Origin: Oligoflexia bacterium
GTDB taxonomy: Bacteria; Bdellovibrionota; UBA1018; CAIPTA01; JAALKR01
Length of the DNA stretch: 64,000 nucleotides
Assembly: GCA_011087955.1 (NCBI GenBank)
Contig: JAALKR010000009.1
Span: forward strand, 2,239-66,238
Direction of reading: 5' to 3'
Shown here: positions 1 to 64,000 of the stretch, piece after piece
Position numbering within the stretch: position 1 is the stretch's first letter
Layout of the letters: each line of letters begins with the position of its first letter
The notes under the pieces: model-generated
The model's database searches: none
What the model saw: the letters and a program-made list of their open reading frames with translations, nothing else
Told to the model about the DNA's origin: nothing
Program-made: the position numbers and the translations under genes

Positions 1-1
1 A

Positions 2-883
2 GTGACCAGTGCGGATGCAGAAAACCAAACTGCGTTTCAGGAGTTTTGGTTCTATTTTTCACAGAATAAAGGCGCTGTATTTGGCCTGACGATGGTTTCC
101 TTTTTCCTTGTCTTGGCGGCATTTGCACCATGGATTGCTCCCCACGATCCAACTAAAATTTTTGAAGGTTTTTATCGGCTGCCACCAGTTTGGGCAGAGG
201 GTGGGAATTCTCGTTTTCTACTCGGTACGGACGATGTTGGTAGAGATTTACTTTCTCGTTTGGTTTATGGTGCACGCATTTCTATGAGTATTGGTGTTCT
301 CGTCGTTTTATTTTCTTTATCGGTGGGCACCGGATTGGGCCTATGGGCCGGCTTTAAGGGCGGAATGATAGATACTGTAATTATGCGAGTGGTAGACATC
401 CTGATGTCACTGCCTAGCATTCTGCTTGCCATTGTTGTCGTGTCTGTGCTTGGTCCTAGCTTGTTTAATGCGATTATTGCTGTTTCGATGGTGTCTTGTC
501 CTGCCTTTATTCGTTTAGTGCGTGCTAGTGCTCTCGGCGAAAAAGATAAGCAATATGTGATGGCCTCCCGATCATTTGGAGCTTCTGGATGGTGGATTGC
601 GGTTGTGAATATTCTTCCCAACTGTATGGCTCCGATTATTATTCAGGGAACCTTAGGCTTTTCGGAAGGAATTCTTTCGGCTGCCGGGCTTGGATTTTTG
701 GGGTTAGGAGCTCAGCCGCCAACAGCCGAGTGGGGCACGATGCTTTCCGATGGAAGAAGCTTTATAGAGAGCTCCCCCTGGCTTGTGACTTTACCAGGAC
801 TTTGTATTTTCTTTGTAGTGCTTGGGTTTAATTTATTTGGTGATGGGCTTCGTGATGCGTTTGATCCGAAACTAAAAAAATAG
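2..883 (+). CDS. dppC: Dipeptide/oligopeptide ABC transporter permease (DppC/OppC family)
   Basis: The 293-aa ORF is colinear with E. coli DppC ('LLGTDDVGRDLLSRLVYGAR', 'MRVVDILMSLPSILLAIVVV', 'PPTAEWGTMLSDGR', C-terminal 'FGDGLRDAFDPKLK') and has multiple TM segments. The putative GTG start at nt 2 touches the window edge, so the true start may lie upstream. Confidence 0.85.
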   Translation: MTSADAENQTAFQEFWFYFSQNKGAVFGLTMVSFFLVLAAFAPWIAPHDPTKIFEGFYRLPPVWAEGGNSRFLLGTDDVGRDLLSRLVYGARISMSIGVLVVLFSLSVGTGLGLWAGFKGGMIDTVIMRVVDILMSLPSILLAIVVVSVLGPSLFNAIIAVSMVSCPAFIRLVRASALGEKDKQYVMASRSFGASGWWIAVVNILPNCMAPIIIQGTLGFSEGILSAAGLGFLGLGAQPPTAEWGTMLSDGRSFIESSPWLVTLPGLCIFFVVLGFNLFGDGLRDAFDPKLKK

Positions 884-891
884 GTGCGTTT

Positions 892-1929
892 ATGAGCTTA
901 TTAGACGTTCAAAATTTGAGTGTAGTCTTTGATTCTCGTCGAGGAGATTTAAAGGCGGTGGATCGGATTAATTTTTCTCTAAGCCCAGGGGAATCGCTTG
1001 GTATTGTTGGAGAGTCCGGTTCTGGGAAATCTGTAACCAGTCTGGCTTTAATGGGGCTATTACCAAATACAGCAAAAATTTTCGCAGACAAATTGAAGTT
1101 TAATGGGAAGGACGTTTTGCGCATGAATGACCAAACTCGCCAGGAGATGCGTGGTTCGGACATTGCAATGATTTTCCAAGACCCAATGACGAGTTTGAAT
1201 CCCTGTTTTACGGTAGAGTTTCAATTAATGGAAACGATACGCGTGCATCGAGGAGGCACGAAAAAAGAAAATCGTAAGCGTGTGCTCGAACTCTTAGAGC
1301 AAGTCGGAATTCCGGATCCCAAAGCACGATTAAAAAACTTTCCACACCAATTGTCAGGAGGGATGAGCCAGCGAGTGATGATTGCGATGGCAGTTGCTTG
1401 CGAGCCCAAACTATTGATTGCAGACGAACCAACGACCGCGTTGGATGTGACAATTCAGGCACAGATTTTACGACTATTGCAAAAATTACGGAAAGAACGC
1501 AGGATGAGTTTGATATTGATCACGCACGATATTGGCGTTGTCTCTCAGCATTCGGAACGCATCCTAGTGATGTATGCCGGGCAGGGTGTGGAGTTTGGTA
1601 AAACCAGAGATGTAATTTGCAATCCACGTCACCCATACACAAAGGCGCTTTTGGAGAGTTTGCCCGGCGAAGGTCATGGCTTTCGCGAGAACTTACCGAC
1701 GATTCCTGGGATTGTGCCTGATCTTGCAAATAGGCCGAACGCGTGCCAATTACATCCGCGCTGTTCCTATGCGGAGGGAAAATGTGCAGACGTTGAACCA
1801 AATTCTGAATGGGCCGCGGACAAATCCAATATGGTGAAGTGTTGGAAACCATTGGCTAGAGGAGACTCAGCTGGAGGAGGTTCAGCTGGTAGAGGTTCAA
1901 TCATAGGAGATTCCTATGAGAACTCGTAG
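892..1929 (+). CDS. dppD: Dipeptide/oligopeptide ABC transporter ATP-binding protein (DppD/OppD family)
   Basis: Walker A 'GESGSGKS', ABC signature 'LSGGMSQR', Walker B 'LLIADEPTTALD' and oligopeptide-type C-terminal motif 'PRHPYTKALL'. The gene starts 8 nt after the dppC stop. A Gly/Ser-rich C-terminal tail is partly encoded by a 15-bp tandem duplication (1867-1896). Confidence 0.9.
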   Translation: MSLLDVQNLSVVFDSRRGDLKAVDRINFSLSPGESLGIVGESGSGKSVTSLALMGLLPNTAKIFADKLKFNGKDVLRMNDQTRQEMRGSDIAMIFQDPMTSLNPCFTVEFQLMETIRVHRGGTKKENRKRVLELLEQVGIPDPKARLKNFPHQLSGGMSQRVMIAMAVACEPKLLIADEPTTALDVTIQAQILRLLQKLRKERRMSLILITHDIGVVSQHSERILVMYAGQGVEFGKTRDVICNPRHPYTKALLESLPGEGHGFRENLPTIPGIVPDLANRPNACQLHPRCSYAEGKCADVEPNSEWAADKSNMVKCWKPLARGDSAGGGSAGRGSIIGDSYENS

Positions 1930-2926
1930 CGAAGAGAATCCTTCTGCCGCGGGTAGCAATGTTTTATCCGCAGGCAATGACGTTCTATCCGTAGATAATT
2001 TAGGGAAGCACTATGAAGTGAAGAAGCTTTTTGGAGGAGAGAAGGGCACTGTAAAAGCTTTGGATGGGGTTAGTTTTCAGCTGAAAAAAGGCGAAACGCT
2101 AGCAGTCGTGGGTGAATCTGGTTGCGGGAAGTCGACGTTGGCCAAAGCGCTGATGCAGGTTGAGTCGCCAAGTTTTGGTAAAGTTGAAATCAATGGTCAA
2201 TCGATAGCTGATATCTCTGCCCAGGAGTTTCGGCACAAGATGCAAATGGTTTTTCAGGACCCTTATTCTTCCGTCAATCCTCGGAAGAAAGTAGGGCAAA
2301 TCATTGCCGAGCCGAAGGTTGTGAATGGAGGTGGAACAGCAAAGTCTTTGCGTAGAGAAGTTCAAGATTTGATGCAAACGGTAGGGTTGCGACCGGAATA
2401 TATCGATCGCTACCCCCATATGTTTAGTGGTGGGCAAAGGCAGCGTATTGGGCTCGCGCGAGCTCTTATGATGCGCCCAGAAATTTTGATTTGTGACGAG
2501 CCAGTTTCAGCGCTTGATATTTCGATTCAGGCTCAAGTAATTAATCTCTTGATGGAGTTACAAAACAAGTTTTCCCTTTCTTATATTTTTATTACCCATG
2601 ACCTATCCGTGGTTCGACATTTGGCGGACTCGGTAATGGTAATGTATTTAGGGAAAGTCGTGGAATATGGGCCGCGAGGCTCTATATTCGCAGATCCACA
2701 GCACCCCTACACCAAAGCACTTTTATCCTCGACGCCAACAGTGTACGACACTGAGGCACAGGAAGAGATTATTTTACAGGGTGAGTTGCCATCGCCACTC
2801 GAGCCCCCGAGCGGCTGCGCCTTTCATAAACGCTGCCCATGGGCAAAAGACAATTGTAAAACGGATGTTCCGAGTTTGGATATGATTGGAGACAGGGTGG
2901 TTGCTTGTCTTTATGTCAAAGATTAG
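1916..2926 (+). CDS. dppF: Dipeptide/oligopeptide ABC transporter ATP-binding protein (DppF/OppF family)
   Basis: Walker A 'GESGCGKST', signature 'FSGGQRQRI', Walker B 'ILICDEPVSALD' and 'PQHPYTKALL'. It overlaps the dppD 3' end by 14 nt. Confidence 0.9.
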   Translation: MRTRSEENPSAAGSNVLSAGNDVLSVDNLGKHYEVKKLFGGEKGTVKALDGVSFQLKKGETLAVVGESGCGKSTLAKALMQVESPSFGKVEINGQSIADISAQEFRHKMQMVFQDPYSSVNPRKKVGQIIAEPKVVNGGGTAKSLRREVQDLMQTVGLRPEYIDRYPHMFSGGQRQRIGLARALMMRPEILICDEPVSALDISIQAQVINLLMELQNKFSLSYIFITHDLSVVRHLADSVMVMYLGKVVEYGPRGSIFADPQHPYTKALLSSTPTVYDTEAQEEIILQGELPSPLEPPSGCAFHKRCPWAKDNCKTDVPSLDMIGDRVVACLYVKD

Positions 2927-2941
2927 TTTAAAATAGTAGGT

Positions 2942-3592
2942 ATGTCGAGAGCACAAACTTGGATGTCAAGAAAACAGATTTGGATTGCTTGGGTCGTTTT
3001 TATTGTTTTTGTCCTAGCCCTTTCTATTTTTTACTCTTTTCGGACTGTCACTGTCTCAAATAGCCCTCCAGCTGGGCCGAAAAAACTCCTAGCCATCGGG
3101 GATGAGTATATTTTGGGGAGAGGCGCCAGCCAGACGGAGAATTCTATGGCCCATTTAGTAGCAAAGAAGCTCGGTTGGGAAATAGATGTTGTTGCTAAGG
3201 AAAAAATAAGCTCAATAGATATTCGAGACATTTTGATAGCCAATCAGGTTTTTGAAAAACGTTACGGAATCGCATTGGTAGTTGTAGGACGAAATGACGA
3301 ATATTTTAATTTGCCGAATGAGACATCTTTGAATCGTATGGAATTTATATTTGGCAGCTTGCTCTCTGTTGGAACAATGGTTGTATATGCTTCAGTTGAG
3401 TTGGAGCCGAGCAATTGGCGAGCATCGATGGTAAAAGCTCTAGCTAGAAATATGGGAGTATTAGTCCTAGATGATATTGTGGAGACTTTGCAGAAGAACG
3501 GCAACCTATTAACGGAAGATAGTTACCCCAACGACGCGGGCCACGCATTCTTGGCCGACCTAATATATAAGGACATAGAGTCTAATCTATAA
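2942..3592 (+). CDS. Membrane-anchored SGNH/GDSL-like hydrolase-fold protein (nucleophile Ser replaced by Glu)
   Basis: An N-terminal TM segment is followed by SGNH-like blocks: block I 'LAIGDEYILG' (GDE where GDS is expected), block III 'VVVGRNDE', block V 'NDAGHAF' (DxxH). The assignment rests on motif pattern only. Confidence 0.45.
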   Translation: MSRAQTWMSRKQIWIAWVVFIVFVLALSIFYSFRTVTVSNSPPAGPKKLLAIGDEYILGRGASQTENSMAHLVAKKLGWEIDVVAKEKISSIDIRDILIANQVFEKRYGIALVVVGRNDEYFNLPNETSLNRMEFIFGSLLSVGTMVVYASVELEPSNWRASMVKALARNMGVLVLDDIVETLQKNGNLLTEDSYPNDAGHAFLADLIYKDIESNL

Positions 3593-3686
3593 GGATATAC
3601 AAGCTAAATCAGTTAGTAATTTAACCACTGCTTGACTTGCTGCGCAGCATATGGTCTACGTCGCTCGTGCCTAGAGGGTATGTCTT

Positions 3687-5282
3687 ATGAGAAAACAAGC
3701 AAACCAAATCTGTATCTATACCTGTTTCTTGGCGACTACACTTTTTTGCAGTTCCTTTATTCAGTCTGCATGGGGGAGTGGATGGAGTAGTGGCGATAGT
3801 AATCGTCGTCTCTATACAACTTTTGAGTGCCCGGCGATGCATCCAGAATATGTGCGTTTGATGGGTCAGATTCGGGGGCTCAAGCAAAAGGTCGAAGAGA
3901 AAGCTGAATGTGGCACTCTGCGTAGCCAGGTCGATTCTCTGGCCGATTATGTTGGAACGAATCGAGCTTCCTTCGTAGCTGAAGTCACAAAGAAGAGTGA
4001 TAGGATGCTGACCGTAGAGGAAAGTAGACGCTTGCAGAGTTATGCCAATGAAGCTTCCAAACGAGCCCTGTTTCTTATCGATCTTTTGAACGGAGATGAT
4101 GGTTGTGTCGAAGAAGAAACAAAAGGACAGCTGCTCTCACGAACATCGTCGATAGTTTATGAGGCTGGTAATCTCTTATCTTCAGTCGCGGGTCCTTATG
4201 GAGTACCAATCGCAATGACGAGCTCTGTAATTTCAGGCGTATTAAAGGGTGTATTCTACTTCTATGAAAACCAAAGTGGATTCGACTTTGATGAGTTTGA
4301 ACAACGACAATTTTATGCTGAATCTGTCTGTCAGTTTTACCGATTCCAACAGGAAGCAGAGGAATTGGTTAACCCAGTGGCCACGCTAGGAGGACTGCAA
4401 AAACTTAAAGACCACCTTGTAACTAAATTAAACGAACTAACGAGCAATTGTACAGAGTGCGCTGAAATGATGATCTATTATGCAGACGATTACAATCGCC
4501 AGGACGAAGATGTTTTTAATCAGAGGGTTGAGGAGTTTAGGGTTTCTGCAAATAAACTTTATGTGAAGCCACTAGGTAATGTCACTTTACAAACTCTTCG
4601 CACGATGGACTGGATCCAAGAACAAATGAGTAAGTACCAAACAATCCTTTCTCAAGAGCGAGCTAGTCAAGGGCTCAGAGAGTTGATGCGTGAGAGTCTG
4701 CAAATGAGCTCCTTTTTATTTGAAGAGTGGGCCCCAGATTTTTTGCGCTGGCACTTTCGTAGTGCTCATAAAGAATATCGTGAATTTCAGGTCTATGTGC
4801 ATCGCTGGAGCACAGAAGTTTGGATGGATGTGATAAATAATAAGAAAATTGTTGAAAATGGCTTACGAAGAGTGCCGTCTATGCCTCTGATATACCGGAC
4901 TCGAGATAATTTAGATTTTATAAAAGCTAATCAGAATGAGCTAGAAAAACAGTTTAGAGTACGTTCGAAGTGGCGCAAACAAGGGCAGTTAGTGCAGCTG
5001 TCTTTGCTTTCCATGCAAGTGCTGGAAGAGTATTGCGGCTTTTTCCAGTTAATTATGGAATATAACAACCTGTTAGCGACGCAGTGCGAATCACGTGGAG
5101 TGAAACGCTTGAAGGAGCAGCTCGCAATATTTTCACCAAGCAGCCCACCCCCACTCCCCCTCTTTTTTTCGCCGCTTTTGTTGGGGGGCGAGCGCTCATG
5201 GCAGTCGGCGATGGATGACGTGATTTCCCGTTGGGATTCTGGTTCAGAAAAATTTGCTATCAAGGACAGACAATCGTTATGA
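3687..5282 (+). CDS. Hypothetical secreted protein (531 aa, helical, no family recognised)
   Basis: Long ORF with an N-terminal hydrophobic signal-like segment 'ICIYTCFLATTLFCSSFIQSAWG' and a Pro-rich segment 'SSPPPLPLFFSP' near the C terminus. Confidence 0.6.
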   Translation: MRKQANQICIYTCFLATTLFCSSFIQSAWGSGWSSGDSNRRLYTTFECPAMHPEYVRLMGQIRGLKQKVEEKAECGTLRSQVDSLADYVGTNRASFVAEVTKKSDRMLTVEESRRLQSYANEASKRALFLIDLLNGDDGCVEEETKGQLLSRTSSIVYEAGNLLSSVAGPYGVPIAMTSSVISGVLKGVFYFYENQSGFDFDEFEQRQFYAESVCQFYRFQQEAEELVNPVATLGGLQKLKDHLVTKLNELTSNCTECAEMMIYYADDYNRQDEDVFNQRVEEFRVSANKLYVKPLGNVTLQTLRTMDWIQEQMSKYQTILSQERASQGLRELMRESLQMSSFLFEEWAPDFLRWHFRSAHKEYREFQVYVHRWSTEVWMDVINNKKIVENGLRRVPSMPLIYRTRDNLDFIKANQNELEKQFRVRSKWRKQGQLVQLSLLSMQVLEEYCGFFQLIMEYNNLLATQCESRGVKRLKEQLAIFSPSSPPPLPLFFSPLLLGGERSWQSAMDDVISRWDSGSEKFAIKDRQSL

Positions 5283-5298
5283 TGCACGTCTAAATTTA

Positions 5299-5820
5299 TT
5301 AGTGCGATGCAGAATTAACCATGCGCTTATTGAGTAGATGCGGCGGCTTTACTTTTTTATCAGAAAAGTAGTGCAGCGGAACCACAAGCATCCCGAAATT
5401 ATGAGCCCCTTCTTTCGTCTCCACCAAGTGGTGGTGAACGTGCGCTATAACAAGTGCCCGCGTATACCAATTCCTTGCTTTCATAAATTTTAAGCGGCGA
5501 TGAATAATGACTTCGTGGATAGTGAAATAAACAACGCCATAAGCAAGGATGCCATAGCCCACAGTTGCAAAAGTGAAAGACAACCAATAAGTACCAAATA
5601 AAATCAAGAAAAAAGAGGGGACGGCAAAAAAGAAGGCAAAGAAATCATTGTACTGCCACTTGCGAGTTCTATTCTCAATATGATGGTCTTCATGCAGTAC
5701 CCACAAAAACCCATGCATTACATATTTATGGAGCGCCCAAGCAGCCCATTCCATCCATATGAAGGTGAATAAGAAAACACCCACATTTAACCAAAAATTT
5801 TCTAACCAAAAATCCGACAT
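5299..5820 (-). CDS. Beta-carotene hydroxylase-like (CrtZ / fatty-acid hydroxylase superfamily) membrane protein
   Basis: Colinear with Pantoea CrtZ: 'MEWAAWALHKYVMHG', His boxes 'HEDHH', 'HEVIIHRR', 'HVHHH', and 'EGAHNFGML'. The start overlaps the upstream gene by 19 nt. Confidence 0.75.
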   Translation of the reverse strand: MSDFWLENFWLNVGVFLFTFIWMEWAAWALHKYVMHGFLWVLHEDHHIENRTRKWQYNDFFAFFFAVPSFFLILFGTYWLSFTFATVGYGILAYGVVYFTIHEVIIHRRLKFMKARNWYTRALVIAHVHHHLVETKEGAHNFGMLVVPLHYFSDKKVKPPHLLNKRMVNSASH

Positions 5821-7751
5821 GATTTTCTCTTAGTTAGCACAGCTTTAGTCTTAGAACGGTAAATAATTGCTGATCCATCGAAGCAGCGCCGAATTTTTTG
5901 CCGTATCACAGCAAATTGTTTGCTGCGTAATGACGCATTTGGAATTTCTTTTTGCTTAATCACAATATTATCCACCACCACAATGGCATTCTTCTCGATT
6001 TTTAGGTCGCGACTTATATCAGCCCATTGGCTTTTGATTTCGCAAGACAGGGTATCTTTCTTGCCAACAATATCGACGTTGCGAATACGAATGCGGCGGC
6101 GGTAGGAAATCGGTTGCCCAAGGAACAAATTCGAAACGCGATTTTTTGTTTTCGCTAGCATGGTTTTGACAAACCAGTTTGAGGTTAAAGGAAACGCGGG
6201 ACCAGCGGAAGTGCGAAACTCCGCATCTTTTTCCGTATAGATGAATCGAATATTTAGGTCTTTCACGATTCTAGAACTCAAATCATAATCTCCCACCTTC
6301 CAAGATTCCATCCGTCCTGGTTGGCCAAGAGTAGAAATGATTCGATAGTCAATACTCTTCTTGGAAGAATTCAAAGTAGCACCCGTATATGGAATTGCAG
6401 CTCTTCCGGAATAGCCAAGACTGCCGCTGACTTGATAGCTATGTGCTTTGGGATCGATGGTAACGATCGTATCAGCCTCAATTTTTGAATCGGTCGGAGT
6501 AGCTTTTGGGGTCCGTACTAAACGAACTTTCGCTGGATCTATTACAAGTGATGGTCGATCAATAATGTCCTCATATATCCCTTCAGAAAAGGAAGCGAGG
6601 TTTGTTGGGTCTAGCCAGTAATCTTTGTCTCCATCATTGGCCCAAACCACAGCGTGATTAAATGCGGCGACTCGTGGGAGCTTTGTTGGCGAGTGGGTTG
6701 GATTCCAGTCGCGATAGATAAAGCCCACACTTGCTTTATAACCAAGTTGGCGAAGAAGTGCAGAAACCAAAGCCGACATATCTTTACAGTCACCGAAGCC
6801 AGTCTTCGCAATAGTTGTAAGTGGGCGTGGCACGTGTCCACCATTAATTGGACGCCAGTCGCCTAAATAATGAATTTTCTCCGAAATCATCGAGGTGACA
6901 TGATTAACTTGCTCTGGTCCTTTTTTCATTTTCTTGGCAGTCGTTAGAATTGAAGAAAATATCTTTGGAATAGGAGAGGAAATAATATTTTCATAAGTGC
7001 TCACCACAGGCGCGACCATGGATTCCCAGTGACTTGTCGAGGCTATATCAACCCAAGGATAAAAACTACCATCTACAGAAGCCAGTTCTTCGTCAACAAT
7101 TCTACGATAGATTGGCCTGCGCAATTCAATTTTGTAATTGTAGATGTCTTTGCGCTTCCACTTGGAAAGTAAAACGTAATTACCAGGATCATGTTTCGCA
7201 ACAATAAGTTTCATTTTTGATTTAATGTGGATTGAGTTTTTTTTGTCATAACGGTTGTTTCCAAATACGAATGTATTCGAGTAAAATCCCGCAAAGGGCA
7301 CTTGATTAGTGTTGATTCGATATTTGAGCCGAATACGAGAGCCAATATCCACCTTGGGAAAGGCTATTAGCACTTGGCGTATTTCATCAAAACCTTTGCC
7401 CGTACTAGCTAATGGCTTGTCTTGAATATATTTCTGCTCAACTGGAATCTTTTTTCCTCCATTTATTGTATTTGCTTCAATCACTGTAAAAGTAGAAGTA
7501 TTGGAATTGTACCCGGTGCGAAATGAGCCAGCGGAACGTCGTGCTGATTCCTTAAGAACTTCATCTTCAAACTCGTGGATATAGGAAAACGTGCCGTCTG
7601 CATTGACTTCAATTTCCATCTTGTTAATGTGGCGGATAAACGAAGCATCTTCTTTGGAAGCCCAGCGGGCATCGGCCAGATTGGCGCAAAGCAATAATGT
7701 CAATGTCATAGCTGCGATGGATGCTATTCTTCCGATCCAAAAGTGCCGCAT
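5802..7751 (-). CDS. Secreted DUF3857-type / transglutaminase-like cysteine protease-fold protein
   Basis: Signal peptide 'AAMTLTLLLCANLADA'. Transglutaminase core triad context: 'GFGDCKDMSALVSALLRQLG' (Cys), 'FNHAVVW' (His), 'DYWLDPT' (Asp). Confidence 0.8.
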   Translation of the reverse strand: MRHFWIGRIASIAAMTLTLLLCANLADARWASKEDASFIRHINKMEIEVNADGTFSYIHEFEDEVLKESARRSAGSFRTGYNSNTSTFTVIEANTINGGKKIPVEQKYIQDKPLASTGKGFDEIRQVLIAFPKVDIGSRIRLKYRINTNQVPFAGFYSNTFVFGNNRYDKKNSIHIKSKMKLIVAKHDPGNYVLLSKWKRKDIYNYKIELRRPIYRRIVDEELASVDGSFYPWVDIASTSHWESMVAPVVSTYENIISSPIPKIFSSILTTAKKMKKGPEQVNHVTSMISEKIHYLGDWRPINGGHVPRPLTTIAKTGFGDCKDMSALVSALLRQLGYKASVGFIYRDWNPTHSPTKLPRVAAFNHAVVWANDGDKDYWLDPTNLASFSEGIYEDIIDRPSLVIDPAKVRLVRTPKATPTDSKIEADTIVTIDPKAHSYQVSGSLGYSGRAAIPYTGATLNSSKKSIDYRIISTLGQPGRMESWKVGDYDLSSRIVKDLNIRFIYTEKDAEFRTSAGPAFPLTSNWFVKTMLAKTKNRVSNLFLGQPISYRRRIRIRNVDIVGKKDTLSCEIKSQWADISRDLKIEKNAIVVVDNIVIKQKEIPNASLRSKQFAVIRQKIRRCFDGSAIIYRSKTKAVLTKRKSCRIFG

Positions 7752-7894
7752 AAAACCTTCTTTCTGCTGATCCAGCCTACATTTGAGCTTGTTGTATTTC
7801 TAGACCGAACCCGTTACATTCTATCGGAAAATTTGAATGCGGCATTAAGGGCATTAAGTGAGACAAAAAATAAAATACACGGTAGTAGTTTGTT

Positions 7895-9211
7895 ATGGGT
7901 GATCTCTTTCTTAATAGTTCAAATTCTCAGTCTGTGGCGGGCATTGGAGCCCGGAGTTCTAAGGCCGGAGTTGAAAAACATGTGCCACTAGCCGAACGAA
8001 TGCGTCCTCAGAAGTTGGAAGAGGTTGCCGGGCAAGTGCATCTAGTGGGTGAAGGGAAGCCTCTCACACAGCTGAATGGAAAGCTACCGAGTATTATTCT
8101 TTGGGGGCCGCCGGGAACGGGTAAAACCACGTTGGCGAGACTGCTTGCTGAGGGAAAAAGGTTTCGGCAGATTTCAGCCGTTCTTTCAGGAGTAAAAGAC
8201 CTTCGTGAAATAGTTGCGGCAGAAAAATTTTCTGCTCAGTCCGTTATTCTGTTTGTAGATGAAATTCATCGCTGGAATAAAGCACAACAAGATGCCTTGT
8301 TGCCACATGTCGAAGACGGAACGATTACTCTAATTGGAGCGACGACAGAGAATCCTTCCTTTTCTCTGATTGCACCCTTAATGAGTCGTTGTAAATTATT
8401 TGTTTTACGCGCGCTGGATAACAAAGCAATTCACACTATCATGGAGCGAGCTTTACGAGATAAGGAGCGAGGACTTGGTCAGAAGAATTGTTCGGTAGAA
8501 GAGTCTGCTTGGGAAGCCTTGCTGGCAATTGCCGATGGTGATGCTCGTCGCGGCCTCAATACTCTTGAAGTCGTGGCTAGTTTGAGTAATTCCATTACGG
8601 AAAACTTAGTTCGAAAAGTGTATGAACGGAAAACTTTGCGCTATGATCGCGTCGGCGACCAACACTACGATATAATTTCTGCGTTCATTAAAAGCATGCG
8701 AGGCTCAGACCCGGATGCGGCTCTATACTATTTTGCGAGAATGTTTGAGTCAGGGGAAGACCCACGATTTCTGGCTCGACGGATGATGATTTTTGCTTCG
8801 GAAGATATTGGTAATGCAGATCCGAGAGCCTTACAAATCGCTGTTTCGGCTGCCGAAGCCTTCGAGCGAATAGGGCCTGCAGAAGGTTGGGTTCCTCTAG
8901 CCCAAGCGGTAACTTATTTGGCGACGGCACCAAAGAGTAATGCTTCGTATTCCGGATATAAATCTGCTAAAGATGCCGTCGATAAATTTGGTGATCTGGA
9001 AGTGCCTTTGCACTTGAGAAATGCAGCGACGAAGATCATGAAAGAGCTAGATTACGGGAAGGGCTATGAATATGCTCATAACGTGAAGGGTGGTGTGGTC
9101 TCGCATGAGCATTTGCCTGCAGAGATTGTCGGAACACGATTCTACCGCCCAACCAAGCGAGGGTACGAACAGCGAATTCGTGAGCGCATGGACTGGTTGC
9201 GGGGGCTATAA
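7895..9211 (+). CDS. rarA: Replication-associated recombination protein A (RarA/MgsA AAA+ ATPase)
   Basis: Walker A 'GPPGTGKTTLA', Walker B/sensor region 'LFVDEIHRWNKAQQDALLPHVEDG', and MgsA C-terminal domain 'HYDIISAFIKSMRGSDPDAALYY' and 'EDIGNADPRAL'. Confidence 0.93.
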   Translation: MGDLFLNSSNSQSVAGIGARSSKAGVEKHVPLAERMRPQKLEEVAGQVHLVGEGKPLTQLNGKLPSIILWGPPGTGKTTLARLLAEGKRFRQISAVLSGVKDLREIVAAEKFSAQSVILFVDEIHRWNKAQQDALLPHVEDGTITLIGATTENPSFSLIAPLMSRCKLFVLRALDNKAIHTIMERALRDKERGLGQKNCSVEESAWEALLAIADGDARRGLNTLEVVASLSNSITENLVRKVYERKTLRYDRVGDQHYDIISAFIKSMRGSDPDAALYYFARMFESGEDPRFLARRMMIFASEDIGNADPRALQIAVSAAEAFERIGPAEGWVPLAQAVTYLATAPKSNASYSGYKSAKDAVDKFGDLEVPLHLRNAATKIMKELDYGKGYEYAHNVKGGVVSHEHLPAEIVGTRFYRPTKRGYEQRIRERMDWLRGL

Positions 9212-9228
9212 AATTATACATTGAGCAC

Positions 9229-10866
9229 TTACCCCATGAATGGATAGCGATAATCCGTCGGTGGGTCGTAGGTTTCCTTGATCGTTTGTGGAGAAACCCA
9301 GCGATAGAGGTTGAGAACAGAGCCCGCCTTGTCGTTAGTACCTGAGGCGCGAGACCCACCAAACGGCTGTTGTCCAACAACAGCGCCTGTTGGCTTATCA
9401 TTAACATAAAAGTTTCCAGCGGCGTGCCGTAGAACATCCATTGCAGTATTTACAGCGGGCTTGTCTTTTGCAAAAATAGCCCCGGTTAAAGCATACTCAC
9501 TAGACTGGTCACAAAGCTCCAGAGTTTTCCTATAGTCTTCGTCCTCATAGATATAAACTGTTAGGACGGGACCGAAGATCTCCTCCACCATTGATTCATA
9601 TTGCGGGTTTGTTGTTTCAATCACTGTTGGATGAATGAAATAACCCTCTTCTTTTGAGCATTCTCCACCAAAAATTATTTCGCATTCCGAAGACTCTTTG
9701 GCTCGCTGAATATAGCCAGAAATTTTATCAAAAGATTTTTCGTCAATAACAGCGTTAATAAAGTTAGAAAAATCTGTGACGTCGCCCATTTTCATGTCAG
9801 CTATATCTTTTTGCATCAAAGACTTTACTTCCGACCATAGTGACTTTGGAATATAGGCACGACTAGCGGCGGAGCATTTTTGGCCTTGGTATTCGAATGC
9901 ACCACGAACTAGAGCCGTGCTTAATGCCTTAACATCAGCCGAGGGGTGTGCGACGACGAAATCTTTACCGCCGGTTTCACCGACAATTCGTGGATAGGAT
10001 CGATAATGTTCAATATTATTGGAAATCGTTTTCCAGATGCTGCGGAAGACTGAAGTACTTCCAGTGAAATGTACACCCCCTAGGTCCTTATCCTTTAGAA
10101 TAGGCTCTGCAATTTTAGAAGATGGGCCGGGTAAGAAATTAATTACACCAGCGGGCATTCCAGCCTCTTCAAATATCTTCATCACAATATAGTTTGATAG
10201 AACGGAGGTGCCACTTGGTTTCCAAACGGCAGTATTGCCCAACATCGCAGGAGCCGAGGGCAAATTACCAGCGATCGCAGTGAAATTAAAAGGAGTAATA
10301 GCAAAGATAAACCCCTCTAGTGGCCTATGCTCCATTCGATTGGAAATACCTGGAGCAGATTCGGGTTGCTCTGCATAGACTTTCTGCATGAAAAAGGCAT
10401 TGAAGCGAAGGAAGTCAATGAGTTCACAGGCAGAGTCAATCTCAGCTTGTAATGCGCTCTTACTTTGCCCAAGCATTGTGGCGGCGTTAAGTTTTGCCCG
10501 GTACGTAGTAGCCATAAGTTCGGCTGCCGTTTGAAAGATCGTTGCCCGATCGCTCCAGGGCATTCGCTCCCAGTGAGCTTTAGCTTCCATTGCGGCTTGA
10601 ACGGCCATGAGAGCATGCTCTTCAGTTGCCTGGGATACTTTAGCTAGGACAGAGCTATGCTTATGGGGCTCACGAAAATCAACCTTCGATTCCGTATGAA
10701 TCTCCTTTCCATCAATGATTAGAGGGATATCGATGCATTCTTTTCGCATCTCTACGAGAGCGTTCTCTAGGGCCATTCGCTCCTTCTCCCCCGGTGCATA
10801 GTTGAGCACGGGTTCGTTGACCGGCTTTGAAATTGTGTTGCTAATATTACTCACGGAATTATTCAT
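9229..10866 (-). CDS. pruA: L-glutamate gamma-semialdehyde (1-pyrroline-5-carboxylate) dehydrogenase
   Basis: A 545-aa aldehyde dehydrogenase with catalytic Glu 'VGETGGKD' and Cys 'GQKCSAASR'. Its length and N-terminal region resemble stand-alone P5C dehydrogenases. A good SD (GAGGGAG) lies upstream. Confidence 0.85.
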   Translation of the reverse strand: MNNSVSNISNTISKPVNEPVLNYAPGEKERMALENALVEMRKECIDIPLIIDGKEIHTESKVDFREPHKHSSVLAKVSQATEEHALMAVQAAMEAKAHWERMPWSDRATIFQTAAELMATTYRAKLNAATMLGQSKSALQAEIDSACELIDFLRFNAFFMQKVYAEQPESAPGISNRMEHRPLEGFIFAITPFNFTAIAGNLPSAPAMLGNTAVWKPSGTSVLSNYIVMKIFEEAGMPAGVINFLPGPSSKIAEPILKDKDLGGVHFTGSTSVFRSIWKTISNNIEHYRSYPRIVGETGGKDFVVAHPSADVKALSTALVRGAFEYQGQKCSAASRAYIPKSLWSEVKSLMQKDIADMKMGDVTDFSNFINAVIDEKSFDKISGYIQRAKESSECEIIFGGECSKEEGYFIHPTVIETTNPQYESMVEEIFGPVLTVYIYEDEDYRKTLELCDQSSEYALTGAIFAKDKPAVNTAMDVLRHAAGNFYVNDKPTGAVVGQQPFGGSRASGTNDKAGSVLNLYRWVSPQTIKETYDPPTDYRYPFMG

Positions 10867-10957
10867 GACGCTCCCTCTCTGGTACCACCCTGTTTTTATT
10901 GGGTTTTTCTACCAGAACAGAGCCATTAAGTCACTATAGGAAATCGCCGACGAGTGA

Positions 10958-13486
10958 GTGAGGTGGTGTGGCGTGAATATGCGTAAAATGATATGCAAAA
11001 CTAGAAATTTAGCGCTGCTGATCGTGGCTCCTCAAATCGTGGGCCCCCTGGTCGTGGTCCTCTTAATTTTTTTGTTGCCCGTTTTGCCACCTGTTTTGCC
11101 GTCTGTTGGTGTGGCCTGGGCCGATGACTCCTGTTTTCTTGGGTTTGCGAGGATTCAGAATAATTTCTATCGTATTGGCCAACATTATCTGCGGGAGGGC
11201 AAGTTTTGGCATCGATATGTCCGTCATGTCTTGCACCAACGGCAAGTGAGGAGAGCAGCTGCTCAAGAGACGAGGGAGCAATCCCGCCGGGAGCGTTTAC
11301 CATGGCGAATTCGTGTCGATAACTCTTATGGCTCGTTCCGTGATGCTATGAGTAGTCGGCTTGCGACGAGCACTCAATCGGCCAGTAACTATGGGCGCGC
11401 ATTAAAAGAGGATCCAATTCGGACTGCGGTCGGAACAGGTGGAGCGGGCTTACGTGTAGTTGGACGCGTAGCTTGGGATGCTGGCTCTTTTATTCCTAGA
11501 GTTGTGCTTTCCACCGTCGGTGATCTTGGCCGCGCTATGGGCAAAGGCCTAAAAGAGTGGTGGCAGAGTCCGGGCATATTGCGAAAGGGTGTGCGTATTT
11601 TAATTCGTCCAAGGGATGACTTAACGAATGCTGGAATACTGGGAAGAGCGAGTGATTTTGCCATGGATCCAATTTCCACTGGCTTGCAATCACACCTTAT
11701 TCGCCGTGGTTTACAAACGGCAGTTGGTTTGCGGGTGCCAAAACCAGAATATATGGCAACGATGGCAACGTCTTTTGGGGTCTACGGTACATTAGCCTAT
11801 CACTATGGGTGGAAACCGCTCGCCGAATCGAGTCAGCGAGAGTGTGTTCAAACCTTAGAAATTGGGAGAAGTCGTTCCTCCTTGGGGATAGAGTATCTCG
11901 ACTCGTGGATCGCGGCTAAGATCTATACTGACCCTTGTGATTTTGCGAGCATTTTACGTGATCATGCTGCACAGATTTCAGATTGGCGACGGGGAGAGAT
12001 CCATGTTTTCCCTGCATTGGTGGAATATCTACAAAGTGGGCTACTTGGAGAGAGTACAGCGGAAGAGTTTAAAAATGTGCAATCGGTCATTGAGCTATTG
12101 AATGACAGGAATCAAACGGATTCCCTGATCATGGCCGCTGCCAGTAAACTAACGACCAATGAACAACGTCTCTTCCATCGCGTTACAGTTTTAAACGATT
12201 TATTATTAAAAACACTCAAAGACACTTATTTAGAATCTAGGGCGCTTGATAGTCAGATTCGTTCGGGAGTGAAGGAGCGGTCTGAGCATATCCCGTTTGA
12301 AACAATGTTCTGGAAAAAATGGCAAGCTGCACTTGAATTGGATGAGGTGGCAAAGCCAATCATTGAAAATGAAATCACTAAGCGACACCTTATGGGGGTC
12401 TTTAATCCTCGTTTCAAAATTCAGAGCAGGACAGATTTCGAGTGGATACGATTAGCAGAAACTAAAGGCACAGGCGAAGAACTGTCGGAACTAATGCAAA
12501 TGGCAGTAAGTGGCGCTGGCGAGGCCCTAGAAAATTGGCGAAAGGAGGAAAATCCACATCCTTTGCATCATACTTGGGCAGTTTTAATGCTCGTTGATTC
12601 GAGTAATGAAATGGCTACTCGAGATAAAATTTATCAACGGATTGAGGAAGCAAAGGAGATTCCCGAGTTCTGTGCGCAGGCAGATTGTAAGGACATGTAC
12701 CCAAGCTTAGTTCGTGCCCGCATTCCGCCGTTTACGGTTGGGCAGACCTATCATCCATTTTCGACGAATCTGGTTGAGAAACCTGGGCGGCTCGAAGAAG
12801 AGATGGATTACTGGAGACTTGCGTTCGAAGATCCGATTTTTATTGAATACGCTTCGGACAAAGCGAGTGGAAAGGTTCCTGATTCCGTATTATTGCCAAA
12901 ACTTAGCCGACAGATTGAAGGTTATAGTGAGCTTTTTAGTTTACAAGCAAGAATTTTTGAAGACGCTAATTTCACTATCGGAGAGTCATTAGATGTCGGA
13001 AAGATCCCAAGGCCTGATCCTTCTTTGGTTTGCTCATTGTTCGGAGAAATTCAGATGGGTGGTCGACCGACCAGAGCAAATCACCTATTTGGTGGTGTAC
13101 AGAATCGTCTGAATCAAGAAAGCAAAACTATGAGCAAAGAAAAATTCGATGCCTGCCGCTATTTAATCGGTGGCACGCTTTGGGAGTTTCATGCAATTGA
13201 GGGAATGATTTCTCAAAGAATGTCTACCCAGGTTGCGGCATTAGGGTTGCGTCTCGAAAAAGGATCTTCTGCGTATGATCGTGAATTAGGAAGAATTCGT
13301 GCAATTCACCAGCGAATGATTTTACGTGTCCGTCAGGACCTAGTGATAGAAACTGAACGAGGTACTTTCTGGGCCTTAGATCAAATTATTGCTACATGTA
13401 AGGACCCAAATTTTGTGATTTCAAATGGTACACAGCCAAAGGATTTGGCCTGTGAATCTTATCATCTATCGGGGGGCGCACCCTAA
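10958..13486 (+). CDS. Hypothetical large membrane-anchored/secreted protein (about 835 aa)
   Basis: Long uninterrupted ORF with N-terminal hydrophobic segment 'LALLIVAPQIVGPLVVVLLIFLLPVLPPVLPSVGVAWA'. The likely start is ATG 10979, preceded by GAGGTGG. No family recognised. Confidence 0.6.
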   Translation: MRWCGVNMRKMICKTRNLALLIVAPQIVGPLVVVLLIFLLPVLPPVLPSVGVAWADDSCFLGFARIQNNFYRIGQHYLREGKFWHRYVRHVLHQRQVRRAAAQETREQSRRERLPWRIRVDNSYGSFRDAMSSRLATSTQSASNYGRALKEDPIRTAVGTGGAGLRVVGRVAWDAGSFIPRVVLSTVGDLGRAMGKGLKEWWQSPGILRKGVRILIRPRDDLTNAGILGRASDFAMDPISTGLQSHLIRRGLQTAVGLRVPKPEYMATMATSFGVYGTLAYHYGWKPLAESSQRECVQTLEIGRSRSSLGIEYLDSWIAAKIYTDPCDFASILRDHAAQISDWRRGEIHVFPALVEYLQSGLLGESTAEEFKNVQSVIELLNDRNQTDSLIMAAASKLTTNEQRLFHRVTVLNDLLLKTLKDTYLESRALDSQIRSGVKERSEHIPFETMFWKKWQAALELDEVAKPIIENEITKRHLMGVFNPRFKIQSRTDFEWIRLAETKGTGEELSELMQMAVSGAGEALENWRKEENPHPLHHTWAVLMLVDSSNEMATRDKIYQRIEEAKEIPEFCAQADCKDMYPSLVRARIPPFTVGQTYHPFSTNLVEKPGRLEEEMDYWRLAFEDPIFIEYASDKASGKVPDSVLLPKLSRQIEGYSELFSLQARIFEDANFTIGESLDVGKIPRPDPSLVCSLFGEIQMGGRPTRANHLFGGVQNRLNQESKTMSKEKFDACRYLIGGTLWEFHAIEGMISQRMSTQVAALGLRLEKGSSAYDRELGRIRAIHQRMILRVRQDLVIETERGTFWALDQIIATCKDPNFVISNGTQPKDLACESYHLSGGAP

Positions 13487-13634
13487 GCTACAAAAAAGAG
13501 CAGTTTAGTCAAAAAACACTTGACGTAATGCATTAAGTTTGAAATACGTAGTCCGCGATAAGAAGTTTGACTAAAGCTTTTATACTCGATTTTTGGGGAC
13601 AAAATCTTTGATGTAGGGAATGGATGGTAAAGAC

Positions 13635-14954
13635 ATGAAACAATCAATTTTAAAAGGATGGGTACAAGCCTTTTTGCTAGGGCTGATCGTTTTCTTTGCT
13701 CCACTAGCCGACGCTGAATTGGAAAAGGTGGAAGAGGAAGAAACTGAAATTATCGTAGTGGACGATGAAGTGCCGGTTATGGTGGAGAAACTGCCAAAGG
13801 CTAAGAAGGTTTTTAAGAAGAAGAAAAAGTCAAAGGAGAGTAAGGCCCCACGAGTGATCGTGATTCGCCAAGCGGAGCCAGCAGCAACTCCAGCGGTGGC
13901 TGCTGTTTCAACGATGGTACCTGAGCCGGCTCCTGAGCCGATACCAGAAACGTTTGGACAGAAACTCTCTAAGAAAATCGATGCGAAACTTGATGCCGAC
14001 CGCGAGGTCCGCGAAGAGAAAATGCGCAGGGAAGAGGCTGAGCGACAGGCAAACCTTCTTGAAAGAATAGATTCGGCACTTACTGGTGAAGAAAAGCCTG
14101 CTCAACCACAACAGACTCAGGTTGTGGAACCGACGTTTTCTACAATCGAGGACGTTGAAGCTCAACATAATAGCGGAGTTTCATCCCGTGAAGTCCCATC
14201 TGGTAACGCCCAGTTTAATGCATCTCAATCGGTCGAGCAGGAGGTAGAAACGCCTTTTGGCGGTTCGTCGGGTCTATCTATCTCTCCAAACATTGGTATT
14301 TCAAACTTAGACGCGGACTCTTACAACGTGGATGCAGGGTCTGCTCTTGGTGTTCAAATAGGGTATGAGCTGAACGACAATGTAGTATTCAACTTTGGTT
14401 ACACTTATAACCAATATGAAATCAGCCTATTAGAGAGCGGATTTACATTTAACTCTTTTAATAATCAGTTTGGCTTCAATGATTTTTTCGACAACAGTCT
14501 AAATGAACTTGAGTACAAGCAGAACGTATTCGATGCGGGTATGCGTTACTTGGTGTTCGATAGCAGCTCAAAACTTCGTCCTTACTTTGGCGGTGGCGTT
14601 TCTTATGCCATTGGTTATCTGAACTATAAACAGAAGGCATTAGACACGTTCAGCCAGAGTTCGTTCTTTCGCAACTCTAACGCTCTAGACGACTATGAAC
14701 TAACTGGTTTCTCTGGCTACCTTCAAGCGGGCGCCATCCTAAATTTTTCTAAGCAGTTTGGCATTGGTGCTAATTTCAAGTACCATACGATTCTTAGCTC
14801 AGCTGAAGAAGCTCCAATCCAAAACCAATTTGGATTCGCAATGAACGGGGACTTGAACGCAAACCAAATAGCCAATGACAGGAGTATTGTGGGCGGTACA
14901 CTTGCGGACGCTAACTGGACGACTCTGGATCTGTCTTTAATGCTCAGCTTCTAA
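13635..14954 (+). CDS. Outer-membrane beta-barrel protein with long charged/Pro-rich N-terminal region
   Basis: Signal peptide 'LLGLIVFFAPLADA'. A roughly 200-aa E/K/P/A-rich low-complexity region precedes a C-terminal half with alternating hydrophobic beta-strand pattern rich in Tyr/Gly/Asn/Phe, ending in aromatic '...LSLMLSF'. The start was chosen at ATG 13635 (track ORF begins at 13620). Confidence 0.65.
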   Translation: MKQSILKGWVQAFLLGLIVFFAPLADAELEKVEEEETEIIVVDDEVPVMVEKLPKAKKVFKKKKKSKESKAPRVIVIRQAEPAATPAVAAVSTMVPEPAPEPIPETFGQKLSKKIDAKLDADREVREEKMRREEAERQANLLERIDSALTGEEKPAQPQQTQVVEPTFSTIEDVEAQHNSGVSSREVPSGNAQFNASQSVEQEVETPFGGSSGLSISPNIGISNLDADSYNVDAGSALGVQIGYELNDNVVFNFGYTYNQYEISLLESGFTFNSFNNQFGFNDFFDNSLNELEYKQNVFDAGMRYLVFDSSSKLRPYFGGGVSYAIGYLNYKQKALDTFSQSSFFRNSNALDDYELTGFSGYLQAGAILNFSKQFGIGANFKYHTILSSAEEAPIQNQFGFAMNGDLNANQIANDRSIVGGTLADANWTTLDLSLMLSF

Positions 14955-14981
14955 GAAAGAGTAAGAGGAGAGAGGTTCATT

Positions 14982-16310
14982 ATGGCGGCAGCAGTGCCAA
15001 ATTTGCGTGAAGTTGCGATTGTCGAAGGAGTGCGAACACCGTTTGTAAAGGCCGGGGACAAACTCGGCGTATTACCTGCCCAAGATCTAGGGCAGTACGC
15101 CTTTCGAGAGTTAGCAGAACGAATGGGCCTAGCCGATGGTTATGGCAGGAAGGCACGAGTAACTGTCGATGAAGTGATTATCGGCAACGTGGGCGGACCA
15201 GTCGATGCGTCCAACGTTTCACGTGTGATTTCAATGAATGCAGGAATGCACAAGGCCGTTCCAGCCTATACGGTGAATCGAAACTGTGCCTCTGGAATGG
15301 AAGCAATCTCCCAGGGTTATTTACGGATTGCAATGGGTGAGTCGGATGCGCTACTTGTGGGTGGCGTCGAGAGTATGAGTAATATTCCGCTTCTATTTGG
15401 AAAGAAGATGACGGAGCTTTTTACGAGTTTGTTTAAGGCGAAGACTCTAGGACAGCGTTTGACTGCAATGTCTAAGTTCCGCCCATTCTTTCTAAAGCCA
15501 GTGATTGCAATTCAAGAAGCGTTAAAAGATCCATTCTGTGGCATGAATATGGGGCAAACTGCAGATTTGCTCGCAAAAGAATTTGCAATCTCTCGGGAAG
15601 AACAAGATCAGTTTTCGATTGAGAGTCACAACAAGGCGGTCGCTGCTCAGGAAGCAGGTCGATTGGCTGAAGAGATCGTGCCTGTTCCACTTCCACCGAA
15701 ATACGCTAGCTCCATTGCTGATGATATAGGTCCTCGCAAAGGCTTAACTCTGGAAAAGATGGCTCGATTTAAACCGTTCTTTGATCGTGTAAATGGTACA
15801 GTTACTGTAGCTAATGCCTGCCCCATCACCGATGGTGCAGTAGCTTTAGCCCTAATGCCATACGATTTGGCAAAGGAACGCGGCTATAACGTCTTAGGTA
15901 AAATCAAGGCAATTACAGCCGCTGGTTTAGAGCCAGAGAGAATGGGCCTTGGTCCAGTTTATGCGACGGCAAAAATTCTTAAAATGACAGGCATGTCTTT
16001 GCACGATATGGATTTCATCGAAGTGAATGAGGCGTTCTCCGCACAGGTACTTGCAGTTCAAAAGGCAATGGCTTCGAAAAGCTTTGCGGAAGAACGACTT
16101 GGAATGGGCAAAGTAGTCGGAGAAATCGACCCAGAAAAATTAAATGTAAACGGCGGAGCCGTAGCATTAGGTCATCCGGTGGGCGCTTCTGGCGCTCGAA
16201 TCGCGCTAACCGCATTAAAGCAATTGCAACGCAGTGGTAAACAGTTTGCTCTATCGACTTTGTGTATCGGTGGTGGACAAGGACAAGCTATTATTTTAGA
16301 AAGAGTTTGA
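14982..16310 (+). CDS. Acetyl-CoA C-acyltransferase (3-ketoacyl-CoA thiolase, FadI-like)
   Basis: Thiolase active-site Cys 'VNRNCASGMEA' and C-terminal 'NGGAVALGHPVGASGAR' and 'LCIGGGQG'. The 442-aa size and its position upstream of the multifunctional enzyme resemble fadI-fadJ order. Confidence 0.9.
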   Translation: MAAAVPNLREVAIVEGVRTPFVKAGDKLGVLPAQDLGQYAFRELAERMGLADGYGRKARVTVDEVIIGNVGGPVDASNVSRVISMNAGMHKAVPAYTVNRNCASGMEAISQGYLRIAMGESDALLVGGVESMSNIPLLFGKKMTELFTSLFKAKTLGQRLTAMSKFRPFFLKPVIAIQEALKDPFCGMNMGQTADLLAKEFAISREEQDQFSIESHNKAVAAQEAGRLAEEIVPVPLPPKYASSIADDIGPRKGLTLEKMARFKPFFDRVNGTVTVANACPITDGAVALALMPYDLAKERGYNVLGKIKAITAAGLEPERMGLGPVYATAKILKMTGMSLHDMDFIEVNEAFSAQVLAVQKAMASKSFAEERLGMGKVVGEIDPEKLNVNGGAVALGHPVGASGARIALTALKQLQRSGKQFALSTLCIGGGQGQAIILERV

Positions 16311-16335
16311 TAATTGGGAAGGGCTTGATGAGGAG

Positions 16336-18450
16336 ATGGCAAACTTTAGTCTGATAGATCGCGGTGACCAATGGTTCGAGTTACTCTTTGAGCAGCCAGG
16401 CTCGGTTGCAAATGTTTTAAATGAATCTGTCTTCAAAGAATTCTCTGCGCTACTAGATAATCTAGAAAAACGTAGCGACATAAAGGGGCTAGTTTTTACC
16501 TCGGCTAAGAAAACAATCTTTATCGCCGGTGCGGATGTAAATTTAATTAAATCATTAGACACTTTTGATAGAGCTCTTAAGGCTTGTAGTGGTGGTCAGC
16601 AGATGATTCATCGTATTTCTAAGCTTCCATTCGAAACGGTAGCAGCCATTTCTGGAGCTTGTTTAGGCGGTGGACTTGAATTGTCCTTGGCATGCACTAA
16701 ACGAGTAGCTTCCACGTCAAAGAATGTGAAAATTGGGTTACCAGAAGTGCAGTTGGGAATTTTGCCTGGCTTTGGTGGCTCCATTCGATTACCGCGCGTA
16801 ACTTCTCTTCCGTTTGCATTGGATATGATTTTGACTGGCAAACAGATTGACGGTAAGCGAGCGTGGAAAAATGCAATCGTCTCTGCCGTATTACCAGAGC
16901 AAGATTTTAATAAACGAGCCCTAGAGTGGGCGAAAAAGAATGCAGGAAAGCCGCCTAAGTACCCGAAGTCTAATTTTATGAGCTTCTTTATTAGCACTCC
17001 AATTGGACGTGCAATGGCTTTGAATACTGCACGTAAGGGCGTGATGAATAAGACTAAAGGTCACTATCCTTCGCCACTTAAGATACTCGATCTGCTAGGA
17101 AAAACTCTTGGTAAAAGTGATATGGATTGGTGCCTAGAGCAAGAAGCTAAGCATTTTGCTTCTCTAGCTATTACCCCAATTTCAAAGCGATTGATTGAAC
17201 TATTCCTCTTAACAGAAAAAGTGAAAAAGAATAATGGCACGGAGGCAGAGCCTGCAGGTGTGGAACGTGGTGCAGTTTTAGGTGCAGGTATAATGGGCGG
17301 TGGAATTTCACATGCATTTGCAAACATTGGAATTCCTGTACGGATGAAGGACTTAGACAATGAGGCTATCGTCCTAGGCCATAAACAAGCCGCTGAGGTG
17401 TTTGGTAAGCGCCTCAAGCGTCGCCGTATGACAAAGACTGAGTTCGATGGTAAAATGAGGCTGATTTCGGGTACACAAATTTATTCCGGATTCAAAACAG
17501 TTGACGTAGTGGTAGAAGCAATTGTCGAGAATATGGAAATTAAGAAGAAGGTTATCCAAGAGACAGAAATGAATATTTCTGATAGTTGTGTGATTGCTTC
17601 TAATACAAGCTCCCTTTCGATTTCAGAAATGCAATCCGTCTCGAAAATTCCGGAACGGATTGCTGGTATGCACTTCTTTAATCCAGTGGATCGAATGCCG
17701 CTTGTAGAGGTAATTGCAGGCGATAAGACTTCGGAAAAGACGATCTCTACATTGTATGAACTAGCGAAACGTATGCGTAAGACCCCAGTCGTGGTTAAAG
17801 ACTGTCCTGGGTTTTTGGTAAACCGTTTATTACTTCCATACATGAATGAATCCGTTTTTTTATTACAGGATGGAGTTTCCATTGATCGGATTGACAGGGT
17901 GATGTTGCAGTTTGGTATGCCCATGGGGCCGCTTCGTCTAGCAGATGAAGTGGGCCTAGATACAGCGGCGAAAGTTGCGAAGATTCTGAATGAAGCCTAT
18001 GGCAAGCGAGCAGAGGCAGCACCTTTGACTGGCAAAATTGCTGAATCTGGTCGTCTTGGACGGAAAAACCGTAAGGGCTTCTACGTTTGGGAAAAAGACA
18101 AAGCTCGAAGGCCGGATGAGTCAATTTATGAATTTGTCGATGCAGGTGGAAAGAGTGCATCTCTCTCCGATGAAGAGCTAGTCGACCGAATGATTTCACC
18201 GATGATTAATGAGGCGGCTCTGGCTCTACAAGAAGGTGTTGTTAAGACTCCTGGTGAGCTAGATTTGGCCTTGATCATGGGTACAGGATTCCCACCGTTC
18301 CGTGGCGGTTTGCTGCGCTATGCCGACTCTATTGGTGTGGACCGCATTCGCAACAATCTAGACCGATTCTCTCAGGGCGAATTAGGAGAACGCTTGTTAC
18401 CAAATCCTGCATTGAGTGAATTTGCCGATCGCGGTACATTTTATGGGTGA
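16336..18450 (+). CDS. Multifunctional fatty-acid oxidation protein (enoyl-CoA hydratase / 3-hydroxyacyl-CoA dehydrogenase, FadJ/FadB-like)
   Basis: N-terminal crotonase fold ('FIAGADVN', 'ISGACLGGGLELSLAC', 'GLPEVQLGILPGFGG') and central NAD-binding 'VLGAGIMGGGISHAF' 3-hydroxyacyl-CoA dehydrogenase domain ('NTSSLSI', 'HFFNPV'). 704 aa. Confidence 0.9.
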   Translation: MANFSLIDRGDQWFELLFEQPGSVANVLNESVFKEFSALLDNLEKRSDIKGLVFTSAKKTIFIAGADVNLIKSLDTFDRALKACSGGQQMIHRISKLPFETVAAISGACLGGGLELSLACTKRVASTSKNVKIGLPEVQLGILPGFGGSIRLPRVTSLPFALDMILTGKQIDGKRAWKNAIVSAVLPEQDFNKRALEWAKKNAGKPPKYPKSNFMSFFISTPIGRAMALNTARKGVMNKTKGHYPSPLKILDLLGKTLGKSDMDWCLEQEAKHFASLAITPISKRLIELFLLTEKVKKNNGTEAEPAGVERGAVLGAGIMGGGISHAFANIGIPVRMKDLDNEAIVLGHKQAAEVFGKRLKRRRMTKTEFDGKMRLISGTQIYSGFKTVDVVVEAIVENMEIKKKVIQETEMNISDSCVIASNTSSLSISEMQSVSKIPERIAGMHFFNPVDRMPLVEVIAGDKTSEKTISTLYELAKRMRKTPVVVKDCPGFLVNRLLLPYMNESVFLLQDGVSIDRIDRVMLQFGMPMGPLRLADEVGLDTAAKVAKILNEAYGKRAEAAPLTGKIAESGRLGRKNRKGFYVWEKDKARRPDESIYEFVDAGGKSASLSDEELVDRMISPMINEAALALQEGVVKTPGELDLALIMGTGFPPFRGGLLRYADSIGVDRIRNNLDRFSQGELGERLLPNPALSEFADRGTFYG

Positions 18451-19676
18451 GCTTTGCTAAGACTTTAGGCCTACGATACCTGCGATCCAAAGAAGGATCT
18501 GCGTTCATTTCTTTAATCTCCGGATTTTCTGTTGCAGGTGTCGCGCTGGGCGTTTGCACACTTATTGTTGTTCTGTCAGTTATGGACGGTTTCGAAACTG
18601 TTCTTAAAAACCGCCTGGCAAAAGGTGAATTTCATATTTTGGTAACGGCTAGTGATAAGGCTGAGGATCAGTATTTTGCAGAGGACGATGCAAGGATTGC
18701 TGACATCTATAATCTAAGTTCCAATGTGCTGACCGTGAGTCCGGTCTTGAAAACAGAAGCAATCATTCGCACCAAGGATAGAGTTTCTGGAGTTTCTGTA
18801 CGAGGTGTGAAGGAAGCCCAGTTAAATGCAATTGCAGGCTTATTGGTGGAAGCATCAGATGACAGTGGAGAGGAGCAAGTCATTTCCAAAGCCGGACTTT
18901 GGCTAGGTAAAGAATTAGCTTACCAGCTAAATATTTTGCCAGGTGATAAGGTGCAGCTAATTTCCCCAACGGAGACGGAAGGGCCGCTAGAGTCCATCCC
19001 AAGATTACGACATTTTGTTGTGGAAGGAATTTTTGAGACAGGTCTTCCGGAGAAAGATTTACAGGTCGCCTATATTCCCATTGAGGCAATGCGCGAGTTT
19101 TTGCGTAAGCCAGGGAAGATTAATCAAATTGAACTGAAAACCAATTCCTTTGAGGGTAGTATACCAATTGCTGCAAGGATGCGTTTTTCCTTTGGGGAGA
19201 ATTACCGCATTCGAGACTGGAAAGAGCTCAACGCGCATTTATTTGCTTCCTTGCGTCTTGAGCGAATTGCGATGTTTCTTATTCTTTCAATGATTGTGAT
19301 CGTGGCCAGTTTTAATATCATCACTTCTTTGAATATGCTTGTCTTGGAAAAACGGAAAGATATAGCAATCCTGAAGGCAATGGGAGCCACATCTAAGCAG
19401 GTTGGGCGAATTTTTTTGGTTCAGGGAGCCATTATCGGAAATATTGGTACAATTTTGGGTGCGATCGTTGGCCTCACAATTTGTTATTTACTTAAAACAT
19501 CTAAAGTTATTGAGCTACCAGATATCTTTTTTGATCGATCTCTCCCGGTTGAAATATCTCCAATTTATGTCTTAGGAATTGTTGTGACTGCAGTCCTTAT
19601 TGTCATGATAGCAGCCTGGTTCCCTGCTCGGGCAGCGGCGAGAGTTTCGCCCTTGGAAGGGTTTCGCGAATCGTGA
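18447..19676 (+). CDS. LolC/LolE-family (FtsX-type) ABC transporter permease
   Basis: An N-terminal 'LRYLRSK' plus TM, a large periplasmic loop, and a C-terminal FtsX-type bundle ('ILKAMGATSKQVGRIFLVQG'). The GTG start overlaps the upstream stop (GTGA, 18447-18450). No LolD-type ATPase is adjacent. Confidence 0.8.
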   Translation: MSFAKTLGLRYLRSKEGSAFISLISGFSVAGVALGVCTLIVVLSVMDGFETVLKNRLAKGEFHILVTASDKAEDQYFAEDDARIADIYNLSSNVLTVSPVLKTEAIIRTKDRVSGVSVRGVKEAQLNAIAGLLVEASDDSGEEQVISKAGLWLGKELAYQLNILPGDKVQLISPTETEGPLESIPRLRHFVVEGIFETGLPEKDLQVAYIPIEAMREFLRKPGKINQIELKTNSFEGSIPIAARMRFSFGENYRIRDWKELNAHLFASLRLERIAMFLILSMIVIVASFNIITSLNMLVLEKRKDIAILKAMGATSKQVGRIFLVQGAIIGNIGTILGAIVGLTICYLLKTSKVIELPDIFFDRSLPVEISPIYVLGIVVTAVLIVMIAAWFPARAAARVSPLEGFRES

Positions 19677-20461
19677 AACACCCGATTGTATTTTTGCATG
19701 GTGCGAGTATGAAGGGACCAATTTTGCAGGTGGGCCCGCTACCCTTAGGTGATTATTGGCAAAGGCTGCCGGACTATTATCGAGCGAAGGGAGTCGAAGT
19801 TGCGGTCCCAGGTTTGCCTGCGAATGGGACAATTACTGAGCAAGCGATCGTACTAAAAGACTATCTTCGCAATAAATTTCCTGGTCGAAAAGTAAATTTA
19901 ATTGGTCATTCCATGGGGGGGCTAGTGGCTAGATTCGTAGCGTCGATCCTGGATAAGGACCGTGAGATGATCGCATCCGTTACTAGCGTTGCAACGCCAA
20001 ACCGGGGTTCACCACTATCCAACTGGGCCTGGGACCAGTTGCAGGGGAAAAAAATTTGGTACTGGGCTTTGCGCCTCTTCGGATATGACCTCAAAAGTCG
20101 TAAGTTTTTTTCGGAATTGCGTCCGGAGTACATGCAGAAAAAATTTAATCCTAGAGTGCCCGATGTGCCTGAAGTCAAATACTACTCTGTTCAAGCTTGG
20201 GGAGAGCCATGGACTTGGACTTTGAGCCCTTTGCTTTACCTGCCGTACTATTTCAATAAGCAGGAAGACCATCCGATGGCTAAAGAGCGGAATGATGGAC
20301 TAGTGCCTTTTTCTTCTCAAGCTTGGGGAAAGGTGATTGTTCAAGTGAAGCTTGACCACCTGGGACAAATCAATCACCACACCTTTCGTGTCTCCTTAGA
20401 GCCCCAGGTTTTGAATTTATATGAGCAAATACTGGAACAATTCGAAAAAGATGGGTTATAA
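19673..20461 (+). CDS. Alpha/beta-hydrolase triacylglycerol lipase-like protein (no signal peptide)
   Basis: Oxyanion region 'PIVFLHG' at residues 4-10, nucleophile elbow 'GHSMGG', and distal 'NDGLV' and 'DHLGQIN' (candidate Asp/His). The GTG start overlaps the upstream stop (GTGA, 19673-19676). Confidence 0.75.
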   Translation: MKHPIVFLHGASMKGPILQVGPLPLGDYWQRLPDYYRAKGVEVAVPGLPANGTITEQAIVLKDYLRNKFPGRKVNLIGHSMGGLVARFVASILDKDREMIASVTSVATPNRGSPLSNWAWDQLQGKKIWYWALRLFGYDLKSRKFFSELRPEYMQKKFNPRVPDVPEVKYYSVQAWGEPWTWTLSPLLYLPYYFNKQEDHPMAKERNDGLVPFSSQAWGKVIVQVKLDHLGQINHHTFRVSLEPQVLNLYEQILEQFEKDGL

Positions 20462-20468
20462 GCAACCT

Positions 20469-20696
20469 ATGTTCGGCCTGTCGTTAGGACATCTTGTATT
20501 ACTACTGGTGATCGTTTTGATCTTTAGGGCAAGGAAACTGCCAGAGATTGGCCGTGGTATGCGAGATTTTGTGGAAACCTTCAAGCGTGGCTGGAGAGGT
20601 GAAGAGTTGGCGAAGTCAAAGAAGCATCAAAAGGTAGAGGGACCAATCGAGCCTGATGCAGTTCTTCCAGCTCAGAAAAAAAACGGGGAGCAATGA
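20469..20696 (+). CDS. tatA: Twin-arginine translocase subunit TatA/E
   Basis: 'MFGLSLGHLVLLLVIVLIFRARKLPEIGRGMRDFVETFKRG' shows the TatA pattern of TM helix, hinge, amphipathic helix and charged tail. The internal ATG 20469 was chosen over track start 20421, which overlaps the lipase gene. Confidence 0.85.
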   Translation: MFGLSLGHLVLLLVIVLIFRARKLPEIGRGMRDFVETFKRGWRGEELAKSKKHQKVEGPIEPDAVLPAQKKNGEQ

Positions 20697-21043
20697 TGAT
20701 TCCTTATGCGACATACAAGCTGGTTCACCTTGTTTCAGTTATGACTTTCTTTTTGTTAGCAACTGCTAGTTTTTATTCTACGAAGAAATCGAAGAAAATG
20801 GCGGCTGTGCTTGGAATTCTATCCATCATGATTTTTGCTGGCGGCATGGGGTTAATGGCTCGTCTGGGAATTGCCTCCCAGTCTTGGCCTACTTGGATTT
20901 GGGTAAAGATTGGAGTTCTTCTCCTGGTAGTTGGAGGGGCACATATGATTGCGAAACGTGTGCGGAAACCAGCAGTAATTGGTATTTCTTTTCTACTAAT
21001 TCTTTTTACAATTGCTGCCTATGTAGCCATCAATCACCCCTAA
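20693..21043 (+). CDS. Small integral membrane protein (about 4 TM), unknown function
   Basis: 116-aa ORF with four hydrophobic segments. The start overlaps the tatA stop (ATGA). Confidence 0.6.
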   Translation: MMIPYATYKLVHLVSVMTFFLLATASFYSTKKSKKMAAVLGILSIMIFAGGMGLMARLGIASQSWPTWIWVKIGVLLLVVGGAHMIAKRVRKPAVIGISFLLILFTIAAYVAINHP

Positions 21044-22725
21044 AAGCGATAGGCACCATTTATAAATACCTGGTGGCGAGAGTATTGGTGATTGAGCGTG
21101 TCTTGTGATAAGTTGCGTGTGAAGTCCCAGCCCAATTTAATGAGATAATGATTTTCACGTTTGATATTCTTTCGTAGCATCACACTAAAATTAATTTTTT
21201 TCTCCCAACCTCGGGCAGGCTGATTTCTACGTGTGTCGAGAACTGAGAGCCCTAAATAAGAAATAAGCGTTAGGTCAGTGCCGTCAAGTAGAATGGGTAA
21301 TCTATTATTAAGTTCGTAACGAATAGAGTCGGCAGAACTTTGTTTTCCGTATAACCAGGTTCCTTGCAAAGTTGTTGAAAGTTGTGCTGTCTCAGTTAGT
21401 TTAGATTTTTGGTTATAAGAAAAAATGAACTGCACGTTGGAGGAGGTGGGTAAATGGTGGTCATAATACTTGTAAGCAAGGCTGAAAGCGCTCGGACCTG
21501 CTTCCAAAATTTGTAGAGTTTCTGCAAATGAAAATTGAAAATACCTAGAAAAAAAGGCTACATTATCGCTTTGTCGGTGATCTTGCATTGTGTAGTTCAA
21601 GTCAAGCCCGAAATTATGATGAGCATTTTTTGTTAGAACATCATTCTTCTGGTCGAAAGAGAATCCCAAGGCGTAAATGATGGCATCGCTTTCAATAATT
21701 TCTGGTTCGTTTCTCTCTGTATGAAATTTAGCGCTCAATTTTGTATTGCCATTGAAGCTCCATTTATCAGACAGCCCCTTCGAATAATAAGCTCTGCCTG
21801 TAGTCTTGCTAACCATTGAGGATTGGCTAGAAGTTTGCAGGATTGCATTGTCTGCTTTGTTTATAACATTCGAGTCGTAACGGATATCCTGTTCAACCTT
21901 GAGCCTCCAAGCCTTATTGTGCGTGAATTTCGTTTTTTGCTTATCAATGAAGTCGATTCGATTTTGAGCTTCTTTCCCGGATAGAGACTCTTTGTCATAG
22001 TTATAGGCATGAACATAGAGTGATCGAATCTTCATTAGCTTGGCAATGCGTTCTCTTTCATTTTTGATTTTTTTTACGCGATCGAAATAAATTTCCGCAG
22101 TTTGGTAAAGAGCCGGTTGCTTGACCTTGTCTGGGTCTCTTTTGAGTCGAGATATTCTTTTGTAGTAGGAGAGCGCATTTTTGTTTTTATCTCGAAGCTG
22201 GTGGATATAGCCAATATAGAATGCAGAGGCTTGTGCCTTATGTTTACGTAGCAAAATCGATTTTCTGAATGCAGTAATAGCTCTTCTAAGGCGCTGGGCT
22301 GCATAGTAAGATTGGCCTAATTGATAGTAGAGATCTTCGGCCATTGCTCTCATTTTGGATGCTTTTTCAAAATTCAAAATTGCTAGGTCATATTTTTGTT
22401 GCTTAGAGTGAACGAGGCCTTTCCAATAATGAACGGTCGCCTTGATTTTTCTATTGCCACGAATCTTATTTAGCACTTCCATTGTGTCGTCATAATTGCC
22501 TTGTTTGTATAGGGCTAGGGCTTGCGCTAATGTCTTTTTTTGCGGGAGGGATTTTTGCGGAGGGATTTTTTGTGGAGAGCGTTTTGAATTTTGTACTGTT
22601 GCTGTCGGTGTTGCTACTGTTGGTGTCGTTGTTGCCGCTGCTGATAATGAATAAATAGAAAAAGCAAAAATGGAAACAACTAGTTTTGCTCTCAAGAACT
22701 GCCGCAACAATTCAGCCCCCTGCAT
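21040..22725 (-). CDS. Secreted TPR-repeat protein with C-terminal outer-membrane beta-barrel-like domain
   Basis: Signal peptide, a Thr/Pro/Gln-rich linker, and TPR-like repeats ('YKQGNYDDTMEVL', 'HYWKGLVHSKQQKYDLAILNFEKA', 'YYQLGQSYYAAQRLRRAITAFRKS'). The C-terminal half has an alternating strand pattern ending in aromatic '...NGAYRF'. It starts immediately after the upstream FecR-domain gene stop (0-nt gap). Confidence 0.65.
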   Translation of the reverse strand: MQGAELLRQFLRAKLVVSIFAFSIYSLSAAATTTPTVATPTATVQNSKRSPQKIPPQKSLPQKKTLAQALALYKQGNYDDTMEVLNKIRGNRKIKATVHYWKGLVHSKQQKYDLAILNFEKASKMRAMAEDLYYQLGQSYYAAQRLRRAITAFRKSILLRKHKAQASAFYIGYIHQLRDKNKNALSYYKRISRLKRDPDKVKQPALYQTAEIYFDRVKKIKNERERIAKLMKIRSLYVHAYNYDKESLSGKEAQNRIDFIDKQKTKFTHNKAWRLKVEQDIRYDSNVINKADNAILQTSSQSSMVSKTTGRAYYSKGLSDKWSFNGNTKLSAKFHTERNEPEIIESDAIIYALGFSFDQKNDVLTKNAHHNFGLDLNYTMQDHRQSDNVAFFSRYFQFSFAETLQILEAGPSAFSLAYKYYDHHLPTSSNVQFIFSYNQKSKLTETAQLSTTLQGTWLYGKQSSADSIRYELNNRLPILLDGTDLTLISYLGLSVLDTRRNQPARGWEKKINFSVMLRKNIKRENHYLIKLGWDFTRNLSQDTLNHQYSRHQVFINGAYRF

Positions 22726-24198
22726 TTAGATGTCGATTATAACAATAATGCTAGAGTCAGACGAACTATTTACTGTTTCTTGGTCCTCTTGTTCTGAAGC
22801 TATTTCGTCAAATTCGGCTTCTTCTTCTTCCTCCAGAGCGCCCTCGGCACTCTCTAGCGTATTACCAGTCGTTATGGGGGGGGCATCTGTTCTAGGGGTA
22901 ATGTCTGTTGGGTCAAGCACTCCTTCAGTATCGGCTCTAGGCAATGGAGGGACATATCTCGTGCCATCATTTGTCATCAATTCACCGGCTTCAGAGATTA
23001 CAGTGCCTTCCGGAAGGACTAGTTCACCGTTTTCGCCAACTTGCATTGCTGGGTTTGGAGTATAAACACCCTGTTCCGGATCAAAGGTAGCACCTTCTTC
23101 AACTCGGGGCTCTATGTATATGCCTTGTTTCAAGTCAACGTAGCCACCAGGTAGTGGAGCTCCATCCTGGGGCTCCACCGTTGCTTCCGCTGTTGTTACA
23201 TTATCACCCGAGCGCTCCTCGCTCGCTCCCACAGTTTCATCCGTCTGCGAGCCCTCCTTCTGAGAAATTATTGCTTTGCTCTCCTCTATGACTGCATTCA
23301 TAGCGCCTTCGCCTATTGCGGCTTCGAGGGCGCGCATAATAGCGTCGCCCTCTGAGGCAAACTCTAGCGGATCCACACCAGGTGGGATTGGAGAAATAAA
23401 TTGTTGTTCCCTGGAGCCTGTTTGTTTAGTGGCGGTTTGAAGCATATTCTTGTTAGACTTAAGTGCTTCGAATTGTACCGGAGAGATTCGAGCCGCTGGC
23501 GTTGCTTCCTCTGCATTGGCGCGGACAGCAGAAAAATCACCTTCAGACACTAAAACTACATTCCTACTAGCTAGCTTCTCTGCCATTACAGCTACGATCT
23601 CAGAAACTGGTTGGTTGCTGAGTTCTCGGTTTTCTTGATTGAAGCTAGTGATCGCAATAGTGTCCTCAAAGGAGATGACCAAGGTGGATGATTTCCTATC
23701 AGGTTCGAGAGAGTCTGGATTATTACCCTCACGCGGAGTTGTCACGAGGAATTCCGTACCGCGAACACTCATGGCCGCAGTCTTTGTACGGATATAAAAT
23801 TTATTTACACGCTTCCGCCTTTTCTTTTCTTCTTTCAACACGTCTTTGGTGATTTTTGCCCGGAGTTGACCACTAATTAGTTTTAGAACACTCGTTTCCT
23901 TCTCGTTATAGTGTTCAATCCTCATCTTTGAATTCGGGCCGAGGTTCATTTGGGAATTATCGGTAAAGAGTAATTTAACGAAGCTGCGCGGCCCAGTGGC
24001 GATGATGGCACCTTCTTTGATGCGTTCCTGGACTTTGAGGGGAACCATAATTTTATCGGTATTTCCACTTCGAGTGGCTTTTCCTCGCATAATAATTACT
24101 GTCGTCGCATACCCCTTTGCTTTTTCTGCAAGCGCAGTAAATGTAGTCAAAAGCCCAAAAAAAAGGAGAAGAGCTCCCCACCGCAACGTGTTTGCCAT
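22726..24198 (-). CDS. Secreted FecR-domain protein with long acidic low-complexity C-terminal region
   Basis: Signal peptide 'LLLFFGLLTTFTALA'. FecR-like beta-rich segment 'IIMRGKATRSGNTDKIMVPLKVQERIKEGAIIATGPRSFVKLLFTDNSQMNLGPNSKMRIE' and 'SVRGTEFLV'. The C terminus is E/T/P-rich and ends in an 'EEEEEAEFDE' region. Confidence 0.65.
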   Translation of the reverse strand: MANTLRWGALLLFFGLLTTFTALAEKAKGYATTVIIMRGKATRSGNTDKIMVPLKVQERIKEGAIIATGPRSFVKLLFTDNSQMNLGPNSKMRIEHYNEKETSVLKLISGQLRAKITKDVLKEEKKRRKRVNKFYIRTKTAAMSVRGTEFLVTTPREGNNPDSLEPDRKSSTLVISFEDTIAITSFNQENRELSNQPVSEIVAVMAEKLASRNVVLVSEGDFSAVRANAEEATPAARISPVQFEALKSNKNMLQTATKQTGSREQQFISPIPPGVDPLEFASEGDAIMRALEAAIGEGAMNAVIEESKAIISQKEGSQTDETVGASEERSGDNVTTAEATVEPQDGAPLPGGYVDLKQGIYIEPRVEEGATFDPEQGVYTPNPAMQVGENGELVLPEGTVISEAGELMTNDGTRYVPPLPRADTEGVLDPTDITPRTDAPPITTGNTLESAEGALEEEEEAEFDEIASEQEDQETVNSSSDSSIIVIIDI

Positions 24199-24368
24199 CC
24201 TTGGTCCACCAATCGAACAATTGAAAAAGCAAATGCCTAACTAAACTTTATGTATCCTTGTCCGCTAGTGCAAGCTTATTTAGTCGTGAATATAGTAACT
24301 CCATTGGAGGCGCCAGCAACTTCCTCTCACTCATTCCTTTTTCGCATAGTATCTGTTAAAATATAAGC

Positions 24369-24716
24369 ATGAGCAGGGGTTTGATTCTATTTGCGTCGGC
24401 TTTGTACTTTTTCACTTCTACATTTGCTTCATTTGCAGAAGCTCAATCAAAGTTAGCGTCAGGTCAAAGGTGTATTTATAATAAGTCTTGGACAAATTGC
24501 ACGCAGGACAATGACTGTAAGGTTATTAAAGGCACCTGTGGCTTTTGGGATGGGGTAGTGAGTAAAAAATATGCTCCCGCAGCCCGCCGCTATTTTATCT
24601 GCCAAGGTAAGCGCGGTGGCTGTAAAAAACCAACGGCCAAAAATAACCCTAAACCGAAAATTGGCTGCCGTGCCGGAACTTGTATGTTAACTCCACGACA
24701 GCCACAAATAAAATAG
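24369..24716 (+). CDS. Small secreted cysteine-rich protein
   Basis: 115 aa with signal peptide 'LILFASALYFFTSTFASFAEA' and multiple Cys in the mature part. No family recognised. Confidence 0.5.
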   Translation: MSRGLILFASALYFFTSTFASFAEAQSKLASGQRCIYNKSWTNCTQDNDCKVIKGTCGFWDGVVSKKYAPAARRYFICQGKRGGCKKPTAKNNPKPKIGCRAGTCMLTPRQPQIK

Positions 24717-24735
24717 CCCGCGCCAATGTTGTAAA

Positions 24736-25620
24736 TTAAAAATGCCAAGGAAACTTAGAGAAGTCCCGAGGTCGCTTTTCATTGAAATGATCACGCCCCT
24801 CTTTGGCCTCTTCCGTCCCATACGCCAATCGAGTGGCTTCTCCGGCAAAAATCTGTTGACCCATGAGCCCATCATCCGTAAGATTCAGTGCAAATTTTAT
24901 CATACGGACTGCTGTTGGGCTTTTTGAGTTTATCTCGCGTGCCCATTCTAGCGCTACATGTTCAAGTTTATTATGGCTCACGACTTTGTTGATCATGCCC
25001 ATATCAAAAGCTTCTTGGGCAGAATAATTCGCCCCTAAGAAGAAAATTTCCCGTGCACGTTTCTGGCCAATCATCTTTGCCAAATAAGCTGAGCCATAAC
25101 CTCCATCAAAGCTTCCAACATCTAGATCTGTTTGCTTAAAGATAGCGTGTTCTTTTGAGGCCAATGTTAAATCACAGACAACATGGAGTGAATGTCCGCC
25201 ACCCACAGTCCAACCAGGCACAACAGCCATCACAACTTTTGGCATCGTTCGGATCAAACGCTGGACTTCTAGAATATGTAAGCGACCTAACTTTCCACCA
25301 CTTTCATATTGGTAACCATCTTTCCCACGAATCCTTTGGTCACCGCCAGAGCAAAAAGCCCAGCCGGAATCCTTCGGTGAGGGACCATTTCCAGTAATTA
25401 AAACGACTCCCACGTCATGCCATTGCCGGGCATGATCGAGCGCTGTGTAGAGCTCATCTACGGACTGCGGACGAAAGGCATTGCGTACCTCTGGCCGATG
25501 AAAAGCAATCCGGACTGTGCCCTGATCTTTTGCACGGTGATATGTGATGTCTTGAAACTCGAAACCTGGGACTTTGTCCCAAAGCTGAGGGTCGAATATT
25601 TCTGAAATTTTTTTTGTCAT
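24736..25620 (-). CDS. menB: 1,4-dihydroxy-2-naphthoyl-CoA synthase (naphthoate synthase)
   Basis: Colinear with E. coli MenB: 'RPEVRNAFRP', 'FCSGGDQRIRG', 'VVPGWTVGGGHSLHVVCDLTLAS', 'GSFDGGYGSAYLA', and C-terminal 'EGRDHFNEKRPRDFSKF'. Confidence 0.92.
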   Translation of the reverse strand: MTKKISEIFDPQLWDKVPGFEFQDITYHRAKDQGTVRIAFHRPEVRNAFRPQSVDELYTALDHARQWHDVGVVLITGNGPSPKDSGWAFCSGGDQRIRGKDGYQYESGGKLGRLHILEVQRLIRTMPKVVMAVVPGWTVGGGHSLHVVCDLTLASKEHAIFKQTDLDVGSFDGGYGSAYLAKMIGQKRAREIFFLGANYSAQEAFDMGMINKVVSHNKLEHVALEWAREINSKSPTAVRMIKFALNLTDDGLMGQQIFAGEATRLAYGTEEAKEGRDHFNEKRPRDFSKFPWHF

Positions 25621-25624
25621 AGAA

Positions 25625-27382
25625 CTAAACCTTCTGTTTTAAAGCAGACACTTCTTGGCGTAGTCGCTTTAGCTCGTTCAACATCTCAACACGCTCTTCA
25701 TGACTTCTCTCAGCGCGCTCTTCAGCAGCCGTTTCTGTTTCAGCCTGCATCGAGTTGACAATTACAGCGATAAATAGGTTCAGCATTACAAAAGTAGTCG
25801 ACAAGATGAAGGGTACGAAGAAAAGCCAGGCATAGGGCTTTTCTTCCATCACCGGCCGCACAATTCCCATAGACCAACTCTCTAGAGTCATAATCTGAAA
25901 TAGGCTATAGGCACTCTCACCAATCGTGCCGAACCATTGAGGAAAATCATGGCCAAACAACTTAGTCGCCATAACCGCGCCAATATAAAAAAGTATGCTC
26001 ATAATAGTGCCAACTGCACCGAGGCCAGGGATGGCTTGCAATAGACTATTCACTACTCGTTTTAATGACGGAACCACCGAAACCATACGGAGGGTACGAA
26101 GGATTCGCATCGCACGCAATACACTGAATGGACCGGATGAAGGAAATAATGCAATTCCCACCACAAGAAAATCAAAAATTCGCCAAGGGTCGGTGAAAAA
26201 ACGTAGCCGGTACACAATCATTTTTGTGAGCAATTCAATTATAAAAAATCCTAGAAAGATTTGATCTATTTGCGTAAGTAAAATTTTATTTTCGTCGCTT
26301 AGGCTGGGAATAGTCTCCAATCCCAATGTGAACGCATTCAAAATAATGACGGAAATTACGAATTTTTCAAATTTGGTTGACTCAATAAGCCTGCGTAAAT
26401 TAAAGAACAAAGTATCCACAAACATTGCTTTGGCGACATAAAAGGCGACCATTGGATTTTCATACATACGGCGAATGGAGTAGGGATGCCAATCCACACC
26501 ATAAGGAACATATACACGAATTGGATGGCCGGTATTTTTAATTTCCGAGCGTAGGTTGGGCAATACTCCGTAGAGCATTTGAAATTCGTACTTATCTTTG
26601 GGGATATTGTGTTTTGCAATAATCGATTTGGCCGCATCCACAAGAACTTTGTCATGCGTAGCAATTGCAACAAAGGCGCCTTGTTCGAAAGCTAATTCCA
26701 AGCAGTGAACATAATTATCAACGATTTCCTGGTATCCCTGATAAGCGATTTCTTCTGGCTCTTTATAGATTCCCTTACAGATACGAACATTGAGTTCATT
26801 CTTGGTATGATTTTGAATGTCGTCTAAGGTTCGTTTTAAGTATGCTTGATAGACAATACCCACCCGTGAATATTTTGCTTTCAGCTCATTATAAAGACGA
26901 ATTGTATCATCTGTGAATGTAGCGTTTTCCATGTCGATGCGTACAAAGATTTCGTGTTTGCAAGCCACTTCAATCAGTCGAGAGAAATTAGCAAAAGCCA
27001 GTTCATAGGAGACGCAAAGGCCAAGTGCTGTAGGTTTTACCGAAACACCGGAGGCGATTTGTTTGCGTATGATATCTTTCACTAATACGATATATTGGTC
27101 CGTATACGCAAGGGCAGCTCTCTCAGTATATACCGACTCACCCAGAATATCCAAGGTGCCCTTAACATTTTCGTTGTTTAGTTCCTGGGTTTTTTGCAAA
27201 GCAGTGTGGCTATCTTCACCGGCCACATATTTAAATGCGATGGGTTTAATCATAGCTAGCGGCAAGAATTCTAAGATGCGCACTAGTAATTGACTTAATT
27301 TTAGTAATCGACTTAATTTCATTGGTGAATTACCCCAAGGATTGGTATCAATATCACCCAGGTAATCGAGCGACAAGTTCAA
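25625..27382 (-). CDS. Fusion protein: proline dehydrogenase (N-terminal) joined to a NavAb/NaChBac-type voltage-gated sodium channel (C-terminal)
   Basis: One uninterrupted 585-codon ORF. Residues about 21-320 are PRODH ('FKYVAGED', 'GTLDILGE', 'VRIDMEN', 'GIVYQAYLKRT', 'RICKGIY', 'IATHD', 'FQMLYGV', 'VYVPYG', 'IRRMYENP'). Residues about 325-585 are a 6-TM channel with S4 'LRAMRILRTLRM' (nt 26057-26119), pore 'FQIMTLESWSMGIVRPVM' (filter at nt 25865-25888) and a C-terminal coiled coil 'VEMLNELKRLRQEVSALKQKV'. The track start is TTG 27382; an alternative ATG at 27322 (Met21) aligns better with PRODH N termini. Confidence 0.85.
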   Translation of the reverse strand: MNLSLDYLGDIDTNPWGNSPMKLSRLLKLSQLLVRILEFLPLAMIKPIAFKYVAGEDSHTALQKTQELNNENVKGTLDILGESVYTERAALAYTDQYIVLVKDIIRKQIASGVSVKPTALGLCVSYELAFANFSRLIEVACKHEIFVRIDMENATFTDDTIRLYNELKAKYSRVGIVYQAYLKRTLDDIQNHTKNELNVRICKGIYKEPEEIAYQGYQEIVDNYVHCLELAFEQGAFVAIATHDKVLVDAAKSIIAKHNIPKDKYEFQMLYGVLPNLRSEIKNTGHPIRVYVPYGVDWHPYSIRRMYENPMVAFYVAKAMFVDTLFFNLRRLIESTKFEKFVISVIILNAFTLGLETIPSLSDENKILLTQIDQIFLGFFIIELLTKMIVYRLRFFTDPWRIFDFLVVGIALFPSSGPFSVLRAMRILRTLRMVSVVPSLKRVVNSLLQAIPGLGAVGTIMSILFYIGAVMATKLFGHDFPQWFGTIGESAYSLFQIMTLESWSMGIVRPVMEEKPYAWLFFVPFILSTTFVMLNLFIAVIVNSMQAETETAAEERAERSHEERVEMLNELKRLRQEVSALKQKV

Positions 27383-27438
27383 TTTATCCGAATTATTTAT
27401 ATGTTTGTATGTTTATATGTTGGGAGGAGGTGCGATCT

Positions 27439-28356
27439 ATGGGAGCTGAGTTTTTCGGATCTGAGCTGAAGCTGCCCCTAATTGCGGCCCCGATGTTCTT
27501 AGTTTCTGGGCGGGAGCTAGTTACGGCGGCCACAAACCACGGAATCGTAGGCACCTTCCCAGCGCTAAACGCTCGCACGACTGAGAAATTCTCTGAATGG
27601 CTGGATGAAATTAAAGAGTCCGTTGGTGATAGGCCGTATGGTGTGAATTTGATTGTTCATCGCTCAAATCCTCGTTTAGAAGCCGATTTGAAAATATGTG
27701 TTGCGCACAAAGTTCCACTCATTATCACCTCCTTAGGAGCCGTTAAAGATTTAGTCGATACGGTTCACTCCTATGGCGGCAAAGTTTTTCATGATGTGAC
27801 AAATGTATATCACGGTAAAAAAGCGGCGGACGCCGGTGTAGATGGAATCGTTGCCGTATCGGCGGGCGCAGGCGGACACGCGGGAACGACTAATCCATTT
27901 GTCTTAGCTTCTGAGATTCGTTCATTTTATAAGGGTAAGCTAGTCTTGGCTGGTGGTTTATCTACGGGTGCACATATTAGGGCAGCAAAAGTGCTTGGTG
28001 CTGATTATGCCTATATGGGGACGAGATTTATAGCAACGAAAGAAAGTTCAGTGCAAGATGGCTTTAAGGATATGATTGTCCGTTCCAATAGTGGTGATAT
28101 CGTGCATACGCCAGCGGTCTCCGGAGTACCGGCTAATTTTATGGCAGAGAGCCTTGAACAAAATGGATTTGACTTGAAGAAATTACGAGAAAAAGGTGAA
28201 GTAGATTTTGGAGACAAGCTTACCTTGAATGACGAAGCCAAAGCGTGGAAAGATATCTGGTCTGCAGGCCACGGTGTAAGTTGTATTCAAGATATTCCGA
28301 CGACCGGAGATTTAGTCAATCGCCTCGTTTTGGAATACGCGGAAGCTGCGGTTTAA
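27439..28356 (+). CDS. Nitronate monooxygenase (2-nitropropane dioxygenase family, FMN-dependent)
   Basis: 'LKLPLIAAPMFLVSG', 'GVNLIVH', 'AGGHAG' and 'GADYAYMGTRFIAT'. ATG 27439 was chosen because it is preceded by GGGAGGAGG. The track start 27322 would overlap the divergent gene and add 39 non-homologous residues. Confidence 0.85.
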   Translation: MGAEFFGSELKLPLIAAPMFLVSGRELVTAATNHGIVGTFPALNARTTEKFSEWLDEIKESVGDRPYGVNLIVHRSNPRLEADLKICVAHKVPLIITSLGAVKDLVDTVHSYGGKVFHDVTNVYHGKKAADAGVDGIVAVSAGAGGHAGTTNPFVLASEIRSFYKGKLVLAGGLSTGAHIRAAKVLGADYAYMGTRFIATKESSVQDGFKDMIVRSNSGDIVHTPAVSGVPANFMAESLEQNGFDLKKLREKGEVDFGDKLTLNDEAKAWKDIWSAGHGVSCIQDIPTTGDLVNRLVLEYAEAAV

Positions 28357-28441
28357 TCAAGAAGATCTACAAGACTAGGCATTTCCATCTAACCAGGGTA
28401 CACTTTTCCTCATTAGGGTTACTTATTTGGGGAGGCTGCAG

Positions 28442-28903
28442 ATGCTAGAGTTTACACTCAATGGCGATAAGGCTCAGGTGGATGTTCCAGGGGATACTCC
28501 ACTACTATGGGTATTACGCGAGGAACTTGGGTTGACCGGAACGAAGTTCGGTTGTGGCCTTGCTCAGTGTGGTGCCTGTACGGTGCATATGAATGGTGAT
28601 GCTATCCGCGCCTGCGTAATGCCGGTATCAGGGGTAGCTAATCAAAAAATAACTACCATAGAAGGAATCATGGCCGATGAGTTGCATCCGGTGCAGAAGG
28701 CTTGGGTGAAACATCGAGTCCCTCAGTGCGGCTACTGTCAGTCAGGCCAGATTATGCAAGCTGTAAGCCTACTAGAGAAAAACAAAAAAATAGATATGGA
28801 TGAACTTATTTCGGGCATGAATGGCAATATTTGTCGTTGCGGTACCTATAATAAAATTAGACTCGCCCTTAGGGATGCAGCCAAGGAAATGGGTAGAGTT
28901 TAG
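28442..28903 (+). CDS. (2Fe-2S)-binding small subunit of a molybdenum hydroxylase (IorA / aldehyde oxidoreductase gamma-like)
   Basis: Plant-type cluster 'GCGLAQCGACTV' and second cluster 'CGYCQSGQIM...NICRCGTY'. About 153 aa from ATG 28442. Confidence 0.9.
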   Translation: MLEFTLNGDKAQVDVPGDTPLLWVLREELGLTGTKFGCGLAQCGACTVHMNGDAIRACVMPVSGVANQKITTIEGIMADELHPVQKAWVKHRVPQCGYCQSGQIMQAVSLLEKNKKIDMDELISGMNGNICRCGTYNKIRLALRDAAKEMGRV

Positions 28904-28906
28904 TTT

Positions 28907-31123
28907 ATGCAAGTGACTCGAAGAGAGTTCCTGAAAACCGGTTCCTTGGTAGCGGCTTTCGCTGTTCCCGGCGCGAAATATGCTTTTGCAGATGAGAATG
29001 CAAAGAAAAGTATACCTACCCATTATTTTGAAATTTCAAAGGAAGGAAAATTTTTCTTTACGTTCGATAAGGCAGAAATGGGGCAAGGAGTAATCATGGG
29101 ACAAACGACGCTCTTTGGAGAAGAGGCTGATATCAATCCGGTTGACTTAAATACGCGAGTGGCTGGTGTAGATTCTCGTTATGCAACAATGATGGGGCAC
29201 CAAGTGACTGGTGGTAGCACAAGTACCGCAGACCGGTGGATGGTATTAAGAAATGCCGGTGCGGAAGTGCGCGCATTGATGATTAAGGCAGCAGCGCAGA
29301 AATGGAATATTTCGGAAAAAGAATTAAAAACTGAAAATGGACATGTTCTGAACGGCAAAGGTGAGCGCCTACACTACGGTGAACTGGTTCAAATTGCCAG
29401 CGGTTTACAACTCTCGACCACACCTGCATTAAAGAAGAGAGCGGAATTTCGCTATATTGGTAAAGACGGCTTACCACAACCAGATGCGTATCCGAAGTCG
29501 ACCGGTACCAATGAATTTGGTATTGATCTAAAACTTCCACATATGAAAATTGCCGTCATTGAGCGCAGCCCGGTTTTTGGGGGTAAGCTTAAATCTTTTG
29601 ATGCAACTGAAGCGAAGAAAGTGCCTGGCGTGGATTCGATTATGGAGGTTCCAACCGGTGTAGCCATTGTTTGTGATCGCTATTGGCAAGCATTAAAAGC
29701 ACGTCGTGTGCTTAAAATAGAGTGGGATTCGGGGAAAAATGCGAAGCTTTCTTCAGCGCAAATCATGAAAGACTACCGGGAAAAGATGAAGTCTAGCTCC
29801 GGCTCAGAAGTAGAGAGTAGAGGAGATTTGGATTCTGCATTTGAGGGAGCGGACTTGGTGGTAGAGGCAGAATATGACCTGCCTTATCTTGCTCATTCGA
29901 CAATGGAGCCAATGAATTGTACCGTGGACGCAACCAAAGATGTTTGCGAAGTATATAGTTCCACGCAAGCACCTTCCCTGGTGCGCAACGGAGTAGCATA
30001 CGCTCTCGGAATCAGCCGCGACAAGGTCTTGGTAAAGCCCGCAAAGTATCTGGGAGGTGGCTTTGGTCGCCGCAGCACAATTGACTATTCCGTAGAGGCA
30101 GCACTCTTATCGAAGGAAGTTGGTAAGCCTATCAAAGTAATTTGGTCACGGGAAGACGATACTCGACACTCTCCAATGCGACCAATTTCGACACATGCAA
30201 TGAAAGGTGCATTGAAGGATGGAAAAATTTCAGCATGGCAACATAAGCTTGGCTGTGAGTCGATTATGCAACAAGTAATGCCTCGGTGGTTGCCGTTGAT
30301 GGCGCCGGGATGGTTGCCAAGGTTTGTTGGTTCCACATTAGGTGGCGCTGCCGGTTTAGCAATGCGGGTAATGAATTTTTCACCGACCACAGCGGAAGGC
30401 GCGATTATTGATTATAAAGTCGATAATTTTTCTGTTCATCATTATCGCTTGGGGCTAAATATTCCTCTCCATTTCTGGCGCTCTGTCGGGCATAGCTATA
30501 CAGGATTTGTCGTGGAGAGCTTTATGGATGAGCTGGCGCACCAGGCGAAAAAAGATCCGTATACTTTCCGCCGTGACCTATTACCGGAAGAGTCACGTAT
30601 TCGAGCAACTTTGGATAAAGTGGTGGAGATCTCAGGCTGGCACGATTCTCGAGAAGCAGGACACATAGGACATGTAGAGCATGCTGGACATGGCCGGGGG
30701 ATTGCCTGCCATACATCTTTTGGGTCTTATGTTTCACAAGTGGCAGATGTCACTGTTGAAGGTGAGCAGATTAAAGTCAAAAAAGTGTTTTGTGTTGTGG
30801 ACTGCGGCCTTGCCGTCAATCCAGATATGATTCGTAAGCAAATAGAATCGGGCATTACATACGGCTTGTCCGCAGCCCTCAGTGGTGAGATTACATTAAA
30901 GGATGGCGCTATTGAGCAAGGCAATTTTGATACTTACCCTCCCGTTCGCCAAACAGAAATGCCAGAAGTTGTGGTTCATGTGATAGAGTCAAGTGAGGCG
31001 CCGACAGGAGTGGGTGAGCCCGGTCTACCTCCTATCGCAGCCGCGGTGGCTAATGCTATCTTTAGTGCTAGTGGCATGCGTCTACGGAGTTTGCCATTGC
31101 GAATCGGTATAGGAGATGCGTGA
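28907..31123 (+). CDS. Molybdopterin-dependent hydroxylase large subunit (IorB / aldehyde oxidase-xanthine dehydrogenase family), Tat-exported or membrane-associated
   Basis: Twin-arginine signal '[20 protein letters not shown]'. 738 aa with the two-domain Mo-binding architecture typical of isoquinoline 1-oxidoreductase beta-type subunits ('GGGFGRR', '[18 protein letters not shown]'). Starts 3 nt after the small subunit. Confidence 0.88.
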
Positions 31124-31949
31124 AGCAAAGCAGCTTCTAGAGTTTGTCCGTTCTGTGGATGCAGATGAATTTATTCTAGCAAGCATCATTGCGACAGAGG
31201 GCTCTAGCTATCGAAAAGCTGGAGCAAGAAAGGTGATTGCCCTGGATGGGAGTTCTGCTGGCCTATTAAGTGGCGGGTGCCTAGAAGGTGAAATCATAAA
31301 TCGCGCTCTCCGAGTTTCGCCTCCAAGAGAAGAGCATGTTTTCGATACGATGGATGAGGTGGATCGCCTCTTTGGTTATGCGACAGGTTGTCAGGGAAAG
31401 ATCACCGTTGCTTTTGAGCGCTTATCTAAAGATGAGCTATATCAGGGGTCATATTTAGGTATATCACCAGCGGATAAATTGGAAATTCGTGTGGTTGGCG
31501 CTGGGCCGGACCTAGATCCATTGCATGAACTGCTGCAATGGACGGGTTGGGATTACCACTTCTTTACACCAAAAACAGATTTACTGAAGGATCGAATGGC
31601 CCAGGGTTGGTTGATTCAAAAACTAGATAATCAGAAACTCAAGAGCTCTATTAATTTGCCCGAGCGCTCGGTGGTGTTACTCATGTCCCATAACTACCCC
31701 ACCGACCTAGACGTATTGTCCTCTTTAGCCGATCAAAAATATGGTTATATTGGAATCCTTGGGCCAAAAGAACGCCGCGAAAAGATGATGGAAGATTTGC
31801 ACAAAGTTTATCGGCAGGATATTTCACCAGAATTCTCCAAGCGAGTTTTTGGCCCTATCGGGTCGGTGAATCTTGGGCGGGGTGAAGTGGCTGTCGCTAT
31901 GGCCATTGTGTCTGAATTACAGGCTCGATTTTTTGGAGAACGGGGCTAA
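31116..31949 (+). CDS. XdhC/CoxI-family molybdenum-cofactor insertion chaperone
   Basis: N-terminal '[20 protein letters not shown]...GGCLEGEI' and C-terminal Rossmann-like 'VVGAGPD' domain. Overlaps the large-subunit stop by 8 nt. Confidence 0.8.
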
Positions 31950-31953
31950 AGCA

Positions 31954-32526
31954 TTGATAGCAGTCATATTAGCTGCAGGGTTGGCGACAAGATTTGGCTC
32001 CTGCAAGCAAATCGCTAAGATCGATGGTAAACCTATGATCGGGCACGTCTTAGATTCTCTACCGGAAGATATTCCAAAATTTGTGATTACTGGCGCCTAC
32101 CAGGACCAAGTCGTAGAAGCTTGTCGAGGACAGAACTGCAAGTTTGTAGAGAATAAGCATTATCGATTGGGAATGAGCTCCTCCATTCGATTGGCAGCTC
32201 AAATTGCAGAGCAAGAATCAGATGATTTATTGCTCACCCTTTGTGATTTGCCATATGTTCATCAATGTGACTATCAGCATTTGCTTAAGCAGTTCGGAGG
32301 TGAGACTCTCTTCTCTCGGTTTCAAGACTCCGCTTCACGAGAATTTTTTGGTCCGCCGGCAATATTTCCAAAATCTACACTGGCCATATTAACCCAACTC
32401 GGTGACGGAGAGCGCCCCAAACGAATTTTCCCCAAGGCTCGCTCCATAGTTATAGAGAATGCAGGTAGAGATGTGGATTATCCTCTGGAAACATCCAATT
32501 CTATAGCTCCCGTAAATGGCGCATAG
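31954..32526 (+). CDS. MobA/MocA-like nucleotidyltransferase (molybdenum cofactor cytidylyl/guanylyltransferase)
   Basis: 'IAVILAAGLATRFGSCKQIAKIDGKPMIGHV' nucleotide-binding loop and 'LLLTLCDLPYV'. A TTG start at 31954, just after the XdhC stop, is inferred. The track ATG 31873 would overlap xdhC by 77 nt with non-homologous residues. Confidence 0.7.
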   Translation: MIAVILAAGLATRFGSCKQIAKIDGKPMIGHVLDSLPEDIPKFVITGAYQDQVVEACRGQNCKFVENKHYRLGMSSSIRLAAQIAEQESDDLLLTLCDLPYVHQCDYQHLLKQFGGETLFSRFQDSASREFFGPPAIFPKSTLAILTQLGDGERPKRIFPKARSIVIENAGRDVDYPLETSNSIAPVNGA

Positions 32527-33469
32527 CAATTTGTAAGGAATGGGAAAAGCGGCTCTTATTATTGGCAAAGAGCTGCTCAACTGGGAATATGCGCACCAAT
32601 AAGAAGAGTAGATAGCCTATCGCAATTGGTCGCATCAAAATCCAAATGAGTGGTGTGGCATTTGTCTTGGTAAAGAGAAAAAAGAATGCGGTGATAAAGA
32701 GTGACAGAATAAAGAGAGGGTTCATTAAATCAAGGAGCGCTAATTTAGCGTTCTGAATAAAACTCAGTTTATGACTGGAACTTGGCTTGTCGGAGTTCTC
32801 TTGCACCAAATTCTGAAAGCGCGGCGCTGATTTTGCTTTCTCCACTAGATATTCATATTGGTCATTTACTAAATGACCAGGCAGGCGAATCGCTAGAACT
32901 CCTATAATTTGGCCGAGGAGTACTTTTGCTGTAACCACGGTCGCTAAAATCGCAACCAAAACTTCGGGGGTTAAGGGAAATACCTTTGCCAGTTTGTCAT
33001 AAAAATAGTCGGCGATATGAATAATCGTTTTGCCGTAAAGCAGGTAATAAAGCAGTATGGGCTGAAGGAAGGCCCAAAGGCTTAGTAAAAGCATGCCGAC
33101 TAAAATTCCGGCAGTGTTGATGCCGAAAACAATTACACCGATTGAATATAAAAATCCTTGGGTGGAAATTGCGAGCATGGGTGTGAGTTTTTTGCCGGCT
33201 GGAGAGAGAGACTTTAAAAGAGCCGCGATGTTTCCCATATGTACGGGTATGAAGCGTGCTCCTTTGTCATTACGCCGAGCGAGGGTAGCTCGACTCATTA
33301 AGAAGCCTTGATTTAAGGAGAGGGTATGGCCAGAAAACGGTAGGCGGAAACTATGCAAAATTGAGCCAAGGCCAATTTCAATTGCTGAGAGTAAAGCGGC
33401 TTGTTTGCCGATATGGTTAATAAGATTTTTTTCGCGCATGCCTTGTTGCTGCCTATCTTCTACTCTCAA
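32501..33469 (-). CDS. Polytopic integral membrane protein, unknown function
   Basis: 322-aa ORF with at least 6 hydrophobic segments. No family confidently recognised. Confidence 0.55.
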   Translation of the reverse strand: MRVEDRQQQGMREKNLINHIGKQAALLSAIEIGLGSILHSFRLPFSGHTLSLNQGFLMSRATLARRNDKGARFIPVHMGNIAALLKSLSPAGKKLTPMLAISTQGFLYSIGVIVFGINTAGILVGMLLLSLWAFLQPILLYYLLYGKTIIHIADYFYDKLAKVFPLTPEVLVAILATVVTAKVLLGQIIGVLAIRLPGHLVNDQYEYLVEKAKSAPRFQNLVQENSDKPSSSHKLSFIQNAKLALLDLMNPLFILSLFITAFFFLFTKTNATPLIWILMRPIAIGYLLFLLVRIFPVEQLFANNKSRFSHSLQIAMRHLREL

Positions 33470-33893
33470 CCGGGCAAAAGCTCAGCAGCTTCAATCCAAT
33501 TTCGTCGTCATACTCTCGCGTGACGTCTTGAGGAAAAATACGTAATTTTATTTCTACCGTTGCTGCTACAGTAAATTGAAAGAAGTGTCCCGCCAAGGTT
33601 TGCAAGGAATGATCGGAGATTACTCCATGTAGGTGGAAAAACGGTTCCCCGTCAATTCTACAAAAGTTTCCTTGTAAAGAAGATAGCTCATGAACTGCTG
33701 GGATTTCACGGCGATAATATCCTCGTTTCTTTAGGTCATAGGCGCCAAGCTCGATCTTCTCGATCGCTCCAATTCCCGAGACAAAACCTGCTTGCCAGCC
33801 TTGCTCTTGTACAAGGCTTTCCAGCGTAGAAAAAGCTTCTTCCCCTCGAAAGAGGCGGATAAATACATAGTCACTGTCAATTGCATATTTCAT
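33453..33893 (-). CDS. PPC (DUF296) domain protein
   Basis: 'VFIRLFRGEEAFSTLESL', 'GFVSGIGAIEKIELGAY' and 'HLHGVISDHSLQTLAGHF' match the PPC/DUF296 beta-sandwich pattern. The 3' end overlaps the next gene by 17 nt. Confidence 0.7.
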   Translation of the reverse strand: MKYAIDSDYVFIRLFRGEEAFSTLESLVQEQGWQAGFVSGIGAIEKIELGAYDLKKRGYYRREIPAVHELSSLQGNFCRIDGEPFFHLHGVISDHSLQTLAGHFFQFTVAATVEIKLRIFPQDVTREYDDEIGLKLLSFCPVESRR

Positions 33894-33934
33894 GTGGCGA
33901 TGCTACCAAGAATTCTAAATAATTGGAGAAAAAT

Positions 33935-34273
33935 ATGTGGCTCGGTCTTGCGAAAGTAGTTGTTGCCGCCCTATTGATTAGTTTTGTCTCTTGGCTTTCT
34001 GGCAAGAAGACAGGGTTGGCAGGATTTTTAACTGCGCTCCCACTAACGACTTTATTGGCTTTGGCCTTTTCCCATGCGGAATGGGGGGACGGGAAGCAAT
34101 CGGTGGCATACGCTAAAAGCGTATTTGTGGCAATTCCAGTTTCCTTATTATTCTTTATCCCATTCTTTTTTGCAGAGAAGTTAAGCCTGGGATTTTGGAC
34201 CTGTTATTTCTCTGGGATTGCTTTGCTAGGAGCAGGCTATTTCGTCCATAATTTCTTAACAAAATTCGTTTGA
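33935..34273 (+). CDS. Small integral membrane protein (DUF3147-like, 4 TM)
   Basis: Four hydrophobic helices. ATG 33935 is preceded by GGAG; the track start 33923 is TTG. Confidence 0.55.
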   Translation: MWLGLAKVVVAALLISFVSWLSGKKTGLAGFLTALPLTTLLALAFSHAEWGDGKQSVAYAKSVFVAIPVSLLFFIPFFFAEKLSLGFWTCYFSGIALLGAGYFVHNFLTKFV

Positions 34274-34293
34274 ATCAATGAAGTTTGTTTAAA

Positions 34294-35139
34294 TCAATGA
34301 GAGTAGAGCGTGAGGCTTAGGCTTTCGATGTGCCCGCTGGCGGACCACCATAAATTATTTTTAACAATTAGTTTCCAGTCGCTGAGAGAGTTTAAGCCAT
34401 GAAGATTGCTTAGCGTCGGTAATGAGTCTCCATTGCGTCCCCAAGTGCGGACAATATTATTCGTTCTAGCACCAGTACGATTGTGAAGTTCGATCCTTTG
34501 GCCGCTAGCAACATGCTCTAGGTGTACAACCAGACTCCCAATGTAGGGGTGTTGAATATTGATGGATAAAGTTACATCCGCGATTGGAATTTGCTCAAGG
34601 ATAGAAAAAGTAAATTCCGAAGTTTGCTGGCGGGGCACTGGAATTCCAATGTTTGATTGCGCAAATTGCACAGCTGGAAGTGGTTGCACGAAAAAAGGGA
34701 CTTCAATCCAAGTGCGATGTACTTGCTCAACTGCATCGCGATAGGTGCCCACAAATAACAGGGCTGCCGACTGCCCACGCTCACAATCTGCTTTCATTGT
34801 GATTCGAAATGGCCCAAGTCGCAGGCTGGCACCGCCGACAATAAGCGGTTGCGTCCATTCGCCGACAATATTTTCTACACAGGAACCAGTCCTGGCTTGC
34901 ATGTGCACATCTCGCAATACGTAGGAGGAGGAGGAGGAGGAGGAGGAGGGGGCAGAGTTCATGACAGTGATGTAAATGTCGCCAGCTTGCCCCGGTGGAA
35001 TAGCATCTTTGTAGGGACTTCCGATTGTCCCATAGTCAATAGATTCAAAACTGATGATCGAAGAAAGCGCAGGGGCAGCACTGAAAAATGTACAAAGTAT
35101 GAATGGGAATAGAAAAGTAAGAATTTGTAATAGTTTCAT
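34294..35139 (-). CDS. Secreted proprotein-convertase P-domain protein, tandem paralog A (no protease domain)
   Basis: Signal peptide 'ILTFLFPFILCTFFSAAPALS', a Ser9 tract, and a C-terminal P-domain-like pattern 'VTLSINIQHPYIGSLVVHLEHVASGQRIELH...LNSLSDWKLIV'. The extreme C terminus has diverged ('KNNLWWSASG'). Confidence 0.75.
   Translation of the reverse strand: MKLLQILTFLFPFILCTFFSAAPALSSIISFESIDYGTIGSPYKDAIPPGQAGDIYITVMNSAPSSSSSSSSYVLRDVHMQARTGSCVENIVGEWTQPLIVGGASLRLGPFRITMKADCERGQSAALLFVGTYRDAVEQVHRTWIEVPFFVQPLPAVQFAQSNIGIPVPRQQTSEFTFSILEQIPIADVTLSINIQHPYIGSLVVHLEHVASGQRIELHNRTGARTNNIVRTWGRNGDSLPTLSNLHGLNSLSDWKLIVKNNLWWSASGHIESLSLTLYSH
34923..34949. repeat. (AGG)9 trinucleotide microsatellite (Ser9 on the coding strand), copy A
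   Basis: Nine contiguous AGG units were counted directly. The tract is in frame within the P-domain paralog A. Confidence 0.95.
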
Positions 35140-35155
35140 AGCAGTGTCCCTTAAG

Positions 35156-35998
35156 TTAGTTAGCGTAAAGAACGAGGTTCAGGCTCTCGATGTGCCCATC
35201 GTCTTGGGACATCTCGTCTACCACAGTTAGCTTCCAGTCGCTGAGAGAGTTTAAGCCATGAAGATTGCTTAGCGCCGGCAATGAGTCTCCATTGCGTCCC
35301 CAAGTGCGGACAATGTTATCCTTATTTCTACCAGTACGCCTGTGAAGTTCGACCCTTTGGCCGCTAGCAACATGCTCTAGGTGTACAACCAGATCCCCAA
35401 TGTAGGGGTGTTGAATATTGATGGATAAAGTTACACCCGCAATTGGAATTTGCTCATGGATAGAAAAAGTAAATTCCGAAGTTTGCTGACTGTGCACTGG
35501 AATTCCAATGTTTGATTGCGCAAATTGCACAACTGGAAATGATTGCACGAAAAAAGGGACTTCAATCCAAGTGCGATGTACTTGCTCAATTGTATCGCGG
35601 TAGGTGCCCACAAATAACAGGGCTGCCGACTGCCCGCGCTCACAATCTGCTTTCATTGTGATTCGAAATGGCCCAAGTCGCAGGCTGGCACCGCCGACAA
35701 TAAGCGGTTGCGTCCATTCGCCGACAATATTTTCTACACAGGAACCAGTCCTGGCTTGCATGTGCACATCTCGCAATACGTAGGAGGAGGAGGAGGAGGA
35801 GGAGGAGGGGGCAGAGTTCATGACAGTGATGTAAATGTCGCCAGCTTGCCCCGGTGGAATAGCATCTTTGTAGGGACTTCCGATTGTCCCATAGTCAATA
35901 GATTCAAAACTGATGATCGAAGAAAGCGCAGGGGCAGCACTGAAAAATGTACAAAGTATGAATGGGAATAGAAAAGTAAGAATTTGTAATGGGTTCAT
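35156..35998 (-). CDS. Secreted proprotein-convertase P-domain protein, tandem paralog B (no protease domain)
   Basis: Same architecture as paralog A. The canonical P-domain end 'WKLTVVDEMSQDDGHIESLNLVL' is retained. The start is set at ATG 35998, preceded by AAGGAGAG; the track ORF extends to 36073. Confidence 0.78.
   Translation of the reverse strand: MNPLQILTFLFPFILCTFFSAAPALSSIISFESIDYGTIGSPYKDAIPPGQAGDIYITVMNSAPSSSSSSSSYVLRDVHMQARTGSCVENIVGEWTQPLIVGGASLRLGPFRITMKADCERGQSAALLFVGTYRDTIEQVHRTWIEVPFFVQSFPVVQFAQSNIGIPVHSQQTSEFTFSIHEQIPIAGVTLSINIQHPYIGDLVVHLEHVASGQRVELHRRTGRNKDNIVRTWGRNGDSLPALSNLHGLNSLSDWKLTVVDEMSQDDGHIESLNLVLYAN
35782..35808. repeat. (AGG)9 trinucleotide microsatellite (Ser9 on the coding strand), copy B
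   Basis: Nine contiguous AGG units were counted directly. The tract is in frame within the P-domain paralog B. Confidence 0.95.
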
Positions 35999-36127
35999 GG
36001 ACTCTCCTTGGTAGCATTTGATATTTTTTAGGTTACAATTCAGGGGAACGTTAGGCAAACTGTTTGAAAGCACAAGGATCTAACGCGAAACGTTATTTGT
36101 TGGCTTGGAAGTTTAAGGAGGAAGCAG

Positions 36128-36823
36128 ATGTTTATTGTAAATGCCTTCGAGCAAGGCGGAATTTTCATGTATTTTATTTTGATTTTTTTCGTGCTGACGA
36201 TTGCTTTTATCGTCGAGCGAACACTTGCGCTTTATGTCCATTTCAAGGATGCACCGAAAGATTTTCATAAAAATTTACTGGAGTGTATACGGCGAAACGA
36301 TATGAATGCGGGCACGAATTTAGCGGCCCAATATGATGATACGGCCTTGGGCAGAATTGCGAAGCTTGGCTTTATGCTTCGTGGCGAGGCAGCAAGTGAT
36401 GAGGAGTTGCAGGCGCGTATGGACGAGAAACTTAGTGAGGAGTTGGGGCGAGTAGATAAGCGCACAAATTTTCTGGCTATGTATGGAAACGTTGCGACGC
36501 TAGTTGGTCTTCTTGGGACAATCGGTGGCATGGTGATTGCTTTCGCTGGTGTGGCGGATGCTAACCCAGCTGATCGCGCGACCTTGCTCTCGCTAGGTAT
36601 CTCCCACGCGCTGAACTGTACTGCGTTTGGCCTCTTGGTTGCAATTCCGGCGTTGGTTGCTTATGCAGTATTTCAGAATCGTACCGACGCAATTACTTGG
36701 GATATGACTCATGGGACGACAGAGCTCTATCATGATTTGCTTTTTTATACGGAAACGGGGGTGGAGTCCGGTCGTTCATCGCAAGCTAATACGCCTCCAG
36801 GCTCTCCGGAGATGAACGCCTAA
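36128..36823 (+). CDS. MotA/TolQ/ExbB-family proton-channel protein (AglR-like)
   Basis: Three TM segments and the family core 'FLAMYGNVATLVGLLGTIGGMVIAF' and 'ALNCTAFGLLVAIPALVAY'. First gene of the coupled operon, preceded by AAGGAGGAAG. Confidence 0.85.
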   Translation: MFIVNAFEQGGIFMYFILIFFVLTIAFIVERTLALYVHFKDAPKDFHKNLLECIRRNDMNAGTNLAAQYDDTALGRIAKLGFMLRGEAASDEELQARMDEKLSEELGRVDKRTNFLAMYGNVATLVGLLGTIGGMVIAFAGVADANPADRATLLSLGISHALNCTAFGLLVAIPALVAYAVFQNRTDAITWDMTHGTTELYHDLLFYTETGVESGRSSQANTPPGSPEMNA

Positions 36824-37302
36824 TGGCGGCAGCTATGGAGACGGGCTCGTCTTCAAAGCGAGCGCTCGTGGCAGATATTAACCTTGTTCCTTTTATTGAC
36901 CTGCTGTCCGTATGTATTTGCTTTCTTCTGATTACGGCGGTGTGGGTGCAGTTAGGGATTTTAGAAGTTAAACAGAGTCAGGGTACTTCGGCCGCTGTGG
37001 CGGAAGGTGGTTTCGAGATTGGAGTACGGTTGGTGAGTCCAGCTGCTGTCCAGATGGAGTTGCGAAAGAACGGACGTGTGTGGCAGAGGAAGAAGGTTGT
37101 GGCCTCGACTTTAAAAGAATTACAGGCGGCTGTTGCAGGAGTTGCGCAAGAATTTAGGGCTCGCGCCAAAAATCAAGTAAGTGCAGCGCTTTTAACGCCA
37201 AATGCTTCGGTAGACTACGGGTACTTGGTGGCCTTGATGGATACTCTGCGCAGGAATGAAATTACAAACCTTGGTGTGGTTGCAGTTGGAGGGAGTCGCT
37301 AG
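36823..37302 (+). CDS. ExbD/TolR-family protein (AglQ/AglS-like), copy 1
   Basis: Single TM with the conserved Asp, 'INLVPFIDLLSVCICFLLI', and a periplasmic domain. The start overlaps the upstream stop (TAATG). Confidence 0.8.
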   Translation: MAAAMETGSSSKRALVADINLVPFIDLLSVCICFLLITAVWVQLGILEVKQSQGTSAAVAEGGFEIGVRLVSPAAVQMELRKNGRVWQRKKVVASTLKELQAAVAGVAQEFRARAKNQVSAALLTPNASVDYGYLVALMDTLRRNEITNLGVVAVGGSR

Positions 37303-37820
37303 TGTTGGGTGCTATTCGACTAAGGCCGGGATCTTTTCACCATCATTTGGTTGCTAGAAAGCATAAGCGCGTTCAGTCGAAGCGTACCTTGCTGATTGCG
37401 CTCTCGCTGACAGCGATGGTGGATATGTTTGCGGTGTTGGTGATTTTTCTGTTGCAAAGTTTTTCGGCTTCGCCGGAATTGATTGTCACTAAGGGGATTG
37501 AGTTACCGAAGGCAATTTCGGGGGGAGAGATCAGGGAGGCGCCGGTGCTGGCGCTAGTGAATGGTGAGCTCTTCTTGGATCAGGAGCTCATTGGTGCAGT
37601 TGGGGCGACGTTGAGGGCACCGAAGGAATTAATGGCCCGCCTGAAAGCAGTGCGTGAGGGGTGGCAGAAGGATTATCCGGAGAAGGAGTTTCCGGGTGAG
37701 ATCAATTTGCAAGCGGACCAATCGATTCCAAGTACTGTTATAGGACAAGTGATGGGGATTGTTTCACAGGCTCACTATTATTCGATTCAATTGGCGGTAT
37801 TGGCGAAGGGCTCTAAATAA
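37302..37820 (+). CDS. ExbD/TolR-family protein (AglQ/AglS-like), copy 2
   Basis: Single TM with the conserved Asp, 'LSLTAMVDMFAVLVIFLL'. The GTG start overlaps the upstream stop (TAGTG). Confidence 0.8.
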   Translation: MLGAIRLRPGSFHHHLVARKHKRVQSKRTLLIALSLTAMVDMFAVLVIFLLQSFSASPELIVTKGIELPKAISGGEIREAPVLALVNGELFLDQELIGAVGATLRAPKELMARLKAVREGWQKDYPEKEFPGEINLQADQSIPSTVIGQVMGIVSQAHYYSIQLAVLAKGSK

Positions 37821-37838
37821 GCGAGAGGTGCTAAATAG

Positions 37839-40619
37839 ATGATGCGTTTCTTTTATCTGGTACTTACGGTTTTTTTTCTGGTTCCAACTGTGCATGCGAA
37901 TGAAATGATTATTCGAGATGTGGAGAGGTTGCGCAATTCTTTGCCGGCAAAGGACCCGGCCCGTAAAGAGCTAGCCTTGCGCTTGGCGGATTTGTATTTT
38001 TTTGCCGCAGTCGATCAGGATAAGCAAGCGCGATTGGCGACTACGGGAGCGCAGGTGCTGGACCAAAAGGCGGCTCGCTCTCGACAAAGGGCCTTGAATT
38101 TATACCGCGAAAGTATTCGTCTGGGGCTTAATGGGGAAACGCGTATTAAGGTGGATTTCCAGATGGCGCGCCTTCTGGATCAGCTGGGTCGGAGTAGTGA
38201 GGCTTTGCCGTTATGGCGAAAGTCGTACGCGCAAAAGCAGATTCTAAATGTCCGTAGAGAAGCGGTTTTGAAGTTAGCTGAGCAAGCGGAGTCGAGTAAT
38301 TCATTGGCAGGTGCTGAGGGTTTCTATAAGGAGGCTTTGTCTCTTTGTGAGTCTGCGTGTAATTTTGTGCGTTACAGGCTGGGGTGGGTCTATCGTAACC
38401 AGGGGCAAATTAAGCTAGCACTACGAGAAATCAAGAAAGCTCTATGGGATAAGAAAGGGCAGGTGCAAGAGGAGGTCCTGCGCGACTATATGGCCTTTCT
38501 TGTGCAAGAGCCTGGGGATGGTTCTTCGGCGGTGCTTGTTGTTGAGAACTTAATGGAACGAACAGGGCGCAAGGGCTTATTGGAGAATTTGGCCTATGGG
38601 TTTTATGCGGCTGGAAATAAGACGGCTGGAACAAATGTGCTTGCAGTCGTAACGGCTCACGCTCCAAATATTAAGAATCAAATTCGCTTATTAGAAGAGT
38701 ATTACGGCTTGCGCAAGTGGGATCAATTCCGTGAATTGCGTGAGCGTGTGGAGCCAGCAGCGATTAGCGGTATGGATCTAGATTCACAGAAAAACGCGGA
38801 GAAAATTATGCGCCGACTGGCGGTTCAGCTAGAGGCGGAGCAGAAGCAAAACAGCTCAATCAAAGCGGAATTCTTGGCGACGAATAGCTTGTATCTCGAC
38901 CTATTTCCAGAGAGTGAAATCGCCACAAAAGTAATGCGCTCTTGGTTGAGTGTAGAGGCTCACCAAAAGACAAAAATGACGAAAATCGCTGCTTGGCTTT
39001 CCGATCCGAGGCGAAAATTTAAGGACGCAGAAGCTCTAGAGTTGCGAGAGGAGCGAGCTCGTTTGGCGCAAGAGGAAAGCGATTTCTTGGTGCTGCGTGA
39101 AGAGATGGAGCGTCTGCAAAAGATGTATACGAGCGTGGGTAAGCGAGAAAAGGCAAAATACCTGATTGCACAATCTCATTATAAAGAGGGCGCGTTGGAT
39201 AAGGCATTGCCGCTCTTTAAGGAATTAGCTGCTTTTACTGGGTCAACGCCCAGTAAATGGTCTATTCAGGCACAAAACCTAGCTTTGGATATCTATAACC
39301 AGAGGCAAGACTATGTAACCCTAATAGTTCAGGCTGATACGTGGCTTGGGCGAACTTGGGCGAACTCAACTAAGCCGACGAAGGAATTAATGGATATTCA
39401 CAAAGTGCGAGAGCAAGCAAACTTTGAGTTTGCTACAGCTTCTGGGATTACGCCAAATGCCCTGGGTATTTTTTATCAGTATTGTAATGCAGGTGAGTTT
39501 TTGCCGAAATCCTGTGTGAATGCGAAGCGTCTTGCTGTGGCACTAAAGGACCAAGCAAAGCTAATGAACATTTTGCGTAAGACTAATGCCAAGGAGGAAT
39601 TAATTAACGAATATGAAATTAGTGGTCATTATGCGAAGTCGGCAGAGTTACTTGTAGAGAAGACGCCACTTAAGTCAAATAAGTGGTCCTTTGAGCAGGG
39701 GATGAAGATAGCGCTCCTCTATGAATTGGCGGGTAATTTTACAAAGCGCGATCGTTGGTTGCGCCCGATTGCAAAGCGTTATCATCGTAAGGCGATTCCA
39801 GAGGCATCGGAGCAGCTCTTATATTCGACGCTAAAAGATGCGCGCATGCTTAAGTCGGCAGCTTTGAAAATTAAATGGTCTAAGCCGTTTAAGATGCAGT
39901 TGGTTCGATACCTTGAGGAGTCGGGGCAGAGTACAAAGCAGAGTAAAAAAATGTTACTTACGGAGAAGGAGAATCAGGGGAGGGCTTGGGAGTATTATCA
40001 CCTGCGAGATCTATTCGAATTGGCTCGTCAGGAGCGGGTAATGAAATTTTATGGCCGTGGTTCAAAGCGAAAATTCCAAAGGCGCTTAGCTCGAATTAGG
40101 AAGTTTGATGAAAAGGCGAATAAGGTTCTAGAGCAATTGAGTTCAGAGTCGCGAATGCAAGTGATTGCGTTGCTACATCACTCTTATAATAATTTAGGTG
40201 CAGAGGTTCGTGCCACTCCGATCCCGGATGGTTTGGAGGAGGTGGCTATCACGCAGATTAAGGCGAGCTTAGAGGCAATGGCGCGGCCGTTTGCCGAAAA
40301 GGCTAGATCCTACATGGATTTATATACGACTGAATTAGCTAAGGTTACGGACTTGGAAAAGAAGGAAGTCCTAGCTGCTGTAGTTACAAGTGATGTGACC
40401 CCGAAGGAGCTGCTCACCCGGGCAGTTCGTCCGGAGCCAAAGAAGGAAGAGTTAAAGCCATTGGCAGGCGTGTTTCCCCTGTTAAGCGAGTTGCATAAAG
40501 ATCCACTGTCCAGAGTCACAGTTGGTTCTTTAAAAGAGTTTTATACGAAACAAGGTCGTGTTCGGCTGGCCTCCTACTATGAAGGTCGACTGCGTCTAAT
40601 GGATGGAGGGACGAAGTAA
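37839..40619 (+). CDS. Large secreted TPR/helical-repeat protein (AgmU/GltD/NfsD-like, tentative)
   Basis: 926 aa with signal peptide 'FFYLVLTVFFLVPTVHA' and helical-repeat character throughout. The position after the TolQ/TolR-like genes parallels Agl-Glt/Nfs clusters. Homology is not verified. Confidence 0.55.
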   Translation: MMRFFYLVLTVFFLVPTVHANEMIIRDVERLRNSLPAKDPARKELALRLADLYFFAAVDQDKQARLATTGAQVLDQKAARSRQRALNLYRESIRLGLNGETRIKVDFQMARLLDQLGRSSEALPLWRKSYAQKQILNVRREAVLKLAEQAESSNSLAGAEGFYKEALSLCESACNFVRYRLGWVYRNQGQIKLALREIKKALWDKKGQVQEEVLRDYMAFLVQEPGDGSSAVLVVENLMERTGRKGLLENLAYGFYAAGNKTAGTNVLAVVTAHAPNIKNQIRLLEEYYGLRKWDQFRELRERVEPAAISGMDLDSQKNAEKIMRRLAVQLEAEQKQNSSIKAEFLATNSLYLDLFPESEIATKVMRSWLSVEAHQKTKMTKIAAWLSDPRRKFKDAEALELREERARLAQEESDFLVLREEMERLQKMYTSVGKREKAKYLIAQSHYKEGALDKALPLFKELAAFTGSTPSKWSIQAQNLALDIYNQRQDYVTLIVQADTWLGRTWANSTKPTKELMDIHKVREQANFEFATASGITPNALGIFYQYCNAGEFLPKSCVNAKRLAVALKDQAKLMNILRKTNAKEELINEYEISGHYAKSAELLVEKTPLKSNKWSFEQGMKIALLYELAGNFTKRDRWLRPIAKRYHRKAIPEASEQLLYSTLKDARMLKSAALKIKWSKPFKMQLVRYLEESGQSTKQSKKMLLTEKENQGRAWEYYHLRDLFELARQERVMKFYGRGSKRKFQRRLARIRKFDEKANKVLEQLSSESRMQVIALLHHSYNNLGAEVRATPIPDGLEEVAITQIKASLEAMARPFAEKARSYMDLYTTELAKVTDLEKKEVLAAVVTSDVTPKELLTRAVRPEPKKEELKPLAGVFPLLSELHKDPLSRVTVGSLKEFYTKQGRVRLASYYEGRLRLMDGGTK

Positions 40620-40909
40620 TGCCTTATTGCTTGTTAGGACTGTTGGCAATTGCAATGAGTGGTTTGCCTAGCGCGGCAGTTGCTGCGAGAGGGGGGATGA
40701 AAGAGGGTGTGAAGACAAAAAAGACTCACGTTCGCTATAAGAGTTCCAAAGAAATCAATTTTGAAGAGTTATTGATTCAAGGGAAGCTGGAACGCCCAAA
40801 CTTATCTGTAGTCACGGGCTCGGTGGATAAGGATAATTCCTCCTTGCTTCGACTGCGGAAGGATTTTTTAGATCGTGTATCAATGGATTTTGGTGAGGAA
40901 GCAAAGTGA
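40619..40909 (+). CDS. Small secreted protein (96 aa), operon component
   Basis: Signal peptide 'LLGLLAIAMSGLPSAAVA'. The start overlaps the upstream stop (TAATG) and the stop overlaps the next start (GTGA). Confidence 0.55.
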   Translation: MPYCLLGLLAIAMSGLPSAAVAARGGMKEGVKTKKTHVRYKSSKEINFEELLIQGKLERPNLSVVTGSVDKDNSSLLRLRKDFLDRVSMDFGEEAK

Positions 40910-42105
40910 TTACAATAGCAAGTGCCAATGGAAGGTTTTTGCGATCGATTGCAGGTCTTACTGAGTCAGTAATTTACGGGTTTCACCGTCAGTTTGGCTT
41001 GGTCTCGGAGGACACGGCTGAACTGCGATTAAAGAATCGCAAAAAATTTGGTTTAGACCAACGAGACGACTGGCTTTGTCGTTTTCGCTTAATGCCCTCC
41101 TCTGATGGTGGCGTTGACATTGTCGCCGAAGAGGATTGTGTTGTCACTCGTCGCAATAAGGCTTGGTGGATTGAGAGTCCAGCGCTTAGTTTTCAGCTCT
41201 CCTATGCAGAGACGGAGTTTACTCCAGTAGAAACAGCAGCGACATGGAAAGAGCCTCGTGATCGAATCATTCCAGCTGTTTCACTCGCACTTTTGGCCCT
41301 GTTCTTGATTGGGTTATTTTTCCCATGGAAGGGTGAAGAGATTGCTGAAGAGGAGCCAGAAAAGCCTGTAATCGTTAAAGTCGTGAAGCCAAAGCGATCG
41401 GTTACAGTTCCAATGCCAAAAGCACTAAAGAATCTAAAGCAAGTCGCAAAGAGTAAGAAACAAGAGAATAAAGTTCGTCGGGCTGTGAGACAAAACCTTG
41501 GATTTCTGGGCATTCTTGGAGAGGAAAAACTGCGCAAAGCCTTGGGAGGAACGCCTTCGAAATTAAAGGACCTAAGTCCTGGAGCTGGAGCTGGTGGTAA
41601 AGAAGGTAGTGGTGGTGAGCTCCTTGTCGGTCTTGGTAAGGGAGTACGTAAAACTACGGTAGGAAATACGGGTACCGTTGGGCTTGGAGGCGTAGGTACT
41701 AAAGGTAAGGGTGGTGGCCAAGGGGGATATGGAAACGCGGCTGTATCTTCTGGTGTTGGTGGCTCGCTAGCAGGCATCCCGCTTGCGGATGATGTGGTCA
41801 TGGAAGGCGGTTTGTCTCAGGCAGTAATCCAGGCGACGATTGCTAAATACTTGAGTCAAGTGCGGGCTTGCTACGAGGTGGGGCTGCGAAAGAAGCCGGG
41901 GCTAGCAGGTACGGTGGCAACAAGGTTTGAAATTGGGCCAAGCGGTAGATTGAATTACTCCAAAGTAGCGCGATCCACTCTAAGTAATTCACAAGTAGAG
42001 GATTGTATTGTTCGTAACATGAAGCAATGGCAATTCCCGCGCCCAGAGGGGGGCGTAAAAGTAAAAGTATCGTATCCATTTTTATTGAGGCCGGTAAGGC
42101 TTTAA
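40906..42105 (+). CDS. Bitopic TonB-like protein with AgmX/PglI-type C-terminal domain
   Basis: A cytoplasmic N-domain, one TM ('AVSLALLALFLIGLFF'), a Lys-rich then Gly-rich spacer ('GAGAGGKEGSGG', 'GTKGKGGGQGGYG'), and a C-terminal domain 'AVIQATIAKYLSQVRACYEVGLRKKPGLAGTVATRFEIGPSGRL...VEDCIVRNMKQWQFPRPEGGVKVKVSYPFLL' with the two-Cys AgmX/PglI/TonB-C-like pattern. Confidence 0.7.
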   Translation: MITIASANGRFLRSIAGLTESVIYGFHRQFGLVSEDTAELRLKNRKKFGLDQRDDWLCRFRLMPSSDGGVDIVAEEDCVVTRRNKAWWIESPALSFQLSYAETEFTPVETAATWKEPRDRIIPAVSLALLALFLIGLFFPWKGEEIAEEEPEKPVIVKVVKPKRSVTVPMPKALKNLKQVAKSKKQENKVRRAVRQNLGFLGILGEEKLRKALGGTPSKLKDLSPGAGAGGKEGSGGELLVGLGKGVRKTTVGNTGTVGLGGVGTKGKGGGQGGYGNAAVSSGVGGSLAGIPLADDVVMEGGLSQAVIQATIAKYLSQVRACYEVGLRKKPGLAGTVATRFEIGPSGRLNYSKVARSTLSNSQVEDCIVRNMKQWQFPRPEGGVKVKVSYPFLLRPVRL

Positions 42106-42114
42106 GAGGAGGGC

Positions 42115-43602
42115 ATGAGGATGAATTTTTGGTATAGATTGGGAGATAGGTTGAGCACAGGGCTGAGCAGAAGAGTAGGTGTAGGGCTCATTTGCCTAAT
42201 GGTAATTACGGCCTGTAAAAATAACCCGTACCCGGAAGGTGTAACCTTTGAACCCGTTGACGGAAGCGATGAAGAGGTGGTCCGTCAAGAGCCAACCCTC
42301 TTCTTGCGCGCTCAAAATTTGATGCAATTTGTGGAGGGTGAAGAAGCCGTCTACGAGATCAAAGGCTTTTCGCAGTCCGGTGCGACGCAAATTGAATTGT
42401 TTGGGCTGCCACGTGGAGCTGAATTTGACTCAGAAATGGGTGAGTTAAAATGGACACCAGATTTTTTTGCAGCTAATAATCCACAAGATACGGAGGTTTT
42501 TCATCGCACTTATCCACTCCACGTCCGGATTTTTGACGAAGTCAATAGACGGATTTTTTTAGAGCGAGAAGTGACACTGCTCGTATTTGATTCGGCTCGT
42601 GACATGTTAATCTGGACGGACGCGGAAGCAGAGCTAAGCGAGGGTCAGTTTTTTAGTCAGGATGTTGAAGTCTTGGATGAGGACTACCCTGGTTCAGAGA
42701 TTAATCTTTACTCTCCCGACCTTCCAAAGGGCGCAACCTTGGAGCGGATTGCTTCCGATAGCGCGGCGAGTTTCCGCATCACATTTACCGCTCCAGCCGA
42801 TTTTGCGAAGTATGGTGGTAGCTCTGATGCCGACGGTTACTATAGAGATATCAATTTCCGCATTCAGGCCATTGGACCTCGGCAACATGTGAGCACGAAA
42901 GTGATTCAATGGCGTATCCGCGATATGGAACAAAAAATTCGTGTGGCGACTCCGAGTGAGGTCCGCGGGGATGACCGAGTGAATTTCACTGTGCATTTGG
43001 CGGATGAAAATTTTGAAACGGTTCCTCAGATGGAGATTGTCCATCAGCCAGAACAGGGCTCTTTTGTATTGCAAAGAATTCAAGAAAATCAAACGAGAAA
43101 GACGTCTGTCTATGAAGTGGTATGGAGTGAAATACTGCCGTCTATGCAAGGTAAGCAAGAGACTCTACACTTTCGTGCTTGTTCGCACGAAGATCGCCCT
43201 AATGCCTGCCAGGAGTTTAATGTTCAGGTGCTTTTAGATGGGGTAGTTCATCCGAGCCCCAAATTTACACGTAGCTCTTGGCCGCTTGGAGTGCTTAAGA
43301 CGGCTGTCGTTGGGGAAGTAATTGAAGAGAAAATTCAAATTCAAGATCCGGAGGTGCGCTCACCAGTCAAAGATTTAGATATTGAAGTATCGAATCCGGC
43401 GCTGACGGTGGCTTGGGACCGAAGCACGAGTCGGTTGCAGGTGGGATCCACTGCGGTTGGAGTTTTCCAATTTAACCTACGAGCGAGGACAGCCTACGGA
43501 GTCGAAGGGTTGGAATCAATGATGGTAGAATTTTTGGCTCCAACTCCGACGGAGCCTTCTTCGTCAGACCTGCCGGCAATTTTAGAACGTTTAGGAGAGT
43601 GA
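42115..43602 (+). CDS. Lipoprotein (495 aa), operon component of unknown function
   Basis: Lipobox 'LMVITAC'. The protein is beta-rich with repeated Ig-like-looking segments. No family recognised. Confidence 0.6.
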   Translation: MRMNFWYRLGDRLSTGLSRRVGVGLICLMVITACKNNPYPEGVTFEPVDGSDEEVVRQEPTLFLRAQNLMQFVEGEEAVYEIKGFSQSGATQIELFGLPRGAEFDSEMGELKWTPDFFAANNPQDTEVFHRTYPLHVRIFDEVNRRIFLEREVTLLVFDSARDMLIWTDAEAELSEGQFFSQDVEVLDEDYPGSEINLYSPDLPKGATLERIASDSAASFRITFTAPADFAKYGGSSDADGYYRDINFRIQAIGPRQHVSTKVIQWRIRDMEQKIRVATPSEVRGDDRVNFTVHLADENFETVPQMEIVHQPEQGSFVLQRIQENQTRKTSVYEVVWSEILPSMQGKQETLHFRACSHEDRPNACQEFNVQVLLDGVVHPSPKFTRSSWPLGVLKTAVVGEVIEEKIQIQDPEVRSPVKDLDIEVSNPALTVAWDRSTSRLQVGSTAVGVFQFNLRARTAYGVEGLESMMVEFLAPTPTEPSSSDLPAILERLGE

Positions 43603-44372
43603 TTGTGAAAAACTATATTCAATCTATGAAATATCTTGGCGTCGGGCTGAGCTTAATTATGGTTATGCTTTTTTTGCTGCCAGTTATGGTTATGGCCAAT
43701 GAAGCTGCTACAAAAAGCTCAGAAGCCCGAGCAACGGCAAAGCCGGTTCCACTAGCGGAACAGCTAAAAATTTTGGAGTTACCGGCTAATTCCGCGGGGG
43801 CCTCGGTCGCAAAAGAAAAGCTATACTCCGTTCAGGATCGTTATGTTCTGCTTAAAAATCGTTTTGAGTTATCGGTTGCGGGGTCGCATCAGGTAACCGA
43901 TACAGGATTTATCGCCACTCAAGAAGCAGCGTTAGGCGCTCGCTATTATATCGATTCTAAATGGAGTGTGGGGGCTAGTTATTCTTACGCGTTCAACGAG
44001 TTAACTAATTCAACTACAAACTTCTATGAGCAAGAAGGAGTTCTACCGAAAGTACCTTTCGTACAATCCCGTGCGGATCTGACCGGGCGCTATTTGCTTT
44101 TTTACGGTAAATTTCGTTTGAGTATGGATACAGTCCTGTACTTTGATCATTTTGTTTCATTGGGGCCATCCATGATCACTCTGAATACAGGCTCTAGTAT
44201 TGGTGCGGTAGCCGAGACTGGCTTCCTTTTTTGGATCGGCCGTAATTGGAATGCACTTTTCGGTGTGAAGAACTATGTTTTTTCTAAGACGATAAATAAT
44301 GATGGCAGTAAGCAATTTGCCAATCAGGTGCAAATCTACTTCAGTGGTGGTTTCCTCTTTGGGGGTATCTAA
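43599..44372 (+). CDS. Predicted outer-membrane beta-barrel protein (GltA/GltB/NfsA/NfsB-like, tentative)
   Basis: Signal peptide 'LGVGLSLIMVMLFLLPVMVMA', alternating-strand pattern with aromatic girdle residues, about 250 aa. The GTG start overlaps the upstream stop (GTGA); an alternative start is ATG 43626. Confidence 0.6.
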   Translation: MIVKNYIQSMKYLGVGLSLIMVMLFLLPVMVMANEAATKSSEARATAKPVPLAEQLKILELPANSAGASVAKEKLYSVQDRYVLLKNRFELSVAGSHQVTDTGFIATQEAALGARYYIDSKWSVGASYSYAFNELTNSTTNFYEQEGVLPKVPFVQSRADLTGRYLLFYGKFRLSMDTVLYFDHFVSLGPSMITLNTGSSIGAVAETGFLFWIGRNWNALFGVKNYVFSKTINNDGSKQFANQVQIYFSGGFLFGGI

Positions 44373-44374
44373 AT

Positions 44375-45979
44375 ATGATGCGACGAAACTTAGTAGTTCT
44401 TTTTCTTTTTAGTTGTATGGTTTTTATGGGGTCTAGGTTTGAGGCGAGAGCTGAGGGCCGCTCAGGTGCCGATGTGCTAATGCAGTCGGCAAAGCCGAAG
44501 CAAGGCGGCTCTTCCAATCTTGTAGTGGAGCTCGGCTCGGTGGAGTTGAATAACCCACTCGTAATGCATTTTTTTACAGAATGGCAAGCTGCGAGCAAAA
44601 TGAGTTTCCACCAAAACCTTTGGGCGCGACAGGTGCTCGAGCAGAAGTGGGGAAAAATAGCACATCTTTGGCCAACCATTCGCGACTCGGTCGACGATGA
44701 GTTTGCTGTCACAGCGCGGTCTGCGTATGTTTTTGCGCTGTGGAATTTAAACCTAGGGCAGACGTTTTGGAATGAATGGTTTGAAATGGCGCGAGTGGGA
44801 CGCTACCGTGATTCAAAAGCCTTTATTGCGCTTAGTGTGAGCATCCAGCCGGAGTTTGCCAAGCGTTTCTATGATTGGGGCGTACACGTAGAGCGAGAGC
44901 AGGCCGAGTTTCTTTTGAATGAAGTTCAATCTGCCCATCCAATTTTTGATACCGTTCGGGCTCATATCTTACTAAGACAAACGGGAGCGCACGCTAAAGA
45001 CGGAGAAACATTACTACTCCGAATGCCGAAGACGCATCCGTACTATTCTGCCTTAGCACGCACGCTGGCCTTACATTTTGCTCGCCAAGGAGATCTTGGA
45101 GCAGCTGGCTCCATTCTGAAGAAGATTGAGCCGATTACTTTAGGCAGTAAAGACCCGGAGCAAATTGCATCCTATTATTTGCAGATTGCGCGACTCCTTT
45201 ATCAAAGCGGCAACTTATCAGCGGCCTCTGTGTTTTATCGAAAAGTGCCGAAAGGTTCTCGTGACTTCTTAACCGCTCGGGAAGAATTGGCTTGGGTTCT
45301 TTTACAGAGCGGTGAATTTGGGTCCTTGCGGGGTGAATTACAGACTTTCCGGATGGACGTTTGGAAAGATAAATTTTTGCCAGAGGTACATTTAGTGTCG
45401 GCGATCGGTAATTTGAAGCTTTGTTTTTACGGAGAAGTTCGCAAAGACTTCGATCTGTTTCTTAGTAAGAATAAAACGTGGGCCGGTCGTGTAGAGGCTG
45501 AGCTAGCGAAAGCTGATCCAAGCCGTCCGGAGCGTATTGATTTTTACATTGAACGAGCCGAACAAGCCCTTACACAACGGCAAGCAGAACAGGTGAAACT
45601 AAGAGATTTAGCGAGAGAGTCGAAAACAGCCGCATTACCCGCCGTAGGTGTTCAACCTCATTGGCTAGCCGCGGAAAAAGCGATCCAGTTTACGATGGAG
45701 CGAACTCGTAAGCGACAGATGGAAGAATATCGACGAGTGTGGCGGTCGCGTCGATTTGTTTTGCAAGAAGCGATTCGTAAAATGCAATTTGTGAAGGTCG
45801 AACTCATGAGCCAAATGTCACGTTTGGCGGCCAATACGGGTGGTACGAAAAAGTTACGCGGCAATGTTAAAACAAATTTGGTGGCTTCGAAGAATTCAAT
45901 GACCTTTCCATTTGACGGAGTGGCATGGCCAGACGAGTTCTTCAATCTGCAGTCGGTTACGGAGGGCGAATGTTTATAG
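44375..45979 (+). CDS. Secreted helical/TPR-like protein (GltC/NfsC-like, tentative)
   Basis: Signal peptide 'LVVLFLFSCMVFMGSRFEARA' and TPR-like stretches ('YYLQIARLLYQSGNLSAASVFYRKV', 'EELAWVLLQSGEF'). Starts 2 nt after the upstream stop. Confidence 0.5.
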   Translation: MMRRNLVVLFLFSCMVFMGSRFEARAEGRSGADVLMQSAKPKQGGSSNLVVELGSVELNNPLVMHFFTEWQAASKMSFHQNLWARQVLEQKWGKIAHLWPTIRDSVDDEFAVTARSAYVFALWNLNLGQTFWNEWFEMARVGRYRDSKAFIALSVSIQPEFAKRFYDWGVHVEREQAEFLLNEVQSAHPIFDTVRAHILLRQTGAHAKDGETLLLRMPKTHPYYSALARTLALHFARQGDLGAAGSILKKIEPITLGSKDPEQIASYYLQIARLLYQSGNLSAASVFYRKVPKGSRDFLTAREELAWVLLQSGEFGSLRGELQTFRMDVWKDKFLPEVHLVSAIGNLKLCFYGEVRKDFDLFLSKNKTWAGRVEAELAKADPSRPERIDFYIERAEQALTQRQAEQVKLRDLARESKTAALPAVGVQPHWLAAEKAIQFTMERTRKRQMEEYRRVWRSRRFVLQEAIRKMQFVKVELMSQMSRLAANTGGTKKLRGNVKTNLVASKNSMTFPFDGVAWPDEFFNLQSVTEGECL

Positions 45980-46977
45980 TTGCATGTTTTCGAGGCTGGA
46001 TAAGAGCTTTGTGCCTTTCCGCTATTGCATTGATGGTCTTTACAGCTTGTGCAGACCCAGGCTTTGTTCAACGAGTGGATTCGGCACCCCAAATTCGATC
46101 TAACCGATCCTATACGGTGCAGGATTTAGTTTCTGGAAAAGCAGAGATTCTCTGGGTCATCGATAATTCCATTTCTATGGGGCCGTACCAGAATGAACTA
46201 ATGCGTAATATGGATATTTTCATCCGCTCCTTTACACAGACGGCGACTGGCGCAGATTGGCGTATGGGACTCATTTCTACAGATCAGTCGGAACCCCCAT
46301 ATATTGGGTTTATGCCGTCAGATCGCTTAGACCATACCAGCCCAGACCCGGTAGGACAGTTTAGCTCTGCGATTCGACGGCTAGGCGTTAATGGCTCTAT
46401 TACAGAGAAAGCGTTTCGCCCAATTGACATTGCTCTGACGAATTATCCTGATTTCTTGCGAGACGCTTCGGAACTCTTCATTGTCATAGTGAGTGATGAA
46501 GATGAGCAGAGTAGTATTAGTGTGCAGGGTTTTATCAATTGGTTACATACAATTCGTCCACCGGGTTCTATCTCTACGTACGGGATTTTTGAAATGCAAG
46601 AAAGTGGCTGTGGTTCAACACAATTCCAGGGCAAGCGCTATGGGGAGCTTATGAGACTCACCAACGGTTTGACCTTTCCAATTTGTTCGAGAGATTACGG
46701 AAACGGTTTAGCGGCATTTGGTGCGGATATCGCGCAAAAAATTGTCATACCTAAGATTTATCTAGAAGTGGCTCCCATTGTGGAAACTATTCAGGTGCTC
46801 TATGAGGGAACTATGGTGAAGGACGGCTCAGCCGAAGATGGTGGCTATTGGATGTATAATACGGAAGACAACGCTATTTTCTTTCATGATCTAAGTTTCC
46901 TCAGTGGGTCCGATACCGCAACCGAAAATGTTCAGGTCCTATTTGAGCAAGTTCCACCCCCCCCAATTGAAAACTGA
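45970..46977 (+). CDS. Lipoprotein with von Willebrand factor A-like domain
   Basis: Lipobox 'LMVFTAC' and MIDAS-like 'ILWVIDNSISMGPY' (DxSxS), with later 'IVIVSDEDEQS'. ATG 45970 was chosen and overlaps the upstream gene by 10 nt. Confidence 0.65.
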   Translation: MFIVACFRGWIRALCLSAIALMVFTACADPGFVQRVDSAPQIRSNRSYTVQDLVSGKAEILWVIDNSISMGPYQNELMRNMDIFIRSFTQTATGADWRMGLISTDQSEPPYIGFMPSDRLDHTSPDPVGQFSSAIRRLGVNGSITEKAFRPIDIALTNYPDFLRDASELFIVIVSDEDEQSSISVQGFINWLHTIRPPGSISTYGIFEMQESGCGSTQFQGKRYGELMRLTNGLTFPICSRDYGNGLAAFGADIAQKIVIPKIYLEVAPIVETIQVLYEGTMVKDGSAEDGGYWMYNTEDNAIFFHDLSFLSGSDTATENVQVLFEQVPPPPIEN

Positions 46978-47082
46978 AAACTGATAATAAGTAGCATAGA
47001 TAACTTGTGTAACCATATCGTCAAATTTAGCATACTATAAGACCTTGATTTGACATGGAATTTACGTTAACCTCGCCCAAAG

Positions 47083-47751
47083 ATGGCAAAGAAGAAAACT
47101 TCCAAATCCAAAAAAATCTTGAAAGCAAAAACTGTAGGAGTTGCAAAGAAAGCCTCCGCTGAAAAGAAAGTAGTAGCTAAAGTAGCAGGCAGAGTTGCCG
47201 CTAAAAGGGCCCTATCTAAGAAAACTGCTACCAAAAAAATTACGGTTAAGAAGGCTGCTGCCGACAAAACCATAACCAAGAAAAAAGCCAAAGCCAAAGC
47301 CAAAGCCAAAGCTAAAAAGACTACAGCAGCCCAGAAGACTAGAGCAGTGAAGGCGAAAAGTGCGGCGTTCGCTGCAGTAGAGAACCCAGAATTAGAACTT
47401 GCACCAGTTGAAACTCCCGTGGAGGCCAAGATGACAGAAAAAGTAGCGAAAAAGCCGAAGAAAGTAGCAAAAAAACGAGGCAAACGGAAAACCAAGAAGT
47501 CCTCTGTAGCGGAGCAAGAGGGATTTACTTGGCAGGGCCTGAATGATCATTTGGCAGAGGTGGAAGCAGGTTCCTATAGGATCGATGGACAGTTTGATGT
47601 CGGACAGAAAATTTCTCATAAAAAATTTGGTCTTGGGTTTGTTGTTCGCTTAGTTCCGCCAAATAAAATGGATGTCATATTTGAAAATGAGACCAGGTTG
47701 CTCATCAAAGGTCAGCAAGAAATTACTGATGAGATTTTTGGTTTAGAATAA
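47083..47751 (+). CDS. Histone H1-like Lys/Ala-rich protein with C-terminal DUF3553-like domain
   Basis: The N-terminal roughly 140 aa is almost entirely K/A/T/V ('AKKKTSKSKKILKAKTVGVAKKASAEKKVVAKVAGRVAAKR', 'KKAKAKAKAKAKK'). The C-terminal 'FDVGQKISHKKFGLGFVVRLVPPNKMDVIFENETRLL' matches the F-x-G-x-x-V-x-H-x-x-F-G-x-G pattern found at PcrA/UvrD C termini and in DUF3553. Confidence 0.7.
   Translation: MAKKKTSKSKKILKAKTVGVAKKASAEKKVVAKVAGRVAAKRALSKKTATKKITVKKAAADKTITKKKAKAKAKAKAKKTTAAQKTRAVKAKSAAFAAVENPELELAPVETPVEAKMTEKVAKKPKKVAKKRGKRKTKKSSVAEQEGFTWQGLNDHLAEVEAGSYRIDGQFDVGQKISHKKFGLGFVVRLVPPNKMDVIFENETRLLIKGQQEITDEIFGLE
47287..47316. repeat. Hexanucleotide tandem repeat (GCCAAA)4 + GCTAAA encoding (AK)n
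   Basis: Counted directly. The tract is in frame within the H1-like gene. Confidence 0.9.
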
Positions 47752-47808
47752 AAAAAGCGCTAGCCGGAATTTGACTGAAGTAGCTTTCCGCTTAGGCGAG
47801 GCGACTTT

Positions 47809-48384
47809 CTACTTTGACTCTTCTTGCGATGACTTAAACTGGATATCGTATTTCTTTACCAATGCAACCATCTTAGGTTTTGTTTTCCCCATGCACTCTC
47901 GCTGTTTTTCAGGATTTAGCACTCCCATGCATTCCTTGATACTTGGACCTAATTCTTTTTCGCAATCTTTGAAGAAAGCAGGGGCTACAAGCTTTACAGC
48001 GCGTCCAGCGGCTAGTATTGAATCTTGCACCTTTCGTTTGAAGTCGCCATATTCGCCAGCTTTCCGTTTAGCCCCTTTTTCTTGAGCCTCTTTTGCCAGT
48101 TTTATCATTTTGTCTGCGGCAGCTAATATTTTTTTGTCCACATTTTTGGAAAAGACGGGCATCACTTTCTTCCCAGCTTTTTGAGTTGGAGCATATCGGG
48201 TTCGGACAATCATCATCCCCAAGTTGCCACAGGATGCCTCCACCGCATTCCGCATATCTATTTTCGGGTTTTGGTCGTCCTTAGAGCTGGCTTCTTTCTT
48301 ATCACAGGCAGCAAGGAAAGAGCTAAGCAAAGCGAGGGGAATAATTACGCGTGGATACATGGGGGTCTCCTTTGACTTCTTCAT
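47809..48384 (-). CDS. Lipoprotein, unknown function (191 aa)
   Basis: Lipobox 'LSSFLAAC'. The mature part is Lys-rich and helical with several Cys. Confidence 0.6.
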   Translation of the reverse strand: MKKSKETPMYPRVIIPLALLSSFLAACDKKEASSKDDQNPKIDMRNAVEASCGNLGMMIVRTRYAPTQKAGKKVMPVFSKNVDKKILAAADKMIKLAKEAQEKGAKRKAGEYGDFKRKVQDSILAAGRAVKLVAPAFFKDCEKELGPSIKECMGVLNPEKQRECMGKTKPKMVALVKKYDIQFKSSQEESK

Positions 48385-48459
48385 CTTCTTCTACCACCCT
48401 ATTGTATCGGATTTCGACACACTCTCGGTTCCGGTAAGGTGTAGAAAAATGAAAATATT

Positions 48460-49620
48460 TCAGATAAAGGTCTTCTTTTTAATCTTCTCAATCATAATTT
48501 TTTCGAAGCAAAGTGGGTCTTTTGCGTCTACAGAGAAAAAGGCCTGCTGTTCACAACGAATTTTATTCTTAACTAGCCAACGCAGGATATCCGAAAGTTT
48601 TTTATTCCTTCGATCTCGAAAGAACGGATCATTAGCTAGTGCATCTTTTGCCTTTTTCAAGGCACGTAGCTCACCCTTATCCATTTTCTTTACATTGTAG
48701 CAATCTAGATCATATTTTTTAACGTCTTCCGGGAGCACACCAAGGAATCGAACTTTTGGAGCAGAGAAATCGGAATTTCGAATGAGCGAAGCGGCCGATC
48801 CAGCTTTTAATGTGCGGTAAATATTTTGCAGAGTATATGCGTCGAGGTCACCACAGAAATAAATTGGAACTTTAAGCTGCTCTTGAATCGTTTTCGTCCA
48901 ACCACGTACGGCGTTCGACGGAACACCAGCAGCCCCCATAAGGATGCAATTATGCCGCTTTGTCATGCCCATCGAAGCTAAGGTATTTGCTGTGCCTTCC
49001 GATTCAAGGATTAGGCAGAAATCAATTTTCTTCTTAGCTTTTAGCTTCAATGATTGCGGCTTGTTCTTGGGCTGGAACGGAGTTGTACCGAGGCTAGATA
49101 GATCGATCGTTGCTTTTTCTCCATCAGGAAGAATTTCTGTCACGATCAAAGCTTGCGAATAGGTTTGACCGCCGCGGTCGTTTGCATAACAATTGAGTTC
49201 CTCCCGGTACACTTCCAACATATCGCAAATGAACTCAATAATTGGATCACTTTCATTTTGGTCCTCAAAATCGATCGCACCATATTTTAAATTATCACGA
49301 ACTAAACCTTTGGCACGGTAATAGAGCTCTCTTTTTGTATTCACCGCACCAATGTCAATATTGTTCAGGAGTAGCTCCAAAAAGAAGACAACTCGGGAAA
49401 GCTTTTGCACAGAGCTTACATTTAGCTCCGTACGAATTTTTTTCTTACCTGGTGTAAGGTAGCCGATCGATGGTGAATAAATAGAATTGTCTAGCGAACA
49501 TTTAATAGCTTGTAGCTCGGGACGCTTAGCTTGTTCAAGGGTTTGTAACATATCATCGCAAAGGCTTTTGGCAATTTTAGGTATGTTTTTGGTCTGTTTA
49601 CGAATTTTAAGTAGTGTCAT
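48460..49620 (-). CDS. top6A: Type IIB DNA topoisomerase VI subunit A (Spo11/Top6A family)
   Basis: Catalytic-Tyr motif 'TKRELYYRAKG'. Toprim Glu 'FCLILESEGTANTL' and DxD 'IYFCGDLDAYTLQNIY'. Also 'GAAGVPSNAVRGW' and C-terminal 'KIRCEQQAFF'. 386 aa. ATG is preceded by AGGGGAA, 12 nt after the top6B stop. Confidence 0.88.
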   Translation of the reverse strand: MTLLKIRKQTKNIPKIAKSLCDDMLQTLEQAKRPELQAIKCSLDNSIYSPSIGYLTPGKKKIRTELNVSSVQKLSRVVFFLELLLNNIDIGAVNTKRELYYRAKGLVRDNLKYGAIDFEDQNESDPIIEFICDMLEVYREELNCYANDRGGQTYSQALIVTEILPDGEKATIDLSSLGTTPFQPKNKPQSLKLKAKKKIDFCLILESEGTANTLASMGMTKRHNCILMGAAGVPSNAVRGWTKTIQEQLKVPIYFCGDLDAYTLQNIYRTLKAGSAASLIRNSDFSAPKVRFLGVLPEDVKKYDLDCYNVKKMDKGELRALKKAKDALANDPFFRDRRNKKLSDILRWLVKNKIRCEQQAFFSVDAKDPLCFEKIMIEKIKKKTFI

Positions 49621-49632
49621 TTCTAATTTCCC

Positions 49633-51270
49633 CTAGCTATTGCGACGAGCGGCTTCTTTTGTTTTTAGTACATCAAGTTTTGTCTTTGCCTCTTCGAGTT
49701 CTTTCTTAGCGTCTCGTGTGTCACGTCCTAATAATTTGGCCAAACCCTCTTCTGCTTTTTTGGTTCGCGACTTTGGCGCTTTAGCAATACGGCCGAGAAT
49801 ATCGATTAGGATTGGACCGAATTTCTCGATATGAGCTATTTTCTTTTCAAGCTGAGATTCTTTATGTTCACGTCGAATATGGCGTGAAAGCTTTTGTCCC
49901 GCTTGCATCAACGCCCGGCGAATCTCTTCAATGAGTTCTTCCGAAGAGTCGATTGTTTCTTTGGACGCATTCTTAAATTTAATAAAGGGAGAAGTTATGG
50001 AAATAGCAAAAACGTATGGACCAAGTGGAATAGAACGCTTTGGTTGAGTAACTCCATAGGATCGCCAATTTACAGTTTCTAGTGCTTGTGTAATGGCACA
50101 GCCTCCTTTATCAAACTGAAGCGGTACTCGATTGGCAAAGCGCAAAAGTTGTACTGGTTCATCGGCGTCCCCGCGATTAATAAATCGAGCTAGAGCCACT
50201 TCCACCACGACTGGCTTGAAATCACAAATCCGAGGCTTACGCGTTACTACAGACATGAAGTCGACTTCACCCAGACGAGCAATCGACTTCGCAAGATTAG
50301 CTTCACCAATGGTAAGTACTGATTGTGTACTCGGATTCATTAAGTCCGTGCTTTGAATCGCCTGGAAGCAAGCTTTGTATTGATCCTGCGATAATTGAAT
50401 GACACGTTTCTTTAATACATTTTTAGGTAAACCAGCAGAGACAAACGCTTTGATAGTTTGGTCTGTAACGCGGGAAAAGCCTTTCTTTAGGAAGGACGAG
50501 AGCGGTGTGTTGTCATAAAGATGGGCATGGCCAATAAATTCTCCAAGCTTCATTGTGTGAGGGTGGGGGAGCGTTGCCGGTGGGATTTTTGGAATATCCG
50601 ATCGCACACGTTCGATCTTAACCCAGTCGTTTTCGAGTAATTTATAATTGATATCGAGGTGTGGGTTCACAAGAGTTGTGCCTTCAAGGTAAGTCAGCAA
50701 ACCACCGTCACCATTTAACTGAACCCGTCCATCAATGCGGAACTCTACCTTTACACCGTGGGGCTTATTCCAATCAATGGTGCTCTTCTTTTTGATGATT
50801 CCTTTATTGCCTTTGATATTAACGTTGATGAGGGCTTTAACGGCTTTACGCATTCGTTTCGTTTTGGAAGTAACCGTAACCCCTTTGGCGTTTGTAAGTT
50901 GTGCCCAAGTGACGGATGCGGAAATACCAATCCCTTGCTGGCCACGAGAACATTGTCCGCGACCAAACTTAGAGGAGGCAAGGTATTCGCCAAATACTTT
51001 CGGTAATTCTTCTAACTCGAGACCAGGGCCATTGTCTTCAATAATGAGCTCTACAAGATCTGTATTGCGCCCTGACCCCTTGCCAACTTTCTTTATTGTA
51101 ATATTAAGTTCCGGGAGAATGCCTGCTACTTCGCATGCGTCGAGCGCATTATCAACAGCTTCTTTCAATGTGGTAAGGACAGCCTTCGTCGGAGAAGAGA
51201 AGCCAACTTGCTGCAGATTTTTGGCAAAATACTCTGCCGTAGAGCTGGTAGTAATTTTAGGCTTCGTCAA
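49633..51270 (-). CDS. top6B: Type IIB DNA topoisomerase VI subunit B (GHKL ATPase + transducer)
   Basis: Bergerat-fold motifs: N box 'LKEAVDNALDA', G1 'IEDNGPGL', G2 'SRGQQGIGIS'. The 545-aa length is typical of archaeal Top6B. TTG start at 51270 is preceded by AGGGGGGA. Confidence 0.88.
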   Translation of the reverse strand: MTKPKITTSSTAEYFAKNLQQVGFSSPTKAVLTTLKEAVDNALDACEVAGILPELNITIKKVGKGSGRNTDLVELIIEDNGPGLELEELPKVFGEYLASSKFGRGQCSRGQQGIGISASVTWAQLTNAKGVTVTSKTKRMRKAVKALINVNIKGNKGIIKKKSTIDWNKPHGVKVEFRIDGRVQLNGDGGLLTYLEGTTLVNPHLDINYKLLENDWVKIERVRSDIPKIPPATLPHPHTMKLGEFIGHAHLYDNTPLSSFLKKGFSRVTDQTIKAFVSAGLPKNVLKKRVIQLSQDQYKACFQAIQSTDLMNPSTQSVLTIGEANLAKSIARLGEVDFMSVVTRKPRICDFKPVVVEVALARFINRGDADEPVQLLRFANRVPLQFDKGGCAITQALETVNWRSYGVTQPKRSIPLGPYVFAISITSPFIKFKNASKETIDSSEELIEEIRRALMQAGQKLSRHIRREHKESQLEKKIAHIEKFGPILIDILGRIAKAPKSRTKKAEEGLAKLLGRDTRDAKKELEEAKTKLDVLKTKEAARRNS

Positions 51271-51289
51271 CGAATAATCCCCCCTGTGG

Positions 51290-51306
51290 CAATAGGAGCC
51301 CTATTG
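51290..51306. promoter_or_regulatory. Perfect 7-bp inverted repeat CAATAGG-AGC-CCTATTG upstream of top6B
   Basis: Read directly. It lies 20-36 nt upstream of the top6B start on the coding strand. Function unknown. Confidence 0.25.
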
Positions 51307-51436
51307 ATTATATAATTCAAATAGTAGGGATTTTTTTTAGAGCTGACAAGGTATATGCGAATTTAGACGCGATCTGCACAGGCGGCAGCCTTATTAGGCG
51401 CCTATCGCAGACCATTCCGGCACCTGTCGTCGTAAA

Positions 51437-52108
51437 CTATTCGGCGCTTGTCGCCGATCCAGGCTTATTGCCTGCACTTGGTTTGGGCGCAAAGGTGCCG
51501 TTCTTTATGCGAGCAATTGCTCCTTGGCAGACGATCGAATTGAGGCCAATACCAATACCTGCGGATCCGGTCGCTTCATCGCCACAGATACCTTGTGCAA
51601 TTTGAAAATTACTCAACTCTGGCTCTAGAGAATCCCCAAAGGGTTTCTTTTCGCTTCGACCTAATGTTTCAAGAGCGCTCTGATCCGCTTGTTCATAGAT
51701 ACTGGAGACTACGTCAGAAAAATTTTGTGACACTAACCAGAGATTGATTAAGGAGCCAAATTTTTTCGAAAACTGATCGCAGGCATGTTTATTGTCCGGC
51801 TGATTCTCAAAGCAATAACTGTGATAGGCTTTGGCCTGGAGTGGGAGCTCTTCGAGCTCAGTAATTTTGTCAAATTCAATTTTTGTGGCATTTGGGGCGA
51901 AAGAGGCGACATATGCAGCGACTATTTTGTAATCATTTTCGGCAGCCTTTTGTTGGGCACTTACTACGCGCATAAACGCAGCCCTTTTATTGGGCTCCAT
52001 ATCTTTCGCAAATTTATTTTGAATTCCTTGTAGGACAGCGGCCTCTATATCACCGGCTGAGAAGAAAATAAGGATTAGGGCAGCGGATAGTTTTAATGCA
52101 GTATTCAT
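51437..52108 (-). CDS. Hypothetical secreted protein (about 223 aa)
   Basis: Signal peptide 'LKLSAALILIFFSAGDIEA'. ATG 52108 is preceded by AGGAG. No family recognised. Confidence 0.6.
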   Translation of the reverse strand: MNTALKLSAALILIFFSAGDIEAAVLQGIQNKFAKDMEPNKRAAFMRVVSAQQKAAENDYKIVAAYVASFAPNATKIEFDKITELEELPLQAKAYHSYCFENQPDNKHACDQFSKKFGSLINLWLVSQNFSDVVSSIYEQADQSALETLGRSEKKPFGDSLEPELSNFQIAQGICGDEATGSAGIGIGLNSIVCQGAIARIKNGTFAPKPSAGNKPGSATSAE

Positions 52109-52206
52109 ATGAACTCCTACCTGTAGCACTTATCGGATCATTCGTCCCTGTAATTTAGGCCCGAAAGGATTTAGGGGAGGAAAACTTGTAATTTCGGTTA
52201 CTTGGG

Positions 52207-53613
52207 TTACATCTGGCGCGCGCGTTTTTGCACAGCGAGAGCGGCTTCTCGCATCACTTCTGCAAGTGTTGGGTGAGCATGGAAAGAGCGGGCGATATCT
52301 TCTGAGGTCGCCGCAAATTCCATTGCTATAACAGCTTCGGCAATCATGTCTGAAGCTCTTGCTCCAAGGATGTGTACACCTAAAACTCGGTCTGTATCGG
52401 CGTCTGCAATAATTTTCACCATGCCTTGTGTGGACCCCATTGCTCTTGCGCGACCATTAGCCATAAATGGAAAAGTGCCAACGCTCAGTTTCTTCCCTGT
52501 GGCTTTCCCTTCCTCTTCCGTCATACCGACACTCGCAAGCTCGGGCCAAGTATAAATCACACTAGGAACAGTATTATAATTTACGTGCCCATGACCGTTA
52601 GCAATAATTTCTGCCACTGAAATACCTTCTTCCTCCGCCTTATGGGCGAGCATGGGGCCGCGAACTAAATCACCGATTGCATAAACATTTGGAACGTTAG
52701 TCTGGAAACGATCATTAATTTTTACAAAGCCACGCTGGTCCTTTTTGATACCCAAAGCCTCTAAACCGAGGCCTTCAGAATAGGGGCGACGCCCGATCGA
52801 AACTAAAACACGGTCAGCATTAATATTGAATTTTTCATCTTTTGAGTTGTTTACTACAGTTACGTCCACGTCCCCTGGGCCTTTTACGTTCACGCCCGTC
52901 ACGGCAGAATTTAAATGAAACTCAAAGCCTTGATTTTTTAGTACTTTCTGTAGCTCTTTACACATCTGTGTATCCATGCTGCCCGCAAGTTTATCCGTAA
53001 ACTCTACGACAGTAACTTTTGCGCCTAGACGGAGCCAAACGGAGCCAAGCTCAAGGCCAATTACCCCTCCGCCAACTACGACCATATTTTTTGGTACCTT
53101 TTCAAAGGACAGTGCTTCTGTAGAGGTCAAAACATTTGTGCCATCAGTTTTTAGGGCTGGTGACACTGTAGGTACAGATCCAGTAGCGAGCATAATATTT
53201 TTAGCCGAATATTTCGTTTTCATATCCAAGAGATCGGTGACTTCTACCTCATTGGGAGCGGTCAACACGCCAAAGCCATGGATCGAAGTGATTTTATTCT
53301 TTTTAAATAAGAAAGCGATGCCATCCGTTAAATCTTTGACGATCTTATTTTTTCGTTTCATCATTTTTGAAATATCAATCTTTAGATTTGAGACTTCAAT
53401 TCCATGATGTGAAAACCCTGATTGCGCTTCTGAGAAATGCTCGGAAGAGTCGAGCAAGGCTTTTGAAGGAATACAACCGACGTTTAGGCAAGTTCCGCCA
53501 AAAGTAGGGTTCTTCTCAACTACACCAACCTTCAAACCTAATTGGGCCGCACGAATTGCGCCCGTATAGCCGCCTGGCCCAGAGCCAATAATTAAGAGAT
53601 CAAAGTCTGCCAT
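52207..53613 (-). CDS. lpdA: Dihydrolipoyl dehydrogenase (E3)
   Basis: FAD-binding 'IIGSGPGGY', redox-active disulfide 'GGTCLNVGCIPSK', NAD site 'VVGGGVIGLE', and interface domain 'HAHPTLAE'. Confidence 0.93.
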   Translation of the reverse strand: MADFDLLIIGSGPGGYTGAIRAAQLGLKVGVVEKNPTFGGTCLNVGCIPSKALLDSSEHFSEAQSGFSHHGIEVSNLKIDISKMMKRKNKIVKDLTDGIAFLFKKNKITSIHGFGVLTAPNEVEVTDLLDMKTKYSAKNIMLATGSVPTVSPALKTDGTNVLTSTEALSFEKVPKNMVVVGGGVIGLELGSVWLRLGAKVTVVEFTDKLAGSMDTQMCKELQKVLKNQGFEFHLNSAVTGVNVKGPGDVDVTVVNNSKDEKFNINADRVLVSIGRRPYSEGLGLEALGIKKDQRGFVKINDRFQTNVPNVYAIGDLVRGPMLAHKAEEEGISVAEIIANGHGHVNYNTVPSVIYTWPELASVGMTEEEGKATGKKLSVGTFPFMANGRARAMGSTQGMVKIIADADTDRVLGVHILGARASDMIAEAVIAMEFAATSEDIARSFHAHPTLAEVMREAALAVQKRARQM

Positions 53614-53624
53614 TCTTAAACCTA

Positions 53625-54836
53625 CTAGATTTCTAAGAGGATGCGCGCCGGATCTTCGAGCGCGTTCTTAATATGAACCAAAAATTTTACTGCACCTTCG
53701 CCATCAATAATACGATGGTCATAGGAAAGTGCAATATACATTATGGGGCGAATTTCAACTTTACCGTTGACTGCCACTGGTCGATCCTCGATCTTATGCA
53801 TTCCAAGAATACCACTTTGAGGAGGATTTAAGATTGGCGTAGACATAAGAGAGCCATAAGTCCCACCGTTAGAAATTGTAAATGTGCCGCCAGACATATC
53901 GTCGATCGTTAGCTTGCCATCTCGAGCCTTAAGCGCAGCTGCTTTAATACCTTGCTCGATATCGGCGATTGACATATTTTCGGCGTTCTTTAATACAGGA
54001 ACCACGAGTCCCCGAGGGCTGCCCACTGCAATGCCGATACTGGCATAATCATGGTAGATAATTTCCTCCCCCTCAATAAAGGCGTTTACGGCCGGGTACT
54101 TTTTTAAGGCTTCGATAACGGCTTTCGTAAAGAAACCCATAAAGCCTAAATTTACACTATATTTTTCCTTGAACTTCTCTTTATATTTTGTGCGAAGGAC
54201 TTTTACTTCCGTTAAATCGACTTCATTAAAGGTCGTGAGGATGGCGGCCGTGTGTTGCGCCATTACTAGGCGTTGTGCAATTCGCTTGCGAATCGTCGAC
54301 ATTTTTTCTCGACGATCACTACCTGCACTTTGTGTGGCTGATGTTTTTGCAGCAGGTGCTTTTTCGGCTGGTTGTGTAGGTGATTTCTTTACGGCTGGAG
54401 CAGACTTTGCATGTTGCATAATATCTACTTTCGTTACACGCCCGTCCTTTCCGGTGCCGTTTATTTGGCTTGGATCCATGCTATGCTCGAGTGCTGCATG
54501 TCGAGCTGCTGGGCTCAAATCGTTCAAATCTAGTTTTTCCTCCTCACTATCAAGGGGGGGCGTAATGGGATTATCTGCGTCTGGTAGAGAAGGTGCCGAC
54601 GCGTCCGTATCAATGAACCCGATTGTCGCGCCGATAGCAACCGTAGCCCCGCCTTGCTCTTGAATCTTTAAAACTCCGTCATGCTCCGCTACAACTTCCA
54701 CATTAGCCTTGTCTGTTTCAAGGTTTAGTAAAATCTCATCTCTAGAAATGGTGTCGCCATCTCTTTTTAACCATTCTGCAATAGTTGCCTCATTAATGCT
54801 TTCACCGACGGCTGGGACTTTGATTTCTGCTTTCAT
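53625..54836 (-). CDS. sucB: Dihydrolipoyllysine-residue succinyltransferase (2-oxoglutarate dehydrogenase E2)
   Basis: Lipoyl domain '[16 protein letters not shown]', an Ala/Pro-rich linker, a peripheral subunit-binding domain, and a catalytic domain ending '[10 protein letters not shown]'. Confidence 0.92.
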
Positions 54837-54861
54837 TATTTATCTCCTTACTAAGCTTCCA

Positions 54862-57693
54862 CTATACGAAACAAGCTTTCAGTATCTCTTCTTGCTCTTG
54901 CTTGTGTAAATGAGGGTTGCCAATTGCTGGACTAGCGCGCTCATCACGGCCGATATAACGGAAGCTTAGGTTCGAGGTGCCGTTCTTATACATAAGCTCT
55001 TGTAATTTGGGGGCAATAGAGAAATAGGCTCCCATATTCTTGGGCTCTTCCTGGGCCCAAATTATTTGCTCCAATTTCGTAAAACTCTTTAAAGCTTTAG
55101 TGATCTGTGCACCAGGGAACGGATAGATTTGCTCAATGCGAATGATGGCCGTCTCCTCCTTATTGGCTGCTTTTTCTCTCTCCGCAATGAGGTCATAATA
55201 AAGCTTTCCCGTTAGGAGAACGGCACGCTTCACTTTTCGTGGACCCTCTAGTCTTGGATCCGGTAGCACTTCCTTAAATCCTGCATCCGTAAATTCTTTG
55301 TGTTTTGAAACTACGAGTGGATGTCGTAGGAGAGCTTTCGGTGACATTATTACGAGTGGCTTTCGGAACTCACGCTTTATTTGACGCCGAATTACGTGGA
55401 AAAGCTGTGCCGGAGTCGTAAGATTGCAAACCTGCATATTGTATTGAGCGCATAATTGTAAGAATCGTTCTGGTCTTGCATTGGAGTGTTCCGGGCCTTG
55501 GCCTTCATAACCATGGGGTAAGAGTAAAACTAAACCACTCATACGTTGCCACTTAGACTCTGCACTACAAAGGAACTGGTCAATGATGATTTGCGCACCA
55601 TTAGCAAAATCGCCAAATTGTGCTTCCCAAATGGTAAGCGATCGTGGGTCGATCGTGGAATTACCATATTCGAAACCAAGCACAGCGTACTCGGAAAGCG
55701 GGGAATTCCAAATCGAAAATTCCACTTTCTTAGGGTCCGGACTCAAGGTCGTAATCGGATTGTAGGTCTTACCAGTTTTGGCGTCCGTATAGGTCGCATG
55801 TCGATGGGAGAATGTTCCTCGACACACATCTTGGCCAGTAAAACGAACAGGAAAACTCTCTTGAATGAGTGAACCATAGGCCAAGAGTTCAGCCATTCCC
55901 CAGTCGATCTTTCCACCAGCATCCAGCATCGCTTTTCTTTGGCCAAGGAGTTTTTGTAATTTACGGTGTACGGTAAAAGATTCTGGCACACTTATTAATG
56001 CATTGCCGATGGCATGTAGACGCTCCATTGTAACGGCCGTTTCTACAGGTTTATCAAAATCTTCCGGCTTGCCTCGACGAAGCCCGGTCCAAACACCCTG
56101 AAGTGTATTTACCTCTGGCTTGGCTTGCTCCTGCCGGCTTGCCTCCAATCGAGCTTGTAGACGGTTCATCTCAGCGTCCCATTTTTGCTTTATCTCGGTC
56201 TCAGTTAGTATGCCCTCACTAAGCAACTGCTTGCCGTAAATCTCTTTTGCTGTTGGATGCGTGCGAATTTTTTCATACATAAGCGGTTGAGTGAAGCTTG
56301 GTTCGTCGCCTTCATTGTGGCCATGGCGGCGATAACAAACGAGGTCAATCACAATATCTTTAGCAAACATTTGGCGGAATCGGAGTGCAATATTCATGGC
56401 GCGAATAGATGCCTCGATGTCATCTCCATTCACATGAATTACTGGAGCGTCGATTTGCTTTACTACGTCTGTACAATAATAAGTTGAGCGGGCCTCTTCG
56501 GGGGCAGTTGTAAACCCAACCTGGTTATTGACTACGATATGGACGGTACCGCCGATACAGTAACCTTCGAGTTCTGAAAGTTGAAAAGTTTCAGAAACCA
56601 CGCCCTGACCAATCATGGCGGCATCGCCATGAATAATAATCGGCATTACATGATTACGCTCTTTATCCTGGCGTAGGCGTTGCTTTGCTCGAGTCATGCC
56701 CATCACGACAGGGGCAACGGCTTCCAAGTGACTGGGATTAAAGGCGAGTGAAATATGTACTTTACCATTCTCTGTTTTTTTATCTGCAGAGAATCCCATG
56801 TGGTATTTCACATCACCATCGGCAAAAAACATATTTGGATCATAGCGACCGTCAAACTCCGAGAAAACGACGTCGAGGGCTTTCCCCATAAAATTTGTTA
56901 GCACATTCACTCGACCTCGGTGAGTCATGCCGATGACGATTTCTTCTAGGCCCTCATGCAAGCCATGAGATGTAAATGTCTCTAGCATTGGAATTAGAGC
57001 ATCTGAGCCTTCGATAGAAAATCGTTTCATGCCTACGAAACGGGAAGCAAAGAATTTCTCTAAAGCCTCAGTTCGAACGAGGTCATCGTAGATTTGAATT
57101 TTTTCTTCTTTCGAAAATTTACGAAGCTCACCCTCAAATTCGCGGATTACAAAGGCTCGCATCTCTGACTTCACACCTGCAAATTCCACCGCCATCGTGC
57201 CGCAATAGGCATGCTCCAAATGATCAAGAATTTCCTTCAAGGTGGCGTTTGGCATAGCCACTTTGGAGCCAGCTTTGAATGTGGCGCCCAGGTCCGCTTC
57301 TGAGAGACCAAAATTATTTAAAGCGAGCTCTGGGATTCGGCGTCCACCACGAACAAGTGGGTCGAGGTCCGCTTGATAGTGGCCAATATCCCGGTAGGCA
57401 TTGATTAACGTCTGGGCGCTTAGCTCCTTATTGCCATTAGTGCCAGCTTCAAAAGTGTTGGGGACAGCGGTTGGTGTAGGGGCTGTGGCGGTAAAGCCCG
57501 TGGCGGTGGAGCCCATGCTCGGAATCGGGGTGCCGTTTGGCCCAACTAGGGGAGGGAGCTGGCGTCCAAATTCAACGCCTTCAAAGAAGCGCTTCCATTC
57601 CGGGTCCGCTGCTTCCGGGTTTTCCTGGAATTTTTGAAAAATTTCATCGAGATATTCAGCATTTGCACGGTTTGTGTAGCTAAGGTCGTTCAA
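54862..57693 (-). CDS. sucA: 2-oxoglutarate dehydrogenase E1 component
   Basis: 943 aa, with the N-terminal 'YLDEIFQKFQENP' typical of SucA, the ThDP-binding region 'HGDAAMIGQGVV', 'CYRRHGHNEGDEP' and 'LLPHGYEGQGPEHS'. Confidence 0.93.
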   Translation of the reverse strand: MNDLSYTNRANAEYLDEIFQKFQENPEAADPEWKRFFEGVEFGRQLPPLVGPNGTPIPSMGSTATGFTATAPTPTAVPNTFEAGTNGNKELSAQTLINAYRDIGHYQADLDPLVRGGRRIPELALNNFGLSEADLGATFKAGSKVAMPNATLKEILDHLEHAYCGTMAVEFAGVKSEMRAFVIREFEGELRKFSKEEKIQIYDDLVRTEALEKFFASRFVGMKRFSIEGSDALIPMLETFTSHGLHEGLEEIVIGMTHRGRVNVLTNFMGKALDVVFSEFDGRYDPNMFFADGDVKYHMGFSADKKTENGKVHISLAFNPSHLEAVAPVVMGMTRAKQRLRQDKERNHVMPIIIHGDAAMIGQGVVSETFQLSELEGYCIGGTVHIVVNNQVGFTTAPEEARSTYYCTDVVKQIDAPVIHVNGDDIEASIRAMNIALRFRQMFAKDIVIDLVCYRRHGHNEGDEPSFTQPLMYEKIRTHPTAKEIYGKQLLSEGILTETEIKQKWDAEMNRLQARLEASRQEQAKPEVNTLQGVWTGLRRGKPEDFDKPVETAVTMERLHAIGNALISVPESFTVHRKLQKLLGQRKAMLDAGGKIDWGMAELLAYGSLIQESFPVRFTGQDVCRGTFSHRHATYTDAKTGKTYNPITTLSPDPKKVEFSIWNSPLSEYAVLGFEYGNSTIDPRSLTIWEAQFGDFANGAQIIIDQFLCSAESKWQRMSGLVLLLPHGYEGQGPEHSNARPERFLQLCAQYNMQVCNLTTPAQLFHVIRRQIKREFRKPLVIMSPKALLRHPLVVSKHKEFTDAGFKEVLPDPRLEGPRKVKRAVLLTGKLYYDLIAEREKAANKEETAIIRIEQIYPFPGAQITKALKSFTKLEQIIWAQEEPKNMGAYFSIAPKLQELMYKNGTSNLSFRYIGRDERASPAIGNPHLHKQEQEEILKACFV

Positions 57694-57730
57694 CTTAAAG
57701 GCTCCTTGGGAAAATACACGTTAGCCAGGA

Positions 57731-57780
57731 ATATTTCTCAACTATTCTCAGCTATTTCACTAAAAGTTATCACTATTTAC
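57731..57780. repeat. Five 10-bp phased imperfect repeats (ATATTTCTCA/ACTATTCTCA/GCTATTTCAC/TAAAAGTTAT/CACTATTTAC) in the sucA-rpsR divergent region
   Basis: Read directly. The (C)TATT(T)C/A core recurs with helical 10-bp phasing in four of five units. Confidence 0.4.
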
Positions 57781-57913
57781 ACGATTTTATCAAAGATATT
57801 GAAGGCCTTTAGGAAAAGCGCTGGATTTCTCACTTATCCATGTGGTATTTGACTGCTTTAGTTTTAACGAAAGTTTGTGTATTTCGGGTTTATACACTTT
57901 TTAAGGAGAGATT

Positions 57914-58129
57914 GTGGCGGAAGCAAATTTTATGAAGCGTAAACAGCGCCCACCGCGCGGGATGAGTTTTGATTACCGTGACGTGGAGGTTCTGCAGAGT
58001 TTTTTGAGTCCAGGAGGCCAAATTATAGCGGCGCGCGTATCTCGCTTGAACTCGAAACAACAGCGTCAGTTGGCTAGGGCGGTTAAGCGTGCTCGTAATG
58101 TCGCGCTTTTGCCAAACGGTTTCTATTAA
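57914..58129 (+). CDS. rpsR: 30S ribosomal protein S18
   Basis: '[48 protein letters not shown]' matches the S18 core. GTG 57914 lies 5 nt after AAGGAG. Confidence 0.9.
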
Positions 58130-58161
58130 TCCATTCCATTTATTTGAGGAGAGAGCAAGCC

Positions 58162-58479
58162 ATGGGCCTGTTACTGAAAAAAGGCGATTCGGTTCAAGTG
58201 ATCGCAGGGAAAGAAAAGGGCAAAGAAGGCAAAATACTAAAGGTTTATCCGAAGGACTTAAAAGTGCTGGTGGAAGGCTTGAATAAAGTAAAGCGCCACA
58301 CAAAGCCTAGCCAAGCTAATCCGCAGGGCGGAATCGTAGAGAAGGAAGCTAAGCTTGATTACTCTAACTTGTTAGCGGTTGACCCAAAGACAAGCAAGGG
58401 CGGGCGTTTAGGCGTGAAGGAAAAAGACGGCAAAAAAGTGCGCTATTTCCGCAAGTCAGGGTCTGAGCTTAGTTCTTAA
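58162..58479 (+). CDS. rplX: 50S ribosomal protein L24 (KOW domain)
   Basis: Colinear with E. coli L24: '[23 protein letters not shown]', '[15 protein letters not shown]', '[15 protein letters not shown]', '[12 protein letters not shown]'. ATG 58162 is preceded by GAGGAGAG. Confidence 0.88.
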
Positions 58480-58515
58480 CAGCAGAGCGTGATGTGACCT
58501 CGGTGTTGCTGACTG

Positions 58516-60564
58516 CTAAGCAGCTTTTTCGGTGTCGCTGATTGCTTGCTCACCTCGAACACGGAAGAGTTTCGTGGCGCCTATGCCTTGTAGCTGAACC
58601 GTATCTTCGCGAAATTCGAATCCAGGTGGCGAGCTGTCCGCTTTTAGTTTTCCAAAATACTGTTCGTCAATCACAATTTCACCGACTTCGGCTTCTGATT
58701 CAATCCCAGCTACTAAGGTAACAAGGCCTCCTTGTGTGTCATAGTGTGCTTGCTCGATTTGTCCCCAAAGGCTTTCATCTACCATGCCATAGGCTACGGC
58801 AATGCGTACATTCGTTTTTCGTTCATGAAAGTGATGGCCAAATCGCTCCCAGTAGATTTGTTTATAATTTAAAAATGGCTCGTGTAGCCTGTCCTCCCGC
58901 GCTAGCAGCACTTGTAATTCTTGATGAAAGGCATGATCAAATTTGGCTAACTCCTGATTTGTTATCTGAAAAGCCATCTCTAGAACTCTTGGACCCATTT
59001 GCTCATCATCGGCAAAGCAGTAGATTGAGCTATCGCCTAAGTTTTTATCGAGGAATGAATATTTAGAGAATACTCGCTCTAGGCTAGAAGACCACATATT
59101 CTGAAACAAGCGCTTTACTCCATAAGGCATCTGACAAGTAGTAAGGGTATGGTTTACAACGTCCATCTTGAGAATAAAGGCTTTGTGACCATGAAGGCCT
59201 TGTTGAGCAAACTTACCAAAGAAAGCGAGTTCTTTTTGCTTTTTTGCATAATCTTCTACCGACAAGAATAACACTACGACTGACAAAAGGTTGATTACAA
59301 CTTGATAGTCCATCCCGGTCATGCCGATGGAACTCATTGGTAGTAGGCTGGAAGAAAATATACCTGAAAGAATTGCAGCAACCGCAAAGGCTTTAGTCAG
59401 AGCAATTAACCGGCCCCTTTGAACGTATTTCCGTTGCATAACAGAGAATTCTGTCATCATCGCGTAGCAGGCTATTGTCAAACAAAGGATTGGAGTTACG
59501 GCAGTTAATCCCAAATCAACTCTTTGTGCAAGCATAGTAAACTTAGGACCTGCGGCGGCGAGACCGCTAAAGAGGCTCACCCCCGAGAGAACAAAGTACA
59601 TATTGGAACGTGTAAGGAGATCTTTGATTACAGCTGGCATACGAATCGTTTCAAGCCAGACGCCAAGCGCGCCGGCAGAAATTAAAACTTTGCTGACACA
59701 AGTTGCGAAATACTGGGCTTCCGGAAAACGGATAAATGTGTGGGAGAAATATAAAGTAGCTCCTGCAAAGTAGATGCTTAACCACAAGTACTCATTATGA
59801 ATTCTTTGCATGCGCATCATCAGAGTCAACATAATAAAGAGTGCTATCGTTTGCATAAACACTGCTAAAGTCGGACGAATATATAAAACAAAGAGTGCAG
59901 CTCTTTGCACTGTGAGATTGTTTGCTACTTCTCCAACTGTTACTCCTCGCTCATACACATGGAGTAGTCCCGGATACATTGTTGATTTTTCCGTCTCCAC
60001 ACGAATCGCTAGCGTGTGTTTGCCGGGTTTAGCTTGCACATGAGTGAGTGGAACCACTATAGGATGTTGGTCATAGCGAATATTGGCAAGGAGTTCCCCG
60101 TCCCAATAAATCGAAGCTCTATGCTTGATCGCGCCCAGAAATAAACTTGGATTGTTTAAAGAGGAACGAATGTCCACGCGCGTGCGGTACCAGAAGGGGC
60201 CTTCTTGCATGCGTTTGCGCGGATAGTATTCCTTGCCCCAACAAGACTTCGCAAGCTGAGCGCTTGCTTTATCAAGCACACGAATATCTCGCGGCATCGG
60301 TACAGCCACTGGACACCAAGTGGAATCATTAAACTCCGCATGAGCGAACTCAGGACGGTCCTTGAGAGTGAGCTTCCAAATGCCGGTAATGTCGGTCTCG
60401 CCTGGTTGTACTCCATGCGTCGACCCTTTAAAAATGCTGAATTCTAGACCTAGGGAAAAGAAGAGTGCGAAGAGCAAAATCGCAAACAAGTAATGCTGTC
60501 GCGATAGTGCCTGCTGCTGAAAAGGTCGAGTCAAAAATTCATATGCTTTTTGAAATAATCCCAT
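58516..60564 (-). CDS. 7TMR-DISM-type membrane receptor with C-terminal class III nucleotidyl cyclase-like domain
   Basis: An N-terminal TM is followed by an extracytoplasmic beta-rich domain ('GIWKLTLKDRPEFAHAEFNDSTWCPVAVP'), then about 7 TM segments. The cytoplasmic domain follows the cyclase-homology pattern ('AFILKMDVVNHT', 'KNLGDSSIYCF', 'VRIAVAYGMVDESLWG', 'DTQGGLVTLVAGIES', 'VQLQGIGATKLFRV'). Confidence 0.6.
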   Translation of the reverse strand: MGLFQKAYEFLTRPFQQQALSRQHYLFAILLFALFFSLGLEFSIFKGSTHGVQPGETDITGIWKLTLKDRPEFAHAEFNDSTWCPVAVPMPRDIRVLDKASAQLAKSCWGKEYYPRKRMQEGPFWYRTRVDIRSSLNNPSLFLGAIKHRASIYWDGELLANIRYDQHPIVVPLTHVQAKPGKHTLAIRVETEKSTMYPGLLHVYERGVTVGEVANNLTVQRAALFVLYIRPTLAVFMQTIALFIMLTLMMRMQRIHNEYLWLSIYFAGATLYFSHTFIRFPEAQYFATCVSKVLISAGALGVWLETIRMPAVIKDLLTRSNMYFVLSGVSLFSGLAAAGPKFTMLAQRVDLGLTAVTPILCLTIACYAMMTEFSVMQRKYVQRGRLIALTKAFAVAAILSGIFSSSLLPMSSIGMTGMDYQVVINLLSVVVLFLSVEDYAKKQKELAFFGKFAQQGLHGHKAFILKMDVVNHTLTTCQMPYGVKRLFQNMWSSSLERVFSKYSFLDKNLGDSSIYCFADDEQMGPRVLEMAFQITNQELAKFDHAFHQELQVLLAREDRLHEPFLNYKQIYWERFGHHFHERKTNVRIAVAYGMVDESLWGQIEQAHYDTQGGLVTLVAGIESEAEVGEIVIDEQYFGKLKADSSPPGFEFREDTVQLQGIGATKLFRVRGEQAISDTEKAA

Positions 60565-60626
60565 GCGTCTAACGTATCGGGTGAAACTTGTTTCTAATGT
60601 ACGCGCCTCCAGGTAGAATGGACTTA

Positions 60627-61841
60627 ATGTTTAAGAAGATTGCAAAAATGTTTGGGAAGGTTGCAAAAACCCTCGTCACTTGTCTTCTCACTTCCCTCAG
60701 TTTTAGCCTGTATGACCCGGTACACGCTGAAATCACGCCGGTAGAAACTGAAATCAAATTCCCAATTCCAAAGTGGACAAGCGCCCCAGCAGTTCAAAGT
60801 GACGTGGCAAAGACTGCGCGCAAGCGTATGGAGTCGATAGCTTTTCCCAAAAAGAACCTCAATCCGGGAAAGCCACCAATTATCACTAATGGCCTAGTCG
60901 TCGTCAAAAATGGTGTTATCCGTTACGAACGCTATGCCAACGGGTATAAATAAGCCAGACCAGCGCCATATCAGTTGGTCCGTATCTAAATCAGTTACAA
61001 ATCTGCTTCTCGGACTAGCAGTCCAAGACGGTAAAGTAAAACTTGAAGAATCGATATGTAACCATTTAAAAATAAAGAAAAAAATCAATGTGAAATTACC
61101 GTTCAGCATGTCACCCAACATAGCTCCGGCCTCGACTGGGTTGAGACATATGAGAAGTCTGATAAGCCCATAGAGTCCGCAGTCCTTGCAATGCTCTACG
61201 GCTCAGGAATGTTAGACGTAGCAAAATTTGTTTTAGACCGCCATAATGTAGAGGCTAAACCGGGCACACGTTGGCGCTATTCATCGGGTGACTCAAATCT
61301 ACTTTCAGCTGTTCTCCAAGGGGCCTATGGCGTCGATTATTTCGCGAAGTTTCCTGAGGAGCGCATCTTCTCACCGCTAGGAATCAAGTCTGCCCTTTGG
61401 GAACAAGACTCTAATGGCGTTGTAATTGGCTCTTCCTACCTCTATATGAGCCCTCGGGATATGGCACGTTTCGGGCTACTGTTCCTAGCAAAAGGCAAAT
61501 GGGGAGATAAACAAATCATCCATCCAGATTGGATCAAATTTTCAACCACACTCAGTCCAGCCATCGCCAATTCGCCACCTTGGAAAAGCCCAGGTGGTCG
61601 CACACCAGAAACCTATGGTGCTCATTGGTGGCTAAATAAAGCGCACCCAAAAACTCCAGAGAAAAAGCCTTGGCCTGATCTCCCTAGCTCTGGCTTTGCA
61701 GCCAAAGGGCATTGGGGGCAGTATATTTTCGTTTTGCCATCACACAATGTCGTGATTGCACGAACTGGTAACGACCGTGGCCCAAGTATGGACCTAAATG
61801 CATTAATTAAATATGCAGTGGAAATGGTAGAAAATGAATAA
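60627..61841 (+). pseudogene. Beta-lactamase-family serine hydrolase (class C/PBP4*-like) interrupted by two compensating frameshifts
   Basis: Family-typical sequence is split over three frames. Frame 0 carries '...GLVVVKNGVIRYERYANGY' (stop at 60951-60953). Frame 1 carries 'KPDQRHISWSVSKSVTNLLLGLAVQDGKV', which includes the SxxK motif. Frame 0 resumes with 'ITVQHVTQHSSGLDW...YSSGDSNLL...GHWGQYIFVLP'. Both shifts map to A-runs (60945-60954; 61068-61084, including an A7 tract). Confidence 0.75.
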
Positions 61842-62226
61842 GAAATGGCGGAAGCGAAGTCTTATGCTCTTCGGAGTTGCCCTTGTCGGACTTCTAGCTT
61901 TTGTGCATATGGCCGGCTCCATGCAAAGTTCTAAATATGACTACATGAAACTTGAAATGTTGCCGCGATTTTCGGCTAAAGAGTTTTGTTCTTGCCTCTA
62001 CGTCGTAGGACAAGAGGAAAAATATTGCCGCAAGTATATCAGCCCGAAGTTCAACTTTGGCGGTGTAATCATTAGGCTTCATTGGCTTGTTTCCACTTAT
62101 ATTGAAGACAAGGGCGCTAATGTTGAAGGCAACGATACCAAAAAGACTATACGAAGCCAGGTGCTTGGTTGGTATAACGCACGCGCCCAGTTTGATTCGG
62201 TATCTGGCTGTCGGCTCCTATTTTAG
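61834..62226 (+). CDS. Hypothetical membrane-anchored protein (130 aa)
   Basis: N-terminal TM 'LMLFGVALVGLLAFV'. The start overlaps the upstream stop region (ATGAATAA). Confidence 0.5.
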   Translation: MNKKWRKRSLMLFGVALVGLLAFVHMAGSMQSSKYDYMKLEMLPRFSAKEFCSCLYVVGQEEKYCRKYISPKFNFGGVIIRLHWLVSTYIEDKGANVEGNDTKKTIRSQVLGWYNARAQFDSVSGCRLLF

Positions 62227-62291
62227 GTAGCATTGCCGGCGCTTATTTCAAACATTCGACTGTGTTCTCTTTGCAAGCTCCTTTCCTTGTG

Positions 62292-62320
62292 AAAGAATCT
62301 TCGCATGCGGAAGATTCTTT
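62292..62320. promoter_or_regulatory. Perfect 11-bp inverted repeat (AAAGAATCTTC-GCATGCG-GAAGATTCTTT) bracketing the mltA start codon
   Basis: Arms at 62292-62302 and 62310-62320 are exact reverse complements. ATG 62305-62307 sits in the 7-nt spacer. Confidence 0.5.
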
Positions 62321-63609
62321 TAACTATAGCGGCCTTTGCCCTGCTTATTTCTGGTTGTGCCCGCGCGCCACTATCTGATTCCAGTGAAGCCCTAATTTCC
62401 TATGAAGAGACATTAGAGATTAATGATGACCTTGGATGGAACTCTTTACATGCGGCGATAGAGAATCTAATTAAGACTTGGGAGAAGAAAAATCGCGATG
62501 AGATGGCTTTACGTTTTGGGCCACACATGGTTCCCGCGTCAGTCTATTTTGCTGCTCTTGAAGGATTGCTCCTCGATTTACGTTTAGATCGTAGTGGTGG
62601 TCGCTTTGTGTGGAGCTTGCTAAATAATTTCGATGTTTACGTTGTTTATGGCAATGAGGAGCCAGGTGACGTGCTGGTGACCTCTTATTACGACCCAATC
62701 ATTAAGGGAAGTCCATTTCCAACACGTAAGTATTCGCAAGCGGTATATAGGAAGCCAAAGGATCTAGTCACGATTCGTCTCGATCGCTATGAGGAAACTT
62801 TTCCGAGGGCTCAATGGGTAATTAAGGCGGAGCAGGACTTGCGAGGGAGAGTGGTGCGAGCAACAAATGGAGGTATGAAACCACCGCGCATTGTCCCCTA
62901 TTATTCCCGACATGAGATAGATGTAGATCAAAAATTGGGTAGTCAAAAATTAGAAATTGCCTATGTAGATCCTGTTGATTCCTTCGTAATGCAAATACAA
63001 GGTGCGGGAACCATTCATATGACAAATGGTAAAAAAATTTCGTTAGGCTATGATGGCCAAAACGGACACAAATATGTTGCGCTTGAAAAAATTTTAGCGG
63101 CTCGAATTCCCAAGGAAGCAATAAATATGCAGGCTATTGAGAACTATTTGCGTTCGGTTCCAAAAACAGAAGCACAAGAAAGTATGGATCAAAACCCTTC
63201 CTATGTGTTTTTCAAAAAACTAGACGGACCTTCCAAGGCTAGTTTTGGTTCTTCTTTAATGCCGGGAAGAACGATTGCAACCGACCGTGGGCTATTTCCC
63301 AAAGGCACGCTAGCTTTTTTAGAATTTTCCGAGCCTCGGTTTGTGCAAGAAGAGAGTGGAAAGATTAAGCGCGATGAATACGGACGGCCTTATACAGGCT
63401 CTTGGGTTAAAAAATCTCGCTTTGTCATTGATGCAGATACTGGGGGAGCTATACGCGGGTCAGGTCGACTGGATCTCTACTGGGGGAAAGGTAGGGTGGC
63501 CGCAAGGGTGGCGGGTGTAATGAATCAGCGTGGGAGACTTTTCTATTTTGTGCCAAAACCTTCTTATATTGAGGCTTTAGGCCGGAGTTCTCGCTTGAAG
63601 AATGATTGA
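62305..63609 (+). CDS. mltA: Membrane-bound lytic murein transglycosylase A
   Basis: Lipoprotein signal 'AAFALLISGC'. MltA-specific region 'VDSFVMQIQGAGTIHMTNGKKISLGYDGQNGHKY' and 3D domain 'RFVIDADTGGAIRGSGRLDLYWG'. Confidence 0.88.
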   Translation: MRKILLTIAAFALLISGCARAPLSDSSEALISYEETLEINDDLGWNSLHAAIENLIKTWEKKNRDEMALRFGPHMVPASVYFAALEGLLLDLRLDRSGGRFVWSLLNNFDVYVVYGNEEPGDVLVTSYYDPIIKGSPFPTRKYSQAVYRKPKDLVTIRLDRYEETFPRAQWVIKAEQDLRGRVVRATNGGMKPPRIVPYYSRHEIDVDQKLGSQKLEIAYVDPVDSFVMQIQGAGTIHMTNGKKISLGYDGQNGHKYVALEKILAARIPKEAINMQAIENYLRSVPKTEAQESMDQNPSYVFFKKLDGPSKASFGSSLMPGRTIATDRGLFPKGTLAFLEFSEPRFVQEESGKIKRDEYGRPYTGSWVKKSRFVIDADTGGAIRGSGRLDLYWGKGRVAARVAGVMNQRGRLFYFVPKPSYIEALGRSSRLKND

Positions 63610-63670
63610 CGCGATAATTCATTGAGTAAACTTTAAATTCGGGATAGGCTCTGGCTGCGCCTTGGTTTGT

Positions 63671-63714
63671 ATTAGAGCTATAATTTACATTAGAGCAATA
63701 ACTTGTATTGGAGA
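63671..63714. promoter_or_regulatory. Three direct repeats ATT(A/G)GAG(C/A) at exact 18-bp spacing upstream of the last ORF
   Basis: ATTAGAGC at 63671 and 63689, and ATTGGAGA at 63707. The flanks are also shared (TGTATT at copies 1 and 3). Confidence 0.35.
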
Positions 63715-63723
63715 CGGTGTTAT

Positions 63724-64000
63724 ATGGTGAGGATAAACCTAGTTCTATTCCTTTTAGTTGTTTTAGTTGTAGTTTTTGAGGCTCCTGCCTTTGCATTAAG
63801 TTCACCGGTCGAAATGCAAAAAATAAAGGCCGAGGCCGCTGAATTAGAGGCTGCTCTTCTGCGTATTAAAGATGTGAACCCCAAACGCTACCTTCGCATG
63901 CTCGAACTGCGAGAGAAGAACCCTGAACGCTATGCTCGGATGCAAAAAAAAGCGGTGAAGGAGTATCATCGGATTCAAAAATTACAGCGACTGATTCCTG
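63724..64000 (+). CDS. Secreted helical Lys/Glu/Arg-rich protein, 3'-truncated by the window end
   Basis: ATG 63724, signal peptide 'LVLFLLVVLVVVFEAPAFA', then a charged helical sequence ('EAAELEAALLRIKDVNPKRYLRMLELREKNPERYARMQKK') reminiscent of periplasmic Spy/CpxP-type proteins. The frame is open to the window end. Confidence 0.5.
   Translation, partial: MVRINLVLFLLVVLVVVFEAPAFALSSPVEMQKIKAEAAELEAALLRIKDVNPKRYLRMLELREKNPERYARMQKKAVKEYHRIQKLQRLIP

Follow-up and report, generated by a model that had tools for sequence, protein, structure and literature searches.

A proline dehydrogenase joined end to end to a voltage-gated sodium channel in an uncultured member of the Bdellovibrionota

An uncultured, predatory-type member of the Bdellovibrionota carries a gene in which a proline dehydrogenase (PRODH) is joined end to end to a voltage-gated sodium channel. 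The gene lies on the minus strand of the stretch of DNA analysed here (64,000 nucleotides; hereafter the window), and alignments together with the predicted structure show a product of 565 amino acids (aa) that would consist of an intact PRODH barrel and an intact NavAb-type channel, connected via one continuous helix. With E-values of 1e-54 (PRODH half) and 1e-75 (channel half) against solved structures, the domain matches are far beyond chance.

Domain architecture of the fused gene

The program-made list of open reading frames (ORFs) gives 25625..27382 on the minus strand, with a TTG start and 585 codons without an internal stop. The initial annotation took this whole frame as the gene; its uninterrupted reading stands, but its start codon does not seem to be the right one. 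Translation most likely begins at the ATG at 27322 (residue 21 in the earlier numbering): this codon is aligned with Met1 of P0121, the nearest PRODH, and with this start the fusion no longer overlaps the divergently oriented gene upstream of it. Residue numbers below refer to the 565-aa protein, while Pfam residue ranges refer to the 585-codon ORF. Conserved columns were counted in a verified alignment (A3) of 24 PRODH rows and 8 channel rows. The features of the gene are as follows.

25625..27322, minus strand: fused coding sequence, 565 codons plus a TAG stop (25625-25627)
26414..27322, minus strand: PRODH domain, residues 1-303 (PF01619, ProDh_Thermus profile, 2EKG/2G37, Foldseek, conserved columns)
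26399..26413, minus strand: junction T304-N308 (ACT TTG TTC TTT AAT), spanned by the peptide AMFVDTLFFNLR (homology limits, one-base insertion test)
25628..26410, minus strand: complete bacterial sodium channel (BacNav), residues 305-565 (PF00520, colinearity with NavAb 3RVY, conserved columns, AF2)
26087..26116, minus strand: S4 gating charges R403, R406, R409 and R412 in LRAMRILRTLRM (sequence, NavAb S4 alignment)
25868..25888, minus strand: selectivity filter TLESWSM, residues 479-485 (same as NavAb in the alignment)
25628..25747, minus strand: C-terminal helical tail with neck and putative coiled coil, residues ~526-565 (AF2, NavAb alignment)

In the PRODH half, an N-terminal helical arm is followed by a (beta/alpha)8 flavin barrel and, at the C-terminus, by helix alpha8 (Y281, R284, R285 and E288). 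This half matches Pro_dh (PF01619; ORF residues 61-310, E 1e-33; 117.6 bits, cut-off 27) and, at E 1.9e-54, PDB 2EKG/2G37. The NCBIfam equivalog profile NF045947 (ProDh_Thermus) is covered over positions 28-304 of 307 at 241 bits, below its cut-off of 500; by the NCBI rule the half is classed from its sequence as a family member and not as an equivalog of the Thermus enzyme. The model of this half superimposes on 2G37, 2EKG, 4H6Q and 5M42 with TM 0.89-0.96 and rmsd 1.3-2.1 A (Foldseek), and the barrel is predicted with AF2 pLDDT above 90. All but one of the 61 near-invariant PRODH columns are kept, the sole change being L286M, and the kept positions include K96 (the Lys of the beta-strand), D130 (the Asp of IDME) and Y281, R284, R285 and E288 (Y-x-x-R-R-x-x-E of alpha8). 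The nearest homologue, P0121, is a stand-alone protein with 60% identity.

The channel half consists of a pre-S1 helix, the S1-S4 voltage sensor, the pore, S6 and a C-terminal neck with a putative coiled coil. It matches Ion_trans (PF00520; ORF residues 338-552, E 2.8e-42; 145 bits, cut-off 25) and is colinear with NavAb 3RVY from Met1 to a few residues short of the C-terminus (E 1.4e-75 to 3.5e-75), while the nearest homologue has ~58% identity. Invariant columns are kept in 61 of 63 cases. These include the filter residues T479, L480, E481 and W483 as well as the S4 arginines, which are spaced at every third position and fall, four of four, in columns invariant among channel homologues. AF2 places helices at residues 316-336, 343-377, 379-391, 397-416 and onward; in this monomer model residues 496-564 form one long helix (pLDDT 87-96 at its end) that aligns with the NavAb C-terminal domain. 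The six-transmembrane (six-TM) channel with a four-Arg S4 and a TLESW filter, as described in the initial annotation, is thus borne out by the NavAb alignment and the invariant columns. The motifs quoted there (FKYVAGED, IRRMYENP, LRAMRILRTLRM and FQIMTLESWSMGIVRPVM) are all present in the ORF, Pro_dh and Ion_trans are both matched in it above their cut-offs, and profiles, structures and conserved columns agree that PRODH and the NavAb-type channel are both complete and share one frame.

The junction

The earlier reading had seen essentially no linker between the two halves, and the joint proved even tighter. Thermus PRODH aligns up to residue 298 (residue 322 of its 327-residue chain) and P0121 up to residue 310, while NavAb Met1 falls at residue 305 and the channel-only homologue P0005 has an identical LRRLIES starting at residue 309; the two homologies therefore meet or overlap inside T304-N308. 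In the AF2 model residues 290-313 form a single continuous helix over the joint (pLDDT 72-80), and no co-evolution signal was found for the inter-domain geometry. Stop-codon read-through with a translated intergenic linker is rejected, as the alignments leave no linker.

The junction contains a T-run (26409-26411) and a TTG codon (26408-26410) aligned with NavAb Met1; it also includes a TAA (26400-26402) that is out of frame. If one T is added to the run (T3 to T4 in ACT|TTG), the sequence instead encodes two proteins with an overlap of 11 nt: a PRODH that ends in FVDTFVL and a stop and is, at 307 aa, as long as the ProDh_Thermus profile, and a channel of 261 aa (MFFNLRRLIES...) beginning at this same TTG. 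Configurations restorable by one base in this way occur by chance at 1.5% of codon positions, or at 0.24% when a homopolymer is required, and overlapping cistrons are common within the window (-1, -4, -8 and -14 nt). In the present frame, nothing in the DNA points to an internal start at which the channel would be translated on its own: the candidate starts M300, V302 and L305 have no Shine-Dalgarno motif upstream, while genuine genes of the window carry one, and promoter-like matches are at chance level.

Distribution and gene neighbourhood

No second protein with both Pro_dh and Ion_trans was found in 5.8 billion clusters (~15 billion public proteins). Likewise, an exhaustive scan of 1.84 billion representatives gave no second fusion, the best 150 matches each covering one half, and none was found in scans of genome contigs and metagenome contigs; the GTDB species representatives do not include the genome of the window itself. 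The orthologous fusions that the initial annotation had proposed to look for therefore did not appear in either proteins or contigs. The literature search found no paper on a fusion of PRODH and a voltage-gated sodium channel, and none that cites the run accession SRR10987117. The PRODH-Nav architecture is unique among the sequences searched, the single known case, and its proposed novelty holds for the protein and contig searches as well as for the searchable literature.

The two genes are not neighbours elsewhere either. A channel gene was absent within 6-10 kb at the ~160 PRODH loci examined, and no PRODH-channel adjacency occurs near the closest channel homologue or near the closest PRODH homologues; a conserved PRODH-channel operon is rejected on these grounds. 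Nothing shows selection for the fused state, since the gene is a singleton and even the adjacency is found nowhere else.

Within the window, two further genes are related to the context of the fusion.

24736..25620, minus strand: menB, 1,4-dihydroxy-2-naphthoyl-CoA synthase of menaquinone synthesis (Pfam ECH_1; homologues named naphthoate synthase or DHNA-CoA synthase)
9229..10866, minus strand: L-glutamate gamma-semialdehyde (P5C) dehydrogenase (NCBIfam TIGR01236; 801.5 bits, cut-off 613.6)

The menB gene begins 4 nt past the fusion stop, and a GAAGG ribosome-binding motif (25630-25634) lies within the last codons of the fusion; the short gap and the position of this motif suggest that menB is probably co-transcribed with the fusion. 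The closest menB relatives (90, 87 and 85% MenB identity) have unrelated neighbours, and P0270 and P0274, being irrelevant duplicated MenB proteins, were rejected as synteny anchors. The assignment of the genome to the Bdellovibrionota is itself based on relatives of its MenB. P5C dehydrogenase is the second enzyme of proline catabolism, and its separate gene, ~15 kb from the fusion, implies that proline catabolism is in use. An Rfam scan of the whole window gave no match.

Origin of the fusion and alternative explanations

The explanation we prefer overall, to which we would give about an even chance, is that of a real, lineage-specific, end-to-end fusion that arose by loss of a single T and whose product serves mainly as a membrane tether and scaffold for PRODH. 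The DNA suggests that in the ancestral state the PRODH and BacNav genes would have been translationally coupled cistrons overlapping by 11 nt, with the channel starting at a TTG among the final PRODH codons. When one T was lost from the T-run, the channel would have come into frame with PRODH, whose stop codon would have disappeared. Because one added base restores both genes, the fusion is best read as a single-base deletion between coupled cistrons. Both halves are complete and undecayed, which supports a real fusion.

BacNav channels are homotetramers. By NavAb topology, PRODH would be cytoplasmic and located beneath the voltage sensor in four copies per channel tetramer, and the topology that had earlier been judged compatible agrees with this placement of the PRODH half on the cytoplasmic side. 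PRODH biochemistry further suggests that the enzyme would be kept at the surface of the membrane, the place where its flavin has to pass electrons to menaquinone. Membrane tethering of PRODH appears to be the most plausible consequence on this analysis, and since the enzyme and channel activities probably work side by side, the fusion would be mainly a membrane tether and oligomerisation scaffold and not a coupled machine. Electrical or redox coupling of the two halves is speculative. Of the initial interpretation, the structure and the novelty stand, while the proposed anchoring or coupling function finds no comparative support, the fusion being a singleton and PRODH and channel not being neighbours in any other genome examined.

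Both joined ends tolerate extension in other proteins, the NavAb N-terminus in 6P6W and the PRODH C-terminus in PutA chains, while the rigid run of alpha8 into a transmembrane helix could impair PRODH. This last point also bears on the strongest competing explanation, a real and recent but non-adaptive fusion, born by frameshift and kept by drift or in the course of being lost, in which the rigid joint may impair one or both halves. We consider it unlikely, though deserving of weight: the origin requires only one base change, neither the fused state nor the adjacency is conserved, and a joint with no linker adaptation at all is what a young event would leave. On the other hand, neither half shows decay, the separate P5C dehydrogenase suggests that PRODH is needed, and both termini are known to tolerate extension. 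Moreover, sampling of the lineage is so sparse, with the nearest PRODH at 60% and the nearest channel at ~58% identity, that the absence of orthologues is of little use for dating the event.

A further explanation is that the organism truly has TTTT, so that a 307-aa PRODH and a 261-aa BacNav overlap in an operon and the fused ORF reflects a one-base error in the consensus or assembly, or else a minority allele picked by the assemblers. In favour of two adjacent genes, the junction, a short homopolymer, is one inserted base from two proteins of canonical length; with a single base between the two states, a consensus error or a minor or recent allele would give the same assembled sequence. The fusion is also known from one sequencing run only, and odd singleton multi-domain proteins, for instance P0058, occur in metagenome assemblies. 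Nevertheless, a second assembly by a different pipeline (Logan, run SRR10987117), although very probably built from the same reads, contains the same ORF with 100% identical DNA over 18.8 kb. Agreement between two assemblies points to accurate short reads, in which a T3/T4 consensus error is rare. In addition, the collection of 15 billion proteins contains no separate PRODH or channel at least 90% identical to either half, and the frame-0 tail, FVDTLFFNLR, remains alignable with that of P0121, FVDSFVYLFR. We therefore regard two separate genes as rather improbable. An assembly chimera is considered unlikely and rejected: the Logan contig reproduces the joint exactly, GC and GC3 are continuous over the joint with both halves inside the host range, the tetranucleotide correlation between its left and right sides (0.955) equals that at arbitrary split points, no repeats were found at the joint, and the join is exact at both termini. 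Such an in-frame meeting of an exact C-terminus and an exact N-terminus makes a random chimeric join improbable.

In many bacteria, proline uptake and respiration are tied to Na+ and membrane potential, which counts in favour of a coupled 'chanzyme', where proline oxidation or flavin redox would alter Na+ gating, or movement of the voltage sensor or S1 would alter PRODH, via the alpha8-to-S1 helix. In the model, the catalytic alpha8 (R284, R285 and E288) leads straight into the helix toward S1. Both catalysis and tetramer assembly in Thermus PRODH depend critically on alpha8 and the way it is packed, the orientation of this helix governs catalysis, and the enzyme is tetrameric (PMC6017737). 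BacNav channels are tetramers as well. However, conservation, a co-evolution signal and an adapted linker are all lacking, the enzyme is joined ahead of S1 whereas known voltage-controlled enzymes are driven by S4 (PMC13095418), and neither half is distinguishable by sequence from its stand-alone relatives, so we find such coupling very unlikely. It also seems highly improbable that the fused state is fixed and functional with four PRODH barrels hanging from the voltage sensors of the Na+ channel and the alpha8-to-S1 helix transmitting information. In such a protein, proline oxidation or the flavin redox state would tune Na+ entry, or membrane potential would tune proline-driven electron input to the menaquinone pool.

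Comparison with other enzymes and channels

The monofunctional PRODHs of Thermus thermophilus and Deinococcus radiodurans (2G37, 2EKG and 4H6Q) have the fold, N-terminal arm and alpha8 in common with the fusion, and their P5C dehydrogenase is encoded separately, as in the window. Their chains, however, stop 1-5 residues past the position equivalent to KAMF, whereas the last helix of the fused enzyme runs into a transmembrane protein, and they bind the membrane peripherally, while the PRODH of the fusion is covalently attached to a transmembrane channel. In PutA (PRODH-P5CDH, e.g. 5UR2 of Bdellovibrio bacteriovorus) the PRODH domain is likewise extended C-terminally and works at the membrane; in Geobacter PutA, for instance, the PRODH match stops near residue 441 of a 1005-aa chain. 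In PutA, PRODH is fused to the enzyme that acts after it in the pathway, whereas the fusion ORF has no ALDH domain and is weakly similar to PutA (E 1e-16 to 1e-20). That the fusion is itself a PutA is rejected, as the ORF has no ALDH-superfamily P5CDH domain and the P5CDH gene is separate at 9229-10866.

NavAb, NavMs and NaChBac share the four S4 arginines and the TLESWSM filter with the fusion, but in known BacNavs S1 is preceded by a short stretch, from a few up to some tens of residues, with no folded domain, where the fusion has a 303-residue flavoenzyme. The engineered MBP-NavAb (PDB 6P6W), reportedly used for cryo-EM, has a soluble domain of ~40 kDa directly on the NavAb N-terminus, as PRODH is here, and the solved structure indicates that this terminus tolerates a large folded cytoplasmic domain. 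That construct is artificial and its MBP inert, whereas the partner in the fusion is a natural redox enzyme.

Among natural systems, the closest in layout is the Kv1/Kv-beta complex, in which an aldo-keto-reductase TIM barrel is docked below the N-terminal T1 domain and redox coupling to inactivation is documented. Four cytoplasmic TIM-barrel oxidoreductases are thus placed under the N-terminal side of a tetrameric six-TM channel, but the complex is non-covalent and eukaryotic with an NADPH-binding AKR, while the fusion is covalent and bacterial with a flavin PRODH. The 'chanzymes' TRPM2, TRPM6 and TRPM7 are tetrameric six-TM cation channels with a covalent C-terminal NUDIX or alpha-kinase. 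They resemble the fusion in the covalent link between enzyme and six-TM channel, but are eukaryotic, have the enzyme at the C-terminus and are conserved across animals. In the voltage-sensing phosphatase Ci-VSP an enzyme is covalently joined to an S1-S4 voltage sensor (PMC13095418). There the enzyme follows S4 and no pore is present, while in the fusion it precedes S1 and the pore is complete with S6; a voltage-sensing enzyme of the VSP type is rejected for these reasons. Known voltage-sensor-coupled proteins list no oxidoreductase partner, in contrast to the fusion.

Should the locus instead consist of two genes, it would be an ordinary gene pair, and singleton fusions in metagenome bins call for read-level checks. 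As a fusion, it illustrates a route to such architectures, in which one base deleted in an overlapping gene pair suffices for a linker-free fusion of intact proteins. If made and active, the protein would be the first natural metabolic redox enzyme covalently attached to a bacterial voltage-gated sodium channel and a compact prokaryotic counterpart to the Kv-beta/Kv1 complex or the TRPM chanzymes, and it would offer a simple system in which to ask whether metabolism and membrane excitability can share one polypeptide.

Domain architecture of the fused gene

The initial annotation described one reading frame encoding a complete proline dehydrogenase (PRODH) and a complete NavAb-type bacterial sodium channel (BacNav), and this description is confirmed by the frame itself, Pfam, structure alignments and an AF2 model.

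25625-27382, minus strand: fused open reading frame as called, 585 uninterrupted codons from TTG
25625-27322, minus strand: fused gene with the preferred start, ATG at 27322; 565 aa

The shorter gene is adopted because the start of P0121, the nearest stand-alone PRODH, falls at the position of this ATG, and residues are numbered from it unless stated otherwise. In the 585-codon frame, the Pfam matches are Pro_dh (residues 61-310, E = 1e-33) and Ion_trans (residues 338-552, E = 2.8e-42), both far over the gathering score. The Thermus-type PRODH model of NCBIfam is aligned over positions 28-304 of 307 with 241 bits, which does not reach its equivalog cut-off (500 bits). Aligned with solved structures, the protein matches Thermus PRODH over residues 25-298, as far as chain residue 322 of 327 (E = 1.9e-54), and NavAb over residues 305-563, beginning at the channel's native Met1 and stopping a few residues short of its C-terminus (E = 1.4e-75). 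The AF2 model, made from a checked mixed alignment of 24 PRODH and eight channel rows, has a mean pLDDT of 86.7; its N-terminal half superposes on Thermus and Deinococcus PRODH (TM 0.89-0.96, rmsd 1.3-2.1 Å), and for its C-terminal half the matches are NavMs and NavAb.

Of the columns conserved at 95% or more across 24 stand-alone PRODHs, the fusion keeps 60 of 61 (exception L286M), and of the invariant columns of eight stand-alone channels it keeps 61 of 63 (exceptions L405M and I520V), a retention inside the homologues' own leave-one-out range. All four S4 arginines and the filter TLESWSM are present. Judged from sequence and model, both halves are complete and intact, and each is an ordinary member of its own family. 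At the extreme N-terminus of the PRODH (residues 2-13; 27284-27319, minus strand), the sequence KLSRLL-KLSQLL is encoded by 18 nt duplicated in tandem, in perfect register and at 94% identity; in P0121 the segment occurs once.

Junction and probable origin

The alignment with P0121 carries PRODH homology to residue 310 (FVDTLFFNLR in the fusion versus FVDSFVYLFR), and channel homology begins at residue 305 by the NavAb alignment, or at the latest at residue 309, from which LRRLIES is identical in the fusion and the channel-only homologue P0005. The two homologies thus meet or overlap within residues 304-308, with no linker between them. In the AF2 prediction, the last PRODH helix and the pre-S1 helix form one helix (290-313, pLDDT 72-80), and S1 follows at 316-336. 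The junction DNA is GAT ACT TTG TTC TTT AAT, in which TTG aligns with NavAb Met1, and a TAA lies in frame +2 at 26400-26402.

Any single base added within codons 303-305, for instance extending the T-run at 26409-26411 to TTTT, gives two separate products. The first would be a 307-aa PRODH ending AKAMFVDTFVL, equal in length to the Thermus PRODH profile and stopping where most stand-alone PRODHs do, or a few residues beyond; sampled homologues terminate 1-4 residues past the KAMF-equivalent position, P0121 being longer. The second would be a 261-aa channel (MFFNLRRLIES...) starting at the junction TTG, and the two genes would overlap by 11 nt. Overlapping cistrons are common in the window (-1, -4, -8 and -14 nt). 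In its other genes, 1.5% of positions combine a start-type codon with a shifted-frame stop no more than six codons away, a share that falls to 0.24% when a homopolymer is also required and rises to about 7% with five codons' tolerance. The most economical history is that PRODH and channel were two translationally coupled genes which the loss of one T would have joined; such a loss would explain the complete partners and the absent linker, and places the fused and unfused states one base apart.

Distribution of the architecture

The architecture had been put forward as previously undescribed, and our searches confirm it as new and uncatalogued, with no second Pro_dh and Ion_trans protein in clusters, representatives or contigs. 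In 5.8 billion protein clusters, a word-indexed search found both domains together only in the fusion itself, the other matches covering one half each at no more than 58% identity. Among the best 150 matches of an exhaustive HMMER pass through 1.84 billion representatives there is no second fusion; all of them cover a single half of the 585-codon frame (residues about 27-332 or about 325-585). Scans of GTDB species-representative genomes and JGI metagenome contigs returned PRODH-only loci (up to 48% identity) and no orthologous fusion, and by tblastn none of these loci is flanked by a channel gene. The neighbours of the closest channel homologue and of the closest PRODH homologues are unrelated. 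P0121 (60% identity) stands alone, with its own stop, a hairpin and then a convergent ClpX-like gene. The cluster of the fusion has one member from one sequencing run; hence the whole lineage is essentially unsampled.

The C-terminal tail of P0121 (locus L005, 4579-4640) is unusually long and hydrophobic (FVDSFVYLFRLVFRPGADQ) and is followed by a GC-rich hairpin terminator; it could be a helix for membrane binding that characterises this clade of PRODHs.

Other BacNav homologues also carry additions. P0257 has a C-terminal TerB domain, and P0002, P0003 and P0122 (406-425 aa) have an extra complete S1-S4 voltage-sensor module before the six-TM channel, Pfam recognising two Ion_trans stretches in P0002. 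These three represent a recurrent ten-TM arrangement of voltage sensor plus channel in Pseudomonadota metagenome bins. In P0058 (639 aa; contig of 2.2 kb), a BacNav stands together with a PMT fragment and a propeller repeat of nitrous-oxide reductase, a mixture that probably reflects chimeric assembly. BacNavs with accessory domains are therefore uncommon, though they do exist.

Possible roles of the fusion

BacNav channels are tetramers with cytoplasmic N-termini. The PRODH of the fusion would accordingly be cytoplasmic, held next to each voltage sensor on the inner surface of the membrane, which is a sensible site given that the enzyme has to reduce quinone in the membrane. An N-terminal extension of NavAb is tolerated (MBP-NavAb, solved structure 6P6W), as is a C-terminal extension of PRODH, since the chain runs on past this domain in PutA enzymes. 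Thermus PRODH forms tetramers, its catalysis depends on helix alpha8, and its helical arm may serve membrane or partner contacts (PMC6017737). Of the roles proposed in the initial annotation, membrane anchoring is favoured: we see an even chance that the fusion is real and acts mainly as a passive tether and scaffold for PRODH.

A real fusion that is recent and non-adaptive is a possible, somewhat doubtful reading. It is unlikely that a one-base read-level error or minor allele conceals two genes in the organism, as the single-base distance and the singleton status of the fusion might suggest; a Logan contig (run SRR10987117) matches the window with 100% identity across 18,778 bases spanning the gene, which is compatible with a consensus error because both assemblies probably share the same reads. 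True coupling of proline oxidation to voltage or Na+ flux, the other role proposed, can be imagined, given that S1 follows directly on the catalytic helix, but in known voltage-controlled enzymes S4 is the moving element and the enzyme is placed after it; no comparative result supports coupling, which is judged very unlikely. An assembly chimera is unlikely in view of the identical Logan contig, a tetranucleotide correlation across the joint (0.955) equal to that at arbitrary split points, GC and GC3 of both halves inside the range of the window's other genes, the lack of a repeat at the joint, and a join in frame at exact protein ends, which is not expected of a chimera.

In layout, the nearest natural analogue is the Kv-beta oxidoreductase beneath Kv1 channels, a non-covalent and eukaryotic arrangement; among covalent ones, TRPM chanzymes and VSP come closest, with an enzyme of another kind and at another position than in the fusion.

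Gene neighbourhood

24736-25620, minus strand: menB (menaquinone synthesis), starting 4 nt past the stop of the fusion
9229-10866, minus strand: stand-alone P5C dehydrogenase of the TIGR01236 type, 15 kb from the fusion

An 11/12 match to the sigma-70 consensus (TTCACA-18-TATAAT; 26888-26917, minus strand) lies inside the PRODH part of the gene, with the junction about 480 nt downstream; promoter-like matches around the fusion are at chance level overall. Divergent from the fusion (27439-32526, plus strand), genes for a nitronate-monooxygenase-like FMN enzyme, a [2Fe-2S] subunit, a molybdopterin-binding large subunit, and XdhC-like and NTP_transf_3 proteins together resemble an aldehyde/xanthine-oxidase-family cluster. 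Farther away, this bacterial genome encodes DNA topoisomerase VI subunit B (48460-51270, minus strand; NCBIfam NF003218, 517 bits), and the adjacent upstream 386-aa ORF could be subunit A.

The separate P5C dehydrogenase indicates that the organism uses split PRODH and P5CDH enzymes, in contrast to the bifunctional PutA of Bdellovibrio bacteriovorus (PDB 5UR2). The closest MenB relatives carry the names Bdellovibrio and Bacteriovorax, from which the organism is assigned to Bdellovibrionota. The menB neighbourhoods of relatives (90, 87 and 85% identity) show no synteny to the window, and relatives do not keep the fusion-menB arrangement. menB is the next gene downstream of the fusion and is probably co-transcribed with it, because its ribosome-binding site (GAAGG) sits in the last codons of the fusion (region 25621-25634). 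The result is a probable operon that brings menaquinone synthesis together with proline oxidation and a Na+ channel.

Follow-up and report, generated by a model that had tools for sequence, protein, structure and literature searches.

One operon of an uncultured Bdellovibrionota bacterium probably encodes a self-contained Agl-Glt-type gliding transducer with a candidate adhesin

Gene clusters of the layout described here have already been published for Bdellovibrio bacteriovorus HD100 (PMC2797640, PMC3169522 Table S3, PMC12546842), and the machine that they encode is of a known kind. Specifically, the HD100 clusters have been assigned AglRQS, GltD, GltG, GltB and GltC (PMC3169522 Table S3) and are co-regulated as units, with Bd0412-0420 induced at prey entry and Bd2368-2377 at prey exit (PMC2797640, PMC12546842). 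Luciano et al. named another cluster, Bd0828-0838, as the best gliding candidate of HD100 (PMC3169522). In Myxococcus, AglR binds GltG (PMC3169522), CglF is GltF (PMC4488436), and CglB and CglD, both vWA lipoproteins, serve as the Glt adhesins. The adhesins of Bdellovibrionota gliding are called unidentified in a 2026 review. Bd1483, a MIDAS adhesin, sits in the agl-like operon Bd1473-1483 (PMC2797640); deletion of its gene leaves predation unaffected, and Tyson et al. (2024) did not connect the MIDAS adhesins to gliding clusters.

The window analyzed here is a stretch of 64,000 nucleotides from an uncultured Bdellovibrionota bacterium, in whose ORF map ten plus-strand open reading frames between positions 36128 and 46977 form one block (Table 1). 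With a probability of about 0.68, a complete trans-envelope "gliding transducer" of Agl-Glt type, self-contained in this one operon, is encoded here. As judged from published gene order, sizes and assignments, the HD100 clusters Bd0412-0420 (Bd0411-0421) and Bd2368-2377 share its order of R, Q, S, D, small ORF, G, unassigned ORF, barrel, C and last ORF. Their proteins measure 248/149/165/987/408/246 and 244/151/175/996/376/235/531 aa, compared with family medians here of 236/160/172/928/400/235/527 aa; Bd2368-2377 comprises ten genes, as does the window operon, and GltE, H, I, J and K are missing from HD100 clusters and window operon alike. The window operon differs in coming from another, uncultured lineage and in an Ig-repeat lipoprotein without the C-terminal domain (about 190 aa) that most relatives carry.

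Table 1. Coordinates of the operon features in the window and the evidence for each
Feature	Coordinates	Strand	Evidence
5' intergenic region, short, ribosome-binding site AAGGAGGAAGCAG-ATG	36074..36127	+	Sequence and ORF map
Gene 1, AglR-like MotA/TolQ/ExbB proton-channel subunit, 231 aa	36128..36823	+	PF01618 (MotA_ExbB) 2.8e-26
Gene 2, ExbD/TolR-type subunit 1 (AglQ/AglS-like), 159 aa	36823..37302	+	PF02472 7.5e-15; TAATG overlap with gene 1
Gene 3, ExbD/TolR-type subunit 2, 172 aa	37302..37820	+	PF02472 8.6e-12; TAGTG overlap
Gene 4, putative secreted TPR/helical scaffold, 926 aa	37839..40619	+	Weak TPR matches; signal peptide read from sequence
Gene 5, GltF/CglF-like small secreted protein, 96 aa	40619..40909	+	NF033764 gliding_CglF 2.2e-10, positions 5-83 of 88
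Gene 6, GltG-like bitopic protein, 399 aa	40906..42105	+	NF033760 GltG 4.7e-37 (128 bits)
Gene 7, lipoprotein, 495 aa, lipobox Cys34	42115..43602	+	AF2 model, Foldseek, profile searches
Gene 8, GltA/GltB-type outer-membrane beta-barrel, 257 aa	43599..44372	+	TIGR04565 OMP_myx_plus 6.9e-16
Gene 9, GltC-like secreted helical/TPR protein, 534 aa	44375..45979	+	NF033756 GltC 5.2e-8
Gene 10, candidate OM lipoprotein adhesin, vWA/MIDAS	45970..46977	+	AF2, Foldseek, profile searches

The block is a genuine ten-gene operon. A sequence-only reading had described ten coupled ORFs on one strand, and the same ORFs were recovered together with the exact junction strings (TAATG at 36821-36825 and 40617-40621, TAGTG at 37300-37304, GTGA at 40906 and 43599). 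A GGAGG ribosome-binding site precedes the first gene, and the gene upstream of the 5' region lies on the opposite strand; a sigma-70 promoter scan of this region gave no convincing match, with hits at or below the shuffled expectation. Among 82 related loci the gene order has zero violations, and median intergenic gaps range from -16 to +19 nt (80 Bdellovibrionota genome loci). All ten ORFs are resolved in 50 loci, the remainder being mostly interrupted by contig ends. The seven downstream genes, which the same reading had expected to be linked to the motor elsewhere, are so in every sufficiently long locus except L075 and L025, the few that truly lack one or two genes. This recurrence is far beyond chance. 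The order is common to Bacteriovoracaceae, Halobacteriovoraceae, Pseudobdellovibrionaceae and Bdellovibrio MAGs. The best species-representative match reaches only 51% identity, for the most conserved protein.

Profile matches and conserved residues uphold the domain calls made earlier (MotA/ExbB, two ExbD with a transmembrane Asp, AgmX/PglI, barrel, lipoproteins and vWA) and, together with synteny, support a compact AglRQS plus GltD/GltG/GltA-B-like machine related to Bdellovibrio-like clusters. The channel gene heads the block in 62 loci, and the transmembrane Asp is kept in both ExbD/TolR-type subunits (D26 in 62/62 and D41 in 66/66 orthologues). The family of gene 4 occupies the fourth position in 73 loci with a median of 928 aa. 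Its product gave no direct match to the GltD profile, and position, size and TPR content suggest a counterpart of GltD (AgmU), the assignment that Luciano et al. gave to Bd0417 (987 aa) and Bd2374 (996 aa) at the same position (PMC3169522). In Bdellovibrionota, full-length homologues of the GltG-like protein number more than 444. Its cytoplasmic N-domain of about 125 aa is conserved and is followed by a single transmembrane helix, a linker rich in Gly and an AgmX/PglI domain that resembles the TonB CTD (NF033768, 103 bits vs cutoff 40) and has two invariant Cys; the protein also matches GltJ (31 bits) and, weakly, TonB CTD entries in the PDB. The single-copy barrel scores just under the TIGR04565 cutoff (58.6 vs 60 bits), and 49/49 family members match this model (best 4.3e-27).

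Of three parts that had been called unassignable, two can now be placed. All 73 members of the gene 5 family match NF033764 (best 4.6e-14), which makes the 96-aa protein assignable, by profile, as GltF/CglF-like, and the vWA lipoprotein appears to be an analogue of CglB/CglD and Bd0875/Bd1483; the 495-aa lipoprotein is still without a Glt/Nfs name. The 534-aa protein, previously unnamed, is GltC-like by its profile match: four of five orthologues tested match the same central GltC region (2e-11 to 3e-9), and Bd2369 (531 aa), at the same position, was assigned GltC (PMC3169522). Since scores to the Myxococcus equivalog models fall far under the curated cutoffs (GltG 128 vs 650, GltC 32 vs 450, CglF 40 vs 90 bits), the operon proteins are family relatives and not orthologues. 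GltE, GltH, GltI, GltJ and GltK are absent from the operon, and all are essential in Myxococcus.

The two lipoproteins are best described by their models. Gene 7 is predicted to encode a rod in which Cys34 and some 25 aa of flexible linker are followed by about four tandem Ig/cadherin-like beta-sandwich domains (AF2 pLDDT 90), with protocadherin EC1-4, RTX-adhesin extender repeats and S-layer proteins as best Foldseek matches (E about 1e-13). He_PIG is matched in 11/50 family members, and a profile search returned giant repeat proteins as well as 204 cluster representatives below 1e-30; relative to the usual family length of about 676 aa, the window protein is shortened. In gene 10, the longest ORF starts at 45925 (350 aa, 55-nt overlap with gene 9), while the ATG at 45970 has GGAGG 6 nt upstream and yields a 335-aa product identical to database protein P0126; the latter is most likely the start, with the 10-nt overlap implied earlier. 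The product carries a lipobox Cys and a DNSIS motif that is the DxSxS of a vWA domain, with D, S and S invariant. Its predicted topology is that of an integrin beta headpiece, with the vWA domain inserted in a beta-sandwich built from the N-terminal and C-terminal ends (AF2 pLDDT 91.4), and the top 40 Foldseek matches are all integrin beta chains (E 2e-10), integrin beta headpieces being the best PDB matches. Within the family (n=59), Pfam VWA is matched by 42/59, the NF052240 MIDAS adhesin by 57/59 and CglD, weakly, by 51/59. The gene is tandemly duplicated in three loci, as would be expected of an end component that binds a ligand, and eggNOG gives "cell adhesion" as the annotation of Bd2368, with which one HD100 cluster ends (PMC12546842). 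As such, the product is a candidate operon-encoded surface adhesin, and the modest novelty of the locus lies in this conserved adhesin candidate for Bdellovibrionota gliding.

A possible but rather doubtful alternative is that a machine of the same family has a non-locomotive output, its motor energizing some process at the outer membrane. For example, the vWA lipoprotein might be surface-exposed or released, the prey envelope might be attached to or remodelled at invasion, or a surface polymer might be transported or assembled. For the polymer variant, Agl-Nfs offers a parallel by moving spore-coat polysaccharide in Myxococcus, but no polysaccharide-synthesis or export genes were found flanking the operon. 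The ancestral core complex is found in non-gliding bacteria and was stated to be insufficient for motility; however, the cluster has the Group A genes (GltF and a GltA/B-type barrel) that Luciano et al. tied to the motility-capable form (both PMC3169522). Four paralogous HD100 clusters are expressed in different windows, one of them with its peak within the bdelloplast (PMC2797640, PMC12546842), and the operon is without GltI, GltJ, GltK and GltH, but Bdellovibrio has been proven to glide and offers no alternative candidate for the machinery (PMC3169522), and traction fits the conserved adhesin-like end component.

It is very improbable that the motor belongs to a Tol-Pal or ExbBD-TonB system that is divergent but otherwise ordinary, works in envelope integrity or TonB-dependent uptake, and has unrelated passenger genes downstream. 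Shared with these systems are a 5:2-type MotA/ExbB-family motor, the ExbD-type Asp and a TonB-CTD-like transducer domain. Although the best named profiles of the motor are TolQ, TolR, ExbB and ExbD, the equivalog cutoffs are widely missed (TolQ 78.5 vs 221, ExbB 57 vs 206 bits), and the channel subunit is equidistant from solved TolQ and ExbB structures in the PDB (about 42-47 bits), so that the canonical TolQR/ExbBD identity against which the earlier reading was to be checked does not apply. The transducer C-domain is weakly TonB_C-like, and eggNOG labels the HD100 homologues TonB-like (PMC12546842), yet the transducer scores 128 bits to GltG vs 23 bits to TonB. The ExbD-type subunits of the operon are of two kinds, and neither the operon nor the DNA adjoining it contains TolA, TolB, Pal, CpoB or a TonB-dependent receptor. 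All seven downstream genes keep their synteny with the motor across about 60 species, and stop and start codons overlap. The missed cutoffs, absent partner genes and downstream synteny exclude a canonical Tol-Pal or ExbBD-TonB system. Bdellocysts are formed by some Bdellovibrio strains. An Nfs-type spore or cyst coat assembly machine, for which the parts list common to Nfs and Glt could speak (PMC3858216), is nonetheless scarcely credible, since GltE/NfsE-like and NfsH-like genes are absent, conservation of the block extends to families for which encystment is not known, expression of the HD100 counterparts falls at prey entry or exit and not in dormancy (PMC12546842), and the operon encodes an adhesin-type end component.

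For the preferred Agl-Glt-type gliding transducer, homology to the Myxococcus system suggests the following model. A proton-driven inner-membrane stator, formed by the AglR-like channel and two ExbD/TolR-type subunits with an essential transmembrane Asp in each, would drive the single-pass GltG-like transducer, whose long periplasmic stretch, rich in Gly, and TonB-like C-domain with its disulfide would dock on the GltD-like TPR scaffold. In turn, the GltF-like and GltC-like proteins may link this shaft to the single GltA/B-type barrel, which would hold or expose both the integrin-beta-like vWA/MIDAS adhesin and the four-domain cadherin/Ig-like rod. Motor work would thus become traction against an adhesin-bound substratum, resulting in slow surface gliding and, in a predator, in movement over, into or out of prey. 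The same role has been proposed in B. bacteriovorus for the similarly organized Bd0412-0420 (entry phase) and Bd2368-2377 (exit phase).

Among known adhesins, gene 10 shares the published vWA-in-beta-sandwich architecture of the Bdellovibrio MIDAS adhesins Bd0875/Bd1483 (NF052240; Tyson et al. 2024), but the likeness does not extend beyond some 55 residues surrounding DxSxS (32 bits vs cutoff 700), and a Bd0875-type cap region is missing. With integrin beta headpieces and CglD it would have in common a betaI-type vWA domain in a hybrid-like beta-sandwich and the MIDAS DxSxS, whereas the TM-score to integrin beta is only about 0.45 at 12-14% identity, EGF and COMP modules are lacking, and the mature protein has about 310 aa vs more than 1100 aa in CglD. 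Compared with the M. xanthus Agl-Glt system (AglRQS, GltA-K, CglB/CglD), whose genes lie in the G1/G2/M1 clusters and the unlinked cglB and cglD, the window holds a single operon without GltE, GltH, GltI, GltJ and GltK, with one barrel in place of two or three, a novel transducer N-domain in place of the FHA domain, and an extra cadherin-like lipoprotein that has no Myxococcus counterpart; its proteins miss all M. xanthus equivalog cutoffs. Both systems nevertheless share the 1+2 TolQ/TolR-type motor, the GltG-type transducer with its AgmX/PglI domain, GltF, a GltA/B-type barrel, a GltC-like connector and a large TPR scaffold, and in both the terminal element is a vWA/MIDAS outer-membrane lipoprotein, gene 10 here appearing analogous to CglB/CglD of Myxococcus.

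The ten-gene plus-strand operon was read as an Agl/Glt-like envelope machine, that is, a relative of the Myxococcus gliding machinery, and this reading is supported: its products match the GltG, AgmX/PglI, GltF/CglF and TIGR04565 barrel models at family level. The ORF map bears out ten consecutive ORFs of the lengths given in the sequence-only reading, as well as the junctions seen there (TAATG at 36821-36825 and 40617-40621, TAGTG at 37300-37304, GTGA at 40906 and 43599); the other intergenic gaps measure 2 to 18 nt, and a GGAGG ribosome-binding site lies ahead of gene 1. The longest ORF of gene 10 starts at 45925. Its probable start, however placed later, is an ATG at 45970 with GGAGG 6 nt upstream; from there the product has 335 aa, equals a protein in a public collection (P0126) and overlaps gene 9 by 10 nt. 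The operon is delimited in this way because its upstream neighbor lies on the opposite strand and the plus-strand ORF downstream is not kept beside the block in one relative. Scans for promoters and terminators returned no matches above shuffled expectation, and second copies of the ten genes were not found elsewhere in the window.

Three further observations concern the setting of the operon. GC skew is clearly positive over it, at 0.14-0.24 per 2-kb window (36000-46000) versus about 0-0.1 in the downstream half of the window, which is consistent with a long plus-strand transcription unit that is highly expressed or on the leading strand. Directly upstream are two tandem genes that both end in a proprotein-convertase P-domain, and no recognizable catalytic domain was reported in either. 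The window also holds adjacent genes for both subunits of topoisomerase VI, a type IIB topoisomerase that is mostly archaeal or plant and is here found in a Bdellovibrionota-like bacterium.

Coordinates of the operon, of features in and around it, and of the related-locus genes discussed in the text
Feature	Location	Strand	Match or remark
Ten-gene operon	36128-46977	+	
P-domain gene, distal	34294-35139	-	PF01483, 1.6e-7
P-domain gene, proximal	35156-36073	-	PF01483, 3.3e-10
Gene 6, N-terminal domain	40906-41290	+	residues 1-~125
Gene 7, 495-aa lipoprotein	42115-43602	+	
Downstream ORF	47083-47751	+	
Topoisomerase VI subunit A/Spo11	48460-49620	-	TP6A_N + Toprim, 8.5e-36
Topoisomerase VI subunit B	49633-51270	-	Topo-VIb transducer, 3.6e-46, + HATPase_c
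Gene 7 orthologue, related locus	L002:6684-8729		C-terminal domain present
Second vWA/MIDAS lipoprotein	L010:15612-16601		between genes 9 and 10
Second vWA/MIDAS lipoprotein	L017:15334-16392		between genes 9 and 10
Second vWA/MIDAS lipoprotein	L045:14444-15469		between genes 9 and 10
Block lacking both lipoprotein genes	L075:11197-13926		Oligoflexales-labelled MAG

The block is conserved as a unit. A scan of a genome collection, with aligned GltG-like (gene 6) sequences as query, yielded 80 loci, B. bacteriovorus not being among them, most of which are labelled Bacteriovoracaceae, Halobacteriovoraceae, Pseudobdellovibrionaceae, Bdellovibrio, or Oligoflexia or Bdellovibrionia MAGs, and a few of which carry generic or discordant bin labels; the species of the window is absent from the GTDB representatives, where the best match reaches only 51% identity, and its relatives place the source as an uncultured Bdellovibrionota-type bacterium. 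The ten-gene layout is kept in each of these 80 loci, whose MAGs are assigned by their labels to several Bdellovibrionota families, and tblastn recovered all ten window proteins, in order, in essentially every locus of sufficient length. All ten ORFs were resolved in 50 of 82 loci with zero order violations, median intergenic distances range from -16 to +19 nt, and the 96-aa ORF (gene 5) is present in 78 loci. Even around a homologue of the 495-aa lipoprotein that is only 26% identical, the arrangement is the same. All ten ORFs, the 96-aa one among them, are therefore conserved coding genes, and both tblastn and ORF resolution show the seven downstream genes linked to the motor in the related loci.

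The motor has the predicted composition of one MotA/TolQ/ExbB protein and two ExbD/TolR proteins, with PF01618 found once (gene 1, 2.8e-26) and PF02472 twice (genes 2 and 3, both ExbD); the transmembrane aspartates correspond to D26 (62/62 orthologues) and D41 (66/66). Two household uses of such a motor were weighed and rejected. An ExbBD-TonB system is contradicted by an ExbB score of 57 bits against an equivalog cutoff of 206, by a transducer linker that is Gly-rich and not Pro-rich, by a TonB_C score of 20.4 against a cutoff of 24.6 and by the lack of an adjacent TonB-dependent receptor. A Tol-Pal system fares no better, as TolQ scores 78.5 against 221 bits and TolR 37 against 127. Family searches of the operon and its flanks found no TolA, TolB, Pal, CpoB or TonB-dependent receptor, and, compared with solved structures, the gene 1 protein lies at the same distance from TolQ as from ExbB (42-47 bits).

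The transducer encoded by gene 6 carries the anticipated TonB-like AgmX/PglI domain (NF033768, 103 bits against a cutoff of 40), whose two cysteines are invariant in the alignment. It also matches the GltG profile (4.7e-37), GltJ and TonB scoring far lower (31 and 23 bits). The alignment resolves four regions: a cytoplasmic N-domain of ~125 aa, one transmembrane helix, a nearly invariant Gly-rich stretch and the two-cysteine C-domain. Specifically, the N-domain is strongly conserved, with invariant G9, G25, G31, R41, R45, G49 and W87, and occupies the place where Myxococcus GltG instead has an FHA domain. No Pfam domain was found there in a scan of 12 transducer homologues, nor any PDB family, and a PilZ-like reading of its invariant RxxxR was unsupported and dropped. 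The N-domain is a candidate regulatory input site.

Among the other periplasmic and outer-membrane parts, the 926-aa product of gene 4 has a signal peptide and weak TPR matches. Because neither it nor five orthologues match the GltD profile, its assignment as GltD stays positional: it draws on the protein's place and length and on the literature, in which Bd0417 (987 aa) and Bd2374 (996 aa), at the same position in HD100 (B. bacteriovorus), are mapped to GltD (PMC3169522). The 96-aa secreted protein is indeed encoded, and it can be mapped after all: it is GltF/CglF-like, matching NF033764 gliding_CglF at 2.2e-10 over almost the full profile, as do all 73 of 73 family members (CglF is GltF; PMC4488436). 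Gene 8, the sole barrel gene in the operon, is confirmed as an outer-membrane barrel by TIGR04565 OMP_myx_plus, with a borderline 58.6 bits against a cutoff of 60 for the window protein and matches for 49 of 49 family members (best 4.3e-27). Gene 9 matches GltC weakly (5.2e-8), and the same holds for four orthologues out of five compared (2e-11 to 3e-9); the matches of this family are weak and cover the central 100-130 residues of the profile.

The two remaining components are lipoproteins. For the 495-aa product of gene 7, which could not be mapped in the sequence-only reading, Pfam and NCBIfam gave nothing when the protein was searched singly, and a PDB-chain sequence search gave nothing meaningful. 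A family structure model (83 sequences, pLDDT 90) is all-beta: a linker of ~25 residues leads into about four beta-sandwich domains in tandem. In the PDB it is closest to protocadherin EC1-4 arrays, RTX-adhesin extender repeats and S-layer proteins. A family-wide scan finds He_PIG, weakly, in 11 of 50 relatives, and a profile search recovers 204 cluster representatives below 1e-30, plus giant multi-repeat proteins. Most family members have ~676 aa; the C-terminal ~190 residues, a Cys-containing domain, are missing from the window protein and from its closest relative, whereas about 60 of 70 orthologues possess them, including that of L002 and those of most loci. Gene 7 is also the most length-variable component (247-763 aa), falling into classes of ~250-380, 470-600 and 670-760 aa, which makes it a modular component.

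Gene 10 encodes a lipobox and an invariant DxSxS; in the numbering of the 335-aa product, D65, S67, S69, T104, E146 and D176 are invariant. The hallmarks of a vWA/MIDAS domain are present: the predicted structure has a Rossmann-like alpha/beta fold that bears DxSxS and, further along the chain, acidic ligands. The AlphaFold2 model (46 sequences, pLDDT 91.4) has alternating beta and alpha elements and best resembles integrin beta-subunit headpieces in the PDB (E 2e-10, TM ~0.45), a PDB-chain sequence search having given nothing meaningful. All sequence matches of the 59 orthologues are weak: Pfam VWA in 42, the CglD model in 51 and NF052240, a Bdellovibrio MIDAS adhesin model with an equivalog cutoff of 700, in 57, the window protein reaching 32.7 bits, short of this cutoff and in the DxSxS region only. 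The predicted architecture is like that of Bd0875/Bd1483 (Tyson et al.), with a lipobox and with the N- and C-termini forming a beta-rich domain into which the MIDAS/vWA domain is inserted.

Three loci contain a second, tandem vWA/MIDAS lipoprotein gene, seen as an apparent insertion of 1-1.2 kb, whose products are 32-34% identical to the window protein, and several metagenomic contigs carry two vWA paralogues each. In L075, the motor, scaffold, GltF, GltG, barrel and GltC-like genes are kept and both lipoprotein genes are absent, a single case that hints that the two lipoproteins work together. The tandem duplicates, the paired paralogues and this double loss support an adhesin role for gene 10.

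By homology, a motor of one channel and two ExbD-type proteins, driven by the proton motive force, would act on the GltG-like transducer; an AglR-GltG interaction has been shown in Myxococcus (PMC3169522). The extended linker and TonB-like domain of the transducer would ride on the TPR scaffold, and the GltF-like and GltC-like proteins may span the distance to the outer-membrane barrel, in line with a published structural model; interfaces have been published for GltAB-K-CglB and GltD-G-F-C. The barrel, in turn, would present the vWA adhesin, and probably the cadherin-like lipoprotein as well. The broader proposal, to which we tentatively assign a probability of about 0.4, is that every Bdellovibrionota Glt-like machine carries its own integrin-beta-like MIDAS lipoprotein and cadherin-like stalk as fixed operon members. 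In Bdellovibrio gliding and in prey entry and exit, the pair would supply the adhesin and the end at which force is delivered, in place of Myxococcus GltK/GltH/CglB, with adhesin duplication and stalk domain loss tuning what each machine can hold.

Bdellovibrio-like predators need slow gliding for prey scouting and for leaving prey; in Bdellovibrio, gliding is regulated by 3',3'-cGAMP. According to a gliding review of 2026, the motor and the adhesins of Bdellovibrio are yet to be identified. The two parts left unassigned in Myxococcus-centred surveys are a vWA/MIDAS lipoprotein of integrin-beta topology and a cadherin/Ig-repeat lipoprotein, and this conserved, operon-encoded pair of adhesin and stalk is a candidate for the output end so far missing in the gliding of Bdellovibrionota. 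The comparison also links the MIDAS adhesins of Bdellovibrio, until now a separate field of study, to gliding clusters; the MIDAS-adhesin literature searched does not mention these clusters, and none of the papers searched connects CglB-type adhesins with the clusters of Bdellovibrio. Specifically, bd2368, bd0412, bd2371 and bd0415 offer single-gene targets for grip on surfaces or prey in the genetically tractable HD100.

Relative to Myxococcus, the resemblance is one of family: the GltG-like, GltC-like and CglF-like proteins stay below the equivalog cutoffs that mark the orthologue level (128 against 650, 32 against 450 and 40 against 90 bits). The terminal adhesins of Myxococcus Glt are the vWA lipoproteins CglB and CglD, the latter beta-integrin-like, and both are encoded elsewhere in the genome. 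GltE, GltH, GltI, GltJ and GltK were not found in the operon or the window, and no GltE homologue is listed for the like-organized Bdellovibrio clusters (PMC3169522). A counterpart of the Nfs spore-coat machine is rejected, as a GltE/NfsE- or GltH/NfsH-like gene is lacking and the HD100 counterparts are predation-phase proteins (PMC12546842). Lambert et al. 2010 (PMC2797640) described four tonB/agl-like operons in HD100 (Bd0412-0420, Bd0828-0838, Bd1473-1483 and Bd2368-2377), and Luciano et al. 2011 (PMC3169522) termed these "expanded core complexes" with an evolutionary link to Myxococcus Agl-Glt, GltH, I, J and K being absent. In the 2025 quantitative proteome (PMC12546842), Bd0411-0421 peak early in the bdelloplast, the detected Bd2368-2377 proteins all peak at prey exit, and Bd2368 bears the eggNOG label "cell adhesion". 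Two of these clusters, Bd0420 to Bd0413 and Bd2377 to Bd2369 (PMC3169522 Table S3), share the gene order R-Q-S-D-(F)-G-(X)-barrel-C-(last) and near-equal protein sizes with the window operon, and their unassigned ORFs lie at the positions of genes 5, 7 and 10. The window contains no new kind of system; with the same order and near-equal sizes, its operon is therefore another member of the cluster type already described.

Follow-up and report, generated by a model that had tools for sequence, protein, structure and literature searches.

A topoisomerase VI operon conserved in Bdellovibrionota, from a deep-branching, sponge-associated lineage

The presence of archaeal-type topoisomerase VI (Topo VI) genes on a bacterial contig raises the question of whether they encode a genuine enzyme, whether they were acquired horizontally or belong to the lineage itself, and what role such an enzyme might play in the cell. 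The locus considered here lies in a 64-kb stretch of metagenome-derived DNA (64,000 nucleotides, hereafter the window), and the genome concerned is a deep-branching, sponge-associated member of Bdellovibrionota. The original prediction described two minus-strand genes 12 nt apart that form a complete Topo VI operon with intact catalytic signatures. The corresponding open reading frames (ORFs) were found as described, and the locus is laid out as follows:

48460-49620, minus strand: top6A, encoding Topo VI subunit A (386 aa, ATG start)
49318-49320, minus strand: codon for the Top6A catalytic tyrosine, Y101, which aligns with Y103 of Methanocaldococcus jannaschii (M. jannaschii) and Y106 of Saccharolobus shibatae (S. 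shibatae) in PDB sequences
49621-49632, minus strand: B/A intergenic spacer of 12 nt, containing a GGGGAA Shine-Dalgarno-like motif
49633-51270, minus strand: top6B, encoding Topo VI subunit B (545 aa, TTG start)
50701-50718, minus strand: codons of the LNGDGG loop (Top6B residues 185-190), aligned with KGRR186-189, the basic T-segment sensor in Top6B of Methanosarcina mazei (M. mazei)
51271-51436, minus strand: leader/promoter region with a GGGGGG Shine-Dalgarno sequence (51279-51284), a 17-bp palindrome and a sigma-70-like site
51437-52129, minus strand: orphan secreted ORF of 230 aa between lpdA and top6B, with no family match
52207-57693, minus strand: sucA-sucB-lpdA, 2-oxoglutarate dehydrogenase genes, the upstream context of top6BA that is conserved in the window's sub-lineage

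Top6B begins with a GHKL ATPase domain, followed by an H2TH domain and a transducer; it closes with a short helical stalk at the C terminus and has no low-complexity tail. All the N-box, G1 and G2 motifs quoted in the original prediction were located (EAVDNALDA starting at residue 37, DNGPGL at 79 and SRGQQGIGIS at 108). Two Pfam models exceeded their gathering scores (Topo-VIb_trans, 157 bits over the full model; HATPase_c, 37 bits), and the curated NCBIfam models NF003218 (517 bits, cutoff 274) and TIGR01052 (387.5 bits, cutoff 380.7) were also passed. The best PDB sequence match was M. mazei 2q2e_B (287 bits), and the PDB sequence matches of both subunits were exclusively Topo VI. Residues E37, N41, D79, G81, G83, G110, G113, G115, N380 and K437 are invariant in 80/80 relatives; E37, N41, D44, D79, G81, G83, G110, G113 and G115 align with S. 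shibatae E38, N42 and D76 and with the corresponding M. mazei residues, the switch lysine K437 aligns with S. shibatae K427 and M. mazei K436, and N380 with S. shibatae N375. At the WKxY motif and stalk G-segment interface, the window protein has W402-R-S-Y405, within a clade that has W[KR]xY throughout. Across the H2TH region, the HMMER alignment to 2q2e_B is unbroken over residues 8-486, and the AF2 model (pLDDT 79.8) places a helical module at residues 242-307. Foldseek aligned 491-514 columns of this model to M. mazei Top6B, and its top 16 matches were all Topo VI-B, the match to Topo VI-B reaching E 6e-47 with TM 0.65-0.69.

Top6A consists of a winged-helix/5Y-CAP domain and a Toprim domain, both recognized by Pfam above gathering scores (TP6A_N, 48 bits; TOP6A-Spo11_Toprim, 124 bits). 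Its best NCBIfam model, NF003335, scored 382 bits, just below the strict equivalog cutoff of 424, a narrow miss that is typical of a divergent bacterial clade. The tyrosine motif, Toprim glutamate and DxD motif claimed for this product are all present (KRELYY starting at residue 96, ILESEG at 204 and GDLDAY at 257); R97, Y100, Y101 and E206 are invariant in 76/76 relatives and D258 and D260 in 75/75, with E206, D258 and D260 aligning with M. jannaschii E197, D249 and D251. For the AF2 model (pLDDT 76.1), only eight Foldseek matches had E < 1e-3, all of them Topo VI-A chains, the match to Topo VI-A reaching E 1e-16. The two genes are adjacent in 76/80 relatives, with a median B-to-A gap of 11 nt (76 relatives), and the pairwise distances of A and B correlate (Mantel r = 0.79; 0/999 permutations as high). 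The pair is thus adjacent and co-inherited, with a predicted A2B2 heterotetramer as its product, and the 12-nt spacing in the window suggests translational coupling. With curated models, PDB matches, fold and invariant residues in agreement, and with matches far stronger than chance would yield, the locus is confirmed, at the level of sequence, profile and predicted fold, as a genuine and intact Topo VI.

Comparison with known systems places this enzyme more precisely. The archaeal Topo VI structures (M. mazei 2Q2E and 9O0G, S. shibatae 2ZBK, and M. jannaschii Top6A 1D3Y) share its domain order and fold (TM 0.6-0.7), as well as the N-box Glu/Asn, G1, G2, the switch Lys, the WKxY-type motif (here WRSY), the catalytic Tyr and the Toprim E and DxD residues, but identity to them is only 26-35% and the host here is a bacterium. 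M. mazei Top6B also has an Ig-like C-terminal domain that the window protein lacks. Within Bdellovibrionota, the Topo VI of Bdellovibrio bacteriovorus HD100 (Bd2864/Bd2865; PMC11318664) belongs to the same clade and has the same top6B-then-top6A operon, invariant catalytic residues and LNGDGG loop. Pairs with ~70% identity to that of the window are encoded in Pseudobdellovibrionaceae genomes, the complete one of Bdellovibrio sp. qaytius among them; in this family, top6 commonly lies in an HNH/glutaredoxin...aconitase context, whereas the window pair lies downstream of sucAB-lpd and comes from a deeper sponge-associated lineage. The rarity or novelty implied by the original prediction is not supported: Topo VI in Bdellovibrio has already been published (PMC11318664, PMC11302465) and is routinely annotated. 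The FEMS review also lists 'Top IV (Bd0005)' for HD100 on the basis of annotation labels (PMC11318664), a label at odds with the GyrA-box classification by Allen & Maxwell (PMC11302465).

By the proposed mechanism, Topo VI would act as an A2B2 heterotetramer in which the GHKL domains of Top6B dimerise on ATP and capture the transported duplex, the transducer with its switch lysine K437 relays this to the Top6A dimer, and Y101 together with the Toprim Mg2+ site (E206, D258, D260) cleaves and reseals the gate duplex. Such an enzyme would relax supercoils and decatenate DNA in an ATP-dependent manner, cutting with a 2-nt stagger. A literature search yielded no enzymatic or expression data for the window protein or any Bdellovibrionota Topo VI, and for Bd2864/Bd2865 it returned a 2023 review only, with no functional study. 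Allen & Maxwell (2024) reported gyrase and Topo VI but no Topo IV for B. bacteriovorus, so Topo VI is likely the decatenase there; they list Pseudobdellovibrionaceae among the families with Topo VI and find ParC only in members of Pseudomonadota and Terrabacteria (PMC11302465). From this published complement of gyrase plus Topo VI without ParC/ParE, and from the conservation of Top6 above that of the neighboring TCA-cycle enzymes, we infer that Topo VI is the cell's main decatenase, filling the Topo IV role. Topo IV (ParC/ParE) would have the same task, namely separating replicated chromosomes by ATP-dependent decatenation and relaxing positive supercoils, but it belongs to type IIA, has an unrelated cleavage core and three gates, leaves 4-nt overhangs, and is not homologous to Top6A. 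In its full form, the reading that we consider very probable is that the locus encodes a functional Topo VI of ancient archaeal origin, inherited vertically as a core operon and serving as the main decatenase in place of Topo IV.

A different role would follow if Topo VI supplemented a full set of gyrase and Topo IV, so that the cell had three type II enzymes, as some Alphaproteobacteria do, with a specialised function such as resolving the many chromosome copies produced by filamentous, polyploid growth inside prey. Allen & Maxwell list seven bacteria with all three enzymes (PMC11302465), the HD100 annotation bears the 'Top IV' label (PMC11318664), and Topo VI has been linked to endoreduplication in plants (PMC11302465). 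However, the GyrA-box classification limits the three-enzyme set to Pseudomonadota and Terrabacteria, excluding B. bacteriovorus (PMC11302465), and the conservation of Top6 above SucA and LpdA better fits an essential, non-redundant enzyme. A supplementary role is accordingly regarded as unlikely.

As to descent, the original prediction left the choice between horizontal acquisition and a lineage-specific enzyme. Relatives of the pair were found in at least 547 species-representative genomes, and the best 80 are nearly all labelled Bdellovibrionota. In the Top6B tree, whose representatives bear taxonomic labels in two cases only (Methanolinea and Diapherotrites), the window protein falls inside a single clade with SH-aLRT 100 and a long stem, and identity outside this clade falls to 39% or less. 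The sister of the clade is P0009, encoded on a contig resembling a mobile element; the 391-aa gene adjoining it was considered as a divergent Top6A and showed no similarity and no Pfam or PHROG match. The 80 GTDB loci showed none of the window's flanking genes in the vicinity of top6, and a search for housekeeping orthologues common to these loci and the rest of the window gave paralogue-level matches only and no calibration; Top6 identity was calibrated against housekeeping genes through a SucA search instead. The two closest SucA relatives (loci L091 and L092) have the same sucA-sucB-(lpdA)-top6B-top6A order, with Top6B/Top6A identities of 75/73% and 74/71% and SucA identities of 68% and 65%, respectively. 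Top6 (71-75%) is thus more conserved than SucA, SucB and LpdA (57-68%) in these comparisons, while the window SucA is only 52-61% identical to those of named Bdellovibrionota. With regard to composition, operon GC tracks flanking host GC (r = 0.97 across 64 loci spanning 34-58% GC). The GC and codon-usage check proposed with the original prediction likewise found both genes to be typical of the window, and hence native (GC3 z = -1.0 and -0.9; codon-usage distance z = 0.0 and -1.0).

These results bear directly on the possibility that the pair is a recent horizontal island, derived from an archaeon or a mobile element and inserted by sucAB-lpd. Topo VI is sporadic across bacteria overall, the immediate flanks are orphan ORFs, operon GC is slightly lower than that of the rest of the window (0.430 vs 0.454), and the sister sequence P0009 lies on a mobile-element-like contig. 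Nevertheless, typical GC3 and codon-usage scores, GC ameliorated in every host, identical synteny in relatives whose SucA is only 65-68% identical, Top6 identity congruent with housekeeping genes and the position of the window inside the clade all argue against a recent island. The original prediction saw no integrase, tRNA or flanking repeats at the locus, and this also stands, with no repeat there: no integrase was found among the flanking ORFs scanned, and no tRNA or Rfam match in the 64-kb window. Recent insertion is therefore highly improbable. Because the pair is phylum-wide, monophyletic, syntenic in its closest relatives and compositionally native, the lineage-specific side of the original alternative is favored and the recent-island side is not; the evidence favors a vertically inherited core operon of Bdellovibrionota, which would have been obtained from archaea anciently, at or near the base of the lineage.

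Equally hard to sustain is the idea that the pair is no topoisomerase at all, whether a Spo11/Top6BL-like generator of double-strand breaks, a defence nuclease of the Toprim type (Wadjet JetD, for example) or a relic of Topo VIII/mini-A. The Toprim fold is common to Top6A, Spo11 and JetD, and the window Top6B lacks the KGRR loop that M. mazei requires for strand passage, but the complete ATP-binding set (N box, G1, G2, switch Lys) is intact and invariant, as is the H2TH region, which Top6BL proteins do not have (PMC11302465), and Topo VI holoenzymes give the best structural matches. No PADLOC match was obtained for either protein or for their neighbors, which are sucAB-lpd and orphan ORFs. Topo VIII shares the type IIB GHKL and Toprim architecture but is one fused polypeptide (A alone in the case of mini-A) on plasmids and integrated elements, whereas A and B are encoded here by two distinct genes with canonical lengths amid housekeeping genes, and Top6B exceeds curated Topo VI-B thresholds. 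Both candidates named beforehand were rejected: a Topo VIII remnant on finding two separate canonical-length chromosomal genes and no mobile-element genes, and a JetD-like nuclease on the lack of a PADLOC match. There is next to no chance that the archaeal-type genes were placed on a bacterial contig by an assembly or binning artefact, since, although the window is metagenome-derived and the Logan assembly breaks at a (GCCAAA)n repeat near 47277-47319, an independent 19.5-kb Logan contig is identical across sucA-top6A, contigs from other samples, belonging to another study, span the B/upstream and B/A junctions with zero mismatches, and L091 and L092 have the same gene order.

The immediate surroundings were only partly captured by the original prediction, which correctly named an H1-like protein and orphan secreted ORFs as neighbors but omitted sucA-sucB-lpdA directly upstream on the same strand. 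The gap between lpdA and top6B is 936 nt in the window vs 132 nt in L091, and the 230-aa ORF is absent there in both L091 and L092; searches of Pfam, NCBIfam and PADLOC gave no family match for this ORF, and no homologue was found in either of the two loci. The leader contains the 17-bp palindrome CAATAGGGCTCCTATTG at 51290-51306 and a sigma-70-like site, TTGTCA-17-TACTAT, at 51349-51321. Promoter and terminator scans returned counts no higher than in shuffled sequence, and the sigma-70-like match was no better than shuffled. The palindrome was rejected as a conserved operator, as its half-site occurs in 1/78 relatives and an equally long palindrome arose in 66/2000 shuffles. The locus occurs in sponge-metagenome DNA runs only and in no RNA run.

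The clearest departure from the archaeal enzyme concerns the T-segment loop. In M. mazei Topo VI, the KGRR loop senses the T-segment and its mutation abolishes strand passage (PMC5922973); S. shibatae has KAKSR, whereas the window Top6B lacks a basic KGRR-type loop and has LNGDGG at the aligned position. Among the 80 relatives, the loop reads LNGDGG in 65, LNGEGG in nine and MNGDGG in four, and its net charge is -1 in 17/17 sampled clade members vs +1.83 on average across 96 other Top6B representatives. KGRR is a functional motif of the archaeal enzyme and no formal criterion of the Topo VI family, and judging from the sequence, mechanistic details may differ from those of the archaeal enzyme. 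In addition, the window Top6B has no Lys/Ala-rich C-terminal tail, which most relatives carry, and is the shortest seen (545 aa vs 552-681 aa); a few relatives, such as B. qaytius, are likewise almost tail-less. It is tentatively conceivable that the Bdellovibrionota Topo VI is a mechanistic variant that senses the transported duplex without the KGRR loop, here replaced by a slightly acidic LNGDGG that is invariant in the clade. If so, the Lys/Ala-rich tail could not be an obligatory substitute for KGRR, because the window protein and a few relatives do without it, and compensation would have to arise in another part of the cavity or through a trans-acting factor; as a candidate for the latter one could point, purely as speculation, to the Lys/Ala-rich H1-like protein encoded separately two genes away. 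The naturally tail-less Top6B would also make a handy minimal construct for the biochemistry of a KGRR-less enzyme.

Although these findings add little to what is known, they portray the Topo VI of Bdellovibrionota as a conserved, natively integrated housekeeping enzyme and no sporadic import, and they contribute a deep-branching, sponge-associated lineage and a second conserved gene context, sucAB-lpd-top6BA. To our knowledge, Topo VI has not been studied experimentally in bacteria. Bdellovibrio grows as a multi-chromosome filament and offers a tractable model strain, HD100. Given these features and the reported lack of Topo IV, Bdellovibrio is the natural choice for testing the cellular function of a type IIB enzyme in bacteria and its mode of action without the KGRR sensor.

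The two minus-strand genes read by the original prediction as a complete topoisomerase (Topo) VI operon were both found exactly where it had placed them, 12 nt apart, and every Top6B and Top6A motif that it quoted is present in the products. The features of the locus are as follows.

49633-51270, minus strand: top6B, 545 aa, TTG start
48460-49620, minus strand: top6A, 386 aa, ATG start
51290-51306: perfect 17-bp palindrome CAATAGGGCTCCTATTG in the top6B leader
51437-52129, minus strand: orphan ORF of 230 aa in the lpdA-top6B spacer; its N-terminus resembles a signal peptide, and it matches no family

A Shine-Dalgarno motif (GGGGGG) precedes the TTG start of top6B, and a GGGGAA motif lies within the spacer between the two genes. 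The leader palindrome is genuine yet not conserved, its half-site occurring in only one of 78 relatives, and an equally long palindrome arises in about 3% of shuffled sequences. The reported lack of tRNA genes held when the window was searched (none found), and Rfam likewise returned no matches.

Identification of the products as Topo VI proved correct at the level of profiles, structures and individual residues. Top6B matches Pfam Topo-VIb_trans (157 bits) and HATPase_c and passes two NCBIfam equivalogs (NF003218, 517 bits against a cutoff of 274; TIGR01052, 387.5 against 380.7), while Top6A matches TOP6A-Spo11_Toprim (124 bits) and TP6A_N (48 bits), with its best NCBIfam Topo VI-A model scoring 382 bits, slightly below the cutoff of 424. 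Across the whole PDB, Topo VI subunits were the sole sequence matches for both proteins: M. mazei 2q2e_B (287 bits) and S. shibatae for Top6B, and M. jannaschii 1d3y (117 bits), S. shibatae and M. mazei for Top6A. The window proteins were aligned with 80 Top6B and 76 Top6A sequences from related loci and with PDB anchors. In this alignment, Top6B residues E37, N41, D44, D79, G81, G83, G110, G113, G115, N380 and K437 correspond to S. shibatae E38, N42, D45, D76, G78, G80, G106, G109, G111, N375 and K427, and Top6A R97, Y101, E206, D258 and D260 to M. jannaschii R99, Y103, E197, D249 and D251; none of them varies in any relative covering it. With the AlphaFold2 model of Top6B (pLDDT 79.8, pTM 0.72) as query, the top 16 Foldseek matches were Topo VI-B chains only (E down to 6e-47, TM up to 0.69), GyrB/ParE ATPase domains coming later at about E 1e-11; with that of Top6A (pLDDT 76.1, pTM 0.73), all eight matches below E 1e-3 were Topo VI-A. 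A Topo VIII or JetD identity, the two refuting outcomes named beforehand, is excluded by these profile, PDB, residue and fold results together with a PADLOC search that gave no matches. As far as sequence can tell, every part of the Topo VI machinery is intact. The enzyme is most likely an A2B2 type IIB topoisomerase, in which the Top6B GHKL domains would dimerise on ATP to capture a T-segment and the transducer (K437) would link this dimerisation to the Top6A dimer, which would cut the G-segment via Y101 and the Toprim Mg2+ site.

With each GTDB species represented by a single genome, relatives of Top6B were found in at least 547 genomes. Nearly all of the best 80 (69-73% identity) bear the label Bdellovibrionales, Pseudobdellovibrionaceae or Bdellovibrio, and Bdellovibrio sp. 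qaytius, with a complete genome, is among them. top6A follows top6B in 76 of these 80 loci, the contig running out before any top6A in the other four; the median gap across relatives is 11 nt, and pairwise Top6A and Top6B distances are correlated (Mantel r = 0.79, 0/999 permutations as high). Among 1.84 billion cluster representatives, Bdellovibrionota-like clusters share 55-73% identity and the next at most 39%. The suggested Top6B phylogeny, built by maximum likelihood from 114 sequences, nests the window copy within a single Bdellovibrionota clade (SH-aLRT 100). The stem of this clade is long (0.85 substitutions per site), in keeping with the placement that Allen & Maxwell (PMC11302465) termed 'anomalous' for B. 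bacteriovorus Top6B.

Horizontal acquisition, one of the two readings originally proposed, is rejected as a recent event on the basis of this phylum-level clade, native GC and codon usage, shared synteny and congruence of Top6 with its neighbours. The proposed compositional check showed top6BA to be unremarkable within the window (GC3 z-scores of -1.0 and -0.9, RSCU-distance z-scores of 0.0 and -1.0), and across 64 loci with flanks of 34%-58% GC, operon GC follows flank GC (r = 0.97, mean difference 0.000). The two closest SucA relatives, L091 (GC 0.59, SucA 68% identical to the window) and L092 (a 544-kb freshwater-metagenome contig, GC 0.52, SucA 65%), share the window order rplX-rpsR / sucA-sucB-(lpdA)-top6B-top6A. 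Identities to the window are 59% for SucB, 66% for LpdA, 75% for Top6B and 73% for Top6A in L091, and 57%, 74% and 71% for SucB, Top6B and Top6A in L092; in L068 and L046, the two genomes that could be paired between the SucA and Top6B searches, SucA falls to 61% and 52%, while Top6B and Top6A of both remain at about 71-73%. Top6 is thus congruent with, and more conserved than, its housekeeping neighbours, a pattern that should be expected of a vertically inherited, strongly constrained gene. Housekeeping genes also surround the pair in Pseudobdellovibrionaceae-type relatives: a monothiol glutaredoxin and a small gene with an HNH motif lie upstream of it, aconitase lies downstream, and FKBP and BirA are close by. 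The window's top6BA has none of these in its vicinity. The HNH-motif gene (about 103 aa) directly precedes top6B, in the same orientation, in 50 of 80 Pseudobdellovibrionaceae-type loci; it is absent from the window, L091 and L092, and is therefore a sub-lineage neighbour rather than an obligatory partner.

Downstream of top6BA, the SufE-thioesterase-DUF1499 genes of L091 and L092 have been lost from the window, which carries in their place a 191-aa orphan ORF, an H1-like gene and a gliding-motility operon. The window has also gained the 230-aa ORF, which has no counterpart in either relative (their spacers measure about 130-150 nt) and is a lineage-specific insertion or a de novo ORF. The H1-like gene (47083-47751, plus strand; Lys/Ala-rich product) contains a (GCCAAA)n repeat at 47277-47319, where the source-sample Logan assembly splits into several short alternative contigs, suggesting repeat-length heterogeneity or assembly ambiguity. 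SucB (sucB, 53625-54836) has 403 aa, against 543 in L091 and 548 in L092, which carry about 125 additional N-terminal residues (two Biotin_lipoyl matches in L092); one lipoyl domain seems to be missing, through loss, from the E2 of the window genome. Elsewhere, a 585-aa protein (25625-27382, minus strand) has a proline dehydrogenase domain at residues 61-310 (Pro_dh) followed by an ion-transport domain of the voltage-gated type at residues 338-552 (Ion_trans), an unusual fusion of enzyme and channel.

The locus is present in sponge-metagenome runs: an independent Logan assembly yields an identical 19.5-kb contig, and contigs from a second study's samples tile 46.5-53.5 kb with no mismatches. 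Since these contigs span the top6B/upstream and top6B/top6A junctions, the locus is not chimeric. For SucA, encoded three genes upstream of top6B, the named relatives are Bacteriovoracia, Bdellovibrionota, Oligoflexia and Bdellovibrionaceae MAGs at just 52-56% identity, indicating a deep-branching Bdellovibrionota member.

Several records outside the window also carry Top6B-like genes. In the tree, the Bdellovibrionota Top6B clade has as its sister P0009 (552 aa, 36-37% identity), an orphan Top6B-like gene at L081:10001-11659 (Logan SRR33677528 contig, GC 0.36; also L082); no Top6A was detectable anywhere on 19.4 kb of this locus, nor any family for an adjoining 391-aa gene. Its surroundings (DnaB-like helicase, UvsX/RecA, RuvC, DEAD helicase and a TraG-like P-loop gene) look like a phage or plasmid replication module. 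Two 'viral' contigs have adjoining Top6B and Top6A genes: the 482-kb IMG/VR UViG 3300028558_000016 (L084; 59%/64% identity to the window), which is probably bacterial and Bdellovibrionota-like despite its viral filing, and a 34.7-kb contig (L085; GC 0.62; 35%/26%). A MAG contig labelled 'Streptomyces griseus' (CALQIT020000005.1, L057) bears a Bdellovibrio-type top6BA (69%/73%); the label or the binning of this public record is almost certainly wrong.

Top6B shows two variant features. In M. mazei Top6B, the basic loop KGRR186-189 senses DNA crossings, and its mutation abolishes strand passage (PMC5922973); at the aligned position the window has LNGDGG (residues 185-190). This loop is nearly invariant within the clade (65 LNGDGG, 9 LNGEGG and 4 MNGDGG among 80 relatives), with a net charge of -1 in 17/17 clade members; 96 other Top6B representatives average +1.83, and 79 of them have at least +1. 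The WKxY motif is kept as WRSY. Most relatives also carry a low-complexity tail (17% Lys, 14% Ala, 12% Glu), extending 66-201 residues (median 134) past position 480. The window Top6B, at 545 aa, is the shortest seen, its 66 residues past this position retaining the helical stalk alone, and the closest relatives have tails (Top6B of 629 aa in L091, 593 aa in L092). In a few other genomes Top6B is similarly short (e.g., B. qaytius, 552 aa), so the tail is dispensable. The N-terminal composition of the H1-like protein resembles the tails missing here.

A 2023 review (PMC11318664) named the B. bacteriovorus Topo VI, Bd2864 with Bd2865, and Allen & Maxwell (2024) counted Pseudobdellovibrionaceae as one of 17 bacterial families that have the enzyme, inferring at least two archaea-to-bacteria transfers (PMC11302465). 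They found ParC/ParE besides Topo VI in only seven species, all Pseudomonadota (five) or Terrabacteria (two; Table S2), which places B. bacteriovorus among bacteria with gyrase and Topo VI but no Topo IV; the 'Top IV (Bd0005)' of the review is an annotation label at odds with this classification. In such gyrase-plus-Topo-VI bacteria, Topo VI has been rationalised as a specialised decatenase (PMC11302465). For the window enzyme we infer topoisomerase activity and a principal-decatenase role, and the favoured reading is that top6BA would serve as a lineage-specific stand-in for Topo IV. The pair is a further example of an already published Topo VI type, and the remaining interest of the locus lies in its non-basic sensor loop and its natural tail-less Top6B.
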